DNA of 64,000 nt from Gaiellaceae bacterium (GTDB taxonomy: Bacteria; Actinomycetota; Thermoleophilia; Gaiellales; Gaiellaceae), in the NCBI GenBank assembly GCA_051002595.1, contig JBPCMD010000069.1, positions 13,544 to 77,543 of the forward strand. Direction: 5' to 3'. This document shows positions 1 through 64,000 of this stretch, one piece after another. Each line of letters begins with the position of its first letter. Position 1 is the stretch's first letter. The position numbers were made by a program, and so were the translations under genes. The notes under the pieces are model-generated. The model did not search any database. It saw nothing but the letters and a program-made list of their open reading frames with translations, and was not told the origin of the DNA.

Positions 1-692
1 ACGTAGGAGGCTCGATCCGAGCAGAGGAACGCCACCACGTCCCCGATCTCGCGCGGCGTCCCCAGCCGACGGAGCGGGACGGCTTCGAGGTCGTCCGCGC
101 TCGGCCCGTCCGGGTACACCTCGCGAATCCGCTCTGTGTCGATCCGGCCCGGGGCGATCGAGTTCACCGTGATGCCCTGAGGGCCGAGCTCGCGTGAGAG
201 CGACTTCGCCCAGCCGATGACCCCTGGCCGGACTGCGTTCGAGAGCGCGAGATTGTCGGTCGGCTCCTTCACGGTGCTGGAGGTGATGTTGACGATGCGG
301 CCGGCCTCGCTCCGCTCGAGATACGGGAGGCAGAGTCCGGTCAGCCGGACGACGGAGACGAGGAGGAGCTGCACCGCGGTCTCGACCTGCTCGGCGGAAA
401 GTCCCACTGCGGCGGTTCGGGGCGGCCCGCCGGAGTTGTTCACGAGGATGTCGATGCCTCGGTGCTCGTCGACCGCGGTCTGCACGAGCCGCTCGAGGTC
501 GTCGGCGTTCGTGACGTCGCCGGGAACCGCGATCCCGCCCAAGCGCTCTGCCTCCGCCCGAAGCGTCTCGGGCCTGCGTGCGAACATGACGACGTTCGCC
601 CCCTCGGCCGCGAGGGCCTCGCTGACCCCGAGCCCGATTCCGGCGGAGGCGCCGCAGACGATGGCGGTGCGTCCTTCGAGATTCAGATCCAT
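1..692 (-). CDS. SDR-family oxidoreductase (3-oxoacyl-ACP reductase-like), C-terminus cut by window edge
   Basis: Not in the ORF track because there is no stop in the window. The reverse complement from the ATG at 692 reads MDLNLEGRTAIVCGASAGIGLGVSEALAAEG (Rossmann GxxxGIG motif). It stays in frame to base 1, ending ...GDVVAFLCSDRASYV, a typical SDR C-terminal region. Confidence 0.8.
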   Translation of the reverse strand, partial: MDLNLEGRTAIVCGASAGIGLGVSEALAAEGANVVMFARRPETLRAEAERLGGIAVPGDVTNADDLERLVQTAVDEHRGIDILVNNSGGPPRTAAVGLSAEQVETAVQLLLVSVVRLTGLCLPYLERSEAGRIVNITSSTVKEPTDNLALSNAVRPGVIGWAKSLSRELGPQGITVNSIAPGRIDTERIREVYPDGPSADDLEAVPLRRLGTPREIGDVVAFLCSDRASY

Positions 693-720
693 GGCGGCAA
701 GGGCGAGGCGAGCCTCGCTC

Positions 721-1647
721 CTACGAGCTCCTGAGGACGCTGACCACGTCCCGTACGGCAGCTGCGGACTCCTGGAACCACGTCTGCTCCTGCTCGGAGA
801 GCTCGAGCTCGACGATCTCCTCGATTCCCGCCGAGCCCAGCTTCACGGGCACACCCATGTACAGGTCGGCGACCCCGAACTCCCCTTCGAGATAGGCGGT
901 GCAGGGGAGGACTCGCTTCTGGTCGAGGAGGACCGCCTCCACCATCTCCGTCACCGCCGCGGCCGGCGCGTACCAGGCCGAGGTGCCGAGGAGCTCTACG
1001 ACCTCTCCTCCGCCCTTCCGCGTCCGCTCGACCATGGCGTCGATCCGCTCCTGGGATACGAGCTTCGTCAGCGGGACGCCGCCGACCGTGGTCGCCGAGA
1101 CGACGGGGACCATCTGGTCGCCGTGCCCGCCGAGCACGAGAGCGTGAACGTCGCGGACGGACGCCCCGGTCTCCCAGGCGATGAACGCCCGAAAGCGCGC
1201 CGTGTCGAGGATCCCGGCCTGCCCGAAGACCCGCTCCTTGGGGAGCCCGGAGGCGCTCTTCGCCACATGGCACATCGCGTCGAGAGGATTCGAGAGCACG
1301 ATCACGATCGTGTCGGGCGAGTGAGCGAGCGCCTGCTCGGTGACCGAGCCGACGATCTTCTCGTTCGTCGTCACGAGATCGTCCCGGCTCATCCCCGGCT
1401 TGCGCGGAACGCCGGCAGTTACCACGACCACGTCCGATCCAGCCGTGTCCTCGTAGCTGTTCGAGCCGGTGACGTTGGGCTCGTAGCCGAGCACCGACGC
1501 CGCCTGGTCGAGGTCGAGCGCGATGCCCTGCGGAAGGTTCTCGACAATGTCGACGAGGACGACGTTCGCGTAGTCGCGACGCGCGAGCTCCTGGGCGATC
1601 GTGCGCCCGGTGAGCCCAGCGCCGACGACGGTGACCTTACTTCTCAC
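721..1647 (-). CDS. mdh: Malate dehydrogenase (LDH-like type)
   Basis: ORF 721..1677 has the VTVVGAGLTG NAD fold, the GVPRKPGMSRDDL substrate loop and the GGHGDQMVP motif. The start was moved to GTG 1647, which has GGAGGA about 6 nt upstream. Confidence 0.85.
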   Translation of the reverse strand: MRSKVTVVGAGLTGRTIAQELARRDYANVVLVDIVENLPQGIALDLDQAASVLGYEPNVTGSNSYEDTAGSDVVVVTAGVPRKPGMSRDDLVTTNEKIVGSVTEQALAHSPDTIVIVLSNPLDAMCHVAKSASGLPKERVFGQAGILDTARFRAFIAWETGASVRDVHALVLGGHGDQMVPVVSATTVGGVPLTKLVSQERIDAMVERTRKGGGEVVELLGTSAWYAPAAAVTEMVEAVLLDQKRVLPCTAYLEGEFGVADLYMGVPVKLGSAGIEEIVELELSEQEQTWFQESAAAVRDVVSVLRSS

Positions 1648-1725
1648 GTGTCGTCCTCCAGTCTCAGTAGTGCGCAAGACCGGAATCCGCTAACGCGAAC
1701 TCCGGTCGCGCGAAGATCCCTAAAG

Positions 1726-1744
1726 GCGGCCGCTTCGCGGCCGC
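1726..1744 (-). terminator. GC-rich hairpin between icd stop and mdh start (possible weak terminator or processing site)
   Basis: GCGGCCGC-TTC-GCGGCCGC gives an 8-bp stem with a 3-nt loop. On the minus strand it is followed by CCTTTAGGG, which is only a partial U-tract. Confidence 0.3.
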
Positions 1745-1752
1745 GACGCTCC

Positions 1753-2841
1753 TCACTCATCTTGGCGCAGTCTCTCGATGATCGCGTCGGCGTACTCGGA
1801 GGTGCCGACCGCGGTCGGGTCGTCGCGGGTGGGTTTCAAGTCGTACGTGACGCGCGTGCCGTCCGCGATCACCGCCGCAACCGTGTGCTCGAGTCGCTGC
1901 GATGCTTCTCGCTCGCCGAGATGCTCGAGCATGAGCTTCCCGGAGAGGATCATCGCGGTGGGATTGACCTTGTTCAGGCCCTTGTACCGCGGCGCCGAGC
2001 CGTGGGTAGCCTCGAAGACGGCCGCGTCCGCGCCGATGTTGGCCCCCGGCGCCACCCCGAGGCCACCGACGAGACCTGCCGTCACGTCGCTCACGATGTC
2101 GCCGTACAGGTTCGGGAGCACCAGCACGTCGAACTCCTCGGGCCGCTGAACGAGCTGCATGCAGAGCGCGTCGACGAGCACCTCTCGCGAGGCGATGTCC
2201 GGGTAGTCCTGTGCGACCGAGCGGAAGACCTCCAAGAACAGCCCGTCGGTGAACTTCATGATGTTCGCCTTCGTCACTCCCGCGACCTCTCGGCGATGGT
2301 TCGCGCGGGCGTGCTCGAACGCGAAGCGGATGATCCGCTCGGACGCCTCCGCGCTCATCGGCTTGACGGAGATCCCCGAACCCGCGGCGATCTTCTTGGT
2401 CTGCAGTCCATTCAGCGTTTCGATGACTTTCGCGGCTTCGTCGCTACCGGCCTCGTACTCGATGCCTGCGTAGAGGTCCTCGGTGTTCTCGCGGACGACG
2501 ACGATGTCCACCATCTCGTAGCGCGTGCGAACTCCCGGATACGTCTTGCACGGGCGCAGACAGGCATAGAGCTCGAGCTCATGGCGCAGGGCGACATTGA
2601 CCGAGCGAAAGCCGGCGCCGATCGGGGTGGTGATCGGGCCCTTCAGCGCCACGCCGTTTCGCTTGACCGAGTCGAGCGTCTCCTGGGGAAGAGGCGTGCC
2701 GGCCTCCTCCATGACCTCGACTCCGGCCTGACGCACGTCCCAGTCGAGGTCCACCCCGGTCGCCTCGAGGACGCGTTGGGTCGCCTCTGTGAGCTCGGGG
2801 CCGGTCCCGTCACCGGGAATGAGGGTCACGCGATGGCCCAT
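1753..2841 (-). CDS. icd: Isocitrate dehydrogenase, NAD-dependent type (isocitrate/isopropylmalate dehydrogenase family)
   Basis: This is the internal part of ORF 1753..3897, from [16 protein letters not shown]. Motifs are FRSVNVALR (IDH-type S-x-N), [13 protein letters not shown] and [19 protein letters not shown]. Its position between mdh and citrate synthase supports IDH over LeuB. Confidence 0.7.
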
Positions 2842-2895
2842 GGGCGCGCCGGATCGTACCTTGAGCCTTCGCCTGGTCAGGTACCGTCCCGGCCG

Positions 2896-3987
2896 ATGGA
2901 GGTCGCCGACTTCAAGCCGGGGCTCGAAGGCGTCGTCGCCGTCGAGACCGAGATCGCGGAGCCCGACCGCGAGGGCGGATCGCTCCGCTACCGGGGCGTG
3001 GACATCGAGGAGCTCGTCGGGCACGTTCCGTACGAGAACGTCTGGGGTCTGCTCGTGGACGACGACGCGGACTCGAAGATGCCCGATCCGGAGCCATACG
3101 AGCCGGCGCGTCTGACCGGAAACGCTCCCGCCGACCTCCAAGCCGAGACGGCGCGCCTCGCCGGCGACTGGAAGCTCGGGAAGCTGAACGAGATCTCGGA
3201 CGAGCAGGCGCGCGAGGACCTTGGCCGGCTCTCGGCGCAGATGATGACGATCGTCGCGCGCTCCGCACGGGTTGCCGACGGCCTGGGCGACTCGATCTCC
3301 GATGAGGTCGTCGCGCAGGGCAAGACCGCCGCCGAGAAGTTCCTGCTGCGTTGGCGGGGCGAGGCCGACCCACGACACACGAAGGCGATCGACACGTACT
3401 GGATTTGCACAGCCGAGCACGGGCTGAATGCGTCGACCTTCACCGCGCGCATCGTCGCCTCGACCGGAGCGGACTGCGGCGCCTCCCTCTCTTCCGCGGT
3501 CGGAGCGCTCTCCGGGCCGCTGCACGGAGGCGCGCCCGCGTACGTTCTCCCGATGCTGGAGGAAGTCGCGGGGACGGGAGACGCCGCGCGCTGGGTCGAG
3601 GAAGCGCTCACCAGTGGCAAGCGGATCATGGGCTTCGGGCACCGCATCTATCGGGCTGAGGACCCGCGGTCGCGCATTCTCAAGCAGACTGCAAAGGATC
3701 TCGGATCGCCACACGTCGATGTCGCGGAAGCGCTCGAGAATGCCGCGCTGGAGGCGCTTCAGAAGCGGCACCCCGAGCGAGTGCTGGCGACGAACGTCGA
3801 GTATTACTCGGCGGTCGTGCTCGACATCGCCGAGATACCGCCCGCGCTCGCGCCGGCGATGTTCGCGTGCTCGCGGGTCGCGGGCTGGTCGGCGCACATC
3901 CTCGAGCAGAAGAAGACGGGCCGGCTGTTCCGCCCGTCGGCTCGCTACGTCGGCCCGGAGCCTCGCGCGCTGTCTTCTGCGTCATGA
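2896..3987 (+). CDS. Citrate synthase (short ~360-aa type; 2-methylcitrate synthase not excluded)
   Basis: This is the C-terminal part of the composite ORF 217..3987, from [18 protein letters not shown]. Motifs are [19 protein letters not shown] and NVEYYSAV. It is divergent from icd. Confidence 0.85.
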
Positions 3988-4481
3988 GTCTCGCCGAAGC
4001 GGCTGCGGCGGCGGATGCTCTCGCGCAGGCTGGGGACGAGAAGGCGCTGGCGACGCTCCGCGTGCAGTGGGACGAGGAGATCGAGGCCGCCGCGCGCGAC
4101 TCCGACTACCGCGTTCGGGCCCAGGGCTACCGGGCGATCGCGCAGTTCCGGTTTCGCCAGAAGCGCGAGCTCTTGCGTAGAGGGCTCGAGGACGAGAGTC
4201 CCGCTGCTCGCGGGTCTGCGCTGATCGCGCTCGAGGGGCTCTCGCGGGGCCACCCCGGTGACATCAACTCGTTCCGGCCGTTGCTGCACGAGCTCGCGGC
4301 GCGCGATCCGAACCTGGCCGTACGCCGTCTCGCGATCATCTGCCTGAAAAACGGCGCGTCCCGAAGTGACACGCTGCAGCTGCTCGAAGGGATCTCCGAA
4401 GCCGATGACGTCGACGCCGACCTCCGCAAGACCGCGCGCGTCGTGCAGGCCTCGCTGAAGAAGAAAGCCTCGGCCAAGTGA
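3984..4481 (+). CDS. HEAT-repeat protein, function unknown
   Basis: In-frame ATG at 3984 within ORF 3867..4481 overlaps the citrate synthase stop (ATGA). Repeats of the form D..YRVRAQGYRAI, DESPAARGSALIAL and DPNLAVRRLAIICL are present. Confidence 0.6.
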   Translation: MSLAEAAAAADALAQAGDEKALATLRVQWDEEIEAAARDSDYRVRAQGYRAIAQFRFRQKRELLRRGLEDESPAARGSALIALEGLSRGHPGDINSFRPLLHELAARDPNLAVRRLAIICLKNGASRSDTLQLLEGISEADDVDADLRKTARVVQASLKKKASAK

Positions 4482-4963
4482 GCCCGGCAGTTGCGGTGAT
4501 CATGGGCTCGGCTTCCGACTGGGAGACGATGGAGCACTGTGTGACGACGCTCCGGGAGCTCGAGATCCCGCACGAGGTGCGCGTGCTCTCGGCGCATCGC
4601 ACGCCCGGCGCGCTCGAGGCGTACGTGGCGGACGGCGAGAGTCGTGGCGTGCAGGTGTTCGTCGCTGCGGCCGGCGGCGCGGCGCACCTTGCGGGGGTCG
4701 TCGCCTCGCGGACACTCAAGCCCGTCCTCGGGATTCCGATGGGAACCGCGCTCGGGGGACTCGACTCGCTGCTCTCGACCGTGCAGATGCCCGCGGGGAT
4801 CCCGGTCGGAACGCTAGCGATCGGACGGGCGGGCGCCGTCAACGCGGCGCTCCTCGCAGCCGCGATTCTCGCGCGCGCGGACGGCGAGATCGAGGAGCGC
4901 TTGCGGCGCTTTCGGGAGGAGCAGGCGCAGAAGATTCTCGACAGGCCGGATCCGAGCGTGTAG
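4478..4963 (+). CDS. purE: 5-(carboxyamino)imidazole ribonucleotide mutase
   Basis: IMGSASDW, AAAGGAAHLAG and MPAGIPVGT motifs. The GTG start overlaps the stop of the HEAT gene (GTGA). Confidence 0.9.
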   Translation: MSPAVAVIMGSASDWETMEHCVTTLRELEIPHEVRVLSAHRTPGALEAYVADGESRGVQVFVAAAGGAAHLAGVVASRTLKPVLGIPMGTALGGLDSLLSTVQMPAGIPVGTLAIGRAGAVNAALLAAAILARADGEIEERLRRFREEQAQKILDRPDPSV

Positions 4964-4979
4964 GAGGGCCGAAACGCCT

Positions 4980-5009
4980 GGTGACAGTCACCTGCGGGTG
5001 ACAGTCACC
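4980..5009. repeat. Two tandem copies of the 13-bp near-palindrome GGTGACAGTCACC (17-bp period); can fold into one 13-bp hairpin
   Basis: Read directly: GGTGACAGTCACC tgcg GGTGACAGTCACC. It lies between the convergent purE and recQ genes. The second copy contains the recQ stop codon. Confidence 0.7.
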
Positions 5010-7035
5010 CGCTTTCGATCGCCGCCAGCACGTCGTCCGCGTAGCGTTCGAGCTTGACCGGCCCGAACCCCTTGACACCGGCGAGCTCGCCGTGTGTCTG
5101 CGGCCTGACGGCCGCAAGCTCCTGCAGCGTCGAGTCGTGCAGCACGACATAGGCGGGAACGCCGTCCGCCCGCGAGCGCTCGAGGCGCCAGGTGCGCAGT
5201 CGCGCGGCGACGACTTCGTCGACATCTTCTGTCGCCGCGCCCGTTCTGATCCTGGGTCGAGGGGCGTCCGCGTCGGCCATGAGCACGCGGAACCCGTCCG
5301 GCGTCGTGTGCTCGACCAGTGCTCCGGCGAGCTCGAGGAGCTGCACCCACCGCCTCACGTCCGCTTCCGATGCCGCGGCGAGCAGACGGTACGCGAGCGA
5401 GCTCCGCGCCGAGGGAGGCGCCTTCAGCGACCCACAGAGCGTCGCGACGAGGCTCCGTCGCCCGATGGGCCACGTCAGTCCTGCGACGGCATCGACGATC
5501 GCCTCTCCCACGTCTTCGGGCAGTGGCGGCGCCGGCGGGACCGCGCTCGAGGTCTCGGCGAGAGGAGCGCACACGTCGCACATCCCGCACGGAGGAGCAA
5601 ACTCTTCGCCAAAGTGCTCCGCCACCTGCGCGTGGCGGCATGTGCGGACCTCGGCGAAGGCGATGATCCGGTCTGCTCGCGCCTCCGCGACCAGCCGAGC
5701 CCGGTCGAGGAGCGACTCGACGCGCGCGGCCGCATCTTCGGGAACGGTGAGCAGCTCGACGTTCATGCGACGCCCGTCGTCGAACCCGCGCCGCACGAGC
5801 CCAGCCTGCTCGAGCATGCCGACGAGCACACGTGGATCGCGCTCCGGAACGAGGGAGCTGAGCTCGGATGGATCGACGCTCTTGTCCGCGTCTCGCAGCG
5901 CCCGATAGATCGCACGGAGATCGGCCGGAGCGGGCACGTCCGAGACCGCGAACCGCCGCAGCGCCACCGCATCGCTCGGGCTCGCGAGCAGAAGCGTCTC
6001 GCTGGGGACGCCGTCGCGTCCGGCGCGGCCGATCATCTGCACGTAGCCCTCGAGCGAGTCGGGAAAGTTGACCAGGCACACGAGCCGCACGTCCGGCTTG
6101 TCGATGCCCATTCCGAACGCCGTTGTCGCGACCACGACCTGCGCGCGGCCGGCCACGAAGTCGTCCTGCACCCGCGTGCGTTCCTGGGGCTCGAGTCCCG
6201 CGTGGTAGTGCTCGGCGCGGAGCCCGTGCCCGCGGAGCACTCTCGCGACCTCCTCCGTCGAGCGACGCGAGCGGGCGTACACGATGGACGAGCCCCCGCC
6301 GAGCGCGCGAAGGCGCTCCACGAGAATCTGTAGGCGGTCCTCCGCGTTCGCGACCCGAGCCACGTCGTAGCGCAGGTTCGGTCGCACGACCGAGGTGTGC
6401 ACGACCTCGGGCTCGCGGCCCAGCGCTACGCCGATGTCGCGTGCGATCTCAGGCGTCGCGGTCGCCGTCATGCCGAGCAAGGTCGGGCCGCCGAGCTCCT
6501 CGAGCCCTTTCCGGATGAACAGGTAGTCAGGCCGAAAGTCGTGGCCCCACATGCTCACGCAGTGGACCTCGTCCACCACGACCAGCCCGATGCCGATCGT
6601 GCGGAGCATCTCGACAAAGCGCGCCTGGCGCAGGCGCTCGGGCGCGGCGTACACGAGCCTGGTCTCTCCGGAGGCGACCTTCGTGAGCCGTGCCGCGCTC
6701 TCCTCGACGGAGAGCGACGAGTTGACGAAAGTCGCCGTAGAAGCCACTTTCGGCGGCAGCTTGTCTACCTGATCCTTCATCAGCGCTATCAACGGGGACA
6801 GCACCAGCGTCGGCGTCGGGCGGAGCATCGCAGCGAGCTGGTAGGTGAGCGACTTCCCCGAGCCCGTCGGCATCAGCGCGAGCGTGTCTCGGCCCTCGAT
6901 CGCGGCGTGCACGACCTCCTCCTGCCCAGGACGAAATGCGTCGAATCCGAAGAGCTCGCGGAGTGGGGTCTCGAGAACTTGTCTCAGGCGGGCGAGTATA
7001 GGGAGCCGGTCGAACGACGCCCTGACTCGTTGCAG
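5005..7035 (-). CDS. recQ: ATP-dependent DNA helicase RecQ
   Basis: Motifs are MPTGSGKSL (Walker A), DEVHCVSMWGHDFRPDY (DEAH box), a Zn-binding CRHAQ...CGMCDVC and a C-terminal HRDC-like region. The N-terminal ~160 aa of ORF 5005..7524 overlap the xer gene and are not RecQ. No ATG/GTG/TTG lies between the xer stop and the conserved region, so the start is placed at in-frame CTG 7035. The start is uncertain. Confidence 0.85.
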   Translation of the reverse strand: MQRVRASFDRLPILARLRQVLETPLRELFGFDAFRPGQEEVVHAAIEGRDTLALMPTGSGKSLTYQLAAMLRPTPTLVLSPLIALMKDQVDKLPPKVASTATFVNSSLSVEESAARLTKVASGETRLVYAAPERLRQARFVEMLRTIGIGLVVVDEVHCVSMWGHDFRPDYLFIRKGLEELGGPTLLGMTATATPEIARDIGVALGREPEVVHTSVVRPNLRYDVARVANAEDRLQILVERLRALGGGSSIVYARSRRSTEEVARVLRGHGLRAEHYHAGLEPQERTRVQDDFVAGRAQVVVATTAFGMGIDKPDVRLVCLVNFPDSLEGYVQMIGRAGRDGVPSETLLLASPSDAVALRRFAVSDVPAPADLRAIYRALRDADKSVDPSELSSLVPERDPRVLVGMLEQAGLVRRGFDDGRRMNVELLTVPEDAAARVESLLDRARLVAEARADRIIAFAEVRTCRHAQVAEHFGEEFAPPCGMCDVCAPLAETSSAVPPAPPLPEDVGEAIVDAVAGLTWPIGRRSLVATLCGSLKAPPSARSSLAYRLLAAASEADVRRWVQLLELAGALVEHTTPDGFRVLMADADAPRPRIRTGAATEDVDEVVAARLRTWRLERSRADGVPAYVVLHDSTLQELAAVRPQTHGELAGVKGFGPVKLERYADDVLAAIESG

Positions 7036-7054
7036 AGTTGTTACGTCTTTCGCT

Positions 7055-7954
7055 CTAGCGCGGAGCCTTACGACGGGCGTGCGGGTGCGTGAGGAAGTAG
7101 ACCTCGCGACGGCGGCGATCCGAGATGTGCGTATAGCGCTCCGTTGTTCCCAGATCGGCGTGCCCGAGCATCTCCTGCACCGAGCGGAGGTCGGCTCCGC
7201 CCTCGAGTAGATGCGTCGCGAAGGAGTGGCGGAGAAGGTGGGGATGAACGCGCTCGGGCTCGAGGCCGGCCCTCTCGGCCAGGCGGCGCAGGATGAGGAA
7301 GGCGCCCGCGCGGGTGAGCGCACCGCCTCGAGCATTGAGAAAGAGCTCCGGCCGGTAGCGGCGGTCGAGGTGGGGCCGGCCGAGCGCGAGGTAGCGCCGC
7401 GCCGCCTCGGCAGCAGGGCGACCGAGGGGAACGAGGCGCTCCTTGCCGCCCTTGCCGTGCACGCGGACGATCCGCTCCTCGACGTCCACCGCGTTCTTCT
7501 CGAGGCCCATCGCCTCCGAGACACGTAACCCGGCGCCGTACAAGAGCTCGACGAGCGCCCGGTCGCGGAGGGTGCGCGGGGTGGATCCGGTCGCCGCGTC
7601 GATGAGTCGCTCGGTCTCGGATGGGGACAGCACCCGCGGCAGCCGGCGCCCGCGTCGGGGTAGCTTGATCGCGGCAGCGGGATTCTCGCTCCGGCCGCCG
7701 ATGAGGATGAGATGCCGGAAGTAGGTCCGCACCGCAGACACGCGCCGTGCGAGGGTCGAGGATGCGAGGCCCTGAGCGCGCATGGCGGCGAGCCAGCGCT
7801 CCAGATCGTCGACCGTGGCGTCTCCGACGTTGCCGCCCCGGAAAGCCGCCAGGGACCGCAGGTCTCGGCGGTATGCGTCGAGGGTGCGAGGCGAGCGCCT
7901 GGCCGCCAGAATCAGCAGGTAGCGATCGAGCTCCGGATCCGGCGGGACGGCCAT
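7055..7954 (-). CDS. Tyrosine site-specific recombinase, XerC/XerD family (copy 1)
   Basis: Internal ATG (MAVPPDPELDRYLL) of ORF 7055..8425. Motifs are RALVELLYGAGLRVSE, HGKGGKER and HLLRHSFATHLLEGGADLRSVQEMLGHADLGTTERYTH, so the R..K..HxxR..H..Y catalytic set is intact. Confidence 0.85.
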   Translation of the reverse strand: MAVPPDPELDRYLLILAARRSPRTLDAYRRDLRSLAAFRGGNVGDATVDDLERWLAAMRAQGLASSTLARRVSAVRTYFRHLILIGGRSENPAAAIKLPRRGRRLPRVLSPSETERLIDAATGSTPRTLRDRALVELLYGAGLRVSEAMGLEKNAVDVEERIVRVHGKGGKERLVPLGRPAAEAARRYLALGRPHLDRRYRPELFLNARGGALTRAGAFLILRRLAERAGLEPERVHPHLLRHSFATHLLEGGADLRSVQEMLGHADLGTTERYTHISDRRRREVYFLTHPHARRKAPR

Positions 7955-8008
7955 GGGGCTCGGACCGTTTCGGCGAGGAACCTCCGGCTCCTCTCTTGGA
8001 CGCTGCTC

Positions 8009-8926
8009 GTGGGCGTCGTGGCCGCGCTTCTCTCGGCGGCCGTTCCCGCTCCGGCCCAGGCGTCCCAGCTCGTCGCACGAAACACGTTGTCGGAACGGCT
8101 GTCGGTAGCTCGGGACGGGAGGGCGATCGTCACCTATCGCGCCGACGGTCGCCTGCGGCACGTGCTCGCGTGGGGAGCTGTGAACGCGCGGATGCCGAGC
8201 ACGAGTCGCGAGCAGGTCGCGTTCCAGATCGACTACAGCGGAGGTGGGAAGCGTTTTGGCCAGCCTCTGTGGAAGACGGCGTCGAACGTGTGCGGGAGAT
8301 ACACCGGGACTGCGCTGCCCTGGGTCGTCGCCAGCTGCACGGCGCCGGACGGCTCCCATTGGGCGCTGCAGCGCTGGCAGAGGTCTCAGGCGAACTTCGC
8401 GCTGCCGCCCTGGAAGGTCGGCCACGGCGCCTGGGAGCTCCGGCTATCACACTGGAGTGGGCCGGTCGCCCAACTCGATGTCTGGCTCGACTGGAGCTAC
8501 GGTGGCCGCTGGCAACACCTCTTCGGGCGGCTCAGCTATCGCGGTCGTCCCGTCCACGGGTTCGCGACGACCCCGACGGGGGACCCGCTCGACTCCTACG
8601 GCCGCGTTCTCTACCTCGACACCCTCGACCCGGCGTACGGGCCTGGCTGGCACCGTGAGAACGGTTTCGTCGCTCGCCGGCCCGACGGGATGTTCTGCTA
8701 CGGCTTCGTGCCACACCGAATCCCCTCGGGCGAGACGCTGCCACCGGGGACGGGCCGCCGCTACCGCCTGGCGACGAGCGGCCCAGGAGTGACGCCCGAT
8801 GTCAGCTGGGAGGGCGACGGGCTGGGCGATTACGACCCGGAAAGCGAGCTCGACCGCGCGCACGAGACGAGGATGAACGAGCTGCAACTGCAGCTCGCCG
8901 GCGGCTCCGACTCCTGCCATCCGTAG
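8009..8926 (+). CDS. Secreted hypothetical protein (no recognisable family)
   Basis: ORF 7712..8926 has high GC3. A signal-peptide-like LLVGVVAALLSAAVPAPAQA|SQ is present. The ORF's ATG at 7712 would overlap the xer gene by ~240 nt. The first canonical in-frame start after the xer start is GTG 8009. The start is uncertain. Confidence 0.5.
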   Translation: MGVVAALLSAAVPAPAQASQLVARNTLSERLSVARDGRAIVTYRADGRLRHVLAWGAVNARMPSTSREQVAFQIDYSGGGKRFGQPLWKTASNVCGRYTGTALPWVVASCTAPDGSHWALQRWQRSQANFALPPWKVGHGAWELRLSHWSGPVAQLDVWLDWSYGGRWQHLFGRLSYRGRPVHGFATTPTGDPLDSYGRVLYLDTLDPAYGPGWHRENGFVARRPDGMFCYGFVPHRIPSGETLPPGTGRRYRLATSGPGVTPDVSWEGDGLGDYDPESELDRAHETRMNELQLQLAGGSDSCHP

Positions 8927-8945
8927 CTAAGTGCTCCCCGCCGCA

Positions 8946-9779
8946 CTAAGACCGCGGGTGCGAGCGGTCGTACACGCGCCGTAGGCGCTTCGCGTCCACG
9001 TGGCTGTAGATCTGCGTCGTCGAGAGCGAGGCGTGGCCGAGGAGCTCCTGGATCGTCCGCAGATCGGCCCCGCCCTCGAGCAGATGGGTTGCGAACGCAT
9101 GCCGCAGCCGGTGCGGGTTTCGCACGAGCCGCCGCACGGTGCTCGTGTCCAGCCGTCGGCCTCGCACCGAGAGGAACAGCGCGTCGAGCGCGCCTCGAGC
9201 GAGAGTTGGGCGGGCGTCGCGGAGGTAGCGGGCGACGTGGTGCGCCGCCTCCTCCCCCAGCGGCACGCTGCGCTCCTTGCCGCCCTTGCCGCGAATGTGA
9301 ACGGCCTCGCGCTCGAACTCGACGTCCGCGAGGTCGAGCCCCACCGCCTCGGCGCTCCGCAGCCCTCCTGAGTAGAGGAGCTCGAGAAGCGCTCGGTTTC
9401 GGAGCGCGAGAGGGGAGTCGCCGTCGACCAGCTCCAAGAGCTCGTCCACCTCGGCGGTCTTCGGCGCATCGGGGAGACGCCTCGGCCGGCGAGACGAGAA
9501 CGCCGCGTCCGGAACGCGGCTCGGGCCGAAGGTGAAGCGTAGGCAGGAGCGGACCGCGGCCACCCGGCGGCAGACGGTGGCCGGCGCGAGCTTCCGCCGG
9601 CCGCTCCCGAGGTCGGCTATCCAGTCAGAGAGGACCCGCGCGTCGACTTCCTCGAGTCCGATGCCTCGCTCGCCGAGCCAACGCGCGAAGGCATCGAGGT
9701 CCGAGCCGTATGCCCGCTGCGTCGCCTCTGACAGACCTCCATGCTCGAGGTAGCGGTCGATTGTCGCGCTCGTCTCCAT
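8946..9779 (-). CDS. Tyrosine site-specific recombinase, XerC/XerD family (copy 2)
   Basis: ORF 8946..9863. Motifs are RALLELLYSGGLRSAE, RGKGGKER and HRLRHAFATHLLEGGADLRTIQELLGHASLSTTQIYSH. The start is taken at METSATIDRYLEH (9779). ATG 9863 is an alternative. Confidence 0.85.
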   Translation of the reverse strand: METSATIDRYLEHGGLSEATQRAYGSDLDAFARWLGERGIGLEEVDARVLSDWIADLGSGRRKLAPATVCRRVAAVRSCLRFTFGPSRVPDAAFSSRRPRRLPDAPKTAEVDELLELVDGDSPLALRNRALLELLYSGGLRSAEAVGLDLADVEFEREAVHIRGKGGKERSVPLGEEAAHHVARYLRDARPTLARGALDALFLSVRGRRLDTSTVRRLVRNPHRLRHAFATHLLEGGADLRTIQELLGHASLSTTQIYSHVDAKRLRRVYDRSHPRS

Positions 9780-9876
9780 TCCACGGATTTCGCCCTCGGA
9801 GACCCTTGGCCTGCCGCATACCCCGTCCCGTTCGGCCACTTGCGACGCTCGCCCGAGTCGCATACAGTAGGCTTGT

Positions 9877-10143
9877 ATGTCAATTCAGGTACCTGTGCGC
9901 ATCCCAAGCGAGGATGCAAAGAAACTCGACGATGCGGTGGCGCGTGGCCGCTTCGCAAGTCGCAGCGCGGCGTTGCGCGAGGGTCTCGGGCTGCTTCTCC
10001 GCCAGGAGAAAGAGCGCGAGATCGTCGAGACGTATCGACGCGGATATGAGAAGCACCCGCAAGAAGAATGGGTCGGCGAGCTCGGCTTGGCGTTGTTTGC
10101 AGCGTGGGTCGAGTCGGAGGAGGCGGGAAAGGAGCCGCTCTGA
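9877..10143 (+). CDS. Ribbon-helix-helix (CopG/MazE-like) antitoxin
   Basis: 88 aa. The N-terminus VRIPSEDAKKLDDAVARGRFASRSAALREGL has an RHH pattern. It lies immediately upstream of, and overlaps, a MazF-like gene. Confidence 0.7.
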   Translation: MSIQVPVRIPSEDAKKLDDAVARGRFASRSAALREGLGLLLRQEKEREIVETYRRGYEKHPQEEWVGELGLALFAAWVESEEAGKEPL

Positions 10144-10448
10144 ACCGCGGAGACATTCATGACGTGACCATTCCGGGCGGTCGTCACCCGGCCGTCATCA
10201 TCACTCGAGACGAAGCCATTCCGTTGTTGCGGAATGTCACAATCGCGGGAATCACCAGCAACGTTCGTGGTTTGTCGACCGAGGTGCTCGTCGGTCGAGC
10301 TGAGGGTCTCGGCCACGACTGTGTGGTGAATTGCGACAACCTGTTCACCCTCCCGAAGGCAGGCCTCGGTCGGTACCGAGGTTCGCTCGATCCCATGCAG
10401 GTCGGCCGGCTCGACGACGCCCTCCGCATCGCGCTCGGCCTCGACTGA
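10140..10448 (+). CDS. MazF/PemK-family toxin (mRNA interferase)
   Basis: NRGDIHDVTIPG..RPAVIIT...ITSN......V.....GL..D..V.CDNL.TL.K......G.L......LD.ALRIALGL matches the PemK/MazF pattern. The likely start is CTG 10140, with AAAGGAG 5 nt upstream, overlapping the antitoxin stop. GTG/ATG alternatives lie upstream (10068). Confidence 0.75.
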   Translation: MNRGDIHDVTIPGGRHPAVIITRDEAIPLLRNVTIAGITSNVRGLSTEVLVGRAEGLGHDCVVNCDNLFTLPKAGLGRYRGSLDPMQVGRLDDALRIALGLD

Positions 10449-10472
10449 CCGCGCGCAGGCAGGCTTAGACCA

Positions 10473-12308
10473 ATGCCAGGCCGGCGTTACGACTCCTTCA
10501 GCAGCGGCGAACCGCCCGAGCGGCCCGCCGATCCTGCCGTCCGGAAGGCGAACTTCCGGCGCATCGTCCAGCTCTTCCGCACGTATCGCACGCGCCTGGC
10601 GGCCGTCTCAGGACTGATCGTCGTCTCGGCGAGCCTCGGCGTGATCTCTCCGTTCCTGCTCCGCGAGGTGCTCGACGTCGCGATCCCCCAGCAGCGAGTG
10701 GGCCTCCTGAGCGCGCTCGTCGCAGGCATGGTCGCGATCCCGATCGTGACCGGCGCCCTCGGCGTGTGGCAGACGCTCCTCTCCAACCGCATCGGGCAGA
10801 GCGTGATGCACGATCTCCGCACGCAGGTCTACCGACACCTGCAGCGGCTCTCGCTCGCGTTCTTCACGCGCACGCGGACCGGCGAGGTGCAGAGCCGAAT
10901 CGCCAACGACATCGGCGGCATCGAGAATGTCGTGACCTCGACTGCGACCTCCGTGCTCGCGAATGTGACCACGGTTCTCGCCACCATCGTCGCGATGGTG
11001 CTCCTCGACTGGCGGCTCGCGGCCTTCGCGCTGGCGCTCCTGCCGCTCTTCGTCTGGCTGACCAAGCGGGTCGGGGATCAGCGCAGGAAGGTCACGGCGG
11101 AGAAGCAGGCGTCGCTTGCCGACGTCTCCTCGATCGTGCAGGAGTCGCTCTCGGTCTCCGGGATCCTGCTCGGGAAGACGATGGGCCGCACCGAGGATCT
11201 CGCGCAGCGATTCGAGACGGAGTCGGGGCGACTCGCGGAACTCGAGGTGCGAAGCCGGATGACCGGCCGCTGGGTCATGGCTGCGATCCAGACCACGTTC
11301 GCCGTGATGCCGGCGCTTGTGTATTGGTTCGCAGGCCTCACGATCGCGCAGGGGAACGCCTCGATCACGATCGGGACGCTCGTCGCCTTCACTACGCTGC
11401 AGACGCGGCTCTTCTTCCCGATCGGAAGCCTGCTCGGAGTGCAGCTCGAGGTGCAGAGCTCGCTCGCGCTCTTCGATCGCATCTTCGAGTACCTCGACCA
11501 GCGCGTCGACATCGTCGAGGGCTCACAAGCGCTCTTGGCGCCGCGTGGCGAGGTCGTCCTCGATGCCGTCTGGTTCCGCTACGACGACGCTGCCTGGACG
11601 CTTCAGGACGTCTCCTTCGCGGTTCCGCCGGGTACGAAGACCGCGCTCGTCGGCGAGACCGGCTCCGGGAAGACGACCTGCGCGTATCTCGTCGCTCGGC
11701 TCTATGACGCGACCGAGGGCACAGTGTCGATCGACGGCGCCGACGTTCGCGACCTCAGCTTCGAGTCGCTCGCAGCCGCTGTGGGCGTCGTCTCACAGGA
11801 GACGTATCTCTTCCATGCCACCGTGCGGGAGAATCTGCGCTTCGCCCGGCCGGAAGCGAGTGACGCGGAAATCGAAGAGGCTGCGCGCGCGGCCCAGATC
11901 CACGAGCAGATCGCAACGCTGACGGACGGGTACGACACGATGGTGGGTGAGCGGGGATATCGATTCTCCGGAGGGGAGAAGCAGCGAATCGCGATCGCGC
12001 GCACGATCCTGCGAAACCCGCCCGTCCTCGTCCTCGACGAGGCGACGTCCTCGCTCGACACGCAGACCGAGTGGCTCGTGCAGGAGGCGCTCGAGCGCCT
12101 CTCGGAGGGCCGGACGACGATTGCCATCGCGCATAGGCTCTCGACCGTGCGTGACGCCGACCAGATCGTCGTGCTCGATCGCGGCCGTGTGGTCGAGATC
12201 GGGACATACGACGAGCTGATCGGGCGTGGCGGCCGCTTCGCCGAGCTCGCTTCTCGGGAAGATGGCATGCCCTCGGTGACGGCTCTCGCCACCGCGGACG
12301 AGGCGTAA
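10473..12308 (+). CDS. ABC exporter, fused permease/ATPase (MsbA/MdlB-like)
   Basis: Six-TM N-terminal half. Walker A GETGSGKTT, signature FSGGEKQRIAIAR, Walker B VLVLDEATS. Confidence 0.85.
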   Translation: MPGRRYDSFSSGEPPERPADPAVRKANFRRIVQLFRTYRTRLAAVSGLIVVSASLGVISPFLLREVLDVAIPQQRVGLLSALVAGMVAIPIVTGALGVWQTLLSNRIGQSVMHDLRTQVYRHLQRLSLAFFTRTRTGEVQSRIANDIGGIENVVTSTATSVLANVTTVLATIVAMVLLDWRLAAFALALLPLFVWLTKRVGDQRRKVTAEKQASLADVSSIVQESLSVSGILLGKTMGRTEDLAQRFETESGRLAELEVRSRMTGRWVMAAIQTTFAVMPALVYWFAGLTIAQGNASITIGTLVAFTTLQTRLFFPIGSLLGVQLEVQSSLALFDRIFEYLDQRVDIVEGSQALLAPRGEVVLDAVWFRYDDAAWTLQDVSFAVPPGTKTALVGETGSGKTTCAYLVARLYDATEGTVSIDGADVRDLSFESLAAAVGVVSQETYLFHATVRENLRFARPEASDAEIEEAARAAQIHEQIATLTDGYDTMVGERGYRFSGGEKQRIAIARTILRNPPVLVLDEATSSLDTQTEWLVQEALERLSEGRTTIAIAHRLSTVRDADQIVVLDRGRVVEIGTYDELIGRGGRFAELASREDGMPSVTALATADEA

Positions 12309-12324
12309 AACACAGAATCTGCCC

Positions 12325-12972
12325 GTGCGTAGCTTCCAGCTCGCCCACGGCGCCGAAGCGCGTGTCCGCAATCCCGATGCGCCGCTGGCCGCAGTGCTCG
12401 TGAACGGCGGCACGGCGAGACGCCTCGCCGGAACCTGGAGCGCGACCAGCGAGTGGCTCGCCGAGCGCCTGGCCGAGCGCTTCCCCGCGGTCGCGTTCTT
12501 CGAGGTGCGCTACCGGACGAAGAGCTGGAACGAGCTCCCCTCCTGTGTCATGGATGCGGGGGACGCCCTCGATGCAGCCGGCCGGCCGTCCATCCTCGTC
12601 GGCTTCTCGATGGGAGGCGCTGTCGCGATCGGCGCCGCGGGCCACGAGCGGGTCGCTGCCGTGCTCGGGCTCGCACCATGGATTCCGCTGCAGCTGGATC
12701 TCGAGCCGCTGCGAGGCAAGCGCTTCGACGTCGTGCACGGCGCCTGGGACCGCTGGCTTCCGCTGGTTCCCGGAGTCAGCGCGAAGCATTCCCGTAGCGG
12801 GTTCGAGCGAGCACTGGCGGCAGGCGCGCAGGGCGACTACACGCTTATTCCACGCGGCCTCCACGGCGTCGCGCTGCGAACGGGCGGCGGCTCGCTCATC
12901 ACGCTGCCACGCGCCCGAGCCTGGCTCGACCCTGTCTCCGATGTCATCGAACGCTTTCAGGCCATACGATGA
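12325..12972 (+). CDS. Alpha/beta-fold hydrolase
   Basis: Nucleophile elbow GFSMGGAVAIG. 215 aa, GTG start. Confidence 0.6.
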   Translation: MRSFQLAHGAEARVRNPDAPLAAVLVNGGTARRLAGTWSATSEWLAERLAERFPAVAFFEVRYRTKSWNELPSCVMDAGDALDAAGRPSILVGFSMGGAVAIGAAGHERVAAVLGLAPWIPLQLDLEPLRGKRFDVVHGAWDRWLPLVPGVSAKHSRSGFERALAAGAQGDYTLIPRGLHGVALRTGGGSLITLPRARAWLDPVSDVIERFQAIR

Positions 12973-13005
12973 GGCCGCTCCCACGATGACGACCAACGAC
13001 CTCCG

Positions 13006-14595
13006 ATGATCGCGACGGCTCCGGACCGCGGCTCGCTCGCCGAGCACGGGATCGACGTCCGCGGTCGGATCCACTGGCATCCGACCACGTCCCAGCTGTA
13101 CGCGCACGCCCTCGAGCGCGGCGACGCCACGCTTGCCGAGGGCGGGTCACTCGTGGTCGACACGGGCGTCCACACCGGCCGGTCGCCGAAGGACAAGTTC
13201 ATCGTCCGCGAGCCGGGCTCCGAGGAGCGGATCTGGTGGGGTGACGTGAACGCAGAGATCTCGGAGGAGTCGTTCGAGCGACTGCGCGAGAAGGTGAGAG
13301 CGGAGCTCGGCAAGGGTGACGTCTACGTCGTCGACGCGTTCGCGGGCGCGGATCCTGGTCATCGCATTGCGGTGCGCGTGCTCACGGGCAGCCCCTGGCA
13401 CGCGCTGTTTGCCAAGACGCTCTTCATCGATCCCTCGCCCGACGAGCTCGAGGAGATGTCGATCGACGCTCTCGTTCTGCACGCGCCCTCGGTCTCGGCC
13501 GAGCCCGATGAGGATGGGACGAGAAGCGGCACGTTCGTCGTCCTCCACCCGTCCCGTGGCGAGGTCTTGATCGGGGGCACGTATTACGCGGGCGAGATCA
13601 AGAAGTCCATCTTCACGCTCCTGAATGACCGGCTGCCGCTCGAGGGCGTCTTTCCGATGCACTGTTCGGCGAACCGCGGACAAGACGGCTCGGTGGCGAT
13701 CTTCTTCGGTCTCTCGGGCACCGGCAAGACGACGCTCTCGGCCGACCCCGAGCGCCAGCTGATCGGTGACGACGAGCACGGCTGGGCCGACGATGGCGTC
13801 TTCAACTTCGAGGGGGGCTGCTACGCGAAGGTGATCCGGCTCTCGGCCGAGGCCGAGCCCGAGATCTACGGGACGACCCGCGCGTTCGGCACTGTCCTCG
13901 AGAACGTCGTCGTGGACGACCAGGGGGTTCTCGACTTGGACGCCGACGCGAAGACCGAGAACACCCGCGCTGCCTACAAGCTCGAGCAGATCGCGAACGC
14001 GTTGCCGGCGAAGCGCGCCGGGCATCCGAGCTCCGTCTTCTTCCTGACCGCCGACGCCTACGGGATCCTGCCTCCGATCGCGCGCCTGTCGCGCGACCAG
14101 GCGCTGTACTGGTTCCTCTCGGGCTTCACGGCGAAGCTCGCCGGCACCGAGATCGGGGTTAAGGAGCCGCAACCCACGTTCTCCGCCTGTTTCGGGGCGC
14201 CCTTCCTCCCGCAGGCGCCGTCGGTGTACGCGCATCTGCTTGGCGAGCGGCTCGACCGTCACGGCGCGACGGTCTGGCTCGTCTCGACCGGCTGGACGGG
14301 AGGCCCGTACGGTAAGGGCCACCGGATGCCGATCGCCGCGACCCGCGCGCTCTTGCACGCGGCGCTTTCCGGCGAGCTGGCCGGGGTCGAGTACCGGAAG
14401 GATCCCGTCTTCGGCTTCGACGTTCCCGTCGCGGCGCCAGGCGTGCAGTCGAGCCTGCTCAATCCGCGTCTGACCTGGGCCGATCCGACTGCATACGACG
14501 AAAGGGCGCGTCACCTCGCGGACATGTTCCGAGAGAACTTCAAGCGCTTCGAGGACGTCTCTCCCGGCGTCACGGCCTCCGGCCCGACGCTCTGA
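13006..14595 (+). CDS. pckA: Phosphoenolpyruvate carboxykinase (ATP)
   Basis: TGRSPKDKF, GLSGTGKTTLSADP, GDDEHGW and EGGCYAK motifs. 529 aa. Confidence 0.9.
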   Translation: MIATAPDRGSLAEHGIDVRGRIHWHPTTSQLYAHALERGDATLAEGGSLVVDTGVHTGRSPKDKFIVREPGSEERIWWGDVNAEISEESFERLREKVRAELGKGDVYVVDAFAGADPGHRIAVRVLTGSPWHALFAKTLFIDPSPDELEEMSIDALVLHAPSVSAEPDEDGTRSGTFVVLHPSRGEVLIGGTYYAGEIKKSIFTLLNDRLPLEGVFPMHCSANRGQDGSVAIFFGLSGTGKTTLSADPERQLIGDDEHGWADDGVFNFEGGCYAKVIRLSAEAEPEIYGTTRAFGTVLENVVVDDQGVLDLDADAKTENTRAAYKLEQIANALPAKRAGHPSSVFFLTADAYGILPPIARLSRDQALYWFLSGFTAKLAGTEIGVKEPQPTFSACFGAPFLPQAPSVYAHLLGERLDRHGATVWLVSTGWTGGPYGKGHRMPIAATRALLHAALSGELAGVEYRKDPVFGFDVPVAAPGVQSSLLNPRLTWADPTAYDERARHLADMFRENFKRFEDVSPGVTASGPTL

Positions 14596-14648
14596 GCTCG
14601 ACGCGGATTCTTATCTCTTCTTCACGAAGCTCGGGCTATAACGGACGG

Positions 14649-15710
14649 GTGGCGTCCCGCGTGCTTGCCGCCGTATTCGCGGGATTGCTGCTTGTCGTGC
14701 TTGCCGCGGGTGCAGCGCTCGATACGCCTCGCGCCTCGAGCTTCGCCTCGACGCCGACGCTCTCGCGGTCGTTCGAGGGACCGACCAGCCGAGCGCGAGT
14801 CAATCGCGCCGCGCGAAGCGCGCTCACCTGGCGTGGCGGCCCGATCACCGCGTCGACGGGCGAGGTGGTACGGGTCTTCGTCTCGAACGCGCTCCCCGCC
14901 GAGACGCCGGAGAAGTGGGCCGAGTTTCTCGCGAGGGTCACGCATGGACCGGAGCTGGCGCTTCTCACGTCCAACATCGCGTCGCTCGAGGAGGTGCAGG
15001 ACTTGTGCGGCGCTCGCGCGCTCGGCTGCTACTCCGGCAACGAGATGGTGTCGCTCGGAGAGCCGGCGCCCGACGGCACCACGCCCGAGGAGGTCGTGCG
15101 CCATGAGTATGGCCACCATGTCGCTTGGAACCGGGTGAACACCCCCTGGCGGGCGGTCGACTGGGGCCCGAAGCACTGGGCGAGCACCGCCACCGTGTGT
15201 CCGCGCGTCACGCGACGGGAGGCGTTTCCGGGGAACGAGGGCTCGAACTACGCCCAGAACCCGGGCGAGGCCTGGGCGGAGGTCTACCGGCTGATGGACG
15301 AGCGGAAAGCCGGGATCACGACTGCGACCTGGCCGATAATCGCTCCCAGCTTCTTCCCCGACGAGGCTGGTCTTCTGGCGGCCGAGCGCGACGTCCTGCA
15401 GCCGTGGTTGGCAAATCAGAAGTCGGTTTTCCGCCGCACCTTCGCGAAGGGCGGGAAGAAGGTGTGGTGGATCCCGCTGGCGACACCGCTGGACGGCGAA
15501 CTCGTGCTCAGCGCGACGCTTCCCCGCGCGGCCCTACACGAGGTCGCGCTCGTCGCGGCCAACCGAAGCACCGTCCTGCGGCGTGGTCAGTTCGTTTCAC
15601 AGCGAGTGAAGCGGTTGACGACCGGGATCTGCGGACAGCGCTCGCTGTTCGCGCGCGTCACACCGAGTGGCGCTGCCGGCCAGGTGACCGTGACCGTGTC
15701 ACGACCCTGA
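14649..15710 (+). CDS. Secreted hypothetical protein with HExxH motif (putative zinc metallopeptidase)
   Basis: Signal peptide MASRVLAAVFAGLLLVVLAAGAAL. VVRHEYGHHVAWN. No family recognised. Confidence 0.5.
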   Translation: MASRVLAAVFAGLLLVVLAAGAALDTPRASSFASTPTLSRSFEGPTSRARVNRAARSALTWRGGPITASTGEVVRVFVSNALPAETPEKWAEFLARVTHGPELALLTSNIASLEEVQDLCGARALGCYSGNEMVSLGEPAPDGTTPEEVVRHEYGHHVAWNRVNTPWRAVDWGPKHWASTATVCPRVTRREAFPGNEGSNYAQNPGEAWAEVYRLMDERKAGITTATWPIIAPSFFPDEAGLLAAERDVLQPWLANQKSVFRRTFAKGGKKVWWIPLATPLDGELVLSATLPRAALHEVALVAANRSTVLRRGQFVSQRVKRLTTGICGQRSLFARVTPSGAAGQVTVTVSRP

Positions 15711-17087
15711 GTGCGGTCGCCCGTGCGCTCACCGCTCGTCTCGGCCGCGATCCTGGCGGCTCTCGTCTCCGTCTCCGGTGGCTCGGTGGGCCCGGGCAGC
15801 GGCCCCGGCCTTGTCACTCGCGACGTGAGACTCGAGCAGGTGACGAATGAAGGAGCTGTCGAAGCTCTTCCCGCGCCACGTCTGCCCGCTCGGACCGCCG
15901 CGACCTGGTGCGGAACCCCCACGCAGGTCGACCGGCGGCCCAACACGATCTCGGGCTCACCCGTGCACTGGATCTACGTGCTCCCGTCGGATGCGCCCGA
16001 CCGGTTCTCCACCTTCGCGAGCAGGATGCAGACGGACGCGGAGGCGATCGATGCCTGGTGGCGACGAGAGGATCCGGTGCGGACGCCCCGCAACGACCTG
16101 ACGCAACTCTCGTGCGGCGCCCAGCTCGACCTCACGGTCTTGCGTTTGCCGCAGACCAGCGCGCAGCTGACCCCTGAGGACAGCCGCTTCGTCACGCTCT
16201 TCAACGCGCTCCCCGGCTTGGGTTTCGGGTCGACGTTCACCAAGCATCTCGTCTACTTCGACGGGCCGGTGGCTCAGGCCGACCTGTGCGGCCAGGGCGC
16301 CAGCCTCGCGTCCGGCTTCGGGGTGGCCGCGATCTACGTTCAGGCGTGCTCGGGCGCCCCGTCGTCGGTGATCGCCGCGCACGAGCTCCTGCACACGCTC
16401 GGGGCGGTGCCGCGTGGCGCTCCACACAGATGCCCGGAGGCGCAGGGCGGCCACACGTGCGACTCGGCGAGCGATCTCATGCACCCGTTCCTCGACGCCG
16501 CGCCACTCGACGCGAAGCTGCTCGATCCCGGAAGAGACGACTACTACGGTCATGCGGCTGCGTTCACCGACTCCCAGGACGCGGCCTGGCTCGTCCAGCT
16601 CGACCGCCAGCAGCCGTTCACGGTGACCATCTCCGGCCCCGGCGGGGTGACGGCGGACGTGCCCGGACTCGATTGCGCGCAGAGCTGCACGACAACATGG
16701 AACACGTCGACGCGGCTCGGCCTGACCGCGGTTCCGCGCCCAGGCGCGAAGCTCGTCCGCTGGAACGGCGTGTGTACGGGCGCCTCGACCTGCGTCGTCA
16801 CGGTCGCTCCGGGCGCGGCGGTCTCGGCGCTCTTCGCGCCGGCGGTGTATCGCCTTTCTGTGGCCGTCTCGGGCCGGGGGGCGGTGCGGAGCTCGCGCGC
16901 CGGAATTACCTGCCGTCCGCGCTGCTCGGCGGCGTTCCCGTCGTTCGTCCCGGTCGGGCTCACAGCGACGCCGGCGAAGGGCTGGCGCTTCCGCTCCTGG
17001 TCGGGCGCGTGCCGCGGAACGCGGCCGACTTGCACGGTCCCGATGACCGCGGCGGCGAGCGCTAAGGCAATCTTCTCGCGCGCGTAG
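15711..17087 (+). CDS. Secreted HExxH protein with two C-terminal InlB-B-repeat-like domains
   Basis: Signal peptide SPLVSAAILAALVSVSGG. IAAHELLHTLGAV...GGHTCDSASDLMHPF. Two C-terminal ~75-aa repeats follow the pattern V..SG.G.V......C...C.........L.A.P..G..F..W.G.C.G...C.V. The GTG start abuts the previous stop. Confidence 0.55.
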   Translation: MRSPVRSPLVSAAILAALVSVSGGSVGPGSGPGLVTRDVRLEQVTNEGAVEALPAPRLPARTAATWCGTPTQVDRRPNTISGSPVHWIYVLPSDAPDRFSTFASRMQTDAEAIDAWWRREDPVRTPRNDLTQLSCGAQLDLTVLRLPQTSAQLTPEDSRFVTLFNALPGLGFGSTFTKHLVYFDGPVAQADLCGQGASLASGFGVAAIYVQACSGAPSSVIAAHELLHTLGAVPRGAPHRCPEAQGGHTCDSASDLMHPFLDAAPLDAKLLDPGRDDYYGHAAAFTDSQDAAWLVQLDRQQPFTVTISGPGGVTADVPGLDCAQSCTTTWNTSTRLGLTAVPRPGAKLVRWNGVCTGASTCVVTVAPGAAVSALFAPAVYRLSVAVSGRGAVRSSRAGITCRPRCSAAFPSFVPVGLTATPAKGWRFRSWSGACRGTRPTCTVPMTAAASAKAIFSRA

Positions 17088-17130
17088 TTCCAGGCGTGAG
17101 CCCCGACGGCGATCAGGTAGCGTCATTCGC

Positions 17131-18813
17131 GTGGAAGCCAGACACGACGTGCTCGTCGTCGGCGCCGGCTGCGCGGGTATGCGGGCGGCGATCGAGGCCT
17201 TCGACGCGGGCGCCGACGTCGCCATGATCTCCAAGATCCATCCCGTTCGGAGCCATTCCGGCGCGGCCGAGGGCGGGATCAACGCCGCGCTCGGAAACGC
17301 CTCCGAGGACGACCCCGGGAAGCACGCGTTCGACACCGTCAAGGGCTCCGACTACCTCGGCGACCAGGACGCGATCGAGATCCTCTGCCAGGAGGCGCCG
17401 GACGACGTCTACCAGCTCGAGCAATGGGGAGCGGTCTTCTCGCGCACGGCCGACGGGCGGATCGCGCAGCGTCCCTTCGGCGCGGCGGGGGAGCCGCGCA
17501 CCGCCTACGCAGCCGACATCACCGGCCACGTACTCATCCATGTCCTCTACGAGCAAGTGATGAAGCGCGACATCAAGACCTACGAGGAGTTTTTCGCGTG
17601 GAAGCTCGTCATCGACGAGGATCGCTGCCAAGGGGTCATCTCCTGGGATCTGCTTGACGGCGGTATCAAGTCGATCGGCGCGAAGACCGTGATTCTCGCC
17701 ACTGGTGGCGCGGGCCGCCTCTACACGGGCACGACGAACGCCTACGCGTGCACCGGCGACGGGATGACGATGGCGCTCCGGGCCGGAGTCGCGCTCAAGG
17801 ACATGGAGATGATGCAGTTCCATCCCACGACGCTCGCGCCGACCGGAGTGCTGATCACGGAAGGGTGCCGCGGTGAGGGCGCGTATCTCCTGAACGCCCA
17901 GAGCGAGCGCTTTCTGATCCGCTACGCGCCGAACGCGATGGAGCTCGCCTCGCGCGACGTCATCTCCCGCGCCGAGCAGACGGAGATCGACGAGGGTCGC
18001 GGGATCGACGGCAACGTCATGCTGGACCTTCGTCACCTCGGCGCGGAGAGGATCCTCGACCGGCTGCACGGCACACGCGAGCTCTCGATGACCTTCGCGG
18101 GCGTGGATCCGATCTTCGAGCCTATCCCGGTTCGTCCGGGCGCCCACTACCACATGGGCGGCGTCGACACCGACGTCTGGGGCCGGACGAGCCTCGAAGG
18201 ACTCTATGCGGCCGGCGAGGTCGCGTGTGTCTCCGTGCACGGCGCGAACCGCCTCGGCGGAAACGCACTCATGGAGACGATCACTTACGGCAAGCGCGCA
18301 GGCGCCCACGCCGCGGACTGGGCGCTCTCGAACACCACAATCACGGTTTCGCCCTCGGTCGAGCAGGACGCCGAGCGCGAGCTCAAGACGCTGCTCGACC
18401 GCTCGGAAGGCGAGCGCCCATGGCAGATCCGCGACGAGCTCGCGGAGACGATGCACGAGAACTTCGGCGTCTTCCGGCGTGAGGAGCAGATGCTCGGGCA
18501 GGGTGAGCTCGTGCAGCGACTGCGCGAGCGCTACGAGCGGGTCATCGTCGACGACAAGGGGAACGTCTTCAACACCGATCTCACGCAGGCGCTCGAGCTC
18601 GGGTTCCTGCTCGAGCTCGCCGAGTGCATGATCGTCTCCGGGCTCGCGCGGAAGGAGAGCCGCGGCGCCCACGCCCGCCCCTACGATTACCCGGACCGGG
18701 ACGACGAGAGCTACCTGAGGCACACGCTCGTCACCTGGGAGGACGACGCCCCCAAGCTCGACTGGAAGCCGGTGACGATGACCAAGTGGGAGCCAGAGGA
18801 GAGGAAATATTAG
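17131..18813 (+). CDS. sdhA: Succinate dehydrogenase/fumarate reductase flavoprotein subunit
   Basis: VVGAGCAGMRAA, RSHSGAAEGGINAA (His for covalent FAD), HPTT and HYHMGG motifs. Confidence 0.9.
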   Translation: MEARHDVLVVGAGCAGMRAAIEAFDAGADVAMISKIHPVRSHSGAAEGGINAALGNASEDDPGKHAFDTVKGSDYLGDQDAIEILCQEAPDDVYQLEQWGAVFSRTADGRIAQRPFGAAGEPRTAYAADITGHVLIHVLYEQVMKRDIKTYEEFFAWKLVIDEDRCQGVISWDLLDGGIKSIGAKTVILATGGAGRLYTGTTNAYACTGDGMTMALRAGVALKDMEMMQFHPTTLAPTGVLITEGCRGEGAYLLNAQSERFLIRYAPNAMELASRDVISRAEQTEIDEGRGIDGNVMLDLRHLGAERILDRLHGTRELSMTFAGVDPIFEPIPVRPGAHYHMGGVDTDVWGRTSLEGLYAAGEVACVSVHGANRLGGNALMETITYGKRAGAHAADWALSNTTITVSPSVEQDAERELKTLLDRSEGERPWQIRDELAETMHENFGVFRREEQMLGQGELVQRLRERYERVIVDDKGNVFNTDLTQALELGFLLELAECMIVSGLARKESRGAHARPYDYPDRDDESYLRHTLVTWEDDAPKLDWKPVTMTKWEPEERKY

Positions 18814-18974
18814 TGTCGGCTCTGTCCACAGTCGGCACCCACCGGCGGCTGCAAAGCGGCGCCATGCGTCGTCCTCGGTCGCGTCCGTACCTTTTTGGTA
18901 CGAACACTCCCTGCGTCCTAGCCTGGCTTGCTTTTCGCTCGCCGCTCGGCACCGACTGTGAACGGAGACGACAC
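18813..18974. repeat. 162-bp spacer element bounded by 27-bp imperfect inverted repeats (MITE-like insert or long-range RNA stem)
   Basis: The left arm is GTGTCGGCTCTGTCCACAGTCGGCACC (18813-18839). The reverse complement of the right arm is GTGTCGTCTCCGTTCACAGTCGGTGCC (18948-18974). They match at 22/27 by hand alignment. An internal hairpin CGTACC-TTTTT-GGTACG lies at 18886-18902. Confidence 0.4.
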
Positions 18975-18979
18975 ACTTG

Positions 18980-20074
18980 ATGCAAGTACCTCTGAAGATC
19001 TGGCGCTACGACCCGGTCGCGGGTCAGAAGAAGCTCGTCGAGTACGAGGTCGAGGCCCCCGAGTGGGTGACGCTTCTCGACGTGCTCGACCTGATCAAGG
19101 ACAGGGTCGACGGGACGCTCGCGTACCGCAAGAGCTGCCGGATGATGATCTGCGGCTCGTGTGGGATGCGCATGGACGGGGCGGCCGTCCTGGCCTGCAA
19201 GACCCGCATGTACGACATCGTCCAGTCCGGCCACGTCCCGGTGATCTCCGCGATGGGGAACCTCCCGGTCGTCAAGGATCTCGTCGTGGACATGGAGCCC
19301 TTCTGGGGGAAGATCCGCGCGGTACAGCCGTGGCTCGATTCCGGCTACAGCGATCCCGGCGAGAAGGAGCACGTCGTCTCGCAGGAGCAGATGGACGTCA
19401 TCCACAAGGAGTCGCTCTGCATCATGTGCGGCTGCTGCGTCTCGGAGTGCAACTCGATGGAGGCCGACCCCGACTTCCTCGGCCCGGCCGCGCTCGCAAA
19501 GGGCATGCGCTTCGTCGGCGACGCCCGCGACAAGACGGAAGTCGAGCGGCTCCAGTCCTACTCGGGGGAGCACGGGATCTGGGACTGCACGCGCTGTTAC
19601 TTCTGCCAGGAGCGCTGTCCGAAGGGCGTCGATCCGCGCGATGCGATCGCCAAGCTGGGCGCGCAGGCGATGGCGAAGGGCATCGATACGGACCTGGGTG
19701 CGAAGCACGCGAAGTGGTTCGTGACCTCCGCGAAGACGACAGGCTGGCTCCGTGAGACCGAGCTCGTCCCGAAGACCCAGGGCGTCGTCAGCGCGATCAC
19801 GGAGGTCGGATTCGCCATGCAGCTCTTCAAGCGCGGCAAGGTGCCGCCTCCGGTTCCGCCCCATGTGGCGGAGAACGTGGGCGAGGCGCGGGCGCTCTAC
19901 GACCTCGTCAAGCAGCAGGGCCGAGACGGCGCGGCGGGAATCGTGCAGGTCGAGAAGCCGCTCGGACGGCTTGAGTTCGAGCACGAGCAGGAGGGGCACG
20001 AGCCGTACGGCGAGGGCTCCTTCCCGAGGCCGCAACCGCTTCTGGGCGAGGACGAGGCGCCGACGACGCAATGA
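18980..20074 (+). CDS. sdhB: Succinate dehydrogenase iron-sulfur subunit, type-E-like with C-terminal extension
   Basis: 2Fe-2S motif SCRMMICGSCGMRMDG..LAC. CIMCGCCVSEC. The third cluster motif CTRCYFCQERCP contains an extra Cys. About 100 extra C-terminal residues. The ATG at 18980 is preferred over the TTG at 18977. Confidence 0.85.
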   Translation: MQVPLKIWRYDPVAGQKKLVEYEVEAPEWVTLLDVLDLIKDRVDGTLAYRKSCRMMICGSCGMRMDGAAVLACKTRMYDIVQSGHVPVISAMGNLPVVKDLVVDMEPFWGKIRAVQPWLDSGYSDPGEKEHVVSQEQMDVIHKESLCIMCGCCVSECNSMEADPDFLGPAALAKGMRFVGDARDKTEVERLQSYSGEHGIWDCTRCYFCQERCPKGVDPRDAIAKLGAQAMAKGIDTDLGAKHAKWFVTSAKTTGWLRETELVPKTQGVVSAITEVGFAMQLFKRGKVPPPVPPHVAENVGEARALYDLVKQQGRDGAAGIVQVEKPLGRLEFEHEQEGHEPYGEGSFPRPQPLLGEDEAPTTQ

Positions 20075-20955
20075 GAACGGTTGCCTACTACAAGGGCTGT
20101 CTCGCATCGCTTTCCGCGAAGGAGCTCGACATCTCGACGCAGGCGCTCGCGCCCAAGGTCGGCCTGGAGCTGGTCGAGCTCGAGTCGGTCACCTGCTGCG
20201 GCGCCGGCGACATCCACGAGGCGGAGCCCGACTTCTACCTGCACCTGAACGCGCGCATCCTCGCCTACGCGGAGGAGACCGGCGCGGACACGCTAATGAC
20301 GGTGTGCAACGTCTGCACGCTCAATCTGCGCCAGGCTAACCATGCGCTCAAGGGCGACGCCGCGCTCCTCGACCGGGTGAACGAGAACCTGGAAGCTGTG
20401 GGAGCGCCACAGTACTCGGGTGGCGTCGAGGTCCTGCACCTCCTCTGGCTGGTCGCGGCCGGAGAAGGGTACGAGCTGCTCCAGGAGGCGGCGCACAAAG
20501 GGCTCAAGGGACTCAAGATCGCGCCCTTCTACGGCTGCCAGATCCTTCGTCCGTCGAAGCTCCTCGGCTTCGAGGATCCGGACAAGCCCTCGTCGCTCGA
20601 GCGCATCATCGAGGCCTGCGGCGGTGAGCCGATCGACTATCCGGCCAAGATCAAGTGCTGTGGCTTTCCGATCATCCAGGCGCGCGAGGAAGTCGCGCTG
20701 GCCGAGCTCATCCAGCCGATCGAGCAGGCGCGCGAGGCTGGCGCCGACGCGATGGTGACGCCCTGCCCGCTCTGCCACCTCTCGCTGGATGCCTGGCAGC
20801 TCAAGCTCCGCGAGCAGACGGGAAAGGACTTCCAGATGCCGATCCTGCATCTCTCGCAGCTGATCGGCGTCGCCGCCGGTCTCGACGGCGCCGACCTCAA
20901 GTTCAAGCGCCACGTGATCTCGGTCGCGCCCGTCGTCGAGAAGCTGTCCGTCTGA
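20071..20955 (+). CDS. HdrB-like CCG-domain protein (SdhE-type subunit of non-classical succinate dehydrogenase)
   Basis: Two Cys-rich CCG-type motifs (VTCCGAGD and IKCCGFP), plus YYKGC, FYGCQ and TPCPLCH. The ATG overlaps the sdhB stop (ATGA). Confidence 0.75.
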   Translation: MRTVAYYKGCLASLSAKELDISTQALAPKVGLELVELESVTCCGAGDIHEAEPDFYLHLNARILAYAEETGADTLMTVCNVCTLNLRQANHALKGDAALLDRVNENLEAVGAPQYSGGVEVLHLLWLVAAGEGYELLQEAAHKGLKGLKIAPFYGCQILRPSKLLGFEDPDKPSSLERIIEACGGEPIDYPAKIKCCGFPIIQAREEVALAELIQPIEQAREAGADAMVTPCPLCHLSLDAWQLKLREQTGKDFQMPILHLSQLIGVAAGLDGADLKFKRHVISVAPVVEKLSV

Positions 20956-20962
20956 TCTCCCT

Positions 20963-20985
20963 CCAAGTGACACAGTGTCACTTGG
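20963..20985. repeat. Perfect 10-bp-arm palindrome CCAAGTGACA-cag-TGTCACTTGG after the sdh operon
   Basis: Read directly. It starts 8 nt after the sdhE-like stop. The GTG start (20975) of the next gene lies in the loop and stem. Confidence 0.6.
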
Positions 20986-21814
20986 TCTGCTGATGGTCGC
21001 CTGGATCTTCGCTGTCATCGTGGCAGCAGCGGGAGGCGTGCTCGCCTGGGGTTGGTTCGAGGCGGGATGGCTGAGGAAGCGGGTGCTCGAGATCGAGGTC
21101 GAGGGCGTCCCGGCCGAGCTCGACGGCCTCCGCATCGCCCATCTCTCCGACTTCCACCTCGGCGTGCCCTCACGAGGCAAGAGAGCGGTCGACGAGGCGG
21201 TGACCTGGGTCGCGGAGCGGCGTCCCGAGCTTGTGTGTGTGACCGGGGATCTTCTCTCGCGTCGCTCCGGCCGTCTCGAGCTCGAGCGGCTGCTCGAGAA
21301 GCTCGCCCCCTGTCTTCTCGTCCTAGGGAACCACGACTTCGCGGACAGCCGCGACCCGTTCTCGCAGCGCATCGATCCGGCGCTCTACGCCGCACTCGAG
21401 GGAGTGGTCGTGCTCGGTGACGAGACGGTCGACCTCGAGCTGCGCGGTCGGCGCGTGCAGATCGTGGGCGTCGAGCCGCGGACCTACGCGTCACGCAACG
21501 CGGAGCCGCACCTGCTCGCCGATCGCGACGCGGCGCTCCGCATCCTGCTCTGCCACTTCCCCGGGATCGCGAGGCGTATTCCTCCGGGATCGTTCGACCT
21601 GATCCTCGCGGGGCACTACCACGCCGGCCAGATCGTGGCGCCGTTCCCCGGCGGTGGGCTCAACCTCGCCCATCCACGAATACGAGACCTCCAGGGCGTC
21701 TACCGCTACGGCTCGACGTCGCTCCACGTGTCCTCCGGCCTGGGGACGACATTCATGCCGTTTCGCTTCTTCGCCCGGCCCGAGGTCACCGAGCTGGTTG
21801 TACGATCGAAGTGA
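20975..21814 (+). CDS. Membrane-anchored metallophosphoesterase
   Basis: N-terminal TM segment LLMVAWIFAVIVAAAGGVLAWGW. HLSDFHLG, GDLLS, GNHD and GHYHAG motifs. Confidence 0.75.
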   Translation: MSLGLLMVAWIFAVIVAAAGGVLAWGWFEAGWLRKRVLEIEVEGVPAELDGLRIAHLSDFHLGVPSRGKRAVDEAVTWVAERRPELVCVTGDLLSRRSGRLELERLLEKLAPCLLVLGNHDFADSRDPFSQRIDPALYAALEGVVVLGDETVDLELRGRRVQIVGVEPRTYASRNAEPHLLADRDAALRILLCHFPGIARRIPPGSFDLILAGHYHAGQIVAPFPGGGLNLAHPRIRDLQGVYRYGSTSLHVSSGLGTTFMPFRFFARPEVTELVVRSK

Positions 21815-22122
21815 TGGAGCAGGCCCTCATCGCGGCGGACGTGCTCAAACGGTACGCGGCCGACGCCGCTCTCGGGGTCAGCGGCGTCGCCGGGCTCGCA
21901 AACGGCCCACTCAACCGGGGAAAGTCCGTGTCCGTCTCAGGCGACGAGGACACACTCGCGATCGAGCTCAACCTCGAGCTCGAGTGGGGCCAGAGCTGCG
22001 CGGAGGTCGGCAAGGAGGTGCAGCGGCGCGTCTCGGAGTATCTCGAGCGGATGGCGAACGTCACGCCCGCGTCGGTCGAGGTCGTCGTCGGCGCCGTGAG
22101 CCCGCCTCCGCCCAGACGATGA
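21811..22122 (+). CDS. Asp23/Gls24-family envelope stress protein
   Basis: YAADAALGVSGV...VSV......L.IEL.LE...G.S..EV...VQ..V...L..M Asp23 pattern. 103 aa. Confidence 0.7.
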   Translation: MMEQALIAADVLKRYAADAALGVSGVAGLANGPLNRGKSVSVSGDEDTLAIELNLELEWGQSCAEVGKEVQRRVSEYLERMANVTPASVEVVVGAVSPPPPRR

Positions 22123-22739
22123 CGTCCCGCCTCACCGGGCTCACGGGAGCGACGCTCGAGACCGCTCCCTCCGTCTGCCAGACCTGCGTTTGGTGGCAGA
22201 CACGGGGAAACCGCGAGCCCGAGAAGCGGAAGTGGGTCGAGCGGGCCGAGGCGGAATGGGGGGCGTGGGGCACGATCTACCGAGACGACGACGGCCGCGT
22301 GCTCGGCTCCATGCAGTACGGGCCGTCGCAGCTCTTCCCTCGCGCCGCCGATCTTCCAGCGGGGCCCGCGTCGGACGACGCGGTGCTCGTCACGTGCGCG
22401 TATCTGCTGTCGGACTCGCAGCCGTGGGTGGAGCAGTCGTTGTTCTTGGCGGCGATCGGAGAGACCCGGGACAAGGGCGTCCGCGCCCTCGAGGCGTTCG
22501 CGTACCGCTACCGCGAGGGAACTCCTCCGGCGGAGCGGTTCCTCGTGCATCGAACGGTCTTTCCGAGAGACTTCCTGGCCGACTTCGGGTTTCACACGCT
22601 CCGCTCCGCCGGACGCATCGAGCTCGCGCGGCTCGAGCTCGGAGGATTGCAGCCGGTCGAGGAGGGCACGCGGGAAAAGGTGCTGAAGGTCGTCAAGGAC
22701 GCGTTCCAGCCGGCGCCTGCTCCCGCGCCGCCTGGTTAG
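22119..22739 (+). CDS. Hypothetical protein (possible GNAT-fold), N-terminal CxxCxWW motif
   Basis: In-frame ATG at 22119 of ORF 21654..22739 overlaps the Asp23 stop (ATGA). PSVCQTCVWWQ is present. The function is not recognised with confidence. Confidence 0.4.
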   Translation: MTSRLTGLTGATLETAPSVCQTCVWWQTRGNREPEKRKWVERAEAEWGAWGTIYRDDDGRVLGSMQYGPSQLFPRAADLPAGPASDDAVLVTCAYLLSDSQPWVEQSLFLAAIGETRDKGVRALEAFAYRYREGTPPAERFLVHRTVFPRDFLADFGFHTLRSAGRIELARLELGGLQPVEEGTREKVLKVVKDAFQPAPAPAPPG

Positions 22740-23671
22740 ACAGCTGCGCGACTTCTAAGCAGGAGCTCGACGATCTGGATCGCGTTCAAGGCCGCGCCCT
22801 TGCGCAGGTTGTCGCAGGCGAGGAAGAGCGCGAGCCCGTTCTCCGCGGCGTGGTCCTCGCGGATGCGACCGACCAGCACCTCGTCGAGCCCCGTCGCCGC
22901 CAGCGGCGAGGGAAACTGCTCGAGGCGAAGACCAGGCGCCTCCCCGAGGAGCATTTGCGCCTGATCGGGCCGGAGCGGCTCCTCGGTCTCCACCCAGAGC
23001 GCCTCGGCATGTCCGACCAGAACGGGAACGCGGACACACGTCGCGCTGACGGGCAGTTCCGGCAGCTCGAGGATCTTCTGCGTCTCTGCGCGGATCTTCG
23101 ACTCCTCTTCGAGCTCGACTCCGTCGAAGTCCCAATCCATGCGTAGATCGTGCTTCTCAACGGGCTCCTCGAGGAGCCGCTGCATGGCCTGCGAGCCTGC
23201 GCCGGCGGCCGACTGATACGTCGCCACTCGGACGCGGCGAAGACCGACGGCATCGCGAAGCGGCGCCAGCACCATGGCCAGGGGAATGGAGCAGCAGTTC
23301 GGATTCGCGACAATCCCGGAGTTCTCACGGGCGCGCTCGCCGTTCACCTCCGGCACGACGAGGGGAACCCCGTCCTGCAGCCGAAACGCGGACGACTTGT
23401 CGACGCAGAGGGCGCCGGCCCGAGCCGCAGGCGGGACGAGCTCGCGGCTCGCTGACGCTCCGACCGAGAACAGGCAGATGTCCAACTCGGCGGCGCCGAG
23501 CGCCTCGGGAGTGGCTTCCTCGACGGTGAGATCGCCGAGCCGCATGCCCGCCGACCGCGAGGATGCGAACACGCGAATCGATTCGTGACCTCGTTCGCGC
23601 AGGAGCTCCAGAGTGACCCGCCCGACGGCGCCGGTCGCGCCGACGACACCGATTTGCGCGTCGTCACGCAT
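22736..23671 (-). CDS. asd: Aspartate-semialdehyde dehydrogenase
   Basis: IGVVGATGAVG, VANPNCCSIPL (active-site Cys) and TYQSAAGAG motifs. Confidence 0.9.
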   Translation of the reverse strand: MRDDAQIGVVGATGAVGRVTLELLRERGHESIRVFASSRSAGMRLGDLTVEEATPEALGAAELDICLFSVGASASRELVPPAARAGALCVDKSSAFRLQDGVPLVVPEVNGERARENSGIVANPNCCSIPLAMVLAPLRDAVGLRRVRVATYQSAAGAGSQAMQRLLEEPVEKHDLRMDWDFDGVELEEESKIRAETQKILELPELPVSATCVRVPVLVGHAEALWVETEEPLRPDQAQMLLGEAPGLRLEQFPSPLAATGLDEVLVGRIREDHAAENGLALFLACDNLRKGAALNAIQIVELLLRSRAAV

Positions 23672-23703
23672 GTCGGTGCTCTTCGAACGCGACGAGATTT
23701 CCC

Positions 23704-23747
23704 CAAAAAAACACTGAACCGGCTGACCCGAAGGCCCGCCGGTTCAG
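23704..23747 (-). terminator. Intrinsic terminator-like hairpin plus U-tract, downstream of recR and 33 nt upstream of asd
   Basis: The minus strand reads CTGAACCGGC-gggccttcgggtca-GCCGGTTCAG-TGTTTTTTTGGGG. This is a 10-bp stem followed by T7. Confidence 0.65.
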
Positions 23748-23829
23748 TAGGAGCACTCTAGGAAGCTGACGGGACGGATGCAAGTGTCCGTTCAAGCAAA
23801 AAGCCGCAAATTGCGCAAAAATCAATCCG

Positions 23830-24420
23830 TCACATCTCCCTGCGACCGGAGAGAGCTCGGCCGAGCGTCACCTCGTCCGCGTATTCGAGGTCGCCGCCGA
23901 CCGGAAGGCCGCTCGCAAGCCGGGTGACGCGCACTCTCCCGCGCAGCTTGTCGGCGAGATAGGCCGCTGTCGCCTCCCCGGTCATCGTCGGGTTGGTTGC
24001 GAGGACGATCTCCTCCACTTCGCCTCGCTCGATCCGCGCCAAGAGCCCTCCGATCCGCAGATCCGACGGCTCGACGCCGTCGAGTGGCGAAAGAGCCCCG
24101 CCCAGGACGTGATAGAGCCCGCGGTACTCGTGCGTTCGCTCGAGTGACACCACATCGACCGGCTGCTCGACCACGCAGATGACCGAGCGGTCGCGGCGCA
24201 TGTCCGAGCACACGCCGCAGAGCTCCTCCTCGGTGAGGTTTCCGCACTCCCGGCAGAACCGCACGCGGGCCTTGACCTCCTCGATCGCGCGCGCGAGCCC
24301 GACGGCGTCCTCCGCGCGAGCTGAGAGGAGATGGAACGCGAGTCGCTGAGCCGTCCGCCGTCCAATACCAGGCAGCTTCGCGAGCTGGACAACAAGGTTT
24401 TCGACCGACGGGCTCAGCAA
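23830..24420 (-). CDS. recR: Recombination protein RecR
   Basis: LPGIGRRTAQRLAFHL (HhH), CRECGNLTEEELCGVC (Zn finger) and Toprim VLATNPTMTGEATA. TTG start. Confidence 0.9.
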   Translation of the reverse strand: MLSPSVENLVVQLAKLPGIGRRTAQRLAFHLLSARAEDAVGLARAIEEVKARVRFCRECGNLTEEELCGVCSDMRRDRSVICVVEQPVDVVSLERTHEYRGLYHVLGGALSPLDGVEPSDLRIGGLLARIERGEVEEIVLATNPTMTGEATAAYLADKLRGRVRVTRLASGLPVGGDLEYADEVTLGRALSGRREM

Positions 24421-24466
24421 GTGAGGAGCGTAGCCGTCGTGCGGACATTGATGCTACCGCAGGAGC

Positions 24467-25282
24467 CTAGGACGCTTTATGCACGATCCAGATGTCTTCG
24501 CTCGGCCAGCGTTTTGCCCATTCGTGGGACGCGAAGTCATAGCCAGCCTTGGCTCCGAACGGGGCTTGAACCTCGGTCAGGTTCTCGAGCACGAACCCCG
24601 TTGCATGCAAGAGCTGCACCCATTCGCCGTGTGTGAGATGGAACTCGACCGCACCGTCGCCGGGAAATTCGACCAGATGCGTGTCGAAGTAGTCTCGCAC
24701 GAGACGATCCTCCGCCGGCCCGCCGTCCCGGGGCGTACACGCCATGAGAACGGGGCTGTTGGTGATGAAGATGAGCCGGCCGTCGTCACGAAGTACGCGA
24801 TGGGCCTCGGGCAGCCAGCGTCGAGGATCGCACCACAGGCTGGCGCCGTATTCTGAGATCACCAGATCGAAGCTCCCGTCATCGAAGTGGAGCTTCTCCG
24901 CGTTCGCGCGCAGGAGGCCGAACGAGAGGCCAAAGTCGCGCTCGAGCTGCGCCGCGGTCTCGAGTTGCGTGCGAGAGATGTCGACGCCGATCGGACGAAA
25001 ACCCAGTCGAGAGAGCCACGCGGAGATGGCGGCGGTACCGGAGCCGAGTTCGATGACGTCTCCTCCGGCCTTGACGCCCTCGAGCAGTCGAAGCTCCGCC
25101 TCGGGTATGCGCCAAAGCCCCCAGCTCAAGGGCTCTCGCCAGGCCTTGCGCCCCGCTGCCTCGTATCCCGGAGCCCATCGTTCCCACGCGACCCTGTTTC
25201 GCTCGATGTAGTCAAGGCCGGTCACGTCCGGCAGGGAGAGCCCGTCGCCCGAGCGTCCTTGGTCGGGGTTCGTGGTAGCCAT
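24467..25282 (-). CDS. Class I SAM-dependent methyltransferase
   Basis: Internal ATG (MATTNPDQ) of ORF 24467..25363. Motif I VIELGSGTAA, and FDLVISEYGA. Confidence 0.7.
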   Translation of the reverse strand: MATTNPDQGRSGDGLSLPDVTGLDYIERNRVAWERWAPGYEAAGRKAWREPLSWGLWRIPEAELRLLEGVKAGGDVIELGSGTAAISAWLSRLGFRPIGVDISRTQLETAAQLERDFGLSFGLLRANAEKLHFDDGSFDLVISEYGASLWCDPRRWLPEAHRVLRDDGRLIFITNSPVLMACTPRDGGPAEDRLVRDYFDTHLVEFPGDGAVEFHLTHGEWVQLLHATGFVLENLTEVQAPFGAKAGYDFASHEWAKRWPSEDIWIVHKAS

Positions 25283-25406
25283 GAGCGTTGGGATACCCGT
25301 TGAGCGCACCCGCGGAACGCTAGCGCGAGCCCTACCTCGACGTCCAGGCCGTCCGGCTCGCAAGTCTTTCTAGTCGCAATGACCGTGGGTACAGCGAACC
25401 AGCCGG

Positions 25407-26126
25407 GTGACCGATGAGACGTTCGTGACGTACGACCTTGGGTCAGGATCGAAGGAGTTCGACGTGACTCCGGAGCTGGTGCTCGTCGATCCGTTGCTGT
25501 CCGAACGTGCCCGCGCGCAGCTCATGCCGCCCGACGACACGCTGGCGCGACTGCAGTACCTGATTGCGATCTCGCGGATGGCATCTCTGGCGCAGTGCAT
25601 ACCGGAGTCTGAGCTCCGCCGCTCGGCGACGGTGTCTACGACGCGGCGGACCGGGACGAGGCATCGTCGTTCCATGATCGTCAGTGGGAGCGCGGCTGCC
25701 GGTGTGTTGGCGATGGCACTCCTGTTGGGTGTGCGGGTACATCTGAGCGGTGGCCCGGCTGAAGCGGACACCGTAGTGGTCGACACGCCGATCGTCGACT
25801 CCGTGCCAGACGCGCTGGTCGCCCCCAATCCCACTGAGGGTCGCGCCCGCGCACGAGATCCATTGGCGGCCGTTTCGCAGCGATTCGCGTGGGCCCCTGC
25901 GCCGGGCGCCTCCGGCTACCACGTCGAGCTCTTCCGGGGGGCGTCGAAGATATTCGAGACCGACACGCGAGGCCCCTTCGTGACGGTCCCCACTACCTGG
26001 AAACTCGGACAGCGAGTCCACGTTCTCGAGCCCGGGAGATACCGCTGGTACGTGTGGCCACTGATCTCCGGAAGGCGATCAGGCATGGCAATCGTCCAGG
26101 CTCGACTCGAGGTTCCAGCTTCCTAG
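25407..26126 (+). CDS. Single-pass membrane protein, unknown function, C-terminal Ig/Fn3-like domain
   Basis: Central TM segment MIVSGSAAAGVLAMALLLGV. The C-terminus FAWAPAPGASGYHVELFRG...GRYRWYVWP has a beta-sandwich-like pattern. GTG start. Confidence 0.45.
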   Translation: MTDETFVTYDLGSGSKEFDVTPELVLVDPLLSERARAQLMPPDDTLARLQYLIAISRMASLAQCIPESELRRSATVSTTRRTGTRHRRSMIVSGSAAAGVLAMALLLGVRVHLSGGPAEADTVVVDTPIVDSVPDALVAPNPTEGRARARDPLAAVSQRFAWAPAPGASGYHVELFRGASKIFETDTRGPFVTVPTTWKLGQRVHVLEPGRYRWYVWPLISGRRSGMAIVQARLEVPAS

Positions 26127-26219
26127 CCACTCGTTCGGGGCCACCTGGAGCCGCGTGAGTGGTGTCACTCACAGGGGGGAAGTCATCCGCATGGTTTAGC
26201 CACGTCGACCTGGCCAAAC

Positions 26220-26227
26220 GGGGGGGG
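26220..26227. repeat. G8 homopolymer tract about 50 nt upstream of the Fn3/lyase gene
   Basis: Read directly: aaacGGGGGGGGatcacccgttGGGGGG. It is embedded in the inverted repeat AACGGG...CCCGTT. Confidence 0.6.
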
Positions 26228-26278
26228 ATCACCCGTTGGGGGGTCTAGGTCTGGGACGCTCGACCGACGACTGGGGTC

Positions 26279-29203
26279 GTGCCAGCCGCCAGAAAGCACG
26301 TGACTCTCGCCATCCTGTCTATCGCTCTGGTCGCCGCATCAGGTCTTGCGGGGGCAGCGGGCGGCGTTCAGCTGCCGGGCAAGCGGGACCGCGAGGCCCC
26401 GTCGGCCCCATTCAACGTTCGGGTGACGTCCTCTTCATTGACGAGCGTGTCGCTCGAATGGGACGCCGCGACCGACAATGTCGGAGTCGCGTTCTATTAC
26501 GTCTACGTCGACGCGCAGCGCGCGCGTGTGTCCGGGACGAGCTACACGGCGACGAATCTCGAGTGTGGTCAGAGCATCGGTGTGTGGATCGTTGCTTACG
26601 ACTACGCCCTCAACCGCTCGCCTTCAGCGGCGGCGACGGTTTCCACTGCAGCCTGCCCAGACACACAGCCGCCGACGCGACCAACAAATTTCAGGCAGGC
26701 GGCGACGACGCAGACCGCGGTCGTGCTCGAATGGGACCGGTCGTCGGACGATGTCGGCGTCGTGGGATACGGTGTCTACCGGGACCAGCTCCCTGTTCAG
26801 TCGCCTTCCGATCCGACCGTGACGCTGACTGGGCTCGTCTGTAATTCGACCTACGATTTTCAGGTCGACGCAGTAGACGCCGCGGGCAACCGCTCCGAGC
26901 GCCACTCGGTATGGGTGCAGACGGCTCCCTGCTCTGAGGTCCCTCCACCCCCGTCCGACGCCACACCACCGGCGCAACCCGCAGACCTCAGGGTCGCTGG
27001 TGTCACCGCGGCGTCTGTCTCTTTGGCGTGGGATTCCGCGACCGACAACGTCGGCGTGGTGGGCTATGACGTGTACCGAAACGGTACGAAGATGGCACAT
27101 GTCACGTCGACGTCCTCCCTTCAGGAAGGCCTTGCTTGCAGCACCAACTACTGGTTCGGCGTCGAGGCCGTCGATGGCGCGGGCAATCGCTCAGCCCGCG
27201 TGCGCACCAACGCGACGACGTCTGCGTGCCAGTCTCCGCCGACGAGCTGGGCATTCTGCGCCGGCGAGGGTCAGCACTGCGGATTCTCCGGTACCAAGGA
27301 AGTCCGGTACGGGCAGAGCGGCACGTTCACGCCTGCGGCGGTCTTCAGCAACGGCGTGTGGTGCACCAACGCCGTCTTCGGCGATCCACTCCCCAACGCC
27401 TTCAAGCGCTGCGAGTACCGTGACCTCGGCGGAACGCCTCCACCGCCGTCCGATGCTCCTCCTGCTGACCAGTCGCCGCCGTCCGAGCCAACCGGTTTGG
27501 CGATCGCGAGCGTCACGCAGGCGTCCGTGTCACTTACGTGGCGAGCGTCGACGGACAACGTCGGAGTCAGCGGGTACGGGGTCTATCTGAACGGCAACAG
27601 CGTTCTGACGGCGAACCAGCTGGGCGCGACCCTGTCGGCGCTTGCATGTGGAACGGCGTTCACGTTCGCCGTCGATGCCTTCGACGGCGCTGGCAACCGC
27701 TCGACGAAGGCGGAGGTCACCGCGTCGACAGCCGCTTGTGCCCCGGATGGTCAGGCGCCTACAGCTCCGACGGGCGTCGTTGCGTCGGCGCGTACGGCGA
27801 CCAGCATCGCGCTCACCTGGTCGGCGTCGAGGGACAACGTCGCAGTCGTCGGCTACGGCCTCTATCGCGGAGGCGCGTTGACGGGCACTTCACCGACGAC
27901 GACTGGGATCTTCTCCGGCCTGACCTGCAACACGAACTACACCCTTGCCGTTGACGCATTCGATCTGGCCGGGAACCGATCCGGCAAGACGACGGTCCTG
28001 GTTGCGACGACCGAATGCCCGGACACCAGCGCACCCTCCTCCCCCACGGGGCTGGCGGTTTCGGACGTGACGACGTCGAGCTTGACCCTCAGGTGGAACG
28101 CTTCGTCGGACAACGTCGGCGTCACGGGGTACGACGTCGCTCGGAACGGTACGAAGATGGAGTCGACCGCATCGACGACGTCGAGCCAGACCGGCCTCGC
28201 CTGCGGAACCTCCTACTGGTTCGGAGTGGAGGCCCTTGACGCTGCGGGCAATCGCTCTCCGCGAGTGAGCGTGAACGCAACGACCAGCTCGTGCCCCGCG
28301 CCGCCGCCTCCGCCCTCGTCGGGCCGCCACGTCTACTGCTTCGGCGACCCGACTTACAGTGGAAGTGGATGGCAATACGACGCGACCTCGAACGGGTCCG
28401 TGCGTCAAGGCTATGCCCAGACGTTGAACCAGCGAGTCGGGTACGACAACTCGGTCGACGTCATGCGCTCCGTCGGCTGTCAAACCGTCAAGGCCGAGAT
28501 CCAGCCTCGCGATCCGGACGCGAACGGAGGCACGGCAAACCAACGTGCCCAGCTGTACATGAGTGATGGCCAGCTCGCGAAGTACGGGAACCAGCCCTCT
28601 CTCGACGCGAACGTAGGAAAGACGAGCTGGTACGGGTTCGCGTTCTCGACGAATTCAGGGTACGTGCCGCACTATGACCCGCTGTTCGGCAACTGGAACT
28701 CGATCTTCTCGTGGCACAACGCCCCGATCAACGGCGTGTGGGGGCACCTGGCGAACATCATGCTCGAAGTCGCGACCATCGGCCCCGCCAGCGGAACGGA
28801 GTACAGGTGTGGAGCCCCGTCCACGAGGCTGTCGCAGGCCCGTTTGCAGATTCAGCTCAACGGCGGCGATCAAGCGGACCCGAACTGGCCGAACGAAAGC
28901 GGAAGGCTGACCTGCCGCCGTTATCTGGGTCCGGTGTTCGAGCCGGGGCGTCGGTACCGAGTAGAGATGCTGGTGACGTGGGGAGCACACATGAACGGGT
29001 CGCTCCAGGTTTGGATCGACGGCACCAAGTTCGTGGACGTCGCGGGCATCAGTAACGTCTGGTACAGCGGTTCCACGATCGACAACGGGATCTATCCGGT
29101 CTTCGAGAACTACCGCGCTTACGACACTTCGCTCCCGACGAACACCGTGTACTACGGCGGCCTCGTCAAAGGTTCAGCGCGCTCGGACGTCGCGATTCCG
29201 TAG
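26279..29203 (+). CDS. Secreted multi-Fn3 protein with C-terminal polysaccharide-lyase-like (heparin-lyase-I/concanavalin-type) domain
   Basis: Signal peptide MPAARKHVTLAILSIALVAASGLAGAAG. Six modules follow the pattern P..P..L.......S..L.W..S.DNVGV.GY.VY. The C-terminal ~300 aa (QRAQLYMSD, WYGFAF, FSWHN, LQVWIDG, GIYPVFENYR) resemble the polysaccharide-lyase family from memory. Confidence 0.7.
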   Translation: MPAARKHVTLAILSIALVAASGLAGAAGGVQLPGKRDREAPSAPFNVRVTSSSLTSVSLEWDAATDNVGVAFYYVYVDAQRARVSGTSYTATNLECGQSIGVWIVAYDYALNRSPSAAATVSTAACPDTQPPTRPTNFRQAATTQTAVVLEWDRSSDDVGVVGYGVYRDQLPVQSPSDPTVTLTGLVCNSTYDFQVDAVDAAGNRSERHSVWVQTAPCSEVPPPPSDATPPAQPADLRVAGVTAASVSLAWDSATDNVGVVGYDVYRNGTKMAHVTSTSSLQEGLACSTNYWFGVEAVDGAGNRSARVRTNATTSACQSPPTSWAFCAGEGQHCGFSGTKEVRYGQSGTFTPAAVFSNGVWCTNAVFGDPLPNAFKRCEYRDLGGTPPPPSDAPPADQSPPSEPTGLAIASVTQASVSLTWRASTDNVGVSGYGVYLNGNSVLTANQLGATLSALACGTAFTFAVDAFDGAGNRSTKAEVTASTAACAPDGQAPTAPTGVVASARTATSIALTWSASRDNVAVVGYGLYRGGALTGTSPTTTGIFSGLTCNTNYTLAVDAFDLAGNRSGKTTVLVATTECPDTSAPSSPTGLAVSDVTTSSLTLRWNASSDNVGVTGYDVARNGTKMESTASTTSSQTGLACGTSYWFGVEALDAAGNRSPRVSVNATTSSCPAPPPPPSSGRHVYCFGDPTYSGSGWQYDATSNGSVRQGYAQTLNQRVGYDNSVDVMRSVGCQTVKAEIQPRDPDANGGTANQRAQLYMSDGQLAKYGNQPSLDANVGKTSWYGFAFSTNSGYVPHYDPLFGNWNSIFSWHNAPINGVWGHLANIMLEVATIGPASGTEYRCGAPSTRLSQARLQIQLNGGDQADPNWPNESGRLTCRRYLGPVFEPGRRYRVEMLVTWGAHMNGSLQVWIDGTKFVDVAGISNVWYSGSTIDNGIYPVFENYRAYDTSLPTNTVYYGGLVKGSARSDVAIP
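26399..28290 (+). repeat. Array of six Fn3-like coding modules, with a Cys-containing ~65-aa insert after module 3
   Basis: The motif (L/V)xW..(A/S)(T/S)DNVGVxGYxVY recurs six times in the translation. The insert SWAFCAGEGQHCGF...WCTNAVFGDP...KRCEY spans about 27230-27430. Confidence 0.7.
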
Positions 29204-29272
29204 ACGCGGAACGCCTTTCGCCGGATTTGCCCGTTGTCGTTGTGGGTGCCATCGAGCCTAGACTGCGTCGCC

Positions 29273-30001
29273 ATGTGGGCACGACGATCTCGTGGCAGCG
29301 GAGTGGAGTCGCTCGGAACTTACGTGGCGCAGTGCCTTGTTCACCGTCTCTCGAGAAGGGCGCGCCGGAAGCGAGGCGAGATCTTCGTGGCTCAGCTGCG
29401 ACCACGACTCGGTGATCGAATTCTCGATCTCGGCGGCGACGACGGAGGCCATATTGCACAGGTCCTTCCATTCCGCGAGGGTGTCGTCGTCGCCGACATC
29501 TCTCCGGAGTCCCTCAGGCGTGCGTCGGAGGTATACGGGTTCGAAACGCTCCTGCTCGACGAGAGCGGACGCATTCCGGAAGGGGAGCAAAGCTTCGACA
29601 TCGTCTTCTGCTCGTCCGTGATCGAGCATGCGACGGTCGACAAGGACGACCTCGAAGCGTATGCAACGACCTCCGCTTTCGAAGAGGCCGCATTCGAGCG
29701 GCAACAGGTGCTCTCGCGCGAGGTCCGGCGGGTCGGCAGGGCCTACTTTGTGCAGACGCCGAACAAGTACTTCGTCATCGAAAGCCACACCTGGCTACCG
29801 GTCGCGGTCGTGTTTCTTCCGCGTGCCGCGCAGATTCGATTGCTCCGGCTTCTGAACCGCTGGTGGCCCAAGAAGACATCGCCGGACTGGCACCTCTTGA
29901 CATTCCGTGAGATGCAGCGCCTATTCCCGGATGGACACGTCGTTCGCGAACGATGGCTCGGGATGACGAAATCTCTCATCGCCATCAAGCCACGCTCGTA
30001 G
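29273..30001 (+). CDS. Class I SAM-dependent methyltransferase
   Basis: ORF 29234..30001. Motif I ILDLGGDDGG, and FDIVFCSSVIEH. The start is either ATG 29273 or TTG 29234. Confidence 0.65.
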   Translation: MWARRSRGSGVESLGTYVAQCLVHRLSRRARRKRGEIFVAQLRPRLGDRILDLGGDDGGHIAQVLPFREGVVVADISPESLRRASEVYGFETLLLDESGRIPEGEQSFDIVFCSSVIEHATVDKDDLEAYATTSAFEEAAFERQQVLSREVRRVGRAYFVQTPNKYFVIESHTWLPVAVVFLPRAAQIRLLRLLNRWWPKKTSPDWHLLTFREMQRLFPDGHVVRERWLGMTKSLIAIKPRS

Positions 30002-30010
30002 ACACCGAGC

Positions 30011-31912
30011 CTACGAGCCGGCGACGACGGTCGCTGTCGGGGCCTCGTCTCCCAGGAGCTCCAGGGCGGACGGCGGCTCAGCCGTGACCTGATCGACATT
30101 TGCACGCAACCAAAGCTCGAGCGAAGCGAGGGTGAACAGCTTCAGGTCCTCACCGCGGGCGACAATCGACGCAACCTCGTCGTGCTTGACGAGTCCGCGA
30201 TCCAGCGCACGGTCGGAGAGCACGAGGCTTGGAAGCACATTTCCTGGGCCACTCGACAAGAACGACACCACCGGAACCGGAAAGCCGCGTTTGGGCTGGT
30301 TCAGGAGCTCTGGGGGAAGTAGGTCGCGAACGGCCGCTCGGAACACGGCCTTCGCCTCGCGGAGACCGCTGCGTGCCGATGCCGGAACATTCGCGACCCG
30401 TTCGACGACGTTATGGTCGAGGAGTGGCATGCGGCCTTCGACGGATGCAGCCATCAACACCTTGTCCGAACGGATCAGCATGTTGTCCGGCAGGTAGGTG
30501 AGAAAATCGCCGACCAGCATCTGTCGGCCGGGGTCGAGGTTGGAGTATGGCTCGAGCGCTCGCCGGAGTGGTTCCGTGAGCATCTCCACCGGCACACGCC
30601 TGTCCAGCAGCCGCCCTAGCTCGGCAGGAGAGAAGGTACGGAACCAGGAAGCCCAGCGGAGCAACGGATCACGAATACGCATCGTCTCGATGGCACGATC
30701 CAGCCTCCGATGCGAGCGTCGAGTCGACAGCGCGCGCACGGCGAGGCGAAGAGCCGTCGCGCTCGCCGGACCGCCCGCGCGCAGGAGGCGCTCCGCGCGG
30801 TACTTCGGATAGCCGCCGAACACTTCGTCACCACCGTCGCCGGTGAGCACGACCTTGACATGGCGACCGGCGAGCTCTGCGAGCAGCAGAAGCGGGACCT
30901 CCGATGGCTCAGCGATCGGCTCGTCTCGGTACCACGAGAGCCGCGGTAACGCGCGCGCGAAATCGTGTGGCTCGACGACGACCTCGTGGTGGTCACTGCC
31001 GTACCGTCGAGAAACGAGCCTTGCGAGGCTCCGCTCGTCGTAGACCCGATCCCGGAACCCGATGGTGAACGTCGAAACGCGCTCTGCCCCGGCCTCGTGC
31101 ATCAGGCCCAGCACTGCGCTCGAGTCGACTCCGCCGGACAGAAGCACGCCCAGCGGGACGTCACTCATCAGACGCCGCCGGACCGCGTCGCGGAGGAGGC
31201 TACGAAGGTCGCGGGGATCGAGTGGGCTGAGAGTCGCGGGCTCGAGTTGCCAGTAGCGACGACGACTGATTCTCGTTCGGTCGTACACGAGAAGCGAGCC
31301 CGGCTCGAGCTTCTCGACGCCGCGGACGAGCGTCGCCGGAGCGGTGACATAGCGTTGAAACAGGTATTCGGGTACGCGATCCTCGGCGAGCTCAGGCCGC
31401 CGGCCCGTGACGAGGAGCACCGAGCGGATGTCCGAGCCGAAGGCGAGACCGCCATCGCCCTGCGCGACATAGAGCGGTTTCTTGCCGACACGGTCGCGTG
31501 CGAGTAGCAGACGTTGACGGGGCTCGTCCCAGAGCGCGAATGCAAACATCCCGTCGAGCCGCGGGAGAAGATCGTCTGCCCACTCCTCGTAGCCGTGCAC
31601 GAGCACTTCGCCGTCAGTGAGCGTGTGGAAGCGGTGTCCGGCGCGCTCGAGCTCGCGACGAAGATCGAGGTAATTCCAGATCTCGCCGTTGTAGACCGTG
31701 AGAATCGTGCGGTCTTCGTTGTAGATCGGTTGCGCACCGCCTTCGATATCAATGATGCTGAGGCGGGTGTGGCCGAGCCCGACCGAGTCTGTGACGTAGA
31801 CGCCCGAACCGTCGGGACCCCGGTGAGCGAGCGCACTTGTCGCCTGCTCGACCCGCGAGCGAGCCGGGGGGGCGGCGTCGCGTGCCGCGACGAAGCCGCA
31901 GATGCCGCACAC
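30011..31912 (-). CDS. Asparagine synthase-family glutamine amidotransferase (copy 1)
   Basis: N-terminal nucleophile MCGICG, PP-loop LLSGGVDSSAV, 633 aa. The polysaccharide-locus context suggests a sugar or uronate amidotransferase instead of housekeeping AsnB. Confidence 0.85.
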   Translation of the reverse strand: MCGICGFVAARDAAPPARSRVEQATSALAHRGPDGSGVYVTDSVGLGHTRLSIIDIEGGAQPIYNEDRTILTVYNGEIWNYLDLRRELERAGHRFHTLTDGEVLVHGYEEWADDLLPRLDGMFAFALWDEPRQRLLLARDRVGKKPLYVAQGDGGLAFGSDIRSVLLVTGRRPELAEDRVPEYLFQRYVTAPATLVRGVEKLEPGSLLVYDRTRISRRRYWQLEPATLSPLDPRDLRSLLRDAVRRRLMSDVPLGVLLSGGVDSSAVLGLMHEAGAERVSTFTIGFRDRVYDERSLARLVSRRYGSDHHEVVVEPHDFARALPRLSWYRDEPIAEPSEVPLLLLAELAGRHVKVVLTGDGGDEVFGGYPKYRAERLLRAGGPASATALRLAVRALSTRRSHRRLDRAIETMRIRDPLLRWASWFRTFSPAELGRLLDRRVPVEMLTEPLRRALEPYSNLDPGRQMLVGDFLTYLPDNMLIRSDKVLMAASVEGRMPLLDHNVVERVANVPASARSGLREAKAVFRAAVRDLLPPELLNQPKRGFPVPVVSFLSSGPGNVLPSLVLSDRALDRGLVKHDEVASIVARGEDLKLFTLASLELWLRANVDQVTAEPPSALELLGDEAPTATVVAGS

Positions 31913-31913
31913 C

Positions 31914-33752
31914 TTAGACCTCCACCTCCGCTGTCTCCCCTCGCCATCGTTCGACGATCCGTATCCGCTTCGGCTGCGTAACCTCGACTGTCACCGTTTC
32001 GCCGACCGTACTAAGCGTAATCGTGACAGGCAGTCCGGCAAGCGAGACGGCTGTCGCGAACACGACTCTTTCTCCGCGCGTCGTCCACGTAACGCGCGGC
32101 GCCTCCTCGACACTCGAGTACCGAGGCGAGCACGGACCCCGTCCCGCAAGCCGAACCGCATCCGGCGCTGAGGCAACGGCAATCGCCGGCTCGGCCGAGG
32201 TGTGCCACACCAGTGTCGCCTCTCGTGGGACGTCGGAGACGATGCGATCCAGAATCACCAGCACATCGGGCTTGACGAAGACGACGCTTCGAGTGTGGCG
32301 GCTGCCGCGGTAGCCGTCGTGGGAGGCACGAACCACATCGAACGCCTCCGAAAGCCGGGAAGCCTCGAGAATCGTCCGAAATCGATGACCCCAGAGGTGT
32401 GGCCCGCGGGACTGTGCCTGGCTTGCGTCGTCGACCACGACGGTGTTGTGCGCTGCGGTGGAACGGAGATATTCACGGACGAGGCCGGGAGCGTACGTGC
32501 CGGTTCCGCTGTCGCGGAGCAGAGACTCTCCGGCGCTGTCGACGAGCACGGCAAGCGCGTCGGCGTGGCCGTGTGCGGCGAGCGAGCCGAACCCGAGCTC
32601 GCCCACGTCGAACACGATCCGCGTTCCTCGGGCGCGCAGTATCGCGTACCCGCTTTCGCGGCGGATCGTCGATCGGTCGTATCGCGGGCGGTCCGCGCTG
32701 CCGACCAGCGCATGCACTCGAGCTGAAATCACGGATGCGCGCCGTGGCTCGAAGTACTCGAGTCGCAACATGCGGTCCTCGGCGTCGTCGCCGACCGGCG
32801 GTGGCTCACCCTCGTCGTTTGCAACAGCGGCCAGCCACTCGAGCATCGCCTCCAGCCGAGGCTTCAGCCGGCCGAGCGGCTTCTCGGCACTTCTGGCGAG
32901 GATGGCCGCTACCCCGAGGAGCTCGAGGACGTAGAGGAAGTAGCCGCCGGCCTGCTCGCGGCTGCCACCATCGGCGTACGTCTGCCTGTCCACTTGTTGC
33001 TCGAGCTCGCGCCAGAGCGGCGCCCATTCGAGCCCTGCCGCGTCCAGGCGCGCCGCGGCCAACAGACCGACGAGCTCTGCAATTCGGTGATTGTTCGCGG
33101 AGGAGAAGCGAGACGGTCGAGCTGCGAGAAAATCGCACTGACGTGTGAACGCCTCGTCCAGCCGGGCGAGCTCGCTGGGTTCGAGCGCCGACTGCACGAG
33201 GGGCATCGCGAACGTCCAGCCGACCAGCCGGTGCGCCGTTTCATAGCCGGAACTCCAACCCGGACCACGGGCCGGAGGATTGCGCACCGTCCAATCCAGC
33301 AGGTGCTCGCCGGCGAGCCGCGCCCAATCGTTGCGGCCTGCGAGTGCGGCACCGGCGCCCAACGGAACGATGTGCTGCTGGCGATGAAGCTCCCAGAGCG
33401 GCTTTCGGTCGCCCGGCCAGCTCCGATCCGAGCCGTCGGGTAACGCGCTGTCAGCGAGTGGATCGGAGAGCCAGTCCGGCCGGCGTAGGTCGATCCGAAT
33501 CGGCAGTCCCCACAGCTCGAGCTGCCCATCGGCGATTCGCGCAGCAGCTGAGACCAACGAGTCTTGCTGCGGCTCGATGAGACGGAAAAGCGCTTCTGAC
33601 CAGCTTGGGTCGTGCCACAGCGCCTGCGACTCGCGGCGCCTCCGTCGTCCTCGAACCGGCCTTGCGGCCGTGGTGCCGGCACGCCACAGCACCTCGCGCG
33701 TCGACATCGCGCCCAGGCGTGCGAGATACCAACGCCATCTCACGGTTCGCAC
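31914..33752 (-). CDS. Heparinase II/III-like protein, no signal peptide
   Basis: GSLAAHGHADALAVLV and STAAHNTVVVDD motifs. The N-terminus MRTVRWRWYLARLGAMSTREV has no hydrophobic segment. The stop lies 1 nt before the AsnB start. Confidence 0.75.
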   Translation of the reverse strand: MRTVRWRWYLARLGAMSTREVLWRAGTTAARPVRGRRRRRESQALWHDPSWSEALFRLIEPQQDSLVSAAARIADGQLELWGLPIRIDLRRPDWLSDPLADSALPDGSDRSWPGDRKPLWELHRQQHIVPLGAGAALAGRNDWARLAGEHLLDWTVRNPPARGPGWSSGYETAHRLVGWTFAMPLVQSALEPSELARLDEAFTRQCDFLAARPSRFSSANNHRIAELVGLLAAARLDAAGLEWAPLWRELEQQVDRQTYADGGSREQAGGYFLYVLELLGVAAILARSAEKPLGRLKPRLEAMLEWLAAVANDEGEPPPVGDDAEDRMLRLEYFEPRRASVISARVHALVGSADRPRYDRSTIRRESGYAILRARGTRIVFDVGELGFGSLAAHGHADALAVLVDSAGESLLRDSGTGTYAPGLVREYLRSTAAHNTVVVDDASQAQSRGPHLWGHRFRTILEASRLSEAFDVVRASHDGYRGSRHTRSVVFVKPDVLVILDRIVSDVPREATLVWHTSAEPAIAVASAPDAVRLAGRGPCSPRYSSVEEAPRVTWTTRGERVVFATAVSLAGLPVTITLSTVGETVTVEVTQPKRIRIVERWRGETAEVEV

Positions 33753-34045
33753 CGACGACGACTTCGAGTTCTGACCTGCGCGGAAACCATCAACATGCTC
33801 CTATCAAAGCTCGGACCGCACCGATGACGGAGGTTGCATTGCCGCCAGCCCGACGGGATGCGAGGCCGCGCACGCTCGAATCGACAGTGACTCAGAGAGT
33901 CCTCAGCTTGCGCCGGCGCCTTATCCGTGTACCCTTCGATCAGGATCGGGCGTGGGGGGATCTGCGGCCTTGAACGCCTGACTGAGAGCGTCGACCTCGT
34001 CGAGTCGAGGGCGGATGCGAGGGAGCGCGGGGAGGTGGGTGTGTC

Positions 34046-35869
34046 ATGCAACGCCTAGGTCCATCCAGTCGGCGCGAGCGTGCGAGCTCCGCCGTCTTGC
34101 TCGTACTTCTCGTTGCGCTCCTCGTGGTCGTCGTCGGCATTGGCGCGTACGGCATCCCCTCTCATGCCAGCTCGAACATCGTCACTTGGGACACGCAATC
34201 TCAGTTCGCGTCCGCCGCTCGCCATGGCACAACCGCGAACGCCGACGGGACTGTGACCTTGGAGGGCCGGCCGACCCTGCGGACGCCCCGGCAGAGTGGG
34301 TCGATGGGGCCTCTCCGACGGCTCCGCTCGAATCCTCGCTACTTCACCGCGGACGGCAAGACGGCGGTTTATCTCACCGGATCGCACACGTGGATCAACC
34401 TCCCGGATGGATCTCGGACCGACCCTCCCGCTGCGTTCGATTTTCCCTCGTATCTCGCAGACCTCGAGCGTTGGCATCACAACTTCATACGACTGTGGGC
34501 CTGGGACGTGACGTTCGAGTCTTCTCGTGGCTACCGCTTCACCTACTCGCCACAGCCGTATGTTCGAAGCGGCCCGGGGCGAGCAATCGACGGCCTGCCC
34601 AAATTCGACCTGACTCGCTTCAACCAGGCCTATTTCGATCGGCTGCGCAGCCGTGTCGTACGAGCCCGCCGCGCCGGGATTTACGTTGCGGTCATGCTCT
34701 TCGAGGGCTACATGGCCGACAAGGGTCCTCTCCCTTCCGTGTATCAGGGTCATCCGTTCGCAGCAGAGAACAACGTCAACGCCATCGACGGCGACGTCGA
34801 CAACGATGGTCGTCCCCGCGAGGTGTACCTGCTCCCCGGAGAAGGCGGACTTCGGAAGGTGTCGCAGATTCAAAAGGCATATGTTCGCAAGGTCATCGAC
34901 ACGGTGAATGATCTCGACAATGTGTTGTACGAGATCGCGAACGAGGCTTCGTCTTCGTCGACCGCGTGGCAGTACGACCTGATCGGATACATCAAGCGCT
35001 ACGAAGCCCGAAAGCGTAAGCAGCATCCAGTCGGAATGACGTTCCAGTTTGCCGATGGCAGGAATGCGACGCTCATCGAAAGCGCAGCGGACTGGGTGTC
35101 ACCGCGCACGAGAATCGACAACCCCCCAGCTGCCAAGGGCGCGAAGGTTGTTCTGTCCGACAGCGATCATCTCTGCGGTATCTGTGCGGCGGCGAACGGT
35201 GACTGGGCGTGGAGGGAGTTCGCGAGGGGGCGCAATCCGATCTACATGGATGCGTACGCAGATCCTTACTGGAGCTCGCTGACCGGGTCGCGCGACAGTG
35301 CTCGAAGAGGTCTAGGGGAAACACGGAGGCTGGCCGACAGGATCGACCTGGCGTCGATGAGGCCACAGGGCAGACTCGCGTCGACCGGCTACGTACTCTC
35401 GAACCCTGGACGCGAATATGTCGTCTACCAACCCGCCCGCGGATCCTTCCGGCTCCATCTCGCCCAGCAAGGTGCGACGTCGTTCACGGTCGATTGGATC
35501 TCTCCCGGTTCGGCTGCTACGTCACGGGAGACGATTGCCGGCGGTCGTGAGGTCACGTTGACGCCTCCCTTCGATACAGCGGTCGCGGCGCACATTCGCG
35601 CAAACACGCATCGCACTGCAGGAGATTTCGTCGTCACTCACGATGCCGGCAAGCCGAGACGGTGGACGCGGGTGACGTCCAGGGCCACGATCCCGGCTCG
35701 ATCGCGCATCCTCATCGCGACACGCTCGTCGAACGACCGGGTGACATGGTCGCCCTGGCGCCCCAGGGCCCGAGGTCTGCCAGAGGGCCGATATGTCCAG
35801 ATTCGCGTCGGCTTCTCTACAACCGACGCAGACCGCACGCCGATCCTCGAAGCACTGACACTCGAGTGA
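34046..35869 (+). CDS. Membrane-anchored/secreted clan GH-A (GH5-like TIM-barrel) glycoside hydrolase
   Basis: N-terminal anchor AVLLVLLVALLVVVVGIGAYG. HNFIRLWAW and VLYEIANEAS (NE catalytic acid/base motif). A C-terminal beta-sandwich-like tail follows. Confidence 0.6.
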   Translation: MQRLGPSSRRERASSAVLLVLLVALLVVVVGIGAYGIPSHASSNIVTWDTQSQFASAARHGTTANADGTVTLEGRPTLRTPRQSGSMGPLRRLRSNPRYFTADGKTAVYLTGSHTWINLPDGSRTDPPAAFDFPSYLADLERWHHNFIRLWAWDVTFESSRGYRFTYSPQPYVRSGPGRAIDGLPKFDLTRFNQAYFDRLRSRVVRARRAGIYVAVMLFEGYMADKGPLPSVYQGHPFAAENNVNAIDGDVDNDGRPREVYLLPGEGGLRKVSQIQKAYVRKVIDTVNDLDNVLYEIANEASSSSTAWQYDLIGYIKRYEARKRKQHPVGMTFQFADGRNATLIESAADWVSPRTRIDNPPAAKGAKVVLSDSDHLCGICAAANGDWAWREFARGRNPIYMDAYADPYWSSLTGSRDSARRGLGETRRLADRIDLASMRPQGRLASTGYVLSNPGREYVVYQPARGSFRLHLAQQGATSFTVDWISPGSAATSRETIAGGREVTLTPPFDTAVAAHIRANTHRTAGDFVVTHDAGKPRRWTRVTSRATIPARSRILIATRSSNDRVTWSPWRPRARGLPEGRYVQIRVGFSTTDADRTPILEALTLE

Positions 35870-35915
35870 TCTGCGTTTGCTCCGCGTGCCGAGCGGCATC
35901 GGTTACGCTTGCCGT

Positions 35916-36548
35916 GTGAACGCAGAGGACGCGCAGGGCAAGCGCTCCGGCGTTCCAAGACGCCGTCCGTACCCGCCGGGTGGAGCGGCCGCAGGCCTTC
36001 CGATACGCGAGGTCTTGTCCATCATGCGCGAAGATTGGGAAACCCATCGTCGCGATGTGACCCAGCCTGGGCTCCATGCCCTGCTCTTGCAGCGCTATGC
36101 GGTCTGGCGGCTCGGCCTTCCGTCCGGTCCCAGACGAAAGGCATTGTCGGTGATCCGCCACATCCTCTGGACGCTCGTCAGGAATCTGTACGGGATCGAG
36201 TTGCACGACACGGCAAGAATCGGTAGAAAAGTGCGAATCGCGCATCAGGGCCGCGTCATCATCGACGGCGAGGCGGCCATCGGCGACGGTTGCCTGATTC
36301 GTCACAATGTGACGATCGGCCGACTTCACGACGAGGGAGGCGCTCCACGGGTTGGCGACAACGTGGACATCGCGCCTGGAGCCGTGCTCGTCGGTGACAT
36401 CACGATCGGGGATCGCGCACGCATCGGGCCGAACGCCGTGGTCGTCGTCGATGTTCCGGCGGATACCACTGCGTTCGCTCCGCCGGCGCGACAACTCCCC
36501 CACGCGGGCAGCATGCCTCGCTCGAGCGGGAAGGCGGACAGGTCATAG
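35916..36548 (+). CDS. Hexapeptide-repeat acyltransferase (serine O-acetyltransferase/WcaB-like)
   Basis: ORF 35877..36548. It has an N-terminal SAT-like helical region. The left-handed beta-helix repeats are IGRKVRIAHQGRVIIDGEAAIGDGCLIRHNVTIG...VGDNVDIAPGAVLVGDITIGDRARIGPNAVV. The start is GTG 35916 or TTG 35877. Confidence 0.75.
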   Translation: MNAEDAQGKRSGVPRRRPYPPGGAAAGLPIREVLSIMREDWETHRRDVTQPGLHALLLQRYAVWRLGLPSGPRRKALSVIRHILWTLVRNLYGIELHDTARIGRKVRIAHQGRVIIDGEAAIGDGCLIRHNVTIGRLHDEGGAPRVGDNVDIAPGAVLVGDITIGDRARIGPNAVVVVDVPADTTAFAPPARQLPHAGSMPRSSGKADRS

Positions 36549-36628
36549 GACGGAGTGCGCGCAGCGAGTCGTCCCTCCATCTGCCGGCGCTCGACCATCT
36601 CGCTGCGGGATTCGTTCGCTCTGCGGCA

Positions 36629-38176
36629 ATGTATCCGCACCGTCCCGCGCTCATGCTCGACGACGAGTCGTGGACCTACGACGACCTCCTGCGCGCAGCC
36701 ACGGCCATCGCCGCCGTTTTGAGCGAGCATACTCCCGAAAACAACCCTCCCTGGACAGCGGTGTTCGCGCATCGGTCTTTTCCCGCTTTCGCCGGCGTCC
36801 TCGGCGTTCTTCTTCGCGGCCACGGCTACGTACCGTTGAACCGGAAACTTCCCGCAATGCGTACCAAAGCGATGTTCGCCCGATCGGGCTGTCGGGCGCT
36901 CGTGGTCGACAATGAATCAGTCGTGCAGCTCGACGAGATCCTCGACGGCGTCGTGGACGAAATCGTGATCGTCGCGCCCGACCTTCCGGACACGCGCGAG
37001 CTCCAGAGCCGCCACCCCGGCCACGTCTTCTTCGGTCGAGATGCCCTCTCCTATGTCGATGCTCCGGTTCTCCGTCGCCCGGAATCCGACGATGTTGCCT
37101 ATCTCCTGTTCACCTCGGGTAGCACCGGAGAGCCGAAGGGTGTGATGGTCGCGCACCGCAACGTCGCACCGTTCGTGCGCGCAATGGCAGATCGGTACGG
37201 TCTGAACGAGGAGGACCGCTGCTCACAGACCTTCGACCTCACGTTCGACCTCTCGGTATTCGACCTCTTCGTCGCCTGGGAGCGAGGGGCGTGTGTCTGC
37301 TGCTTGGCAGACAAGGCGTTACTCAAGCCTGGCAATTTCATACGGGACAACGAGCTGACCGTATGGTTCTCCGTCCCGTCCACAGGGATGTTCCTACAGC
37401 GGTTCGGGATGCTCAAACCCGGCTCGTATCCGTCGCTCCGTTGGAGCCTGTTCTGCGGGGAGGCGCTTCCCGTCGACCTGGCCGAGGCGTGGGCGGCTGC
37501 GGCGCCGCATTCGGTCGTAGAAAACCTCTATGGGCCGACAGAAGCAACAATCGCGTGCACGGTGTATCGCTGGGCCGGCGATCGCACGCGCCACGAAGCA
37601 CGACTCGGCCTGGTCCCTATCGGGCACCCAACCGAAAAGATGTCCGCAGTTGTGGTCGACGGCCACCTGCAGGAGGTCGGAGTGGAAGAAGAAGGTGAGC
37701 TCCTGGTGGCCGGACATCAGGTCGCGTTGGGGTATCTGGACGATCCAGAGCGAACGAACGCTGCGTTCGTCGTGCCGCCGAACCGAGCCGACGTGCACTA
37801 CCGGACCGGAGACCGTGTAACACGAGACGCGAACGGCGTGCTCCATTATCTGGGTCGGCTCGATCATCAGGTTCAAGTGCACGGCCACCGAGTCGAGCTC
37901 GGAGAGATCGAGGCTGCGATTCGCGAGGTGACGGGCGCGGAGGCAGTGGCGGTCGGCTGGCCGATGACGGACAGCGGCGTCGCCGGAATTGTCGCGTTTG
38001 TGGCAGGGGAACATGCACTCGAACTCGCTTCGTTACGGGTGGCGCTCGCGGCTCGACTCCCCGACTACATGCTGCCCCGGGAGGTTCACATCCTGTCTGA
38101 GCTGCCTTTGAACTCGAACGGAAAGTTCGATCGGGTCGCACTTCGTTCTCGTCTCGAGGCTCATGACGACAACTGA
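36629..38176 (+). CDS. DltA-like adenylation enzyme (amino acid--carrier protein ligase)
   Basis: YLLFTSGSTGEPKGV (A3), TFDLTFDLSVFDLF (A4, close to the DltA FDLSVMDLY), YGPTEAT, YRTGD, GRLDHQVQVHGHRVELGEIE and NSNGKFDR (A10). Confidence 0.8.
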   Translation: MYPHRPALMLDDESWTYDDLLRAATAIAAVLSEHTPENNPPWTAVFAHRSFPAFAGVLGVLLRGHGYVPLNRKLPAMRTKAMFARSGCRALVVDNESVVQLDEILDGVVDEIVIVAPDLPDTRELQSRHPGHVFFGRDALSYVDAPVLRRPESDDVAYLLFTSGSTGEPKGVMVAHRNVAPFVRAMADRYGLNEEDRCSQTFDLTFDLSVFDLFVAWERGACVCCLADKALLKPGNFIRDNELTVWFSVPSTGMFLQRFGMLKPGSYPSLRWSLFCGEALPVDLAEAWAAAAPHSVVENLYGPTEATIACTVYRWAGDRTRHEARLGLVPIGHPTEKMSAVVVDGHLQEVGVEEEGELLVAGHQVALGYLDDPERTNAAFVVPPNRADVHYRTGDRVTRDANGVLHYLGRLDHQVQVHGHRVELGEIEAAIREVTGAEAVAVGWPMTDSGVAGIVAFVAGEHALELASLRVALAARLPDYMLPREVHILSELPLNSNGKFDRVALRSRLEAHDDN

Positions 38177-38447
38177 GGACGACGTCCGCGCGTTCATCCT
38201 CGCGCACCTCGAGACCCGCCTCACAGAGGTTGGAGTCGACGGTACGAAGCTCAGTGACGAGAGCGACCTCTTCGCCGAGGGTGTCGTTGATTCACTCGGC
38301 GTGGTGGAAGTGATCGCGGCAGTCTCCGACCGGTATGGAGTCGAAGACGATTGGGATGACTACGATCCGAACGACTTGCTCGTGATCGGTGCGTTTTGCC
38401 GTTTTGTGGCAGACAAGGCGAGGCAGCGGGCACGTACGCAGCCGTGA
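38163..38447 (+). CDS. Carrier protein (DltC/ACP-like, phosphopantetheine attachment site)
   Basis: 94 aa. GVVDSLGVVEVI is a DSL Ser motif. It overlaps the adenylation gene by 14 nt. Confidence 0.75.
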   Translation: MTTTEDDVRAFILAHLETRLTEVGVDGTKLSDESDLFAEGVVDSLGVVEVIAAVSDRYGVEDDWDDYDPNDLLVIGAFCRFVADKARQRARTQP

Positions 38448-39046
38448 TCGAACTGCGCTCGGTCGACGAGCGGCTAGCACAGCGAATGGCTCCACAGCTC
38501 GCGCGGTGGGCCTACGAGGCGGGATCTCCGCTCGACGAATGGCGGTTTGGGGACGAGAGTCGAGCGCTGGATCTTCTCACCACTTGGATATTTCGTTCCT
38601 CGTCAGAAGTTGCCTACGGGCGCTGGCAGGTCGCCTTCGACGGCGACGCGCCGAAGGGTGCGTATGTCGCAATGCCGGAGCCTGACCTGGTCGCGGCCCG
38701 ACGAGCCGATCTCCTCGCTCTCGTCACGTTGGCGGACGGGGTGGCTGATCTACGTGAACGACTAGCGGAGATCAGAGATCTGTTCATCCCCGTGGAGGCT
38801 GCCGACTTCTACCTGAGTCGGATCGTGGTCGAGTCCGACGCACGTGGACGTGGTCTCGGCGCACAATTGCTTGCCGCCGTCATCGCCACCGCCATTTGCA
38901 TCGGCGCCACGGCTGTGCGCGCAGACGTCTCCGCGGGGAATGAAGCTGCGATAGCCCTCTACCGATCACTCGGATTCAACATCGCGCCGGAGCGGATCAG
39001 CAAACGTGCTGGCATTTCCTATCGCGCTGTCAAGCTCGCAATTTGA
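38444..39046 (+). CDS. GNAT-family acyltransferase
   Basis: In-frame GTG at 38444 of ORF 38396..39046 overlaps the carrier-protein stop (GTGA). The acyl-CoA-site-type motif is VVESDARGRGLGAQLL, and NEAAIALYRSLGF is present. Confidence 0.7.
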   Translation: MIELRSVDERLAQRMAPQLARWAYEAGSPLDEWRFGDESRALDLLTTWIFRSSSEVAYGRWQVAFDGDAPKGAYVAMPEPDLVAARRADLLALVTLADGVADLRERLAEIRDLFIPVEAADFYLSRIVVESDARGRGLGAQLLAAVIATAICIGATAVRADVSAGNEAAIALYRSLGFNIAPERISKRAGISYRAVKLAI

Positions 39047-39070
39047 TCCGAGAACGTTCTCTCATGTTCT

Positions 39071-40627
39071 GTGGGCTTGCCGATTCATGGAACCGGCGGT
39101 TCCCGTATCGTCGAGACGCCCGTGCAGGAGCCCAGCGACCTAAGAGCAGCCTCGCTCTCCGGCGTTCGTTGGGTTTCCCTGGCGCGCCTGATAGCAGAGA
39201 TGTTGACGGTTGGATCGAGCGTTGTCCTCGCCCGTCTGATACCGCCCGCTGAGTTCGGCCGTGCCGCGATCGCGTACGGTTTCGTCGCTATCGCCCTGGC
39301 GGTCGCCTGGGCGGGCTTTGGTTCGGCGCTCGTCCAGATGCGGTCGATCGACCGGGAAGACGTCGAGGTGGCCACGTTTCTAAGCGTCGGAACCGGCGGC
39401 GCTCTGGCACTTGTCATTCCGTTCCTACTCGCGCCGTACGTCATAGCGCCACTTTTCGGCGAACGCGTTGCGTACCTGCTGGTTCTCGCGTCTCCGACCT
39501 TCCTCGCTTCCGGGCTCGGTGCCGTTCCGACTGCCATCTTGCAGCGCCAGCTCAAGTTTCGGAGGCTCTCGGAGATCGAGATTGTGGCCCTGGTGGCAGG
39601 GATTGCAGCAGCGATCGTGTTGGCAGCGGTCGGTGAACTTGACGGCGAAGCGATCGTCCTGGGAGGCGTGACCACTGCCTGGGTCGGAACGGTGCAAACG
39701 CTTCTGGTCGTCCGACCGGCGATTCCCCGCTGGCGACGTCACCGAGCCGGAGGTATTGCGAGCTTCGGAGCATTCGCAGCTCTCACGGCCGTCATCGGCA
39801 CGCTTTTCAACAACGTCGATTACGCTATTCTCGGAGCGCGCCTGTCGCCACAAGATGTCGGGTTCTATTGGCGCGCCTACCAGGTCGGTGTCGAGTACCA
39901 GAGCAAGATCAGTGGAATCGTGCTCCGGCTCGCGTTTCCGATCTTCTCGCGTACCGCGGATCTCGGCGAGATGCGGAGACTGCGCGGAAAGATGCTCCGC
40001 GCTCAGACGATCGCGATCTATCCCGTGTTAACGACGTTGATCGCACTCGCCCCCGAGGTCGTTCCGCTGGCTTACGGGCCCGCGTGGGAGCCAGCCGTGT
40101 TTCCGACCCAGGTGCTCGCCGCGGCCGGGATGGCGGCCGCCGCGGTGGCTGGCTCGGCGCAGATGGCATTTGCTGCCGGCAAACCTCGTGCGGTGCTTTG
40201 GTTCTTCATCGCGCTTCTCGCTGGATATGTCGTCGTCGTGACGTGGTCGAGCGCCTTTGGGTTGCGTACGGTCGTGATTGCTGTCGCAGCTTACCAGGTA
40301 GTTTTCGCTGTGCTTCAATTCTACTCCCTCGATCACCGTCAAATGGGTATTCCTCTGCGTGACTCGTGGAACGGAATATTCCCTGCATTGGCCGCAAGTC
40401 TCATCTCACTCAGCGCGACCTATCCGACCGTGCGTCTCATTTCAGCGGCCGGAGCCCTCGACGTCGTCGTCATTCTCGTTGGCGGTATAGTTGCAGTCTC
40501 GATGTACGCGCTCGCCCTTCGAGTTCTGTTTCCTGTCAGCTGGCACCAAACAGCCGCGTTGGCGCGAGCACTTGTTGTACGAGGAGGCGGCACGCGACCG
40601 GCAGACATCGACAAAATCGATGTTTGA
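39071..40627 (+). CDS. wzx: Wzx-type oligosaccharide flippase (MOP/PST family)
   Basis: About 12-14 TM segments. The N-terminal GVRWVSLARLIAEMLTVGSSVVLARLIPPAEFG is typical of polysaccharide biosynthesis protein flippases. The start is GTG 39071 or GTG 39122. Confidence 0.75.
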   Translation: MGLPIHGTGGSRIVETPVQEPSDLRAASLSGVRWVSLARLIAEMLTVGSSVVLARLIPPAEFGRAAIAYGFVAIALAVAWAGFGSALVQMRSIDREDVEVATFLSVGTGGALALVIPFLLAPYVIAPLFGERVAYLLVLASPTFLASGLGAVPTAILQRQLKFRRLSEIEIVALVAGIAAAIVLAAVGELDGEAIVLGGVTTAWVGTVQTLLVVRPAIPRWRRHRAGGIASFGAFAALTAVIGTLFNNVDYAILGARLSPQDVGFYWRAYQVGVEYQSKISGIVLRLAFPIFSRTADLGEMRRLRGKMLRAQTIAIYPVLTTLIALAPEVVPLAYGPAWEPAVFPTQVLAAAGMAAAAVAGSAQMAFAAGKPRAVLWFFIALLAGYVVVVTWSSAFGLRTVVIAVAAYQVVFAVLQFYSLDHRQMGIPLRDSWNGIFPALAASLISLSATYPTVRLISAAGALDVVVILVGGIVAVSMYALALRVLFPVSWHQTAALARALVVRGGGTRPADIDKIDV

Positions 40628-40744
40628 GGGCCAAGTCGTGACCAAGGAGAATGCCAAGCCCGAGAGGCCGAAAGCGGCGATGAGTAGCGCACGACGCGAG
40701 GTACGCACGGGACGAGCCGCCCAGCGGGTCTTCGCCGCCTCCGA

Positions 40745-41668
40745 ATGAAGGCTCAACCGCTTGTCTGGATCGTAACTCCTGTTTACAACGGCGAACGCTA
40801 TCTCTCCGAATGCATTGAGAGCGTTATTGCTCAGACGTACTTTGCCTGGGAGTATCTGATAGTGGACAATCAGAGCACCGACCGTACAGCAGATATCGTT
40901 CGTCAGTACGCGGCGTGTGATTCACGGATTACCTTGTCGCAGAACCGCAAATTCCTACCGATCATGGAGAATTGGAACCAAGCGCTTCGCCGCTTGCCAG
41001 CAGACGCGAAATATTGCAAAGTCGTCCATGCTGACGACACTCTGTATCCTGAATGCCTTGAGAAAATGAGCGCTCTTTCAGAAAAGTATCCTAGCGTAGG
41101 GATAGTGACTTCCTATGCGAAATGGGGTACGGAGATCAGACACGTAGAAGGCGTCCTTTATCCGTTGGAATTCGTCGACGGCAGAGAGATTTGCCGCGCC
41201 ACTCTCGAAGGGAAGTGCTTTGTCTTCGGATCCCCTTCTTCTCTGTTGATGAGAGCCGATCTAGTTCGAGAACGAGCGAACTTCTACAATGAGCGGAACG
41301 TTCATGCGGATACTGAGGCGTGCTTCGATGTGCTTCGTACGACAGAACTTGGGTTTGTTCACGAGGTCCTCACGTATACGAGAATTCACGAAGCAGCTAT
41401 CACTCCGAGCGCACTGAGGATCAACACCTTTGCTTCCGGCTGGCTCATTATCTTGATCAAGTACGGGTCGGACTATCTGAGTCGCGGTGCCTATACGTAC
41501 CGTATGTGGCGTGCTATAAGCCGGTACGGGTTGTTTCTAGCGAAGTCGACGGTTCGCGGAAAGTTTTTCGACCCTCGGTTTCGAGACCACCATCGCTCCT
41601 CGGCGGCGCTCGTTGTTCGAGCGATCGCCCGGCTAGTCAATGTTTGGCGTCCGCAGGGCGATCGGTGA
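40745..41668 (+). CDS. Family 2 glycosyltransferase (visibly lower GC than its neighbours)
   Basis: IVTPVYNGERYLSECIESVIAQTY, LIVDNQSTDRT and HADD motifs. Confidence 0.8.
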   Translation: MKAQPLVWIVTPVYNGERYLSECIESVIAQTYFAWEYLIVDNQSTDRTADIVRQYAACDSRITLSQNRKFLPIMENWNQALRRLPADAKYCKVVHADDTLYPECLEKMSALSEKYPSVGIVTSYAKWGTEIRHVEGVLYPLEFVDGREICRATLEGKCFVFGSPSSLLMRADLVRERANFYNERNVHADTEACFDVLRTTELGFVHEVLTYTRIHEAAITPSALRINTFASGWLIILIKYGSDYLSRGAYTYRMWRAISRYGLFLAKSTVRGKFFDPRFRDHHRSSAALVVRAIARLVNVWRPQGDR

Positions 41669-41800
41669 CGGACCTTGCTACCGGGACTGGGTCGCGACGA
41701 TCGCTGAGTTTTCTTGTGGAGTCGGCGCCCATCTTCCCGCGGCGTAGCGTCTCGAGAATATGGTCCCTGGGCCGACGCGATCGGACTTGTCGCCCTGTTT

Positions 41801-42910
41801 TCAGTGACCTGCCTCGCTAGCCTCGAAGAGCTTCAGATACGAGGCGGCACAGTCACGTATGTCGAACGCCTGCTCGCAACGGGCCCGCGCAAGACGACCG
41901 GCTAGGCGGCGTCTCTCGGCATCGCGTGTTAGTTCGACCAACGCAGTGGCGAGAGCGCCGACGTCGCTGCGAGGTACGACGGAACCGGTGACGCCATCCT
42001 CGACGACTTCGGGGAGTGCGCCGTTGGCCGTGACGACGACGGGCTTCATGCACGCCATCGCCTCTACGGCTGACATCCCGAAGGATTCGACGCAACCGTC
42101 GGAAGGCAACGTCCCGACACTGGCTGCGCGCCAAAAGGCGGGCATGTCGACGCTCCAACCGACGAACTCGACTGAGCCGTTCAGCCCGAGCTCAGTTGAA
42201 AGACGCTCGAGCTTGGCCCGCTCAGGGCCATCGCCGGCGATTCGCAATCGGGCGCCGTCTCGCGCCGGTCCTCGAGCGAACGCGCGCAACAGAACATCGA
42301 TGCCCTTGCCTTCGACGAGGCGTCCCGCGCTCGCGATCGTCACGGCTTTGTCGGCGGCGGTTTTCGTATCTTCCGACTCGCCGGAGAATGCGTCCAGATC
42401 GACGCCATTGTAGATCCGGACGAGTCGGCCGGTGCGGAGCTGGCGCTGCATGCGCGAAAGTACGAAGTTCGACACGGCTACGTCGACGTCGCTCGCCCAG
42501 AAGCCGGCGGCGCGATCGATAGGACGTAAGATCCGGTGACGGAGGCGTTTGCGCTGGAGCTCGAGCGTCGCATCGTGTACGACTGCCACGACTCGGCCGC
42601 GGTAACCTCCTGCTCGCAGTGCGGCTGCGAGATATCCCCCGCGAGGAAGCAGCGCACCGTCGTGTCCCAGTCGTTGCACGGACATCGCGAGCGTTCGCGA
42701 GTGCCGGGCAACGTGGTAGCCGCGCGCGAGGCCGAGCGACGTGTGAGGAATGCCCAGTGCCTCGAGCCGCGCTCCCAGAGGTCCGCTACGAGCGACGAAA
42801 ACGACGCCTGGGTCAGCCCCCAACGTCCGCATAGTTCGGCAGAGCTCGACTGTAAAGGTCTCCGCGCCGCCTATGGCGCCACTCCAGAGAACGGCGGCGA
42901 TACGAGTCAA
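41801..42910 (-). CDS. Family 4 (GT-B) glycosyltransferase
   Basis: ORF 41801..43183. GGAETF and E-x7-E ESFGMSAVEAMACMKP. The start is taken at TTG 42910, overlapping the upstream stop (TTGA). Confidence 0.75.
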   Translation of the reverse strand: MTRIAAVLWSGAIGGAETFTVELCRTMRTLGADPGVVFVARSGPLGARLEALGIPHTSLGLARGYHVARHSRTLAMSVQRLGHDGALLPRGGYLAAALRAGGYRGRVVAVVHDATLELQRKRLRHRILRPIDRAAGFWASDVDVAVSNFVLSRMQRQLRTGRLVRIYNGVDLDAFSGESEDTKTAADKAVTIASAGRLVEGKGIDVLLRAFARGPARDGARLRIAGDGPERAKLERLSTELGLNGSVEFVGWSVDMPAFWRAASVGTLPSDGCVESFGMSAVEAMACMKPVVVTANGALPEVVEDGVTGSVVPRSDVGALATALVELTRDAERRRLAGRLARARCEQAFDIRDCAASYLKLFEASEAGH

Positions 42911-43845
42911 ATCAGGCCCCGGACGGCTCGCAGCGCATCCGGGCAGAAGCGGACGTCGTCCCCCGCCGAGCGCTCTGCAACGTGAGCTAGCAGCTCGTCG
43001 AGTTGACGCGCCTTCCGTTGCGAGCGGTCCCACCGCGTCGCAGCAAGGGCATGCGTTCCGAGCCGCAGCACCCGGAGCGTCGCCAGCGTTGCGCGGGCCA
43101 GCCGCTTCGCTGCTCGCTCGTCGTCGTGGATCGCCACGTACTGGATCCAGCCCAACAGGCTCCAAGCAGCCGGCCAGGAACAAAGACCGTCACTCGCCGA
43201 TGAGCGCCCAACCGCGTGACGGCCGTGGATCGCATCGGTTGTTTGGATAGGCAGACCCGCCTCACGGTAGCGACGTGACAGGTCTCGATCCTCGTAGTAC
43301 AGAAAGAAGCGCGGATCGAATCCACCAAGCCGCATGAACTCTTCCCGCGAGACGAGCAGCATCGCTCCGCTCACCCAAGCCGAGGTCGCATCCCCGGAGC
43401 TACGAACCCGTGGACGCCATTCCCTCGGCCGAAGAGTCTCGAACGTGTGGTTGAAGTACCCGGTGATCCAAGAACTCTCCGCTCGGCGTCGTTCCAGCTC
43501 GCCCTCCAGCGCAGGAGCGATCAATCCAAACGGACGGGCGGCTAGCAGCACGTCGATCCTCGTGATGTCCGCGCTCAGGAGCGAGGAGTCTGGGTTGAGA
43601 AAGAGGAGATGGTGACCCGCCGCAGCCTCTGCCCCGATGTTGCACGCGCGACCGAAGCCCACGTTCTCACCGATCTCGATGACCTGGGCATCGGGTGCCA
43701 CGGCGCGGGCTGCCGCAACCGTCTCGTCGCGAGACCCATTGTCCACGACGATGAGCTCGACGCCCGGAAGGACTTCGCGTACGGACGTGAGGCAGTGGCC
43801 AATGCATCCAGCGGAGTCGTACGTCACGACGACCGCAGAGATCAT
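42907..43845 (-). CDS. Family 2 glycosyltransferase
   Basis: Internal ATG MISAVVVTYDSAGCIGHCL of ORF 42907..43962. LIVVDNGSRDET, and FLNPDS (DxD-like). Confidence 0.8.
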   Translation of the reverse strand: MISAVVVTYDSAGCIGHCLTSVREVLPGVELIVVDNGSRDETVAAARAVAPDAQVIEIGENVGFGRACNIGAEAAAGHHLLFLNPDSSLLSADITRIDVLLAARPFGLIAPALEGELERRRAESSWITGYFNHTFETLRPREWRPRVRSSGDATSAWVSGAMLLVSREEFMRLGGFDPRFFLYYEDRDLSRRYREAGLPIQTTDAIHGRHAVGRSSASDGLCSWPAAWSLLGWIQYVAIHDDERAAKRLARATLATLRVLRLGTHALAATRWDRSQRKARQLDELLAHVAERSAGDDVRFCPDALRAVRGLI

Positions 43846-43882
43846 TGGTGCGGACCTTCCGGCCGAGAGGGAAGGCGCCGCA

Positions 43883-45181
43883 TCACTGGTTCGAACGCGA
43901 GCTAGGGCCCCATGCGGGCATCGTCTCGATACCGGGGCGTCTCGCTCGGGCGTGTTCTCCACGGGCTCCGACTCTCATCGTTCGAAACGTATCCGGCACG
44001 TTTCGATCTCGCAACGTGGCAAAATCCCGGTGGCCGGTCGGATCGCCCGGAGATGCACGCTCGACGTTCCAACTCGGCTCGAGAACCTGCAGGATGCGCT
44101 CCGCGACAGCAGGCCACGTGAAGTGTCGTGATCTCTCGAGCGCGGCGTTGCCCATCCTGGATGCGATTTCAGGGTCGCACAGCGCCGCCATCGCCTCGGC
44201 CAATGCTCGTTCGTCCGAGGGATCGACGAGCAGTCCGGCTCCCTCTCCGATGATGTCACGAGCACCGCCCACGGTCGTTCCGATACTGGGAACGCCGGCA
44301 GCCGCTGCCTCGACGTACACCATCCCGAAAGGCTCGAACTTCGACGGCATCACGAAGCACGTCGCTTTCTCGAACAGCGCCTCCGCCTGTGCTCGGTCGG
44401 AAGGCTCGGAGAAGTCGAGCGATCCGTGCGTGACGATCCCGTCCATCTCGATGCGGGGATGACCGCCTGCGACATCGAGTCGTGCGTGCGGAAACTTTTC
44501 CCTCAGCTGTGCGAACGCTCGGAGAACCATTGGGCCGTTCTTGCGCTCCCAGTCGTAGCCCATGAAGAAGAAACGTGGGCGTGTCCAATCGCGAGCCACC
44601 GGTCTCGGCTCGTAGTTCCTGCCAAAACCCACGATCTTGACCTTTGCCGGATCGACGCCGTAGTCAGAGACGATCGACTCGGCCGTCCATTGGCTGGCGA
44701 CACAACAGCTGGTTGCCGCGTCATAGCATCGCGCTTGACTGTCGGTCCATCGTTTGATCCCAGCAGCCCCCAGTAGATCGGGCAAGCGATCCAACGCTGC
44801 TAGCTGTGGAACTGTCATGTCTTCGTAGGTCACGAACGTCGTAGAGAAAGGGATCTGAAAGTCCGAGCCCATTTGAACAACAGCATCGAAATGACCCTGA
44901 AACCCTCGCACCCTGGCGGTCAGGCGATAGAGCTGCAGAATTTCCGGAGAATAGAGCCCCCCGTGTCGGTTCCCGTGGGCGACCGCGGCCCACAGTTTTG
45001 CGGCGCGTGTCAAGACGCGCCCGGGTTGCGCGTTTATGAGACGAGAGTCGAAACCGAGTTGACGGAGACCGAGTGCCAAACCCGCCGGAATACGCGACCA
45101 CGCTTTCTCAGGAGGGCTCAAACTTCGATAGACGAGTCCTACAACTTGCGCCCGCTCGAGATTGGTCGTCGTCGGCGACAT
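43883..45181 (-). CDS. Family 4 (GT-B) glycosyltransferase
   Basis: ORF 43883..45241. E-x7-E PSKFEPFGMVYVEAAAAGVP. The start is uncertain (45181, 45205 or 45241). Confidence 0.75.
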   Translation of the reverse strand: MSPTTTNLERAQVVGLVYRSLSPPEKAWSRIPAGLALGLRQLGFDSRLINAQPGRVLTRAAKLWAAVAHGNRHGGLYSPEILQLYRLTARVRGFQGHFDAVVQMGSDFQIPFSTTFVTYEDMTVPQLAALDRLPDLLGAAGIKRWTDSQARCYDAATSCCVASQWTAESIVSDYGVDPAKVKIVGFGRNYEPRPVARDWTRPRFFFMGYDWERKNGPMVLRAFAQLREKFPHARLDVAGGHPRIEMDGIVTHGSLDFSEPSDRAQAEALFEKATCFVMPSKFEPFGMVYVEAAAAGVPSIGTTVGGARDIIGEGAGLLVDPSDERALAEAMAALCDPEIASRMGNAALERSRHFTWPAVAERILQVLEPSWNVERASPGDPTGHRDFATLRDRNVPDTFRTMRVGARGEHARARRPGIETMPAWGPSSRSNQ

Positions 45182-45373
45182 ATGTGACCAGTATGCCGAG
45201 GGCATGGCCCGAGGCGTCGGCACGCCGCCGACAGGCAACATGTCGAGGACGACTCACGGATCGGCCGTGTAGACGGCAGGTCGTGCGCGGCCGTTGACGA
45301 ACGTCATGACGCTGCTACGCTGGGAATAGGGCCGTCTCGGACGTCGGACGGCCCGGGGGGAGCCGGATCAGCC

Positions 45374-47137
45374 ATGATAGTCAGAGACGAAAGCTCATTC
45401 AGAGAGGTGCTGACCAATCCGCCGAAGACGCTGGCGGAGTACCTGGCGATCGTGCGGCGTCGCAAGTGGTTCATCATCGCGGTGCCGCTCTTGACCGCCT
45501 TGACGGCGTTCAGTCTCTCGCAGACCCAGACTCCGGTCTACAAGGCTGACGCTCAGATCCTCGTAAGTAGGGCAGGCATCGTAACGGCGATTGCAAATGT
45601 CCAGGATCCGGCCACGTACGACGCTACGCGTTACTTGACCACGCAGAGCACGATCGCACGTTCACCCGAGCTTGCTGCTCGAGTGGTTGCGGCAGCGAAG
45701 GTCCCCGACGTGACGCCTGGCCTCTTGCTCGGCATCTCCGCGGTCGCCGCCCGGACAGACGCGGACCTGCTCGACTTCTCGGTCTCCTATTCAGATCCGA
45801 ACGACGCAGTCCTACTCGTCAACGCGTATGCGCGCCAGTTCGTGCGTTACAAGACGGCGCTCGACACAGCGAAGGTCAACGATGCCTTGAGGGTGATCCG
45901 AGCACAGCTCGCGACCTTACAGGCCCAGGATAGGACGAACTCTCCGGCATACGACACGTTGATCCAATACAAGGGTCAGCTGGAGACGATCGGCAAGCTC
46001 CAAGCGGACAACACGAGCGTCCTCCGTGTCGCCGAGGGGGCGGGCCAGATCAGTCCTCGCCCCAAGCAGAACGTCCTTCTCGGCGCGCTCATCGGCCTCG
46101 TTCTCGGGTTTGGGCTCGCGATTCTGTTGGAAGCGCTTGACCGAAGAGTTCGCAGCGGCGAGGAGGTCGAAGCGATCCTCGGGCTACCTCTCCTTGGACG
46201 AGTCTCTCCCCCTCCGCGCTGGATGGGAAAGAAGGACACGCTAGTCATGCTCTCCGAGCCGATGAGTCCCGGCGCGGAGACGTTCAGGAAGCTCAGGACG
46301 ACGATCGAGTTCGCCAGCAGGGACCGTGGCGCCCGGACGTTCATGTTCACGTCGAGCGTCCAACGCGAAGGAAAGTCGACGACCGTTGCCAACCTTGCTG
46401 TCGCGTTTGCCAGGGCAGGTCGTCGTGTCGCACTCGTCGATCTCGACCTCCGTCGGCCATCGCTGCACTCGTTTTTCGACGTGCGCACGGAGCACGGGAT
46501 CGCGGATGTCATTGTCAACGACGAGAAGGTCGCTCAGGTGCTCCAACAGGTCACGTTGCCGCCTGCAAATCCGTCAGCGGTGGCTGCACTGGGCAACGGC
46601 CGTGCACCTCGCTCACGATGGGCATCTCCGGGACCGGCGTTTGCATCCGCCTCCCTTGGATCGACGGAGCGGCCGGAAGACCTCGATACGTTTCATTTTC
46701 TGGCGTCTGGAAGGGTGCACGCCGACGGGGAGTTCTTCCAGAGCGAGCGCGTTTCCGCAGTCCTCCAAGAACTCGGTGAGGTGTTCGACATCGTGCTCGT
46801 GGATGCTCCTCCATTCCTGGCTGTAGGCGATGCGATGAGCCTTACGGCAAGTGTCGATGCGATCGTCGTCGTCACCCGCCTCGAGACTCAGCATCCGGTC
46901 CTGCGGGAGCTGGCACGCGAGTTGCGCAATTGCGAGGCTCCGGCTCTCGGCTTCATTCTCACCGGCGTCCCTCCGCGTCATGGGCTCGGATACGGGTACG
47001 GATACGGGTACGGGTACAGCATGAATCGGGATCGGCAGGGCCCGATCACGCATGACATGGAAGATGAAATCACGTCGTTCCCCCAGCCCCTGAGCCCAGG
47101 ACAGCCCTGGGGAGATGTCGCTCGCGGGCGTCCGTAG
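45374..47137 (+). CDS. Wzz-like chain-length determinant fused to BY-kinase, with C-terminal Tyr cluster
   Basis: N-terminal LAEYLAIVRRRKWFIIAVPLL (Wzz TM1), a second TM segment, Walker A SSVQREGKST, Walker A' VALVDLDLRRP, Walker B VLVDAPP, and the tail GYGYGYGYGYS. Confidence 0.8.
   Translation: MIVRDESSFREVLTNPPKTLAEYLAIVRRRKWFIIAVPLLTALTAFSLSQTQTPVYKADAQILVSRAGIVTAIANVQDPATYDATRYLTTQSTIARSPELAARVVAAAKVPDVTPGLLLGISAVAARTDADLLDFSVSYSDPNDAVLLVNAYARQFVRYKTALDTAKVNDALRVIRAQLATLQAQDRTNSPAYDTLIQYKGQLETIGKLQADNTSVLRVAEGAGQISPRPKQNVLLGALIGLVLGFGLAILLEALDRRVRSGEEVEAILGLPLLGRVSPPPRWMGKKDTLVMLSEPMSPGAETFRKLRTTIEFASRDRGARTFMFTSSVQREGKSTTVANLAVAFARAGRRVALVDLDLRRPSLHSFFDVRTEHGIADVIVNDEKVAQVLQQVTLPPANPSAVAALGNGRAPRSRWASPGPAFASASLGSTERPEDLDTFHFLASGRVHADGEFFQSERVSAVLQELGEVFDIVLVDAPPFLAVGDAMSLTASVDAIVVVTRLETQHPVLRELARELRNCEAPALGFILTGVPPRHGLGYGYGYGYGYSMNRDRQGPITHDMEDEITSFPQPLSPGQPWGDVARGRP
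46988..47017 (+). repeat. (GGN-TAC)x5 tandem repeat encoding the GYGYGYGYGY phospho-acceptor cluster
   Basis: Read directly: gga tac ggg tac gga tac ggg tac ggg tac. Confidence 0.85.
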
Positions 47138-47190
47138 CGGACACCGGGTCGAGCGCACAGCGTCCGCCGGTTTGCGTACGCTGGACGGAG

Positions 47191-47904
47191 GTGGAAGGAA
47201 GTCACAAAAGCGCATGGGCATGCGGGGCAGGTGATCCGAAACTCGGCGCGATAGCGAGCCTCGTTGCGGCTCGCTTCGGAAAGCATCGACAAATCCTGGT
47301 GGTCGGCTGCGGCGACGGGACCGAGGCCGCGGTTCTCGGAGATCTCTTGGATGCGGACATAACCGGGGTGGACCTTGTCGACCGCTTTCATCCGGATGCG
47401 CGAAACCAAGTCGAGCTCGTCGCCGCGGACGCGAGAGAACTCCCGTTTCCCGATAGCTCCTTCGACGTCGTGTTCTCCTTCCACGCGCTCGAGCACATTT
47501 CACAGCCGAATGTGGCCGTGGTGGAGATGCGACGCGTCCTTCGTGCTACCGGAGGGATCTGGATCGGCACTCCCAACCGAAGTCGACTCGTCGGATACCT
47601 GGGGAGCCGCGATGCCTCGGCTCGTGAAAAGCTCGTGTGGAACGCGAAAGAGGTGTGGACACGGCTTCGTGGTGAGTTCCGTAATGAGCTCGGAGCCCAT
47701 GCCGGATTCACCTCACGTGAGCTGCGGGGGATACTCGAGTCGCAGTTCCGAGTGGTCGAGAACGAGACGTCCGTGTATTACGCGCGTCTCTATCCCCGAT
47801 ATCGGCGGCTTCTGGCAGCTCTGGGACGTCTCCGTGTCGACCGGTTCGTCTATCCCTCCGTCTACTTCGCAGGGAGCGAACCACGAGAAACGTCCACCCG
47901 TTAG
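47191..47904 (+). CDS. Class I SAM-dependent methyltransferase
   Basis: Motif I ILVVGCGDGTEA, and FDVVFSFHALEHI. GTG start. Confidence 0.7.
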   Translation: MEGSHKSAWACGAGDPKLGAIASLVAARFGKHRQILVVGCGDGTEAAVLGDLLDADITGVDLVDRFHPDARNQVELVAADARELPFPDSSFDVVFSFHALEHISQPNVAVVEMRRVLRATGGIWIGTPNRSRLVGYLGSRDASAREKLVWNAKEVWTRLRGEFRNELGAHAGFTSRELRGILESQFRVVENETSVYYARLYPRYRRLLAALGRLRVDRFVYPSVYFAGSEPRETSTR

Positions 47905-49028
47905 GGCTTACGCGTGCTGCCGCTGCGTGCGGGCGCACGGCGCCTTCCATCGGCGACGCGGACGATCGCCTCGAGTACGGTCAGGTACTCCTTCGCGACG
48001 CGATCTGCATCGAACTCGTGCACCTTCGCTCGGTTCGCGGTGCCGAGCCGCTGACCCAGATCGTGATCGGTGAGGATGCGGGTAAGGCCGACGGCGAGTG
48101 CGCGGGGCTGGTGCGGTGGAACGAAGAGAGCGTGCGTTCCCTCGACGAGATGGTCCGCCGCCCCGCGCGAAGGAGTGGTAACGATCGGCAGCCCGGTTTC
48201 CATCGCTTCCAGAATCACGGTTGGGAAGCCTTCGTTGTGGGTTGTCGGAAGAGCGAACACGTCCGCGCTCCGGTAGAGGGCTGCGAGCTCGGCACCCTCG
48301 ACATATCCCGGGAAGTCGACCCAGTCTGCAACGCCGAGGTCCGTGGCGAGCGTGCGAAGCCGTGCCTGCTCCGGGCCCTCTCCTGCGAGTACGAGACGGC
48401 ACGAAACCGTCTGTCGAACGAGCGGGAGCGCACGGACAAGATCCAACACGCCCTTGCTGGGCATGAGCCGTGCGACGCACAGAATCGTCTTCCTTCCACC
48501 GACGGAATGGCGCTTCGCGACGATGTCCCCGGACAAGAGCGGTCGAGGGTTTCGGACGACCGAGACGTGCGAGCGAGGGCTGAACGCCTGCCACTCCGCG
48601 CGTTCCTCGCCGGACAGAACCAGAACTCCGTCCGCGCGTGCGAGAAGCAACGAGGTCATTCGTTTGAACGCACGCGATCCCGGCGCCAGGAGCCGCGCGG
48701 ACTGGCTGCCGTGGAACTGAAGCACGACAACGCGGTCGCGCGGAAATAGATGTATGAGAGCCAAGTCACGAGTAAGCGTCAGCCAGTCGTGCGCCGTCTT
48801 CACGACGACGACGGGATACCCGCCCTTGACGACCGTTCGCCGCGCCAGCACGACATCGCGTACCCGTCCCAAGAGTTTCGCCGGTAGCCGCTCACCTTCG
48901 ACCTTTCTTCCCCACGGAAGTAGCTCGACGTCGCAGCCGAGATCTCGAAGGGCTTCGGCGAGGATAGGGGTGTGCTTCGGCAGCGGGCCCCGCACCGATG
49001 GGCGCGGCGCCAGCATTGCGACTCGCAT
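47901..49028 (-). CDS. Family 4 (GT-B) glycosyltransferase
   Basis: ORF 47901..49049. E-x7-E NEGFPTVILEAMETGLP. The ATG at 49028 shares one base with the upstream AsnB stop (TGATG). ATG 49049 is an alternative. Confidence 0.75.
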   Translation of the reverse strand: MRVAMLAPRPSVRGPLPKHTPILAEALRDLGCDVELLPWGRKVEGERLPAKLLGRVRDVVLARRTVVKGGYPVVVVKTAHDWLTLTRDLALIHLFPRDRVVVLQFHGSQSARLLAPGSRAFKRMTSLLLARADGVLVLSGEERAEWQAFSPRSHVSVVRNPRPLLSGDIVAKRHSVGGRKTILCVARLMPSKGVLDLVRALPLVRQTVSCRLVLAGEGPEQARLRTLATDLGVADWVDFPGYVEGAELAALYRSADVFALPTTHNEGFPTVILEAMETGLPIVTTPSRGAADHLVEGTHALFVPPHQPRALAVGLTRILTDHDLGQRLGTANRAKVHEFDADRVAKEYLTVLEAIVRVADGRRRAPARSGSTRKP

Positions 49029-50923
49029 CAATCGAGTACCTCGCGACACCAGAGCTCGAACATCAGGAGCGACCAGATCAGGGAACCGGCGTTGCGCCGT
49101 CCAGAGGCGTGGCTCGAGAGAAGCTCTCCCACCCGACCGAGGTCGAAGAACCCGCGACGAGCGGTCGCGCGATCGAGGAGGATCTCTCGGGCGTACCAGT
49201 TCAGATCGTCTCGGAACCAGCGAGTCAGCGGCACCGTGAAGCCATGCTTCCGCTGGCGGAGAATGGGCGCCGGAATAAGGTCGCGCACCGAGTCGCGGAG
49301 GAGGCCCTTCAGCCGCCAGCGTGGAAACCGTGTCCGAACGGGAAGTGCAAGGACGTGCTCTGCCAAGACATGGTCGAGCAGAGGGACTCGGACCTCCAGC
49401 GACCGGGCCATGCTCATCCGGTCGACCTTCACCAACATGTCAGAGGGCAGCGAGACGTCGAGGTTCACACGAAGGAATCGTTCGAGCGGGTCACCATCGT
49501 TCGGGCTCATCGCAAGGCTGGCGTCGATCGCTCGGAAGGGGTCGTGTATGCCGATTTTCGCTCTGAGATCTCCGGTTAGCAATGGCAGCACGAGGCTGGG
49601 ATCAGTGAGCGCTACCTTGCTTCGATACGCGTCGACGGGGCTGGCAAGGCTGTCCGTGCCGCGCTTGAGGGTGCGCTCCACACGGTCCGCCAAGGCGATC
49701 CACGGGAGGCGCGGCACGTTCTCGGAGACACCGGCGAGCGCGCGCCTGATCGGCACGGGTAGGCGCTCGAGCATCCGGGCGACCTCCAGGCCGCGAAACG
49801 TCGTATATCCGACGAAGAGCTCGTCCCCTCCATCGCCCGAGAGAGCAACCTTCACCGACTTTGCCGCAAGAGCGGATACGTGGTACGTCGGAAGCGCTGA
49901 CGAGTCCGCGAATGGCTCGCCGAAGTGTGCGACGAGTTTGGGAAGCACTTCGACGCTCCCCGGCTCGACGACGAGCTCGTGGTGATTCGTTCCGAATCGA
50001 GAGGCCACGAGCCGCGCTTTGTCGAGCTCGTCGTGCTCTGCGTCGGGGAATCCGATTGAGAACGTCCGAACGGCCTCCGTGGAAGCCTCTGCCATCAACG
50101 CGACGATCACGCTCGAGTCGATCCCTCCGCTCAGGAAGGCGCCGACTGGAACGTCACTCACGAGATGACAGCGAACGGCGTCTCGCAGTGCATTGAGCAG
50201 CGTGCCCCGAACCTCGTCGGGGTCAGCTCCGTCGAGCGGCTGAGCGGACGGCGGCTGCCAGTACGTCTCGAGCGAGGGTACCGAGCCGGCCTTCCAGCGG
50301 AGGTGAGTGGCAGGAGCAAGCTTGCGGACGGTCTCGAGAATGGAGAGCGGGGCCGGCACGTATCCGAGCGCGAAGTACTCGGCTGCCGCCTGACCGTTGA
50401 GCTCGCGCGGAACGAGATCGGACGCGAGAACGCAGGAAAGCTCCGAGCCGAACACGATGCCAGTCGCGTCGTGGGCCCAATAGAGCGGCTTCATCCCGAA
50501 GCGGTCGACTGCAGCGAAGAGCTCCTCGCGTCGGCCGTCCCAGATTGCGAACGCGAACATTCCGCGCAGTCGCTGCAGGAGACCGGCGCCGAACTCCTCG
50601 TATGCGTGCACGAGAACCTCGGTGTCCGTTCGTGTCGTGAACCTGTGACCCCTCGCACGCAAGTCCTCGCTTAGCTCACGGTAGTTGTAGATCTCGCCGT
50701 TGTAGGTGACTGTGACCGTCCCGTCCTCGTTCGAGATGGGCTGGTGTCCGCCCGGCAGATCGATGATGCTCAATCGACGAGCAGCAAGGCCGACTGCGCC
50801 GTCCAGAAACACGCCCTCGTCGTCAGGACCGCGATGTTCGATTGCCGCGCACATGCTTCGGAGCATCGTCTCCGAGACGCCGCGCGACCGGTCGGTAAGG
50901 ACGACGCCGCAGATCCCGCACAT
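49028..50923 (-). CDS. Asparagine synthase-family glutamine amidotransferase (copy 2)
   Basis: Internal ATG MCGICGVV of ORF 49028..50989. PP-loop FLSGGIDSSVI. Confidence 0.85.
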   Translation of the reverse strand: MCGICGVVLTDRSRGVSETMLRSMCAAIEHRGPDDEGVFLDGAVGLAARRLSIIDLPGGHQPISNEDGTVTVTYNGEIYNYRELSEDLRARGHRFTTRTDTEVLVHAYEEFGAGLLQRLRGMFAFAIWDGRREELFAAVDRFGMKPLYWAHDATGIVFGSELSCVLASDLVPRELNGQAAAEYFALGYVPAPLSILETVRKLAPATHLRWKAGSVPSLETYWQPPSAQPLDGADPDEVRGTLLNALRDAVRCHLVSDVPVGAFLSGGIDSSVIVALMAEASTEAVRTFSIGFPDAEHDELDKARLVASRFGTNHHELVVEPGSVEVLPKLVAHFGEPFADSSALPTYHVSALAAKSVKVALSGDGGDELFVGYTTFRGLEVARMLERLPVPIRRALAGVSENVPRLPWIALADRVERTLKRGTDSLASPVDAYRSKVALTDPSLVLPLLTGDLRAKIGIHDPFRAIDASLAMSPNDGDPLERFLRVNLDVSLPSDMLVKVDRMSMARSLEVRVPLLDHVLAEHVLALPVRTRFPRWRLKGLLRDSVRDLIPAPILRQRKHGFTVPLTRWFRDDLNWYAREILLDRATARRGFFDLGRVGELLSSHASGRRNAGSLIWSLLMFELWCREVLD

Positions 50924-51013
50924 CGTTTCAGTATGGCGACCGGTCAGTCCGGTTCCGACGTTGAGCCCGAAAGCGATCCTCGTAAGCACTCGCTGCGTTT
51001 GCCCGACGCCGGA

Positions 51014-52219
51014 TCATCGATGCGTCCGCGCCAGGGTCAAGGCGCGCTCGTATCCGGCCAGCAGCTGCTCCTCGGAGCGTGACCACGAGATCTCGTCCTC
51101 GAAGCGACGGCGGCCGCTCTTTCCCATCTCCTCACGGAGCGAGGGGGAGTCGAGCAGCTCGTCGATTCTCCGGGCGAAGTCGTCGATGTCGTTCGGAGCG
51201 GCGTAGAGGGCTGCACCTCCCGCCGACACGCGAGCTTCGGTGAGATCGAACGAGACGATCGGTCGGGAGAGAGCCATGTATTCGATGATCTTGTTCATGG
51301 TGGAGACGTCGTTCAACGGGTTCAGAGGATCTGGCGCGAGACAGACGTCCGCGGTAGACAGGATCCGGATCACGTCCTCGTCCGGGATGCGGCCCGTGAA
51401 CTCGACACTCTCGGCGAGACCCAGCTCGGCGGCAAGTGTCCTCATCTGCTCGAAGACGTCGCCCGAGCCGATAAAGATCGCATGCCAGTCGGTCCGCGTT
51501 TGGCGGAGAATGGCGAGCGCTCGGAGAGCATTGTCCACTCCATCCTGGGGTCCCATCACACCGAGGTATGCGAGCAAGTGTCGCTGCCCTCGCCGCAGAA
51601 TGTCGTCTGCGGGTACGGAGCTGAAGCGCTTTGCATCAGGCGCGCTTCGCACGACGAAGACGTCCTCCGGCTGCTTGTGTCCGCGTTCCAGAGCGACACG
51701 CCGGTACGACTCGTTCGTGCTCAGAACGACGTGCGCGAGCCGGAACGCGAGACGTTCGGCCACGAGGGTTGCCCGGTAGAGCGCCCCCCGTCGCCCGAAG
51801 CGCGAGACGAAGAGCTCGGGGACGAGGTCGTGATGGTCGAAGATGACGGCGGTCCCGCGCCGACGGAGTGACCAAGCGGTGAGGATGAGTGCGTCCGGTG
51901 GATTGCAGACCTGCACCACGTCGAAGGCGATCGAGCGGCTGCGTTTGCGAATGAGAGAAGCCGTGCGCGACAGCGCCGCCGCGTACTCTCGAGCATACGA
52001 GAGGGCGCCGCCGCCTGCGGCGTCGAGCGGGTATCGATGGATGTCGACCCCGTCGAGGACGATATGAGGTTCTGTGTCCCGGCCTCGACCTTGGGGGCAG
52101 ATGACCGTCACCTCGTACCCAGCCTCCGTTAGCGATCGAGCCTCTTGCCATACGCGCCGGTCGAACGGGACAGGGAGGTTCTCGACAAGGATGAGCGCTT
52201 TACCAGGCAACGCCGACAT
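51014..52219 (-). CDS. Family 4 (GT-B) glycosyltransferase
   Basis: Internal ATG MSALPGKALILVENLPVPFDRRVWQEA of ORF 51014..52348. C-terminal NKIIEYMALSRP. It overlaps the upstream gene by 20 nt. Confidence 0.7.
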   Translation of the reverse strand: MSALPGKALILVENLPVPFDRRVWQEARSLTEAGYEVTVICPQGRGRDTEPHIVLDGVDIHRYPLDAAGGGALSYAREYAAALSRTASLIRKRSRSIAFDVVQVCNPPDALILTAWSLRRRGTAVIFDHHDLVPELFVSRFGRRGALYRATLVAERLAFRLAHVVLSTNESYRRVALERGHKQPEDVFVVRSAPDAKRFSSVPADDILRRGQRHLLAYLGVMGPQDGVDNALRALAILRQTRTDWHAIFIGSGDVFEQMRTLAAELGLAESVEFTGRIPDEDVIRILSTADVCLAPDPLNPLNDVSTMNKIIEYMALSRPIVSFDLTEARVSAGGAALYAAPNDIDDFARRIDELLDSPSLREEMGKSGRRRFEDEISWSRSEEQLLAGYERALTLARTHR

Positions 52220-53516
52220 AACGCTCCTCGCGGCGTCGTTCCGCAGCATCTGGGAGGCGCACAAGGTCGACGACGTGTCTGTCGCCGGCGGATGCGATCG
52301 CAGCGACTGCTTCCGGAGAGTCGGCGGCCACGATGCAGACCTCCGCATGGTCGAGCACTTCGCCGAGGTCGTCCACGAGCAGCTCCGTCAGATGTGGCAG
52401 GTGCTCCAGCATGTACTCCCGGTTCGCGCCCACCAGCTTCGCGACGGACACAGCGGGATCGTGGATTCTCAACTCGTATCCCTTGCCGAGGAGCACTTCG
52501 GCAAGGGCGACCAACGGGCTCTCTCGCAGGTCGTCGACTCCGGGCTTGAACGCGAGTCCGAACAGTCCCACACGGCGTCGTCCCAGCGAGAGAACCGCAT
52601 CAACCGTTCGCTCGAGGTGACGCGTGTTCGACGGAAGAACGCTCTCGAGGAGAGGCACATCGACATCCGCATGTCGAGCCGCGTGCACCAGTGCACGAAG
52701 ATCCTTGGGTAGGCAAGAGCCGCCGAACGCAAATCCTGGACGCAGATATGCCTCGGAGATGTTGAGCTTCCGATCGGCAAGGAACGGCGCCATTACCTCG
52801 TGCGAGTCGATCTCGAACGCTCGACAGAGCGCCCCGATCTCATTGGCGAAAGCGACCTTCGTCGCATGGAACGCGTTGTCGACGTACTTCGCCATCTCGG
52901 CCACACGCAAGGGAACCCGGAAGATCGGCGCCGAGAGGCCTTGATACAGCGCTGCTGCCGCCTTTCCGCTCCGCTCGTCGAGCTCGCCGATCACCGTCTT
53001 CGGCGGATCGTCGAAGTCCGCGATCGCGGTTCCCTCGCGGAGGAATTCAGGGTTCACCGCGATGCCGAAATCGATCCCGCCCTTCAGACCCGATGCCCTC
53101 TCGAGGAGAGGTAGCACGACTCGCTCGGTCGTTCCGGGTAGCACCGTCGATCGGACGACGACAGTGTGCCGGCTGGCGCATGACGGCAGTGCTTCCCCAA
53201 GTGTTCGCGCCACTCGCTCGACGGCGTCGAGCCCCAGGCTGCCGTTGCTCCCCGACGGCGTTCCCACGCAGATGATGGAGATCTCGCTCGCGGTGATCGC
53301 TGCGACCGCGTCGGTCGTCGCCGAGAGCCTTCCGGCGGCGGTTTCGGTGGACGTCAGCGCGGCCAGTCCGGGCTCGAGCACCGGCGGTGCTCCCGCCTCG
53401 AGCAGCTGAACTTTCGCCGGATTCGTGTCCACCCCGACGACCTCGTGGCCACGACGGGCTAGACACGCCGCCGAGACGCTGCCCACGTAGCCCAGCCCAA
53501 AGACTGCGATCTTCAT
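52200..53516 (-). CDS. NDP-sugar 6-dehydrogenase (GDP-mannose 6-dehydrogenase/AlgD-like; UDP-glucose 6-dehydrogenase family)
   Basis: MKIAVFGLGYVGSVSAACLARRGHEVVGVD...PVLEPGL resembles the AlgD N-terminus. The catalytic motif is GGSCLPKDLRAL. Confidence 0.8.
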   Translation of the reverse strand: MKIAVFGLGYVGSVSAACLARRGHEVVGVDTNPAKVQLLEAGAPPVLEPGLAALTSTETAAGRLSATTDAVAAITASEISIICVGTPSGSNGSLGLDAVERVARTLGEALPSCASRHTVVVRSTVLPGTTERVVLPLLERASGLKGGIDFGIAVNPEFLREGTAIADFDDPPKTVIGELDERSGKAAAALYQGLSAPIFRVPLRVAEMAKYVDNAFHATKVAFANEIGALCRAFEIDSHEVMAPFLADRKLNISEAYLRPGFAFGGSCLPKDLRALVHAARHADVDVPLLESVLPSNTRHLERTVDAVLSLGRRRVGLFGLAFKPGVDDLRESPLVALAEVLLGKGYELRIHDPAVSVAKLVGANREYMLEHLPHLTELLVDDLGEVLDHAEVCIVAADSPEAVAAIASAGDRHVVDLVRLPDAAERRREERYVGVAW

Positions 53517-53589
53517 CGCAGCCTCGGCTGAGCACGGCGGTCGCCGGGAACAGCGATGGGCGTCACCAGCTTCGAGCTCTGAGCGCCAA

Positions 53590-55050
53590 CTAGCCGAGCC
53601 TCCGCGACGCTCGTTCCGAGTAGGTCAGAGGGCCGGCGGTTCCCTGCGATGCCAACGCGAAGCGCAACGCGACCGCGAGCGCGCCGAGTGGGATGACCCA
53701 CGTGTCCCCAGCGAGGCCGGCCGCGCCGACGGAGTAGACGGTGAGGAGGGTCAGTGCTCCGACGAACATCGGATGAAGCCATGGTGTCGGTGCAGGGAGT
53801 TGGGAGGAGCGCCAGAGCAGAGCAAGGATCAGCGCCAGGGCGGTGAGGAGCGCAGGCCATCCTCCGAAGAGAAGCAGCGTGGCGACGCCCGAGTGAGCGA
53901 GGTAGTTCTTGTCGATCTGCTCGGCATCGAGACGAGCGACGTCGAGAACTCCGAGGCCCAACGGATGCGACCGCGCGGCCTCGAGTCCGGCCTCGACTGC
54001 CTCCTGGCGATATTCAGCGTTGGCCTCCGCTTCCTCGGCCTGATCAGTGAGAGGAATCGCTCGTTGCACGACTGCATGCCCGAGCTCAGGATTCACCGCG
54101 ATCAAGCCAACCCCGACCGTGACGATCGCAAGTCCAAGCTGGATGACCGTCCCGACCCGCGAGCTCCTGCCGACGACACGCGGTCGGAGCATGAGAACGA
54201 CCAGAGCTCCCAAGGCGAGGGCGAGGATGCCACCCCGTACCAGAGTGAGCAGGGTGGCGGTGGTGCCGATCGTCGCGAGGAAGATCCACTGCCTGCGGCG
54301 TTCGCCCCCGTGAGCCATGCCGCTGATTCCAGCGAGCGCGAGAAGGGGGTAGACGACGAACGCGCCGGCAAATCCGAAGTTGCGCAGCACCTCCTGCCCA
54401 TCGCCCGTCGGGACGCGTCCGAGGCCAGGGTCGTCGAAAGGCAGGTCGAGCACGCGGGCGACGAACATCCACGTTGCAAGGCCGAGCGCGACGTAGGCCA
54501 GATTCCGCCAGAGCAGGGATGTCCTCAGCGCTCGTTCGCGCAGTATTCGCGTGTAACCGAAGTAGAGCAGGGGCCAATAGACGAGCGCAACTTCCCCTCG
54601 GACGACCGAGACCAGCTCGACTCCAGCATTCATGCCTCTGAGCGCGGCAATGACCATCACGAACGCCCACGCGGCAAAGAGCACGGTCGGCAGGCCGGTG
54701 AGCGCACGACTCGGCGGCACGCGGTCTCGTGGTAAAGCGCCTCGAAACGCGATCAAGGCGACCAAGACGTCGCTGACATAGACCGCTGCCCCCGACTGGA
54801 ACACGGGCGCGCTGGCGGCGGTGGAGATGGCGAAGACGAGTATCGACGCGGCAATAAAGAGCTGTGGTGTGAGCGCGGATGCAAGCGATAGCGCAATCAC
54901 TAGATACAACAACGTGAGCAGCAGCGGGTCAGGCGAGACGACGGCGTACGCCGAAGTGGTCACCGCCAGAGCGCCAACTGCAATCGCAAGCAGCGCCTGA
55001 CCGAGAGCCCCCGAGGCCGAAAAGGTCAACGAACGATTTGGTTCGAGCAT
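53590..55050 (-). CDS. Wzy-like polymerase / O-antigen-ligase-family membrane protein
   Basis: ORF 53590..55149 has about 10-12 TM segments and a large periplasmic-type loop. The start is moved to ATG 55050 because the upstream 33 codons have low GC3. Confidence 0.6.
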   Translation of the reverse strand: MLEPNRSLTFSASGALGQALLAIAVGALAVTTSAYAVVSPDPLLLTLLYLVIALSLASALTPQLFIAASILVFAISTAASAPVFQSGAAVYVSDVLVALIAFRGALPRDRVPPSRALTGLPTVLFAAWAFVMVIAALRGMNAGVELVSVVRGEVALVYWPLLYFGYTRILRERALRTSLLWRNLAYVALGLATWMFVARVLDLPFDDPGLGRVPTGDGQEVLRNFGFAGAFVVYPLLALAGISGMAHGGERRRQWIFLATIGTTATLLTLVRGGILALALGALVVLMLRPRVVGRSSRVGTVIQLGLAIVTVGVGLIAVNPELGHAVVQRAIPLTDQAEEAEANAEYRQEAVEAGLEAARSHPLGLGVLDVARLDAEQIDKNYLAHSGVATLLLFGGWPALLTALALILALLWRSSQLPAPTPWLHPMFVGALTLLTVYSVGAAGLAGDTWVIPLGALAVALRFALASQGTAGPLTYSERASRRLG

Positions 55051-55231
55051 CGTTCCAAGCGTAGCCAGCTGAGAGGAATATTCATGAAGTCCAGCTGATC
55101 GCTTGGGAGCTCGGCCCCCGCGGCGCTTCGAAGTCTGTTCTTGAGGCACACTGTACTTTTCGGGCGGAGTCGTCTTATCTCTGTAGTGGGAGATAGTGGC
55201 TGGGGATCATTTTTCCGAGGATGAGGACTGC

Positions 55232-56848
55232 ATGCAGACTGCGGTGCGAGACGACAATTTTCGGTCGGAAGACCACCCACCCGACGGCGTGTCGACGCTG
55301 CGTTACTACCTGCAGCCGCTCTGGCGAAGGAAGTGGGTCTTTCTCGCGCCTGTGGTCGTCATCCTCCTGGTGACCATCGTCGCGACGCTCAGGCAAACCG
55401 CCGAGTACCGGGCGTCAGCCGATGTCTTCGTCAACCGGCAGGAGCTGGCCTCCACGAGCCTCGTCGGTCAGACGCCTGCTCTCGACAACGCCGATCGCAC
55501 GATGCAGACGCATGCGAGGCTCGCTCGGATCCCCCTTGTGCTGGAGCGCGTCTTGAAGGCCGCGAACGCAGGGCAGATCGCCACGTCCACCCTCCGTGCC
55601 CGATCGAGCGTCTTTCCTCTCGCGGACATTCTGCGTTTCCAGGTGTCCGATGAAGATCCCGCCCGCGCTGCACGGCTCGCGAGCGCGTACGCGCGCGAGT
55701 TTGTCGCCTACCGACGGGGACTCGACACCTTGGGCCTCGCTCCCACGTTGGACCGACTAAGAGATCAGATCGAGCAGCTCGAGGCGGATGGCAACACCGG
55801 GTCCCCGCTGTACGTGCGGCTGGCCGACCGCGAGCAGCAGCTCCAGTCGCTGCAGGCGCTTCGTTTGTCGAACCTCTCCGTTGTGCGAGCGGACCGCCCG
55901 GGAGACGCCACGGAGATCGGGTCACGGCCGACGCGCAATGCCGCCATCGCCATCGCGGCGGGCCTCGTCGTCGGCCTCGTTCTCGTCTTTCTCTTCGAAA
56001 GCCTCAGTACCAGACCTCGCAGGAGGGAGGAGTTCGAGGCGCTGCTCGACGGCCAGTACCTCGGCCGCCAGACGCTCGAAGACCGCGGTGGAGCTCCGCT
56101 GGCTCTCGATGACGCGGCGGGCCGCGAGGCCGACGCTGCGCATGCGCTGCGAGCGAGCTTCGACCTCGCCAACGCCCGGCTGGGCGCCCGCACGATCATG
56201 GTCACGAGCCCCGGCTCGGGGGAGGGGAAGAGCGAATGCGCCCTGCAGCTCGCGGTCTCGCTCGCCCGCAGCGGACGTCACGTGACGCTCGTCGACCTCG
56301 ATCTCCGGACAACGGCGATCACCCGGCTCACGGGTGTCGATCGCCACCTGGGGATGACGAGCGTCATTCGAGGCGAATGCGACCTGACCGCCGCCCTCGT
56401 AACCATCCCGTTGGAGGACACGGCTACGGGACGGTCGCACGTCGACTCGAACGGCCGAAACGCCCCTGGCGCGCTGCTCGAGATCGTCGGCTCGGGTCCG
56501 CCGGCCGCGGTCCATCCTGCGGAGCTCCTCAGCTCGAGCCAAGTCGCCACCGTCTTCGGCGACCTCGAAAATCGCAGTGACGTGGTGCTCGTCGACGTGC
56601 CCCCCCTGCTCGAGGCACCGGACGCCGCCGCCCTCAGCGCTTGCGTCGACGCAATCCTTCTCGTCGTGGGCGCTCGGGCTGCTCGGGGTCCAACGCTCGC
56701 CGAGGCTCGCCGTGCAATCGCTGCGTGGCCGCCGGCGATGCTCGGCTTCGTCCTCACTGAGGGAAGAGAGGGACGAACCGTTGTGCGAGGCGTTCCCGCG
56801 AGCCCGCGGTCGGGCACGCATGCCTCGGAGCCGGAGCGCGTCGGATGA
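55232..56848 (+). CDS. Second Wzz-like/BY-kinase-like fusion lacking a C-terminal Tyr cluster
   Basis: ORF 55196..56848. LRYYLQPLWRRKWVFLAPVVVILL, Walker A SPGSGEGKSE, A' VTLVDLDLRTT and B VLVDVPP. The tail ...GREGRTVVRGVPASPRSGTHASEPERVG contains no Tyr. Confidence 0.7.
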   Translation: MQTAVRDDNFRSEDHPPDGVSTLRYYLQPLWRRKWVFLAPVVVILLVTIVATLRQTAEYRASADVFVNRQELASTSLVGQTPALDNADRTMQTHARLARIPLVLERVLKAANAGQIATSTLRARSSVFPLADILRFQVSDEDPARAARLASAYAREFVAYRRGLDTLGLAPTLDRLRDQIEQLEADGNTGSPLYVRLADREQQLQSLQALRLSNLSVVRADRPGDATEIGSRPTRNAAIAIAAGLVVGLVLVFLFESLSTRPRRREEFEALLDGQYLGRQTLEDRGGAPLALDDAAGREADAAHALRASFDLANARLGARTIMVTSPGSGEGKSECALQLAVSLARSGRHVTLVDLDLRTTAITRLTGVDRHLGMTSVIRGECDLTAALVTIPLEDTATGRSHVDSNGRNAPGALLEIVGSGPPAAVHPAELLSSSQVATVFGDLENRSDVVLVDVPPLLEAPDAAALSACVDAILLVVGARAARGPTLAEARRAIAAWPPAMLGFVLTEGREGRTVVRGVPASPRSGTHASEPERVG

Positions 56849-58392
56849 AGCGCATGACGTCCGCTCCATTGGTTGCGGGGGCCAGTCGTGCTCGGATCTG
56901 GCGGAGAGCCGCCAAGCTTCCTGCATCGCAGGCCATCGGACGACATCGTCGAGGGTGGCTCGTTCGCCGGATGCTCGTGCTCGCCGACGTCGCCGGGCTC
57001 GGGCTGGCCTTCGTGCTCGCCATCATGTTGTTCCGGAACAGAATCGGCCCTACCGACCCCGTCGGTGTCGAGCACGAGGTACTCCTCTTCCTCGTCACCC
57101 TCCCCGGCTGGGTGCTGCTCGCACGGCTGCACGGACTCTACGACCGCGATGAGGAACGCGCGAGTCACTCGACGCTGGACGATCTCGTCGGTGTGTTTCA
57201 CCTCGTCACAGTAGGCACGTTCCTCTTCTTCGCGATCTCATGGGTCACCAAGATCGCAGAGCCGTATCCGTCGAAGCTCCTTACGTTCTGGGTGCTCGCG
57301 ATCGTTCTAGTCGCGCTCGCGCGCGTTGCTGCACGGGCTTTCGCCCGAACGAGGAAGGCGTACGTGCAGAACACCGTGATCGTAGGGGTCGACGCCGTCG
57401 CCAAGCTCGTGGGGCGGAAGATCCTCGATCACCCGGAATACGGCGTGCAACTCGTGGGCTTCATCGACTCGGCGTCGGCTAGGGGTGCGGGGGTCGTCGG
57501 CGGCTTGAACGTTCTTGGGCCGCCCGAGGAGCTGCCCGAGATCGTTCTGAGGAACGACGTCGAGCGGGTCGTGGTCGCCTTCTTCGATCGTCCGGTAAGC
57601 GAGGCGATCGAGCTCGTGCGCCGAACGAAGGAGATGAGAGTTCAGGTCGACATCGTGCCGAGGCTCTTCGCGGCGGTTGACCCCCGAGCTCAGCTGCATA
57701 CCCTCGAGGGGTTCCCGCTCATCGGCCTGCCACCGGCTCAGCTGTGGCGTTCGTCGCTCTGGATCAAGCGGTCGCTCGACATCGTCCTCGCCGCGATCGG
57801 CCTGATCCTCGCCGCGCCGCTGCTCGCCTTCATCGCCGGTCGCGTCAAGCTCGAATCTCGTGGACCGGTCTTCTACAAGCAGGACCGCGTCGGACTGAAC
57901 GGCAAGCTGTTTCGCTTGGCCAAGTTCCGCACCATGTACCTCGAGTACAGCGTCGGCGAGGGGTACGGTGGAGACGCGGCGCTGAGCGAGTTGAAGCGCA
58001 TCCTCGAAGATCCAGCCGCGCGCGACGAATACGATCGGACGCTTAAGCTGAAAGCCGACCCACGGGTGACGCCGTTCGGAAGATTCCTGCGGCGCACCTC
58101 ACTCGACGAGCTGCCCCAGCTCTGGAACGTACTACGCGGGGACATGAGCCTGGTGGGTCCGCGGCCGGTTGAGGAGGCGGATCTCGACCGCTACCGCGAA
58201 GATGTCGTGACCCTCTTGAGCTTCAGGCCGGGCATGACCGGCTATTGGCAGATCAACGGCCGCTCGCGAAACGTGTTCGAGGAACGTGTTCGGCTCGACA
58301 TCGCGTACGTTCGCGGCTGGTCTCTGAAGCTCGACCTGGCCGTTCTCGGAAAGACCGCGTGGACACTGGTCAAGGGCCACGGCGCGTACTGA
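56845..58392 (+). CDS. Polyprenyl-phosphate glycosyl-1-phosphate transferase (WbaP/bacterial sugar transferase family), priming enzyme
   Basis: N-terminal TM bundle, a central Rossmann-like region, and C-terminal KFRTM plus DELPQLWNVLRGDMSLVGPRP. The ATG overlaps the previous stop (ATGA). Confidence 0.85.
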   Translation: MKRMTSAPLVAGASRARIWRRAAKLPASQAIGRHRRGWLVRRMLVLADVAGLGLAFVLAIMLFRNRIGPTDPVGVEHEVLLFLVTLPGWVLLARLHGLYDRDEERASHSTLDDLVGVFHLVTVGTFLFFAISWVTKIAEPYPSKLLTFWVLAIVLVALARVAARAFARTRKAYVQNTVIVGVDAVAKLVGRKILDHPEYGVQLVGFIDSASARGAGVVGGLNVLGPPEELPEIVLRNDVERVVVAFFDRPVSEAIELVRRTKEMRVQVDIVPRLFAAVDPRAQLHTLEGFPLIGLPPAQLWRSSLWIKRSLDIVLAAIGLILAAPLLAFIAGRVKLESRGPVFYKQDRVGLNGKLFRLAKFRTMYLEYSVGEGYGGDAALSELKRILEDPAARDEYDRTLKLKADPRVTPFGRFLRRTSLDELPQLWNVLRGDMSLVGPRPVEEADLDRYREDVVTLLSFRPGMTGYWQINGRSRNVFEERVRLDIAYVRGWSLKLDLAVLGKTAWTLVKGHGAY

Positions 58393-59330
58393 GAGAGGCG
58401 GCGAGGCTGGATCGCCCCGCGAGCATCGACCACCCGATCGACACCGAGCTGACAGCATCGGCCGGCGAGAAGCCCAACTCTTCGCCGCAGTCGCCAGCGG
58501 CAGCAGCTCGCGTCTGGACGGAGAACAGGGCGCCGACCGGCTGGCTGCCGAGGCTCGAGCTCGGCAGGCTCTGGAGGTTTCGCGAGCTCGCGCTCGTGCT
58601 GGCGCTTCGCGACGTCAAGGTTCGCTACAAGCAGACGATTCTCGGCGTCGCCTGGGTGGTGCTCCAGCCACTGACTGCTGCGGCCATCTTCACCGTCATG
58701 TTCGGCCGGCTCGCGAAGCTGCCCAGCGAAAACCTTCCGTACGCAGTCTTCGTCTATGCGGGAGTGGTTCTGTGGACGTACTTCTCCGGAGCGCTGAACT
58801 CGGTCGCGCAGAGCCTCGTTCAGAACCGCGACCTCGTCACCAAGACGCACTTTCCGGCGGCGGTGCTTCCCCTTGCTCTCGCGCTACCCGGACTCCTTGA
58901 TCTCCTCGTCTCTTTGTCCGTGCTCGCGGTCGTCATCGCGGCCTACGGCATCGTCCCGACCCCGGCGATCGTGCTCCTTCCGGTCTGGATCATCGCCTGC
59001 GTCCTCGTCGTTCTCGGAGCCGGCCTATGGTTGTCCGCCTTGAACGTCCAGTACCGAGACGTGCGCCACACTCTGGCCTTTCTCGTGCAGGTCTGGCTCT
59101 TCGCAAGCCCGGTCGTCTACGCCAGCTCGCTCGTCGAGGGCGCGTGGAGATATGTCTACGCGTTGAATCCGATGGTGACAGTGCTCGATGGCTTCCGGTG
59201 GTCGCTGCTCGACGGCCCGCCGCCGAGCCCCGGCGAGAGCCTGGTCTCGGTCGCCGCGGTCGTCGCTCTACTCGCGAGCGGGCTCGTCTTCTTCCTCCGC
59301 GCAGAACGCCGGTTTGCGGATCTGATCTGA
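58359..59330 (+). CDS. wzm: ABC-2 type polysaccharide export permease (Wzm/TagG-like)
   Basis: ORF 58245..59330. LWRFRELALVLALRDVKVRYKQTILGVAWVVLQP and six TM segments. No canonical start follows the upstream stop, so GTG 58359 (34-nt overlap) is proposed. The start is uncertain. Confidence 0.75.
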   Translation: MDTGQGPRRVLREAARLDRPASIDHPIDTELTASAGEKPNSSPQSPAAAARVWTENRAPTGWLPRLELGRLWRFRELALVLALRDVKVRYKQTILGVAWVVLQPLTAAAIFTVMFGRLAKLPSENLPYAVFVYAGVVLWTYFSGALNSVAQSLVQNRDLVTKTHFPAAVLPLALALPGLLDLLVSLSVLAVVIAAYGIVPTPAIVLLPVWIIACVLVVLGAGLWLSALNVQYRDVRHTLAFLVQVWLFASPVVYASSLVEGAWRYVYALNPMVTVLDGFRWSLLDGPPPSPGESLVSVAAVVALLASGLVFFLRAERRFADLI

Positions 59331-60556
59331 TGGCCGTCGTAATCCAGGCAGAGAAGCTCGGTAAGCGTTACCGCTTGGGCGAGGGTGGATATGCGACGCT
59401 TCGGGAGAAGCTCGACGGCCGCCTTCGCCGTCGGGCATTCGACCTGGAGAGACGCGAGGTGTGGGCGCTCCGGGAGATCGACCTCGAGATCGACGAGGGA
59501 GACGTCGTCGGCATCGTCGGCCGTAACGGCGCCGGCAAGACGACGTTCTTGAAGACCGTCGCGGGGATCGTCCGGCCTACGACCGGCGTCGTGCGCGTGC
59601 GCGGACGAGTGGGAGCGCTACTAGAGGTCGGAACCGGCTTCCACCCCGAGCTCACAGGGCGAGAGAACATCTTTCTGAACGGTGTGGTGCTCGGCATGTC
59701 ACGGCGTGAGATCAAGCGCCGGTACGACGACATCGTCGAGTTCTCCGGGGTTGAACGCTTTCTCGAGACTCCGCTCAAGCGCTACTCATCGGGTATGTAC
59801 CTGCGGCTCGCCTTCGCGGTCGCAGCCCACGTCGATCCGGACGTTCTGATCGTCGACGAGGTGCTCGCCGTGGGGGATGCCGAGTTCCGAGAGCGCTGCT
59901 TGAGCCGCGTGTCGGAGTTCGGACGTGAGGGGCGAACCGTGCTTTTCGTCAGTCACGACTCCGGCGTGGTCGGGCGCATGTGCCGGCATGCGATCTGGCT
60001 CGACGAGGGGCGGCCGCTCGCGGTCGGGCCCGCGCTCGAGGTGCTCGACCAGTACCTGAGCTCGGTCGCCGGCCACGCCTCGCATCAGCCAGCTCCTGTC
60101 GCGTCGGGTGGTCCCATCCGTGACGTGTCGGTCGCTGTCCTCGACGGAAGCGGTGATCCGGTGCAAACCGCGCGACGTGACGAGACGCTCGTTCTGCGTC
60201 TGCACTTAACTACGGAGGAACGTGTTCACGGGCTCGACGCTGCGTTCTACGTCCTCGACCGAAACGGCGCGCGCCTCGTGTACGAGCACGTCTCCGACGG
60301 ATCATTTGCAGGCGCTCTCGCAGGGCCGCCGGCTCGCCATGACGTTTATCTCACTGTGCCGCCGATCCTCGATGCGGGCCGGTACGTCGTCGGCGTCTGG
60401 ATCGGCACACTGCACCAGAACTTCGTTCGGGCGGAAGTGCTCGAGTTCACGCTTCTGCCCCTTCCGCTGGACCAGTCGGAAGCGCATCACGGGCTCGTCC
60501 GTCCGGACGTATCGTGGGGCGTCCAGACGCACGCTCCGGCCGACCCCGTCTCATGA
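59330..60556 (+). CDS. wzt: ABC polysaccharide export ATPase with C-terminal Wzt_C-like beta-sandwich extension
   Basis: Internal ATG of ORF 59027..60556 overlaps the wzm stop. Walker A GRNGAGKTT, signature YSSGMYLRLAFA, Walker B VLIVDEVLAVGD. About 160 extra C-terminal residues. Confidence 0.85.
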   Translation: MAVVIQAEKLGKRYRLGEGGYATLREKLDGRLRRRAFDLERREVWALREIDLEIDEGDVVGIVGRNGAGKTTFLKTVAGIVRPTTGVVRVRGRVGALLEVGTGFHPELTGRENIFLNGVVLGMSRREIKRRYDDIVEFSGVERFLETPLKRYSSGMYLRLAFAVAAHVDPDVLIVDEVLAVGDAEFRERCLSRVSEFGREGRTVLFVSHDSGVVGRMCRHAIWLDEGRPLAVGPALEVLDQYLSSVAGHASHQPAPVASGGPIRDVSVAVLDGSGDPVQTARRDETLVLRLHLTTEERVHGLDAAFYVLDRNGARLVYEHVSDGSFAGALAGPPARHDVYLTVPPILDAGRYVVGVWIGTLHQNFVRAEVLEFTLLPLPLDQSEAHHGLVRPDVSWGVQTHAPADPVS

Positions 60557-60932
60557 GCGCCGCGGTTGTGCGGTCTCCTTCGCGACCGCACGAAGGCTGG
60601 GCAGCCCTGCCTTGCGGCCACCTCGTGACACGGCGTCGCCTGCTGCCCGCGTGCACTCAGGTGTTGGTTGTCGACTAGGGCAAGAACGGGACGTGATCGA
60701 CGTCGTGTCCGAGTTCGCCTCGGTTCGACGAGCCGATCCGCCCGGCCGCCAACGACTACGAGCGATGTTATCGCTGGCTGGGGGCGGGCCGCTGACGGAC
60801 GACGCCGGACGCCCGCCGGAGCCGGACTGGCGTCAGGGCATCCTGCGTGGGCTTCCAGTCGGCCTCGTGCGGGGGTGGCGGGTGTTCAAGCAGCCCTGAC
60901 GGCGCTGTCGCGGGCGGGCTGCTCGACCTGGC

Positions 60933-61670
60933 TCAGCCGCGCTCGAAGACGTCGCGTATCGTCCGGAACCCGTATCGGTTGCCGTCGTAGGCCCGGAGCC
61001 GCACGCCGTACAGCGAGCGCCGAGCCAATCCCACGCGCCGGGACAATGCCGCCCGCAGCGAGAGAGGGCCGCAGCGTCGTGCGGCGGTGGTGGTTTGGGC
61101 GTGTGCGAAGGCCGTGTATCCCTTGGAAGCGATCAGGCGCCTCCGGACGACCTGCTCGGGGCCGTCCATTACGAATGTGTCGTGGAGCGCGATGGTCGCC
61201 TCGGGGAGCAAGTGCGGCTCCCACAGATCGACGTCGCGAAGGGCGCCTTCGTAGCTGTGATCGCCGTCGATCCACAGAAGCGAAACCGGACGCGACCACG
61301 ATGCGGCGGCCTCCGCCGACGTGGCGACGATGACCTCGACGAAGTCATCCAGGCCCGAGCGAGCGAGGTTCGCGCGCAAGGCCGGCTCGGTGGTCTCCCC
61401 CTCCTCGCGTAGCTCCGTACCGATGTGCGGGTCGATGGAGACGACGCGCGCCCCGCGACCCGAGCGTGCACCGGCGGCGAGCCAGATGGTCGACTTGCCC
61501 TGCCAGCTTCCGATCTCGACGATGCAGCCGGCGGGATCGGCATCCCGGGCGAGCTCATAGAGCAGCCTGCCCTCGTCCTTTCCGAACCACCCCTCGACGC
61601 CGGCGGTGATCCGCTCGACGTCGTCTGGAAGCAGCGGGTGCGAAGCCCGGGTCGTCGAGTCGGACATCAT
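60933..61670 (-). CDS. Class I SAM-dependent methyltransferase (Methyltransf_24/TylF-like)
   Basis: IVEIGSWQGKST and LLWIDGDHSYEGA motifs. Confidence 0.7.
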   Translation of the reverse strand: MMSDSTTRASHPLLPDDVERITAGVEGWFGKDEGRLLYELARDADPAGCIVEIGSWQGKSTIWLAAGARSGRGARVVSIDPHIGTELREEGETTEPALRANLARSGLDDFVEVIVATSAEAAASWSRPVSLLWIDGDHSYEGALRDVDLWEPHLLPEATIALHDTFVMDGPEQVVRRRLIASKGYTAFAHAQTTTAARRCGPLSLRAALSRRVGLARRSLYGVRLRAYDGNRYGFRTIRDVFERG

Positions 61671-61753
61671 TCCCTCGTTGTCTAGCCGTAACCTGCCGCG
61701 CCGTCAACTCCGCGGAGGAGGCCGAGGACGAGCAGAGTACGCTCACTCCCGTC

Positions 61754-62701
61754 ATGAGCCTGGAGCGCAAGAACACGGCCAGGCGAGGGGCGCCACTCGT
61801 CAGTCTGGTGATGCCGGTCTGGAACCCGAAACCGGCTTGGCTACGGCAGTCGGTACTGAGCGCACTCGGTCAAGTGGGGTGCGAGATCGAGCTCATCGTC
61901 GTCGATGACGGCTCGGACACCGCCGTCGAGGAGCTCCTCGAGGGGCTGGACGACGACCGGATGCGTTTGGTGCGCGTCCCTCACGGACGGGTGTCGAGTG
62001 CGCGGAACGCGGGAATCGAGGTCGCGCGCGGCGAGTACTTCCGCTTTGTCGACTCTGACGACGTGATCCTCCCGGACAGCACCTCGCACCTCCTGGCGAT
62101 CACACATGGCAAGGTTCGTGTGATCGCGTACGGCGCGACCCTCGCCTGCGACGAGGAGCTCCGTCCACTCTCACTGATCGGGTCGACTCTGCAGGGGAAC
62201 GTCGCGGAGAGCTGCCTCCTCAATCGCTTCGACATGACGATTCACTCGTTGCTCTTTCCACGTTCCGTCGTCGAGGAGATCGGTCCGTGGGAGCCCTCGC
62301 TCGTGGTCTCCGAGGACTGGGACTACTCGTTGCGGGCGTTCGAGCGAGCGCCCGTGCGGGGCGATCGACGCATCGCGACGCACTATCGGCTGCACCCGGA
62401 CATGAGTAGCCGCAACCCCGAGGAGGCCATCCGTGGCTATCGCTCGGTCGTCGACCGCTACTTCGAACGGCACCCCGATCAGCGAAGCGAGCCGCTCCAC
62501 CGACGTGCGCTGGCGCTCTCCCATCTCTTCGCCGCAAGTCGACTCGCCACCGTCCGGCGTGAGTACCGGGCGTCCTTCGCTCATGTTCGGCGCGCGGTCG
62601 CGCTCCACCCCAGGACAGGGCTTTCGGCGCTTCCGCGTTTCGCGGCGATGGGGTTGATGCTTACTGCTCGCCGTTCGTATCGGTTCCTGACACGACGATG
62701 A
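61754..62701 (+). CDS. Family 2 glycosyltransferase
   Basis: VSLVMPVWNPKPAWLRQSV, LIVVDDGSD and FVDSDD motifs. Confidence 0.8.
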   Translation: MSLERKNTARRGAPLVSLVMPVWNPKPAWLRQSVLSALGQVGCEIELIVVDDGSDTAVEELLEGLDDDRMRLVRVPHGRVSSARNAGIEVARGEYFRFVDSDDVILPDSTSHLLAITHGKVRVIAYGATLACDEELRPLSLIGSTLQGNVAESCLLNRFDMTIHSLLFPRSVVEEIGPWEPSLVVSEDWDYSLRAFERAPVRGDRRIATHYRLHPDMSSRNPEEAIRGYRSVVDRYFERHPDQRSEPLHRRALALSHLFAASRLATVRREYRASFAHVRRAVALHPRTGLSALPRFAAMGLMLTARRSYRFLTRR

Positions 62702-62941
62702 CTCCTCGAAGCCTGCTCCGCGAGCAGGACCGAGCCCGGTTCTCTGCCTCTCGGCAGCTACAGTCGCCGGCGTCCGAGGTTCAGCGTGCGTGCTGAAGGA
62801 TTCAGGCTCGAGTTGGAGAGTGCCGATGTGTGAGCGGGATCAGCGGAACCGTGTTCGACGAGACATCATTACGCTTTGCCGAGCTCCCACGAGGGGCCGT
62901 GGCCGCTCGCTCACGCCGCCTTCACTCGACGGAGCCTGACC

Positions 62942-64000
62942 ATGAGTGATCACCAGGACGTCATTCTCGGCGCGGGGCTCGCCGGTCTTACCGCCGCGTA
63001 CACGTTGCAGGAACTCGGCGAGACCGACTGGCAGACCTACGAGCGCGAGGACCGCGTGGGAGGCCACGCTCGCTCGATCGAGCTCGACGGCTACACGTTC
63101 GACTTCGGTCCGCACATCCTCTTCGCCGCAGATCCCGAGATCGGAGCGCTCATACGTGACCTCCTCGGAACGAACTTCACCGCTCAGGCGCGTGAGGCCT
63201 TCATCTATCACCACGCGACCGCTTCGTACACGCGTTTTCCGTTCCAGGCGCACCTGCACGGGCTTCCGACCGATCTCGTGCTGGAGTGCCTCACCGGGCT
63301 CGTCGCGGCTGTCGAGCGCCGCGCCAAGGGCGAGTTCCAGCCCCGAGACTACGAGGAGTGGATGCGAGGGTTCTTCGGCGACGGGATCGCCGAGCACCTG
63401 ATGATCCCCTACGCACGCAAGGTCTGGACCGTCGAGCCGAGTGAGATGGACTTCGCCTGGATCGAGCGGCGGGTCCCGACGCCCGACGTGAGCCGAATCA
63501 TCGCCGGCGCGCTCACTGACGACGTGGACCAGGTTGGTGCGACGGCCCACTTCTGGTACCCGAAGCGGGGCGGCATCGAAGCGCTGCCACGAGCGCTCGG
63601 CGAACGGGTGGCCAACGTCCGGCTCGGACGAGAGGTCGAGCGCATCGACCTTTCTGCGCGCAGCGTCGTCTTCCGAGACGGGGAGCACGTCGCCTTCGAT
63701 CGAATGATCTACACGCTGCCGCTTCACCAGGTCGGCTCGCTCGTGTCCGACCTCCCACCCAGCGTTCGCAGCGCGTGCCAGGGGTTGCGCTATCAGGGGA
63801 TCTGCTGCGTCAATCTCGGTATCGACCGCGCGGCCATCTCCGACAAGCACTGGGTGTACTACTACGAGGACGGATTCCCCTTCCACCGGCTGTCCTTCCC
63901 CGGAAACTTCACGCCTGAGAACGTGCCGCCGGGAAAGAGCTCGATATCGATGGAGATCGCCTTCTCCGACACGCTGCCGCTCGATCGAGAGCACATCGTC
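62942..64000 (+). CDS. FAD-dependent oxidoreductase of the UDP-galactopyranose-mutase-like (eukaryotic-type UGM / amine-oxidase fold) family, 3' end beyond window
   Basis: Not in the ORF track because there is no stop. My translation from ATG 62942 reads MSDHQDVILGAGLAGLTAAYTL...REDRVGGHARS...FDFGPHILF...TRFPFQ...YEEWMRGFFGDGIAEHLMIPYARKVWTV...AHFWYPKRGGIEAL. It is open to base 64000. Confidence 0.65.
   Translation, partial: MSDHQDVILGAGLAGLTAAYTLQELGETDWQTYEREDRVGGHARSIELDGYTFDFGPHILFAADPEIGALIRDLLGTNFTAQAREAFIYHHATASYTRFPFQAHLHGLPTDLVLECLTGLVAAVERRAKGEFQPRDYEEWMRGFFGDGIAEHLMIPYARKVWTVEPSEMDFAWIERRVPTPDVSRIIAGALTDDVDQVGATAHFWYPKRGGIEALPRALGERVANVRLGREVERIDLSARSVVFRDGEHVAFDRMIYTLPLHQVGSLVSDLPPSVRSACQGLRYQGICCVNLGIDRAAISDKHWVYYYEDGFPFHRLSFPGNFTPENVPPGKSSISMEIAFSDTLPLDREHIV

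Follow-up and report, generated by a model that had tools for sequence, protein, structure and literature searches.

Introduction

To our knowledge, two systems aminoacylate the cell envelope by way of a carrier protein: the Dlt system, which places D-Ala on teichoic acids, and the Alm system, which places Gly on lipid A. Membrane transferases serve in both systems, which bear on charge, antimicrobial-peptide resistance and recognition by phages and the immune system. Acyl-ACP is the acyl donor of LpxA and LpxD. Assembly-line pathways include the stand-alone enzymes VinM and IdnL7, whose substrates are Ala or other small amino acids and whose partner is a discrete carrier. The F domain of LgrA N-formylates an amino acid that is bound to its carrier. 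The altemicidin pathway contains a ligase, a carrier and a carrier-dependent GNAT (SbzL, SbzG and SbzI, respectively); SbzI takes its acyl donor from the carrier and accepts aminoacyl-carriers (PMC11685415). In Vibrio cholerae O1, the ligase-like gene wbeL of the five-gene tetronate set wbeK-O (VC0248-VC0252) was needed for perosamine N-acylation (PMC3441752).

The cassette analyzed here probably represents a variant of the Dlt/Alm type of chemistry that has not been characterised before. It was located in a Wzx/Wzy exopolysaccharide locus, and its acyltransferases were all soluble.

Results

Gene order and protein families

The window, which is the whole 64-kb stretch of DNA that was analyzed, carried the cassette head-to-tail on the plus strand at 36024-40627, in the order LbH acyltransferase, stand-alone A protein, carrier, GNAT and Wzx.

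36024..36548, + strand: LbH (hexapeptide) acyltransferase of the CysE/EpsC/WcaB type, 174 aa (Pfam Hexapep)
36398..38176, annotated ATG 36629 (515 aa), + strand: stand-alone amino-acid adenylation (A) protein (TIGR01733, pocket code)
38163..38447, + strand: 94-aa carrier protein (PP-binding; Ser44 codon at 38292)
38444..39046, + strand: 200-aa GNAT of a distinct subfamily, 'GNAT200' (Acetyltransf_1)
39071..40627, + strand: Wzx/MOP flippase, a context gene directly 3' of the GNAT (Polysacc_synt_3, 168 bits)

The elements, motifs and overlaps listed in the initial annotation were all found at their positions by profile models and coordinates. Very small gaps had been described throughout. This was correct for the carrier gene, which overlapped the A gene by 14 nt, for the GNAT, whose GTG start overlapped the carrier stop codon (GTGA), and for Wzx, which started 24 nt past the GNAT end. 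The 80-nt gap between LbH and A was the exception and is probably not real, because the A frame was open from 36398 and a conserved N-terminal peptide, ALDHLAAGFVRSAA, lay upstream of the annotated ATG, with no canonical start codon there. The same gene order, with proteins 45-81% identical, recurred on independent contigs (L001/L002, L172, L169 and L170), showing that the order was not due to chance.

The A protein carried the motifs LFTSGSTGEPKG (residues 160-171), TFDLTFDLSVFDLF (201-214), YRTGD (391-395) and NSNGKFDR (495-502). It scored 219 bits with Pfam AMP-binding and passed the NCBIfam model for an amino-acid adenylation domain (TIGR01733; 344.9 bits vs a cut-off of 317.4). The nearest solved relatives were VinM (8K4R), AlmE (4OXI), IdnL7 (6AKD) and LgrA module 2, which are activators of Ala or Gly; PDB sequence matches reached 308 bits for VinM, the top single-domain match, 295 for AlmE, 271 for IdnL7 and 195 for DltA. 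The pocket code DLFSLCLIAK was identical at 7 of 10 positions to that of B. cereus DltA (DLMSLCTVAK) and also at 7 of 10 to that of AlmE (DLHTFCLIAK; three positions differed), and by this comparison it falls between the D-Ala code of DltA and the Gly code of AlmE. When 85 sequences were compared (the window and 84 loci), the family code was approximately DL[F/H]SLCLIAK, and its second commonest form, DLHSLCLIAK, was two positions off the AlmE code. The alpha-amino-binding Asp was present in every code and the A10 Lys in all but one incomplete code; in a 30-sequence alignment, D207 (PheA D235, which binds the alpha-amino group) and K499 (PheA K517, the A10 lysine) were invariant. The earlier assignment of a Dlt/Alm-like adenylation and carrier pair was supported by this invariant Asp and by the two pocket comparisons. 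The predicted substrate is an amino acid of the glycine/alanine type, with Gly and D-Ala as the likeliest candidates.

The A protein failed both DltA equivalog models (TIGR01734, 264.8 vs 559.85; NF003417, 270.6 vs 476). The best fatty-acyl-AMP, acyl-CoA and aryl ligase models scored 100-160 bits vs cut-offs of 375-1221, and the exosortase-associated acyl-CoA ligase model (TIGR03098) scored 202.9 vs 592.35. A comparison with fatty-acyl-AMP and aryl ligases had been set in advance as a check; judged from these profile scores, the A protein is neither a fatty-acyl nor an aryl ligase.

The carrier passed the PP-binding model (25.1 bits vs 20.8). Its Ser44 in GVVDSLGVVE, the predicted phosphopantetheine site, and its Gly40 were invariant in 40 of 40 aligned homologues. 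No phosphopantetheinyl transferase gene was found in the 64-kb window, and one related contig contained such a gene (ACPS).

The LbH ORF was open from TTG 35877; the likely start was ATG 36024, giving 174 aa. It passed Pfam Hexapep (44.5 bits vs 27) and was below the equivalog cut-offs for EpsC (107.1 vs 150), CysE (87.9 vs 210.65) and WcaB (59.9 vs 194.65). The LpxA and LpxD models scored only 20-35 bits.

The GNAT passed Acetyltransf_1 (48.2 bits vs 20.7), with RGRGLGAQLL beginning at residue 134. Its AlphaFold2 model had a pLDDT of 94 and was matched by Foldseek to many GNATs at E ~1e-10. The best named models were RimI-type N-alpha-acetyltransferases, all below cut-off; the score with the RimI equivalog, the best NCBIfam model, was 35.4 vs 86.4, showing a resemblance only. 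Helix AQLLAAVIATAICIG of the window GNAT was hydrophobic, and charged residues occupied this helix in distant family members. Carrier-dependent GNATs have a hydrophobic alpha4/alpha5 surface instead of adenine-binding polar residues (PMC11685415). The Wzx protein scored 165 bits with the MOP flippase model NF007773, which is under the cut-off of that model.

A model of DltB-like MBOATs built from related loci had no match in the six-frame translation of the 64-kb window. Pfam scans of about 60 larger window ORFs revealed no MBOAT, DltD or LpxL-type protein and no member of a lipid A acyltransferase family; an ORF outside this set could still hide one. The initial statement that no DltB, DltD or AlmG partner is encoded inside the Wzx/Wzy locus was thus confirmed for the annotated ORFs that were scanned. 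Since no sugar aminotransferase, dehydratase or deacetylase was present among the annotated ORFs of the locus, the amine of the amino acid was the only obvious amine.

Conserved core and variable fourth gene

For the A-carrier family, at least 591 matches were confirmed among species-representative genomes; the phyla included Actinomycetota, Acidobacteriota, Myxococcota, Planctomycetota and Proteobacteria, among others. The matches were usually within polysaccharide loci and paired with soluble LbH or GNAT enzymes. In 63 of 82 related loci, a carrier was encoded no more than 5 kb from A. LbH enzymes were the commonest partner (26 of 82 non-redundant loci), and a DltB-like MBOAT was beside A in 8 of 82. 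Across the family, the carrier nearly always adjoined A, and the partner enzymes differed from locus to locus.

In the clade of the window (eight independent loci: the window, L001, L172, L168, L169, L170, L171 and L005), LbH, A and carrier were invariant. The fourth gene was a GNAT in five of these loci. L168 had an Fmt/ArnA-like formyltransferase instead and L171 a methyltransferase, and L005 had no fourth gene. Orthologues of the window LbH, 52-81% identical, were directly upstream of the A-carrier pair in six loci (BLASTP; L001, L168, L169, L170, L171 and L005), and a 174-aa Hexapep gene occupied the same position in L172. Wzx was beside or near the cassette in seven of the eight loci, L005 being the exception: outside the window it followed directly in L172 and L168, followed after one intervening gene in L001, and in L169-L171 lay ahead of the cassette, either adjacent to it or a few genes away. 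Glycosyltransferases were usually nearby. This distribution suggests that LbH-A-carrier is the core of the cassette; the GNAT would then be an interchangeable amine-capping step. The L168 formyltransferase and the L171 methyltransferase could also act on sugars and not on the amino acid.

A carrier fused to an LbH domain was found next to A in three genomes (L003/L006, L009 and L017). These fused domains were of other subtypes than the window LbH, which shared no more than 32% identity with the fused type across 91 residues, and the evidence for carrier dependence of the window type came only from its invariant position in the clade loci.

The GNAT200 family comprised about 255 clusters (E<=1e-30) and adjoined A on every examined contig that was long enough to show neighbours. 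Natural carrier-GNAT200 fusions were found (P0220 and P0168; weaker cases were P0152, P0236 and P0273), as was a Wzz/BY-kinase-GNAT200 fusion (P0222). By their domain composition, the carrier fusions mark GNAT200 as physically coupled to the carrier; they are silent on whether the carrier is on the donor or the acceptor side. GNAT200 was accompanied by a second transferase type in L026 (LbH1), in L031 (the same as L087) and L080 (DltB-like MBOAT) and on the P0140 contig (Hexapep). The co-occurrence in L026, L031 and L080 is easier to reconcile with an add-on role of the GNAT than with a role as the alternative transferase. No other recognisable acyltransferase was within about 5 kb in some GNAT200 contexts (n = 4; L037/L085, L066/L070 and L086), where the GNAT itself may off-load the carrier.

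Discussion

Proposed pathway and alternatives

The explanation that we prefer, and to which we give an even chance, is a cytoplasmic carrier-dependent module that would put a small amino acid on the repeat unit of the exopolysaccharide, with transfer by LbH and capping of the amine by the GNAT. The A protein, of which the family and pocket were identified, would adenylate an amino acid of the predicted Gly/Ala type and load it as a thioester on the Ser44-phosphopantetheine of the carrier. The GNAT would use acetyl-CoA to acetylate the free alpha-amine, either on the carrier or just after transfer; we propose that it is an N-alpha-acetyltransferase of the carrier-bound amino acid, the alternative being a transferase. 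The natural carrier-GNAT fusions indicate that the GNAT works on a carrier-bound group, and its best named models are of the RimI type. By analogy with LpxA and LpxD, LbH would accept the aminoacyl or N-acetyl-aminoacyl thioester of the carrier as donor. The acceptor would be a sugar linked to a nucleotide or to undecaprenyl-PP, modified at a hydroxyl or at an amino group, and the adjoining Wzx would flip the decorated unit. Bacterial polysaccharides are documented to contain amino sugars that bear N-acetyl-D-alanyl, N-acetyl-L-alanyl or N-acetylglycyl groups, as well as sugar amines with N-formyl groups (PMC3210612).

The initial annotation had proposed that a soluble GNAT replaces the membrane transferase, so that aminoacylation would occur on a cytoplasmic sugar before flipping. 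Aminoacylation before flipping is retained as probable; the GNAT as the transferring enzyme probably is not, as LbH-A-carrier was constant and the GNAT was swapped or absent in L168, L171 and L005. The expected conservation of the GNAT next to the pair was seen wherever GNAT200 contexts were readable and not in these three loci. LbH had been treated as a bystander, which does not agree with its rank as the commonest partner of the family or with its fusion to carriers in three genomes. From gene context and fusions, the CysE/WcaB-like LbH appears the likelier carrier-dependent transferase. The CysE/WcaB type to which the window LbH belongs uses acetyl-CoA, and SbzI is a precedent for a carrier-dependent GNAT transferase (PMC11685415).

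It is rather unlikely, in our view, that the soluble GNAT is the carrier-dependent transferase acting on a nucleotide- or lipid-linked sugar, with LbH O-acetylating the same polysaccharide from acetyl-CoA in the ordinary way. Such an arrangement would agree with the presence of GNAT200 beside A-carrier in every readable context, its translational coupling to the carrier through the GTGA overlap, its position as the sole visible acyltransferase in several loci, the resemblance of the window LbH to CysE/WcaB acetyltransferases, and the existence of SbzL/SbzG/SbzI as a characterised ligase/carrier/GNAT trio. The natural carrier-GNAT fusions, whose domains are arranged as in the active engineered SbzG-SbzI fusion, fit a transferase role equally well. 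However, L168, L171 and L005 retained LbH-A-carrier without a GNAT; the carrier must therefore be off-loaded by something else in these loci, and LbH is the only candidate. GNAT200 also occurred together with MBOAT or LbH1 transferases and did not exclude them, LbH-carrier fusions exist, and the two-domain superposition on SbzG-SbzI (8ZT4) was poor (TM 0.45/0.51, rmsd 9.7 A).

Off-loading of the same aminoacyl-carrier by both LbH and GNAT, to two acceptor positions or to the sugar and another molecule, would agree with the carrier fusions known for both enzymes and with the finding that either enzyme alone accompanies A-carrier in some genomes and both do in others. We consider it improbable: it is less economical than one transferase plus a tailoring step, and it leaves the formyltransferase and methyltransferase at the GNAT position of sister loci unexplained. 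Least probable of all is a cassette that does not serve a polysaccharide, whether it makes a small diffusible product by a minimal NRPS-like pathway or activates a carboxylate other than an amino acid. Secondary metabolism has many pairs of a stand-alone A protein and a carrier, and VinM and IdnL7, the closest solved relatives, are both from macrolactam pathways. Against this, Wzx was beside or within a few genes of the cassette in most clade loci, usually with glycosyltransferases near, GNAT200 was fused to a Wzz/BY-kinase in P0222, and condensation, thioesterase and PKS domains were absent near the cassette. The invariant alpha-amino-binding Asp and the TIGR01733 score also argue against a non-amino-acid substrate.

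Wider significance

The cassette may be one example of a widespread, uncharacterised modular system for glycan tailoring, a generalization that we judge somewhat less likely than not. A carrier-loaded amino acid of the Gly/D-Ala type would receive interchangeable caps (N-acetyl by GNAT, N-formyl by formyltransferase, and methyl-/carbamoyl-transferases and AurF-like oxygenases in other lineages) and would be delivered to polysaccharides by interchangeable enzymes (LbH, NMT/FemX-like double GNATs, or DltB-like MBOAT). Such a system, for which we found no description, would be the biosynthetic route to N-acetyl-alanyl, N-acetyl-glycyl and related substituents of O-antigens and capsules. If the proposed chemistry holds, genes would be assigned to the aminoacyl and N-acyl-aminoacyl substituents that have been catalogued on O-antigens and capsules for decades, and acyl-carrier-dependent LbH chemistry would be widened from fatty acids to amino acids. 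The capping step would be swappable for glycoengineering, and genes annotated as 'serine acetyltransferase', 'RimI-like acetylase' and 'amino acid adenylation domain protein' could be annotated as one pathway.

Comparison with known systems

LpxA and LpxD resemble the proposed LbH step in that LbH acyltransferases carry acyl groups from an acyl carrier protein to sugars. The tetronate set wbeK-O likewise includes an ACP and an LbH acetyltransferase-like gene. In both systems, however, the donors are fatty acyl or hydroxy-acyl groups and not amino acids, and orthology to LpxA/LpxD was not supported by their model scores. The LgrA F domain performs the chemistry that we propose for the GNAT and also for the formyltransferase of L168; VinM/VinL, IdnL7 and LgrA differ in belonging to assembly-line pathways, whereas the cassette had no condensation or PKS machinery.

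The initial annotation was aware of no characterised adenylation/carrier/GNAT trio for an exopolysaccharide. SbzL/SbzG/SbzI is such a trio in natural products (PMC11685415), and none was found in the literature for polysaccharides. The Sbz proteins are of the same three types as the A protein, carrier and GNAT of the cassette, and the engineered SbzG-SbzI fusion was the best PDB match of the natural carrier-GNAT200 fusions. They differ in that they belong to a secondary-metabolite pathway with a 2-sulfamoylacetyl donor, that GNAT200 showed generic GNAT fold similarity only (TM ~0.6), and that the GNAT was dispensable in sister loci of the window clade.

AlmE/AlmF/AlmG of V. cholerae are similar through AlmE, which was among the closest solved relatives of the A protein. 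However, the window contained no LpxL-like AlmG among the ORFs scanned, and the proposed target is a polysaccharide unit and not lipid A. In Dlt, as is proposed for the cassette, a small carrier receives a small amino acid from a stand-alone A protein for the modification of a cell-envelope glycopolymer; the pocket identity with DltA included the FCGE cysteine. In contrast to Dlt, the partners in the window were a soluble LbH and a GNAT in place of an MBOAT and DltD, and transfer in the cytoplasm would be expected because these partners are soluble and lie in a Wzx/Wzy exopolysaccharide context.

Organization of the cassette and its gene starts

The cassette consisted of five consecutive genes on the + strand of the window. 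The gene set and order in the initial annotation were borne out, every sequence motif that it quoted was found in the window, and profile searches agreed with the gene identities.

Genes of the cassette (window positions; best Pfam score)
ORF 35877-36548 (probable ATG 36024), +, left-handed beta-helix (hexapeptide) acyltransferase (LbH), 174 aa; Hexapep, 44 bits
36629-38176, +, stand-alone adenylation protein (A protein), 515 aa; AMP-binding, 219 bits
38163-38447, +, carrier protein, 94 aa; PP-binding, 25 bits, exceeding the gathering score
38444-39046, +, GNAT, 200 aa; Acetyltransf_1, 48 bits
39071-40627, +, Wzx flippase; Polysacc_synt_3, 168 bits

The A and carrier genes overlapped by 14 nt, and the GNAT gene began at a GTG that shares bases with the carrier stop (GTGA). 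The public call for the GNAT gene began at ATG 38486 (186 aa); because the 14 residues upstream of it, from GTG 38444, were conserved in homologues and were modelled with confidence as the first beta-strand, GTG 38444 is the better start. The A frame was open 5' of ATG 36629 (36398-36628) and encoded the conserved N-terminus of the family (…ALDHLAAGFVRSAA…), and none of ATG, GTG and TTG occurred between the stop at 36395 and that ATG. An ATA at 36545 shares bases with the stop of the LbH gene (ATAG), and there is a CTG at 36581. Translation may begin at a non-canonical codon, the sequence may contain an error, or the protein may be shortened at its N-terminus; the two closest homologues listed (P0002 and P0003) were likewise called short.

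Predicted substrate of the A protein

The A protein scored 344.9 against the curated amino-acid adenylation model TIGR01733 (cut-off 317.4) and failed the DltA equivalog models. A grouping of the A domain with fatty-acyl-AMP or aryl ligases, which the initial annotation had named as a refutation, was not found: the A protein fell short of every acyl-CoA, fatty-acyl and aryl ligase model, and a fatty-acyl or aryl ligase identity was rejected. The best single-domain PDB matches were VinM (8K4R, 308 bits), AlmE (4OXI, 295 bits) and IdnL7 (6AKD, 271 bits); DltA (195 bits) and PheA (186 bits) matched more weakly. Ten specificity positions were taken from the printed alignments.

Pocket codes
Window A protein: D-L-F-S-L-C-L-I-A-K
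AlmE (substrate Gly): D-L-H-T-F-C-L-I-A-K
B. cereus DltA (substrate D-Ala): D-L-M-S-L-C-T-V-A-K

The window code was the same as that of AlmE at seven of ten positions, and as that of DltA also at seven of ten. Across the window and 84 related loci, the exact window code occurred in 43 sequences and DLHSLCLIAK in 14. From the pocket, the A protein is predicted to use a small amino acid, Gly or D-Ala being the likeliest, and the whole A family probably shares this substrate.

The surrounding exopolysaccharide locus

The cassette was embedded in a Wzx/Wzy-type exopolysaccharide locus (26-58 kb of the window) with GT2 and GT4 glycosyltransferases, two Wzz/BY-kinase-like genes, one Wzy-like gene, a Bac_transf initiating transferase, a UDP-sugar dehydrogenase, two AsnB-like amidotransferases, methyltransferases, a heparinase II/III-like protein and a polysaccharide lyase. 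Among the ORFs annotated across the 64 kb, none was found to encode an MBOAT (DltB), DltD or LpxL-type (AlmG) protein. Nor did the annotated ORFs of the locus include a sugar aminotransferase, 4,6-dehydratase or deacetylase, leaving the amino acid's own amine as the sole obvious target of an N-acetyltransferase.

Other features of the window
30011-31912 (-), 49028-50989 (-), 52200-53516 (-): two AsnB-like glutamine amidotransferases and a UDP-sugar 6-dehydrogenase
26279-29203, 31914-33752 (-), 34046-35869: fn3-repeat polysaccharide lyase (secreted-looking), heparinase II/III-like and DUF6298/apiosidase-like proteins, flanking the cassette
45374-47137, 55196-56848, 58245-60556: two Wzz/BY-kinase-like genes; ABC-2 permease and Wzt-type ATPase directly after the initiating transferase
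7055-8425 (-), 8946-9863 (-): two neighbouring phage-integrase-family (tyrosine recombinase) genes

The AsnB-like pair and the dehydrogenase suggest amidated uronic acids in the polymer. The lyase, heparinase-like and apiosidase-like proteins may process or degrade this polymer. Next to the Wzx/Wzy locus there seems to be a second glycan system, one that depends on an ABC transporter. Downstream of the integrase pair were housekeeping genes (RecQ-like helicase, citrate synthase, PEP carboxykinase).

Distribution and neighbours of the A family

The A family was very large, with stand-alone proteins of ~530 aa that were 45-85% identical. When one genome per species was scanned, at least 591 members were confirmed from 600 pattern matches listed; the best 80 of these came from Actinomycetota, Acidobacteriota, Myxococcota, Planctomycetota, Verrucomicrobiota, Nitrospirota and Proteobacteria (including Bradyrhizobium and Geobacter). 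The nearest relatives among the matches listed were from uncultured Actinomycetes and Thermoleophilia/Solirubrobacterales, at no more than 59% identity. ORFs were called in 84 loci, HMMs were built, and neighbours were clustered and named by Pfam and NCBIfam; the carrier HMM was built from the clean carrier cluster.

Neighbours within 5 kb of the A gene (of 82 non-redundant loci)
Carrier protein: 63
LbH1 (another LbH type, 170-250 aa): 26
AurF-like di-iron oxygenase: 17
FkbH: 15
NMT-like double GNAT (~333 aa): 13
Luciferase-like oxygenase: 13
Polysaccharide deacetylase: 13
Carbamoyltransferase: 10
DltB-like MBOAT: 8
GNAT200 (the 200-aa GNAT subfamily of the cassette): 7

These counts indicate that A-carrier is a stable module with variable partners, GNAT200 being a minority one. 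LbH1 and MBOAT, unlike GNAT200 and either of them, never occurred together in the 82 loci. An FkbH-domain protein (glyceryl-carrier loading; 210.7 bits, cut-off 146.65) went with A-carrier in about 15 loci, and the loci with AurF-like, carbamoyltransferase or luciferase-like oxygenase genes formed other recurring sub-types; L014, L020, L022, L023, L030, L043, L047, L048, L051, L052 and L055 are among the loci of these kinds. The NMT/FemX-like double GNAT (333 aa) was directly 3' of the carrier in most loci having it, eight of the 13 also containing LbH1.

The window's own clade

The most telling evidence on which enzyme unloads the carrier came from the window's own clade, where an LbH gene was directly 5' of A-carrier in all eight loci (six were compared with the window LbH by BLASTP).

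Loci of the clade (identity to the window's A protein; to its LbH; fourth gene)
Window: 100%; 100%; GNAT200
L001/L002: 78%; 81%; GNAT200
L172: 74%; 174-aa Hexapep gene; GNAT200
L168: 71%; 78%; Fmt/ArnA-like formyltransferase
L169: 64%; 59%; GNAT200
L171: 63%; 62%; methyltransferase
L170: 62%; 61%; GNAT200
L005: 59%; 52%; none

The LbH-A-carrier core is invariant and the fourth position is held by interchangeable group-transfer enzymes; in L168 the formyltransferase gene had precisely the overlap with the carrier stop that the GNAT gene has in the window. In clade loci without a GNAT, LbH is the sole remaining candidate for unloading the carrier.

GNAT200 beyond the clade and carrier fusions

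Beyond this clade, GNAT200 is found beside other transferases, not in their place: A-carrier-GNAT-LbH1 in Nitrospira (L026), DltB-like MBOAT-A-carrier-GNAT in Phycisphaeraceae (L031, the same as L087), DltB-like MBOAT-A-GNAT in Myxococcales (L080), and, on the contig of cluster P0140, a Hexapep gene following a PPTase. The L087 genes (3291-8594) had a Dlt-like order of a 357-aa unknown, a 43-aa ORF in a DltX-like position, MBOAT, A, carrier and GNAT200. On the P0140 contig (928-7977), carrier-GNAT200 came first, and after it a class IV (D-amino-acid/branched-chain) aminotransferase, genes for the E1 and E2 of a 2-oxoacid dehydrogenase, the phosphopantetheinyl transferase (ACPS) and Hexapep; the aminotransferase hints at D-amino-acid supply. 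L037 and L085 adjoined nonulosonic acid genes (CMP-sugar synthetase in both, NeuB in L085). Both loci (L085, 745-7567; L037, 5629-13084) carried two tandem adenylation genes, then carrier, GNAT200 and methyltransferase, an arrangement suggestive of nonulosonic acids that bear aminoacyl or dipeptidyl N-acyl groups. In L037, the code of the first A was a different one, DVFSLAQIVK.

Three actinobacterial MAGs encoded natural carrier-LbH fusions right next to their orthologue of the A gene.

Carrier-LbH fusions
L003/L006: 9590-10543, 317 aa
L009: 11551-12732, 393 aa
L017: 8964-9842 (-), 292 aa

The window LbH was not of the same subtype as these fused domains, with just 32% identity over 91 residues. 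Word-indexed protein searches recovered merely 11, then 21 GNAT relatives; by exhaustive HMMER profile search the GNAT200 family comprised about 255 clusters (E<=1e-30) and its fusions became visible. A metagenome scan with the generic GNAT motif A[IM]xLYRxxGF returned unrelated GNAT C-terminal cores only. Carrier-GNAT200 fusions were P0220 (PP-binding 39 bits) and P0168 (33.5 bits), with weaker cases in P0152, P0236 and P0273. An 834-aa Wzz/BY-kinase-GNAT200 fusion (P0222) ties the family to polysaccharide export machinery. Since each was found fused to a carrier, LbH and GNAT would both work on the group that the carrier holds; the fusions are equally compatible with a carrier that brings the donor and with one that brings the acceptor.

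Mechanism

We give roughly even chances to a mechanism in which A would load Gly or D-Ala on the carrier, the GNAT would acetylate the amino acid's alpha-amine there with acetyl-CoA as donor, LbH would pass the (N-acetyl)aminoacyl group on, at the cytoplasmic face, to a sugar of the repeat unit in its nucleotide- or lipid-linked form, and Wzx would flip the unit. All these steps are inferred from sequence, gene fusions and genomic neighbourhood. The window LbH was of the O-acyltransferase CysE/WcaB type. LpxA and LpxD are precedents for LbH enzymes using acyl-ACP, and the LgrA F domain for N-formylation of a carrier-bound amino acid. Bacterial polysaccharides with N-acetyl-D-alanyl, N-acetyl-L-alanyl and N-acetylglycyl amino sugars, and with N-formyl groups on sugar amines, are documented (PMC3210612).

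The initial annotation had instead made the GNAT the carrier-dependent transferase, in place of a membrane enzyme. That model retains genuine support. SbzI, a characterised GNAT, draws its donor from a ligase-loaded carrier and accepts aminoacyl-carriers (PMC11685415); the carrier-GNAT fusions share domain order with the active engineered SbzG-SbzI fusion, their top PDB match, and the GNAT was the sole acyltransferase visible near A-carrier in L037/L085, L066/L070 and L086. However, when a natural carrier-GNAT fusion was modelled with AlphaFold2 (pTM 0.68 from five sequences), its two-domain superposition on SbzG-SbzI was poor (TM 0.45/0.51, rmsd 9.7 A). The alpha4/alpha5 hydrophobicity that the SbzI paper uses as a criterion varies across the GNAT family: the helix is hydrophobic in the window's GNAT and has charged residues in distant members. 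Of the initial interpretation, a soluble, cytoplasmic system distinct from Dlt and Alm is supported, but the GNAT was probably misidentified as the transferase, as LbH-A-carrier is invariant and the GNAT swappable; we consider a GNAT transferase unlikely, and dual off-loading of the carrier more improbable still.

Comparison with known systems

The initial annotation knew of no characterised adenylation/carrier/GNAT trio decorating an exopolysaccharide. This needs qualifying, because the ligase-carrier-GNAT trio of altemicidin biosynthesis is a characterised counterpart; in polysaccharide biosynthesis, no characterised adenylation/carrier module feeding an LbH or a GNAT was found in open-access text, a weak negative. 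The first two steps resemble those of Dlt and Alm, but the cassette lies outside both, as the DltA equivalog cut-off was missed and the defining membrane partners were not found among the ORFs annotated in the 64 kb. The cassette is a real, conserved, uncharacterised variant of carrier-dependent envelope aminoacylation, and its nearest polysaccharide counterpart among those found is the tetronate gene set of V. cholerae O1, which is defined by genetics.
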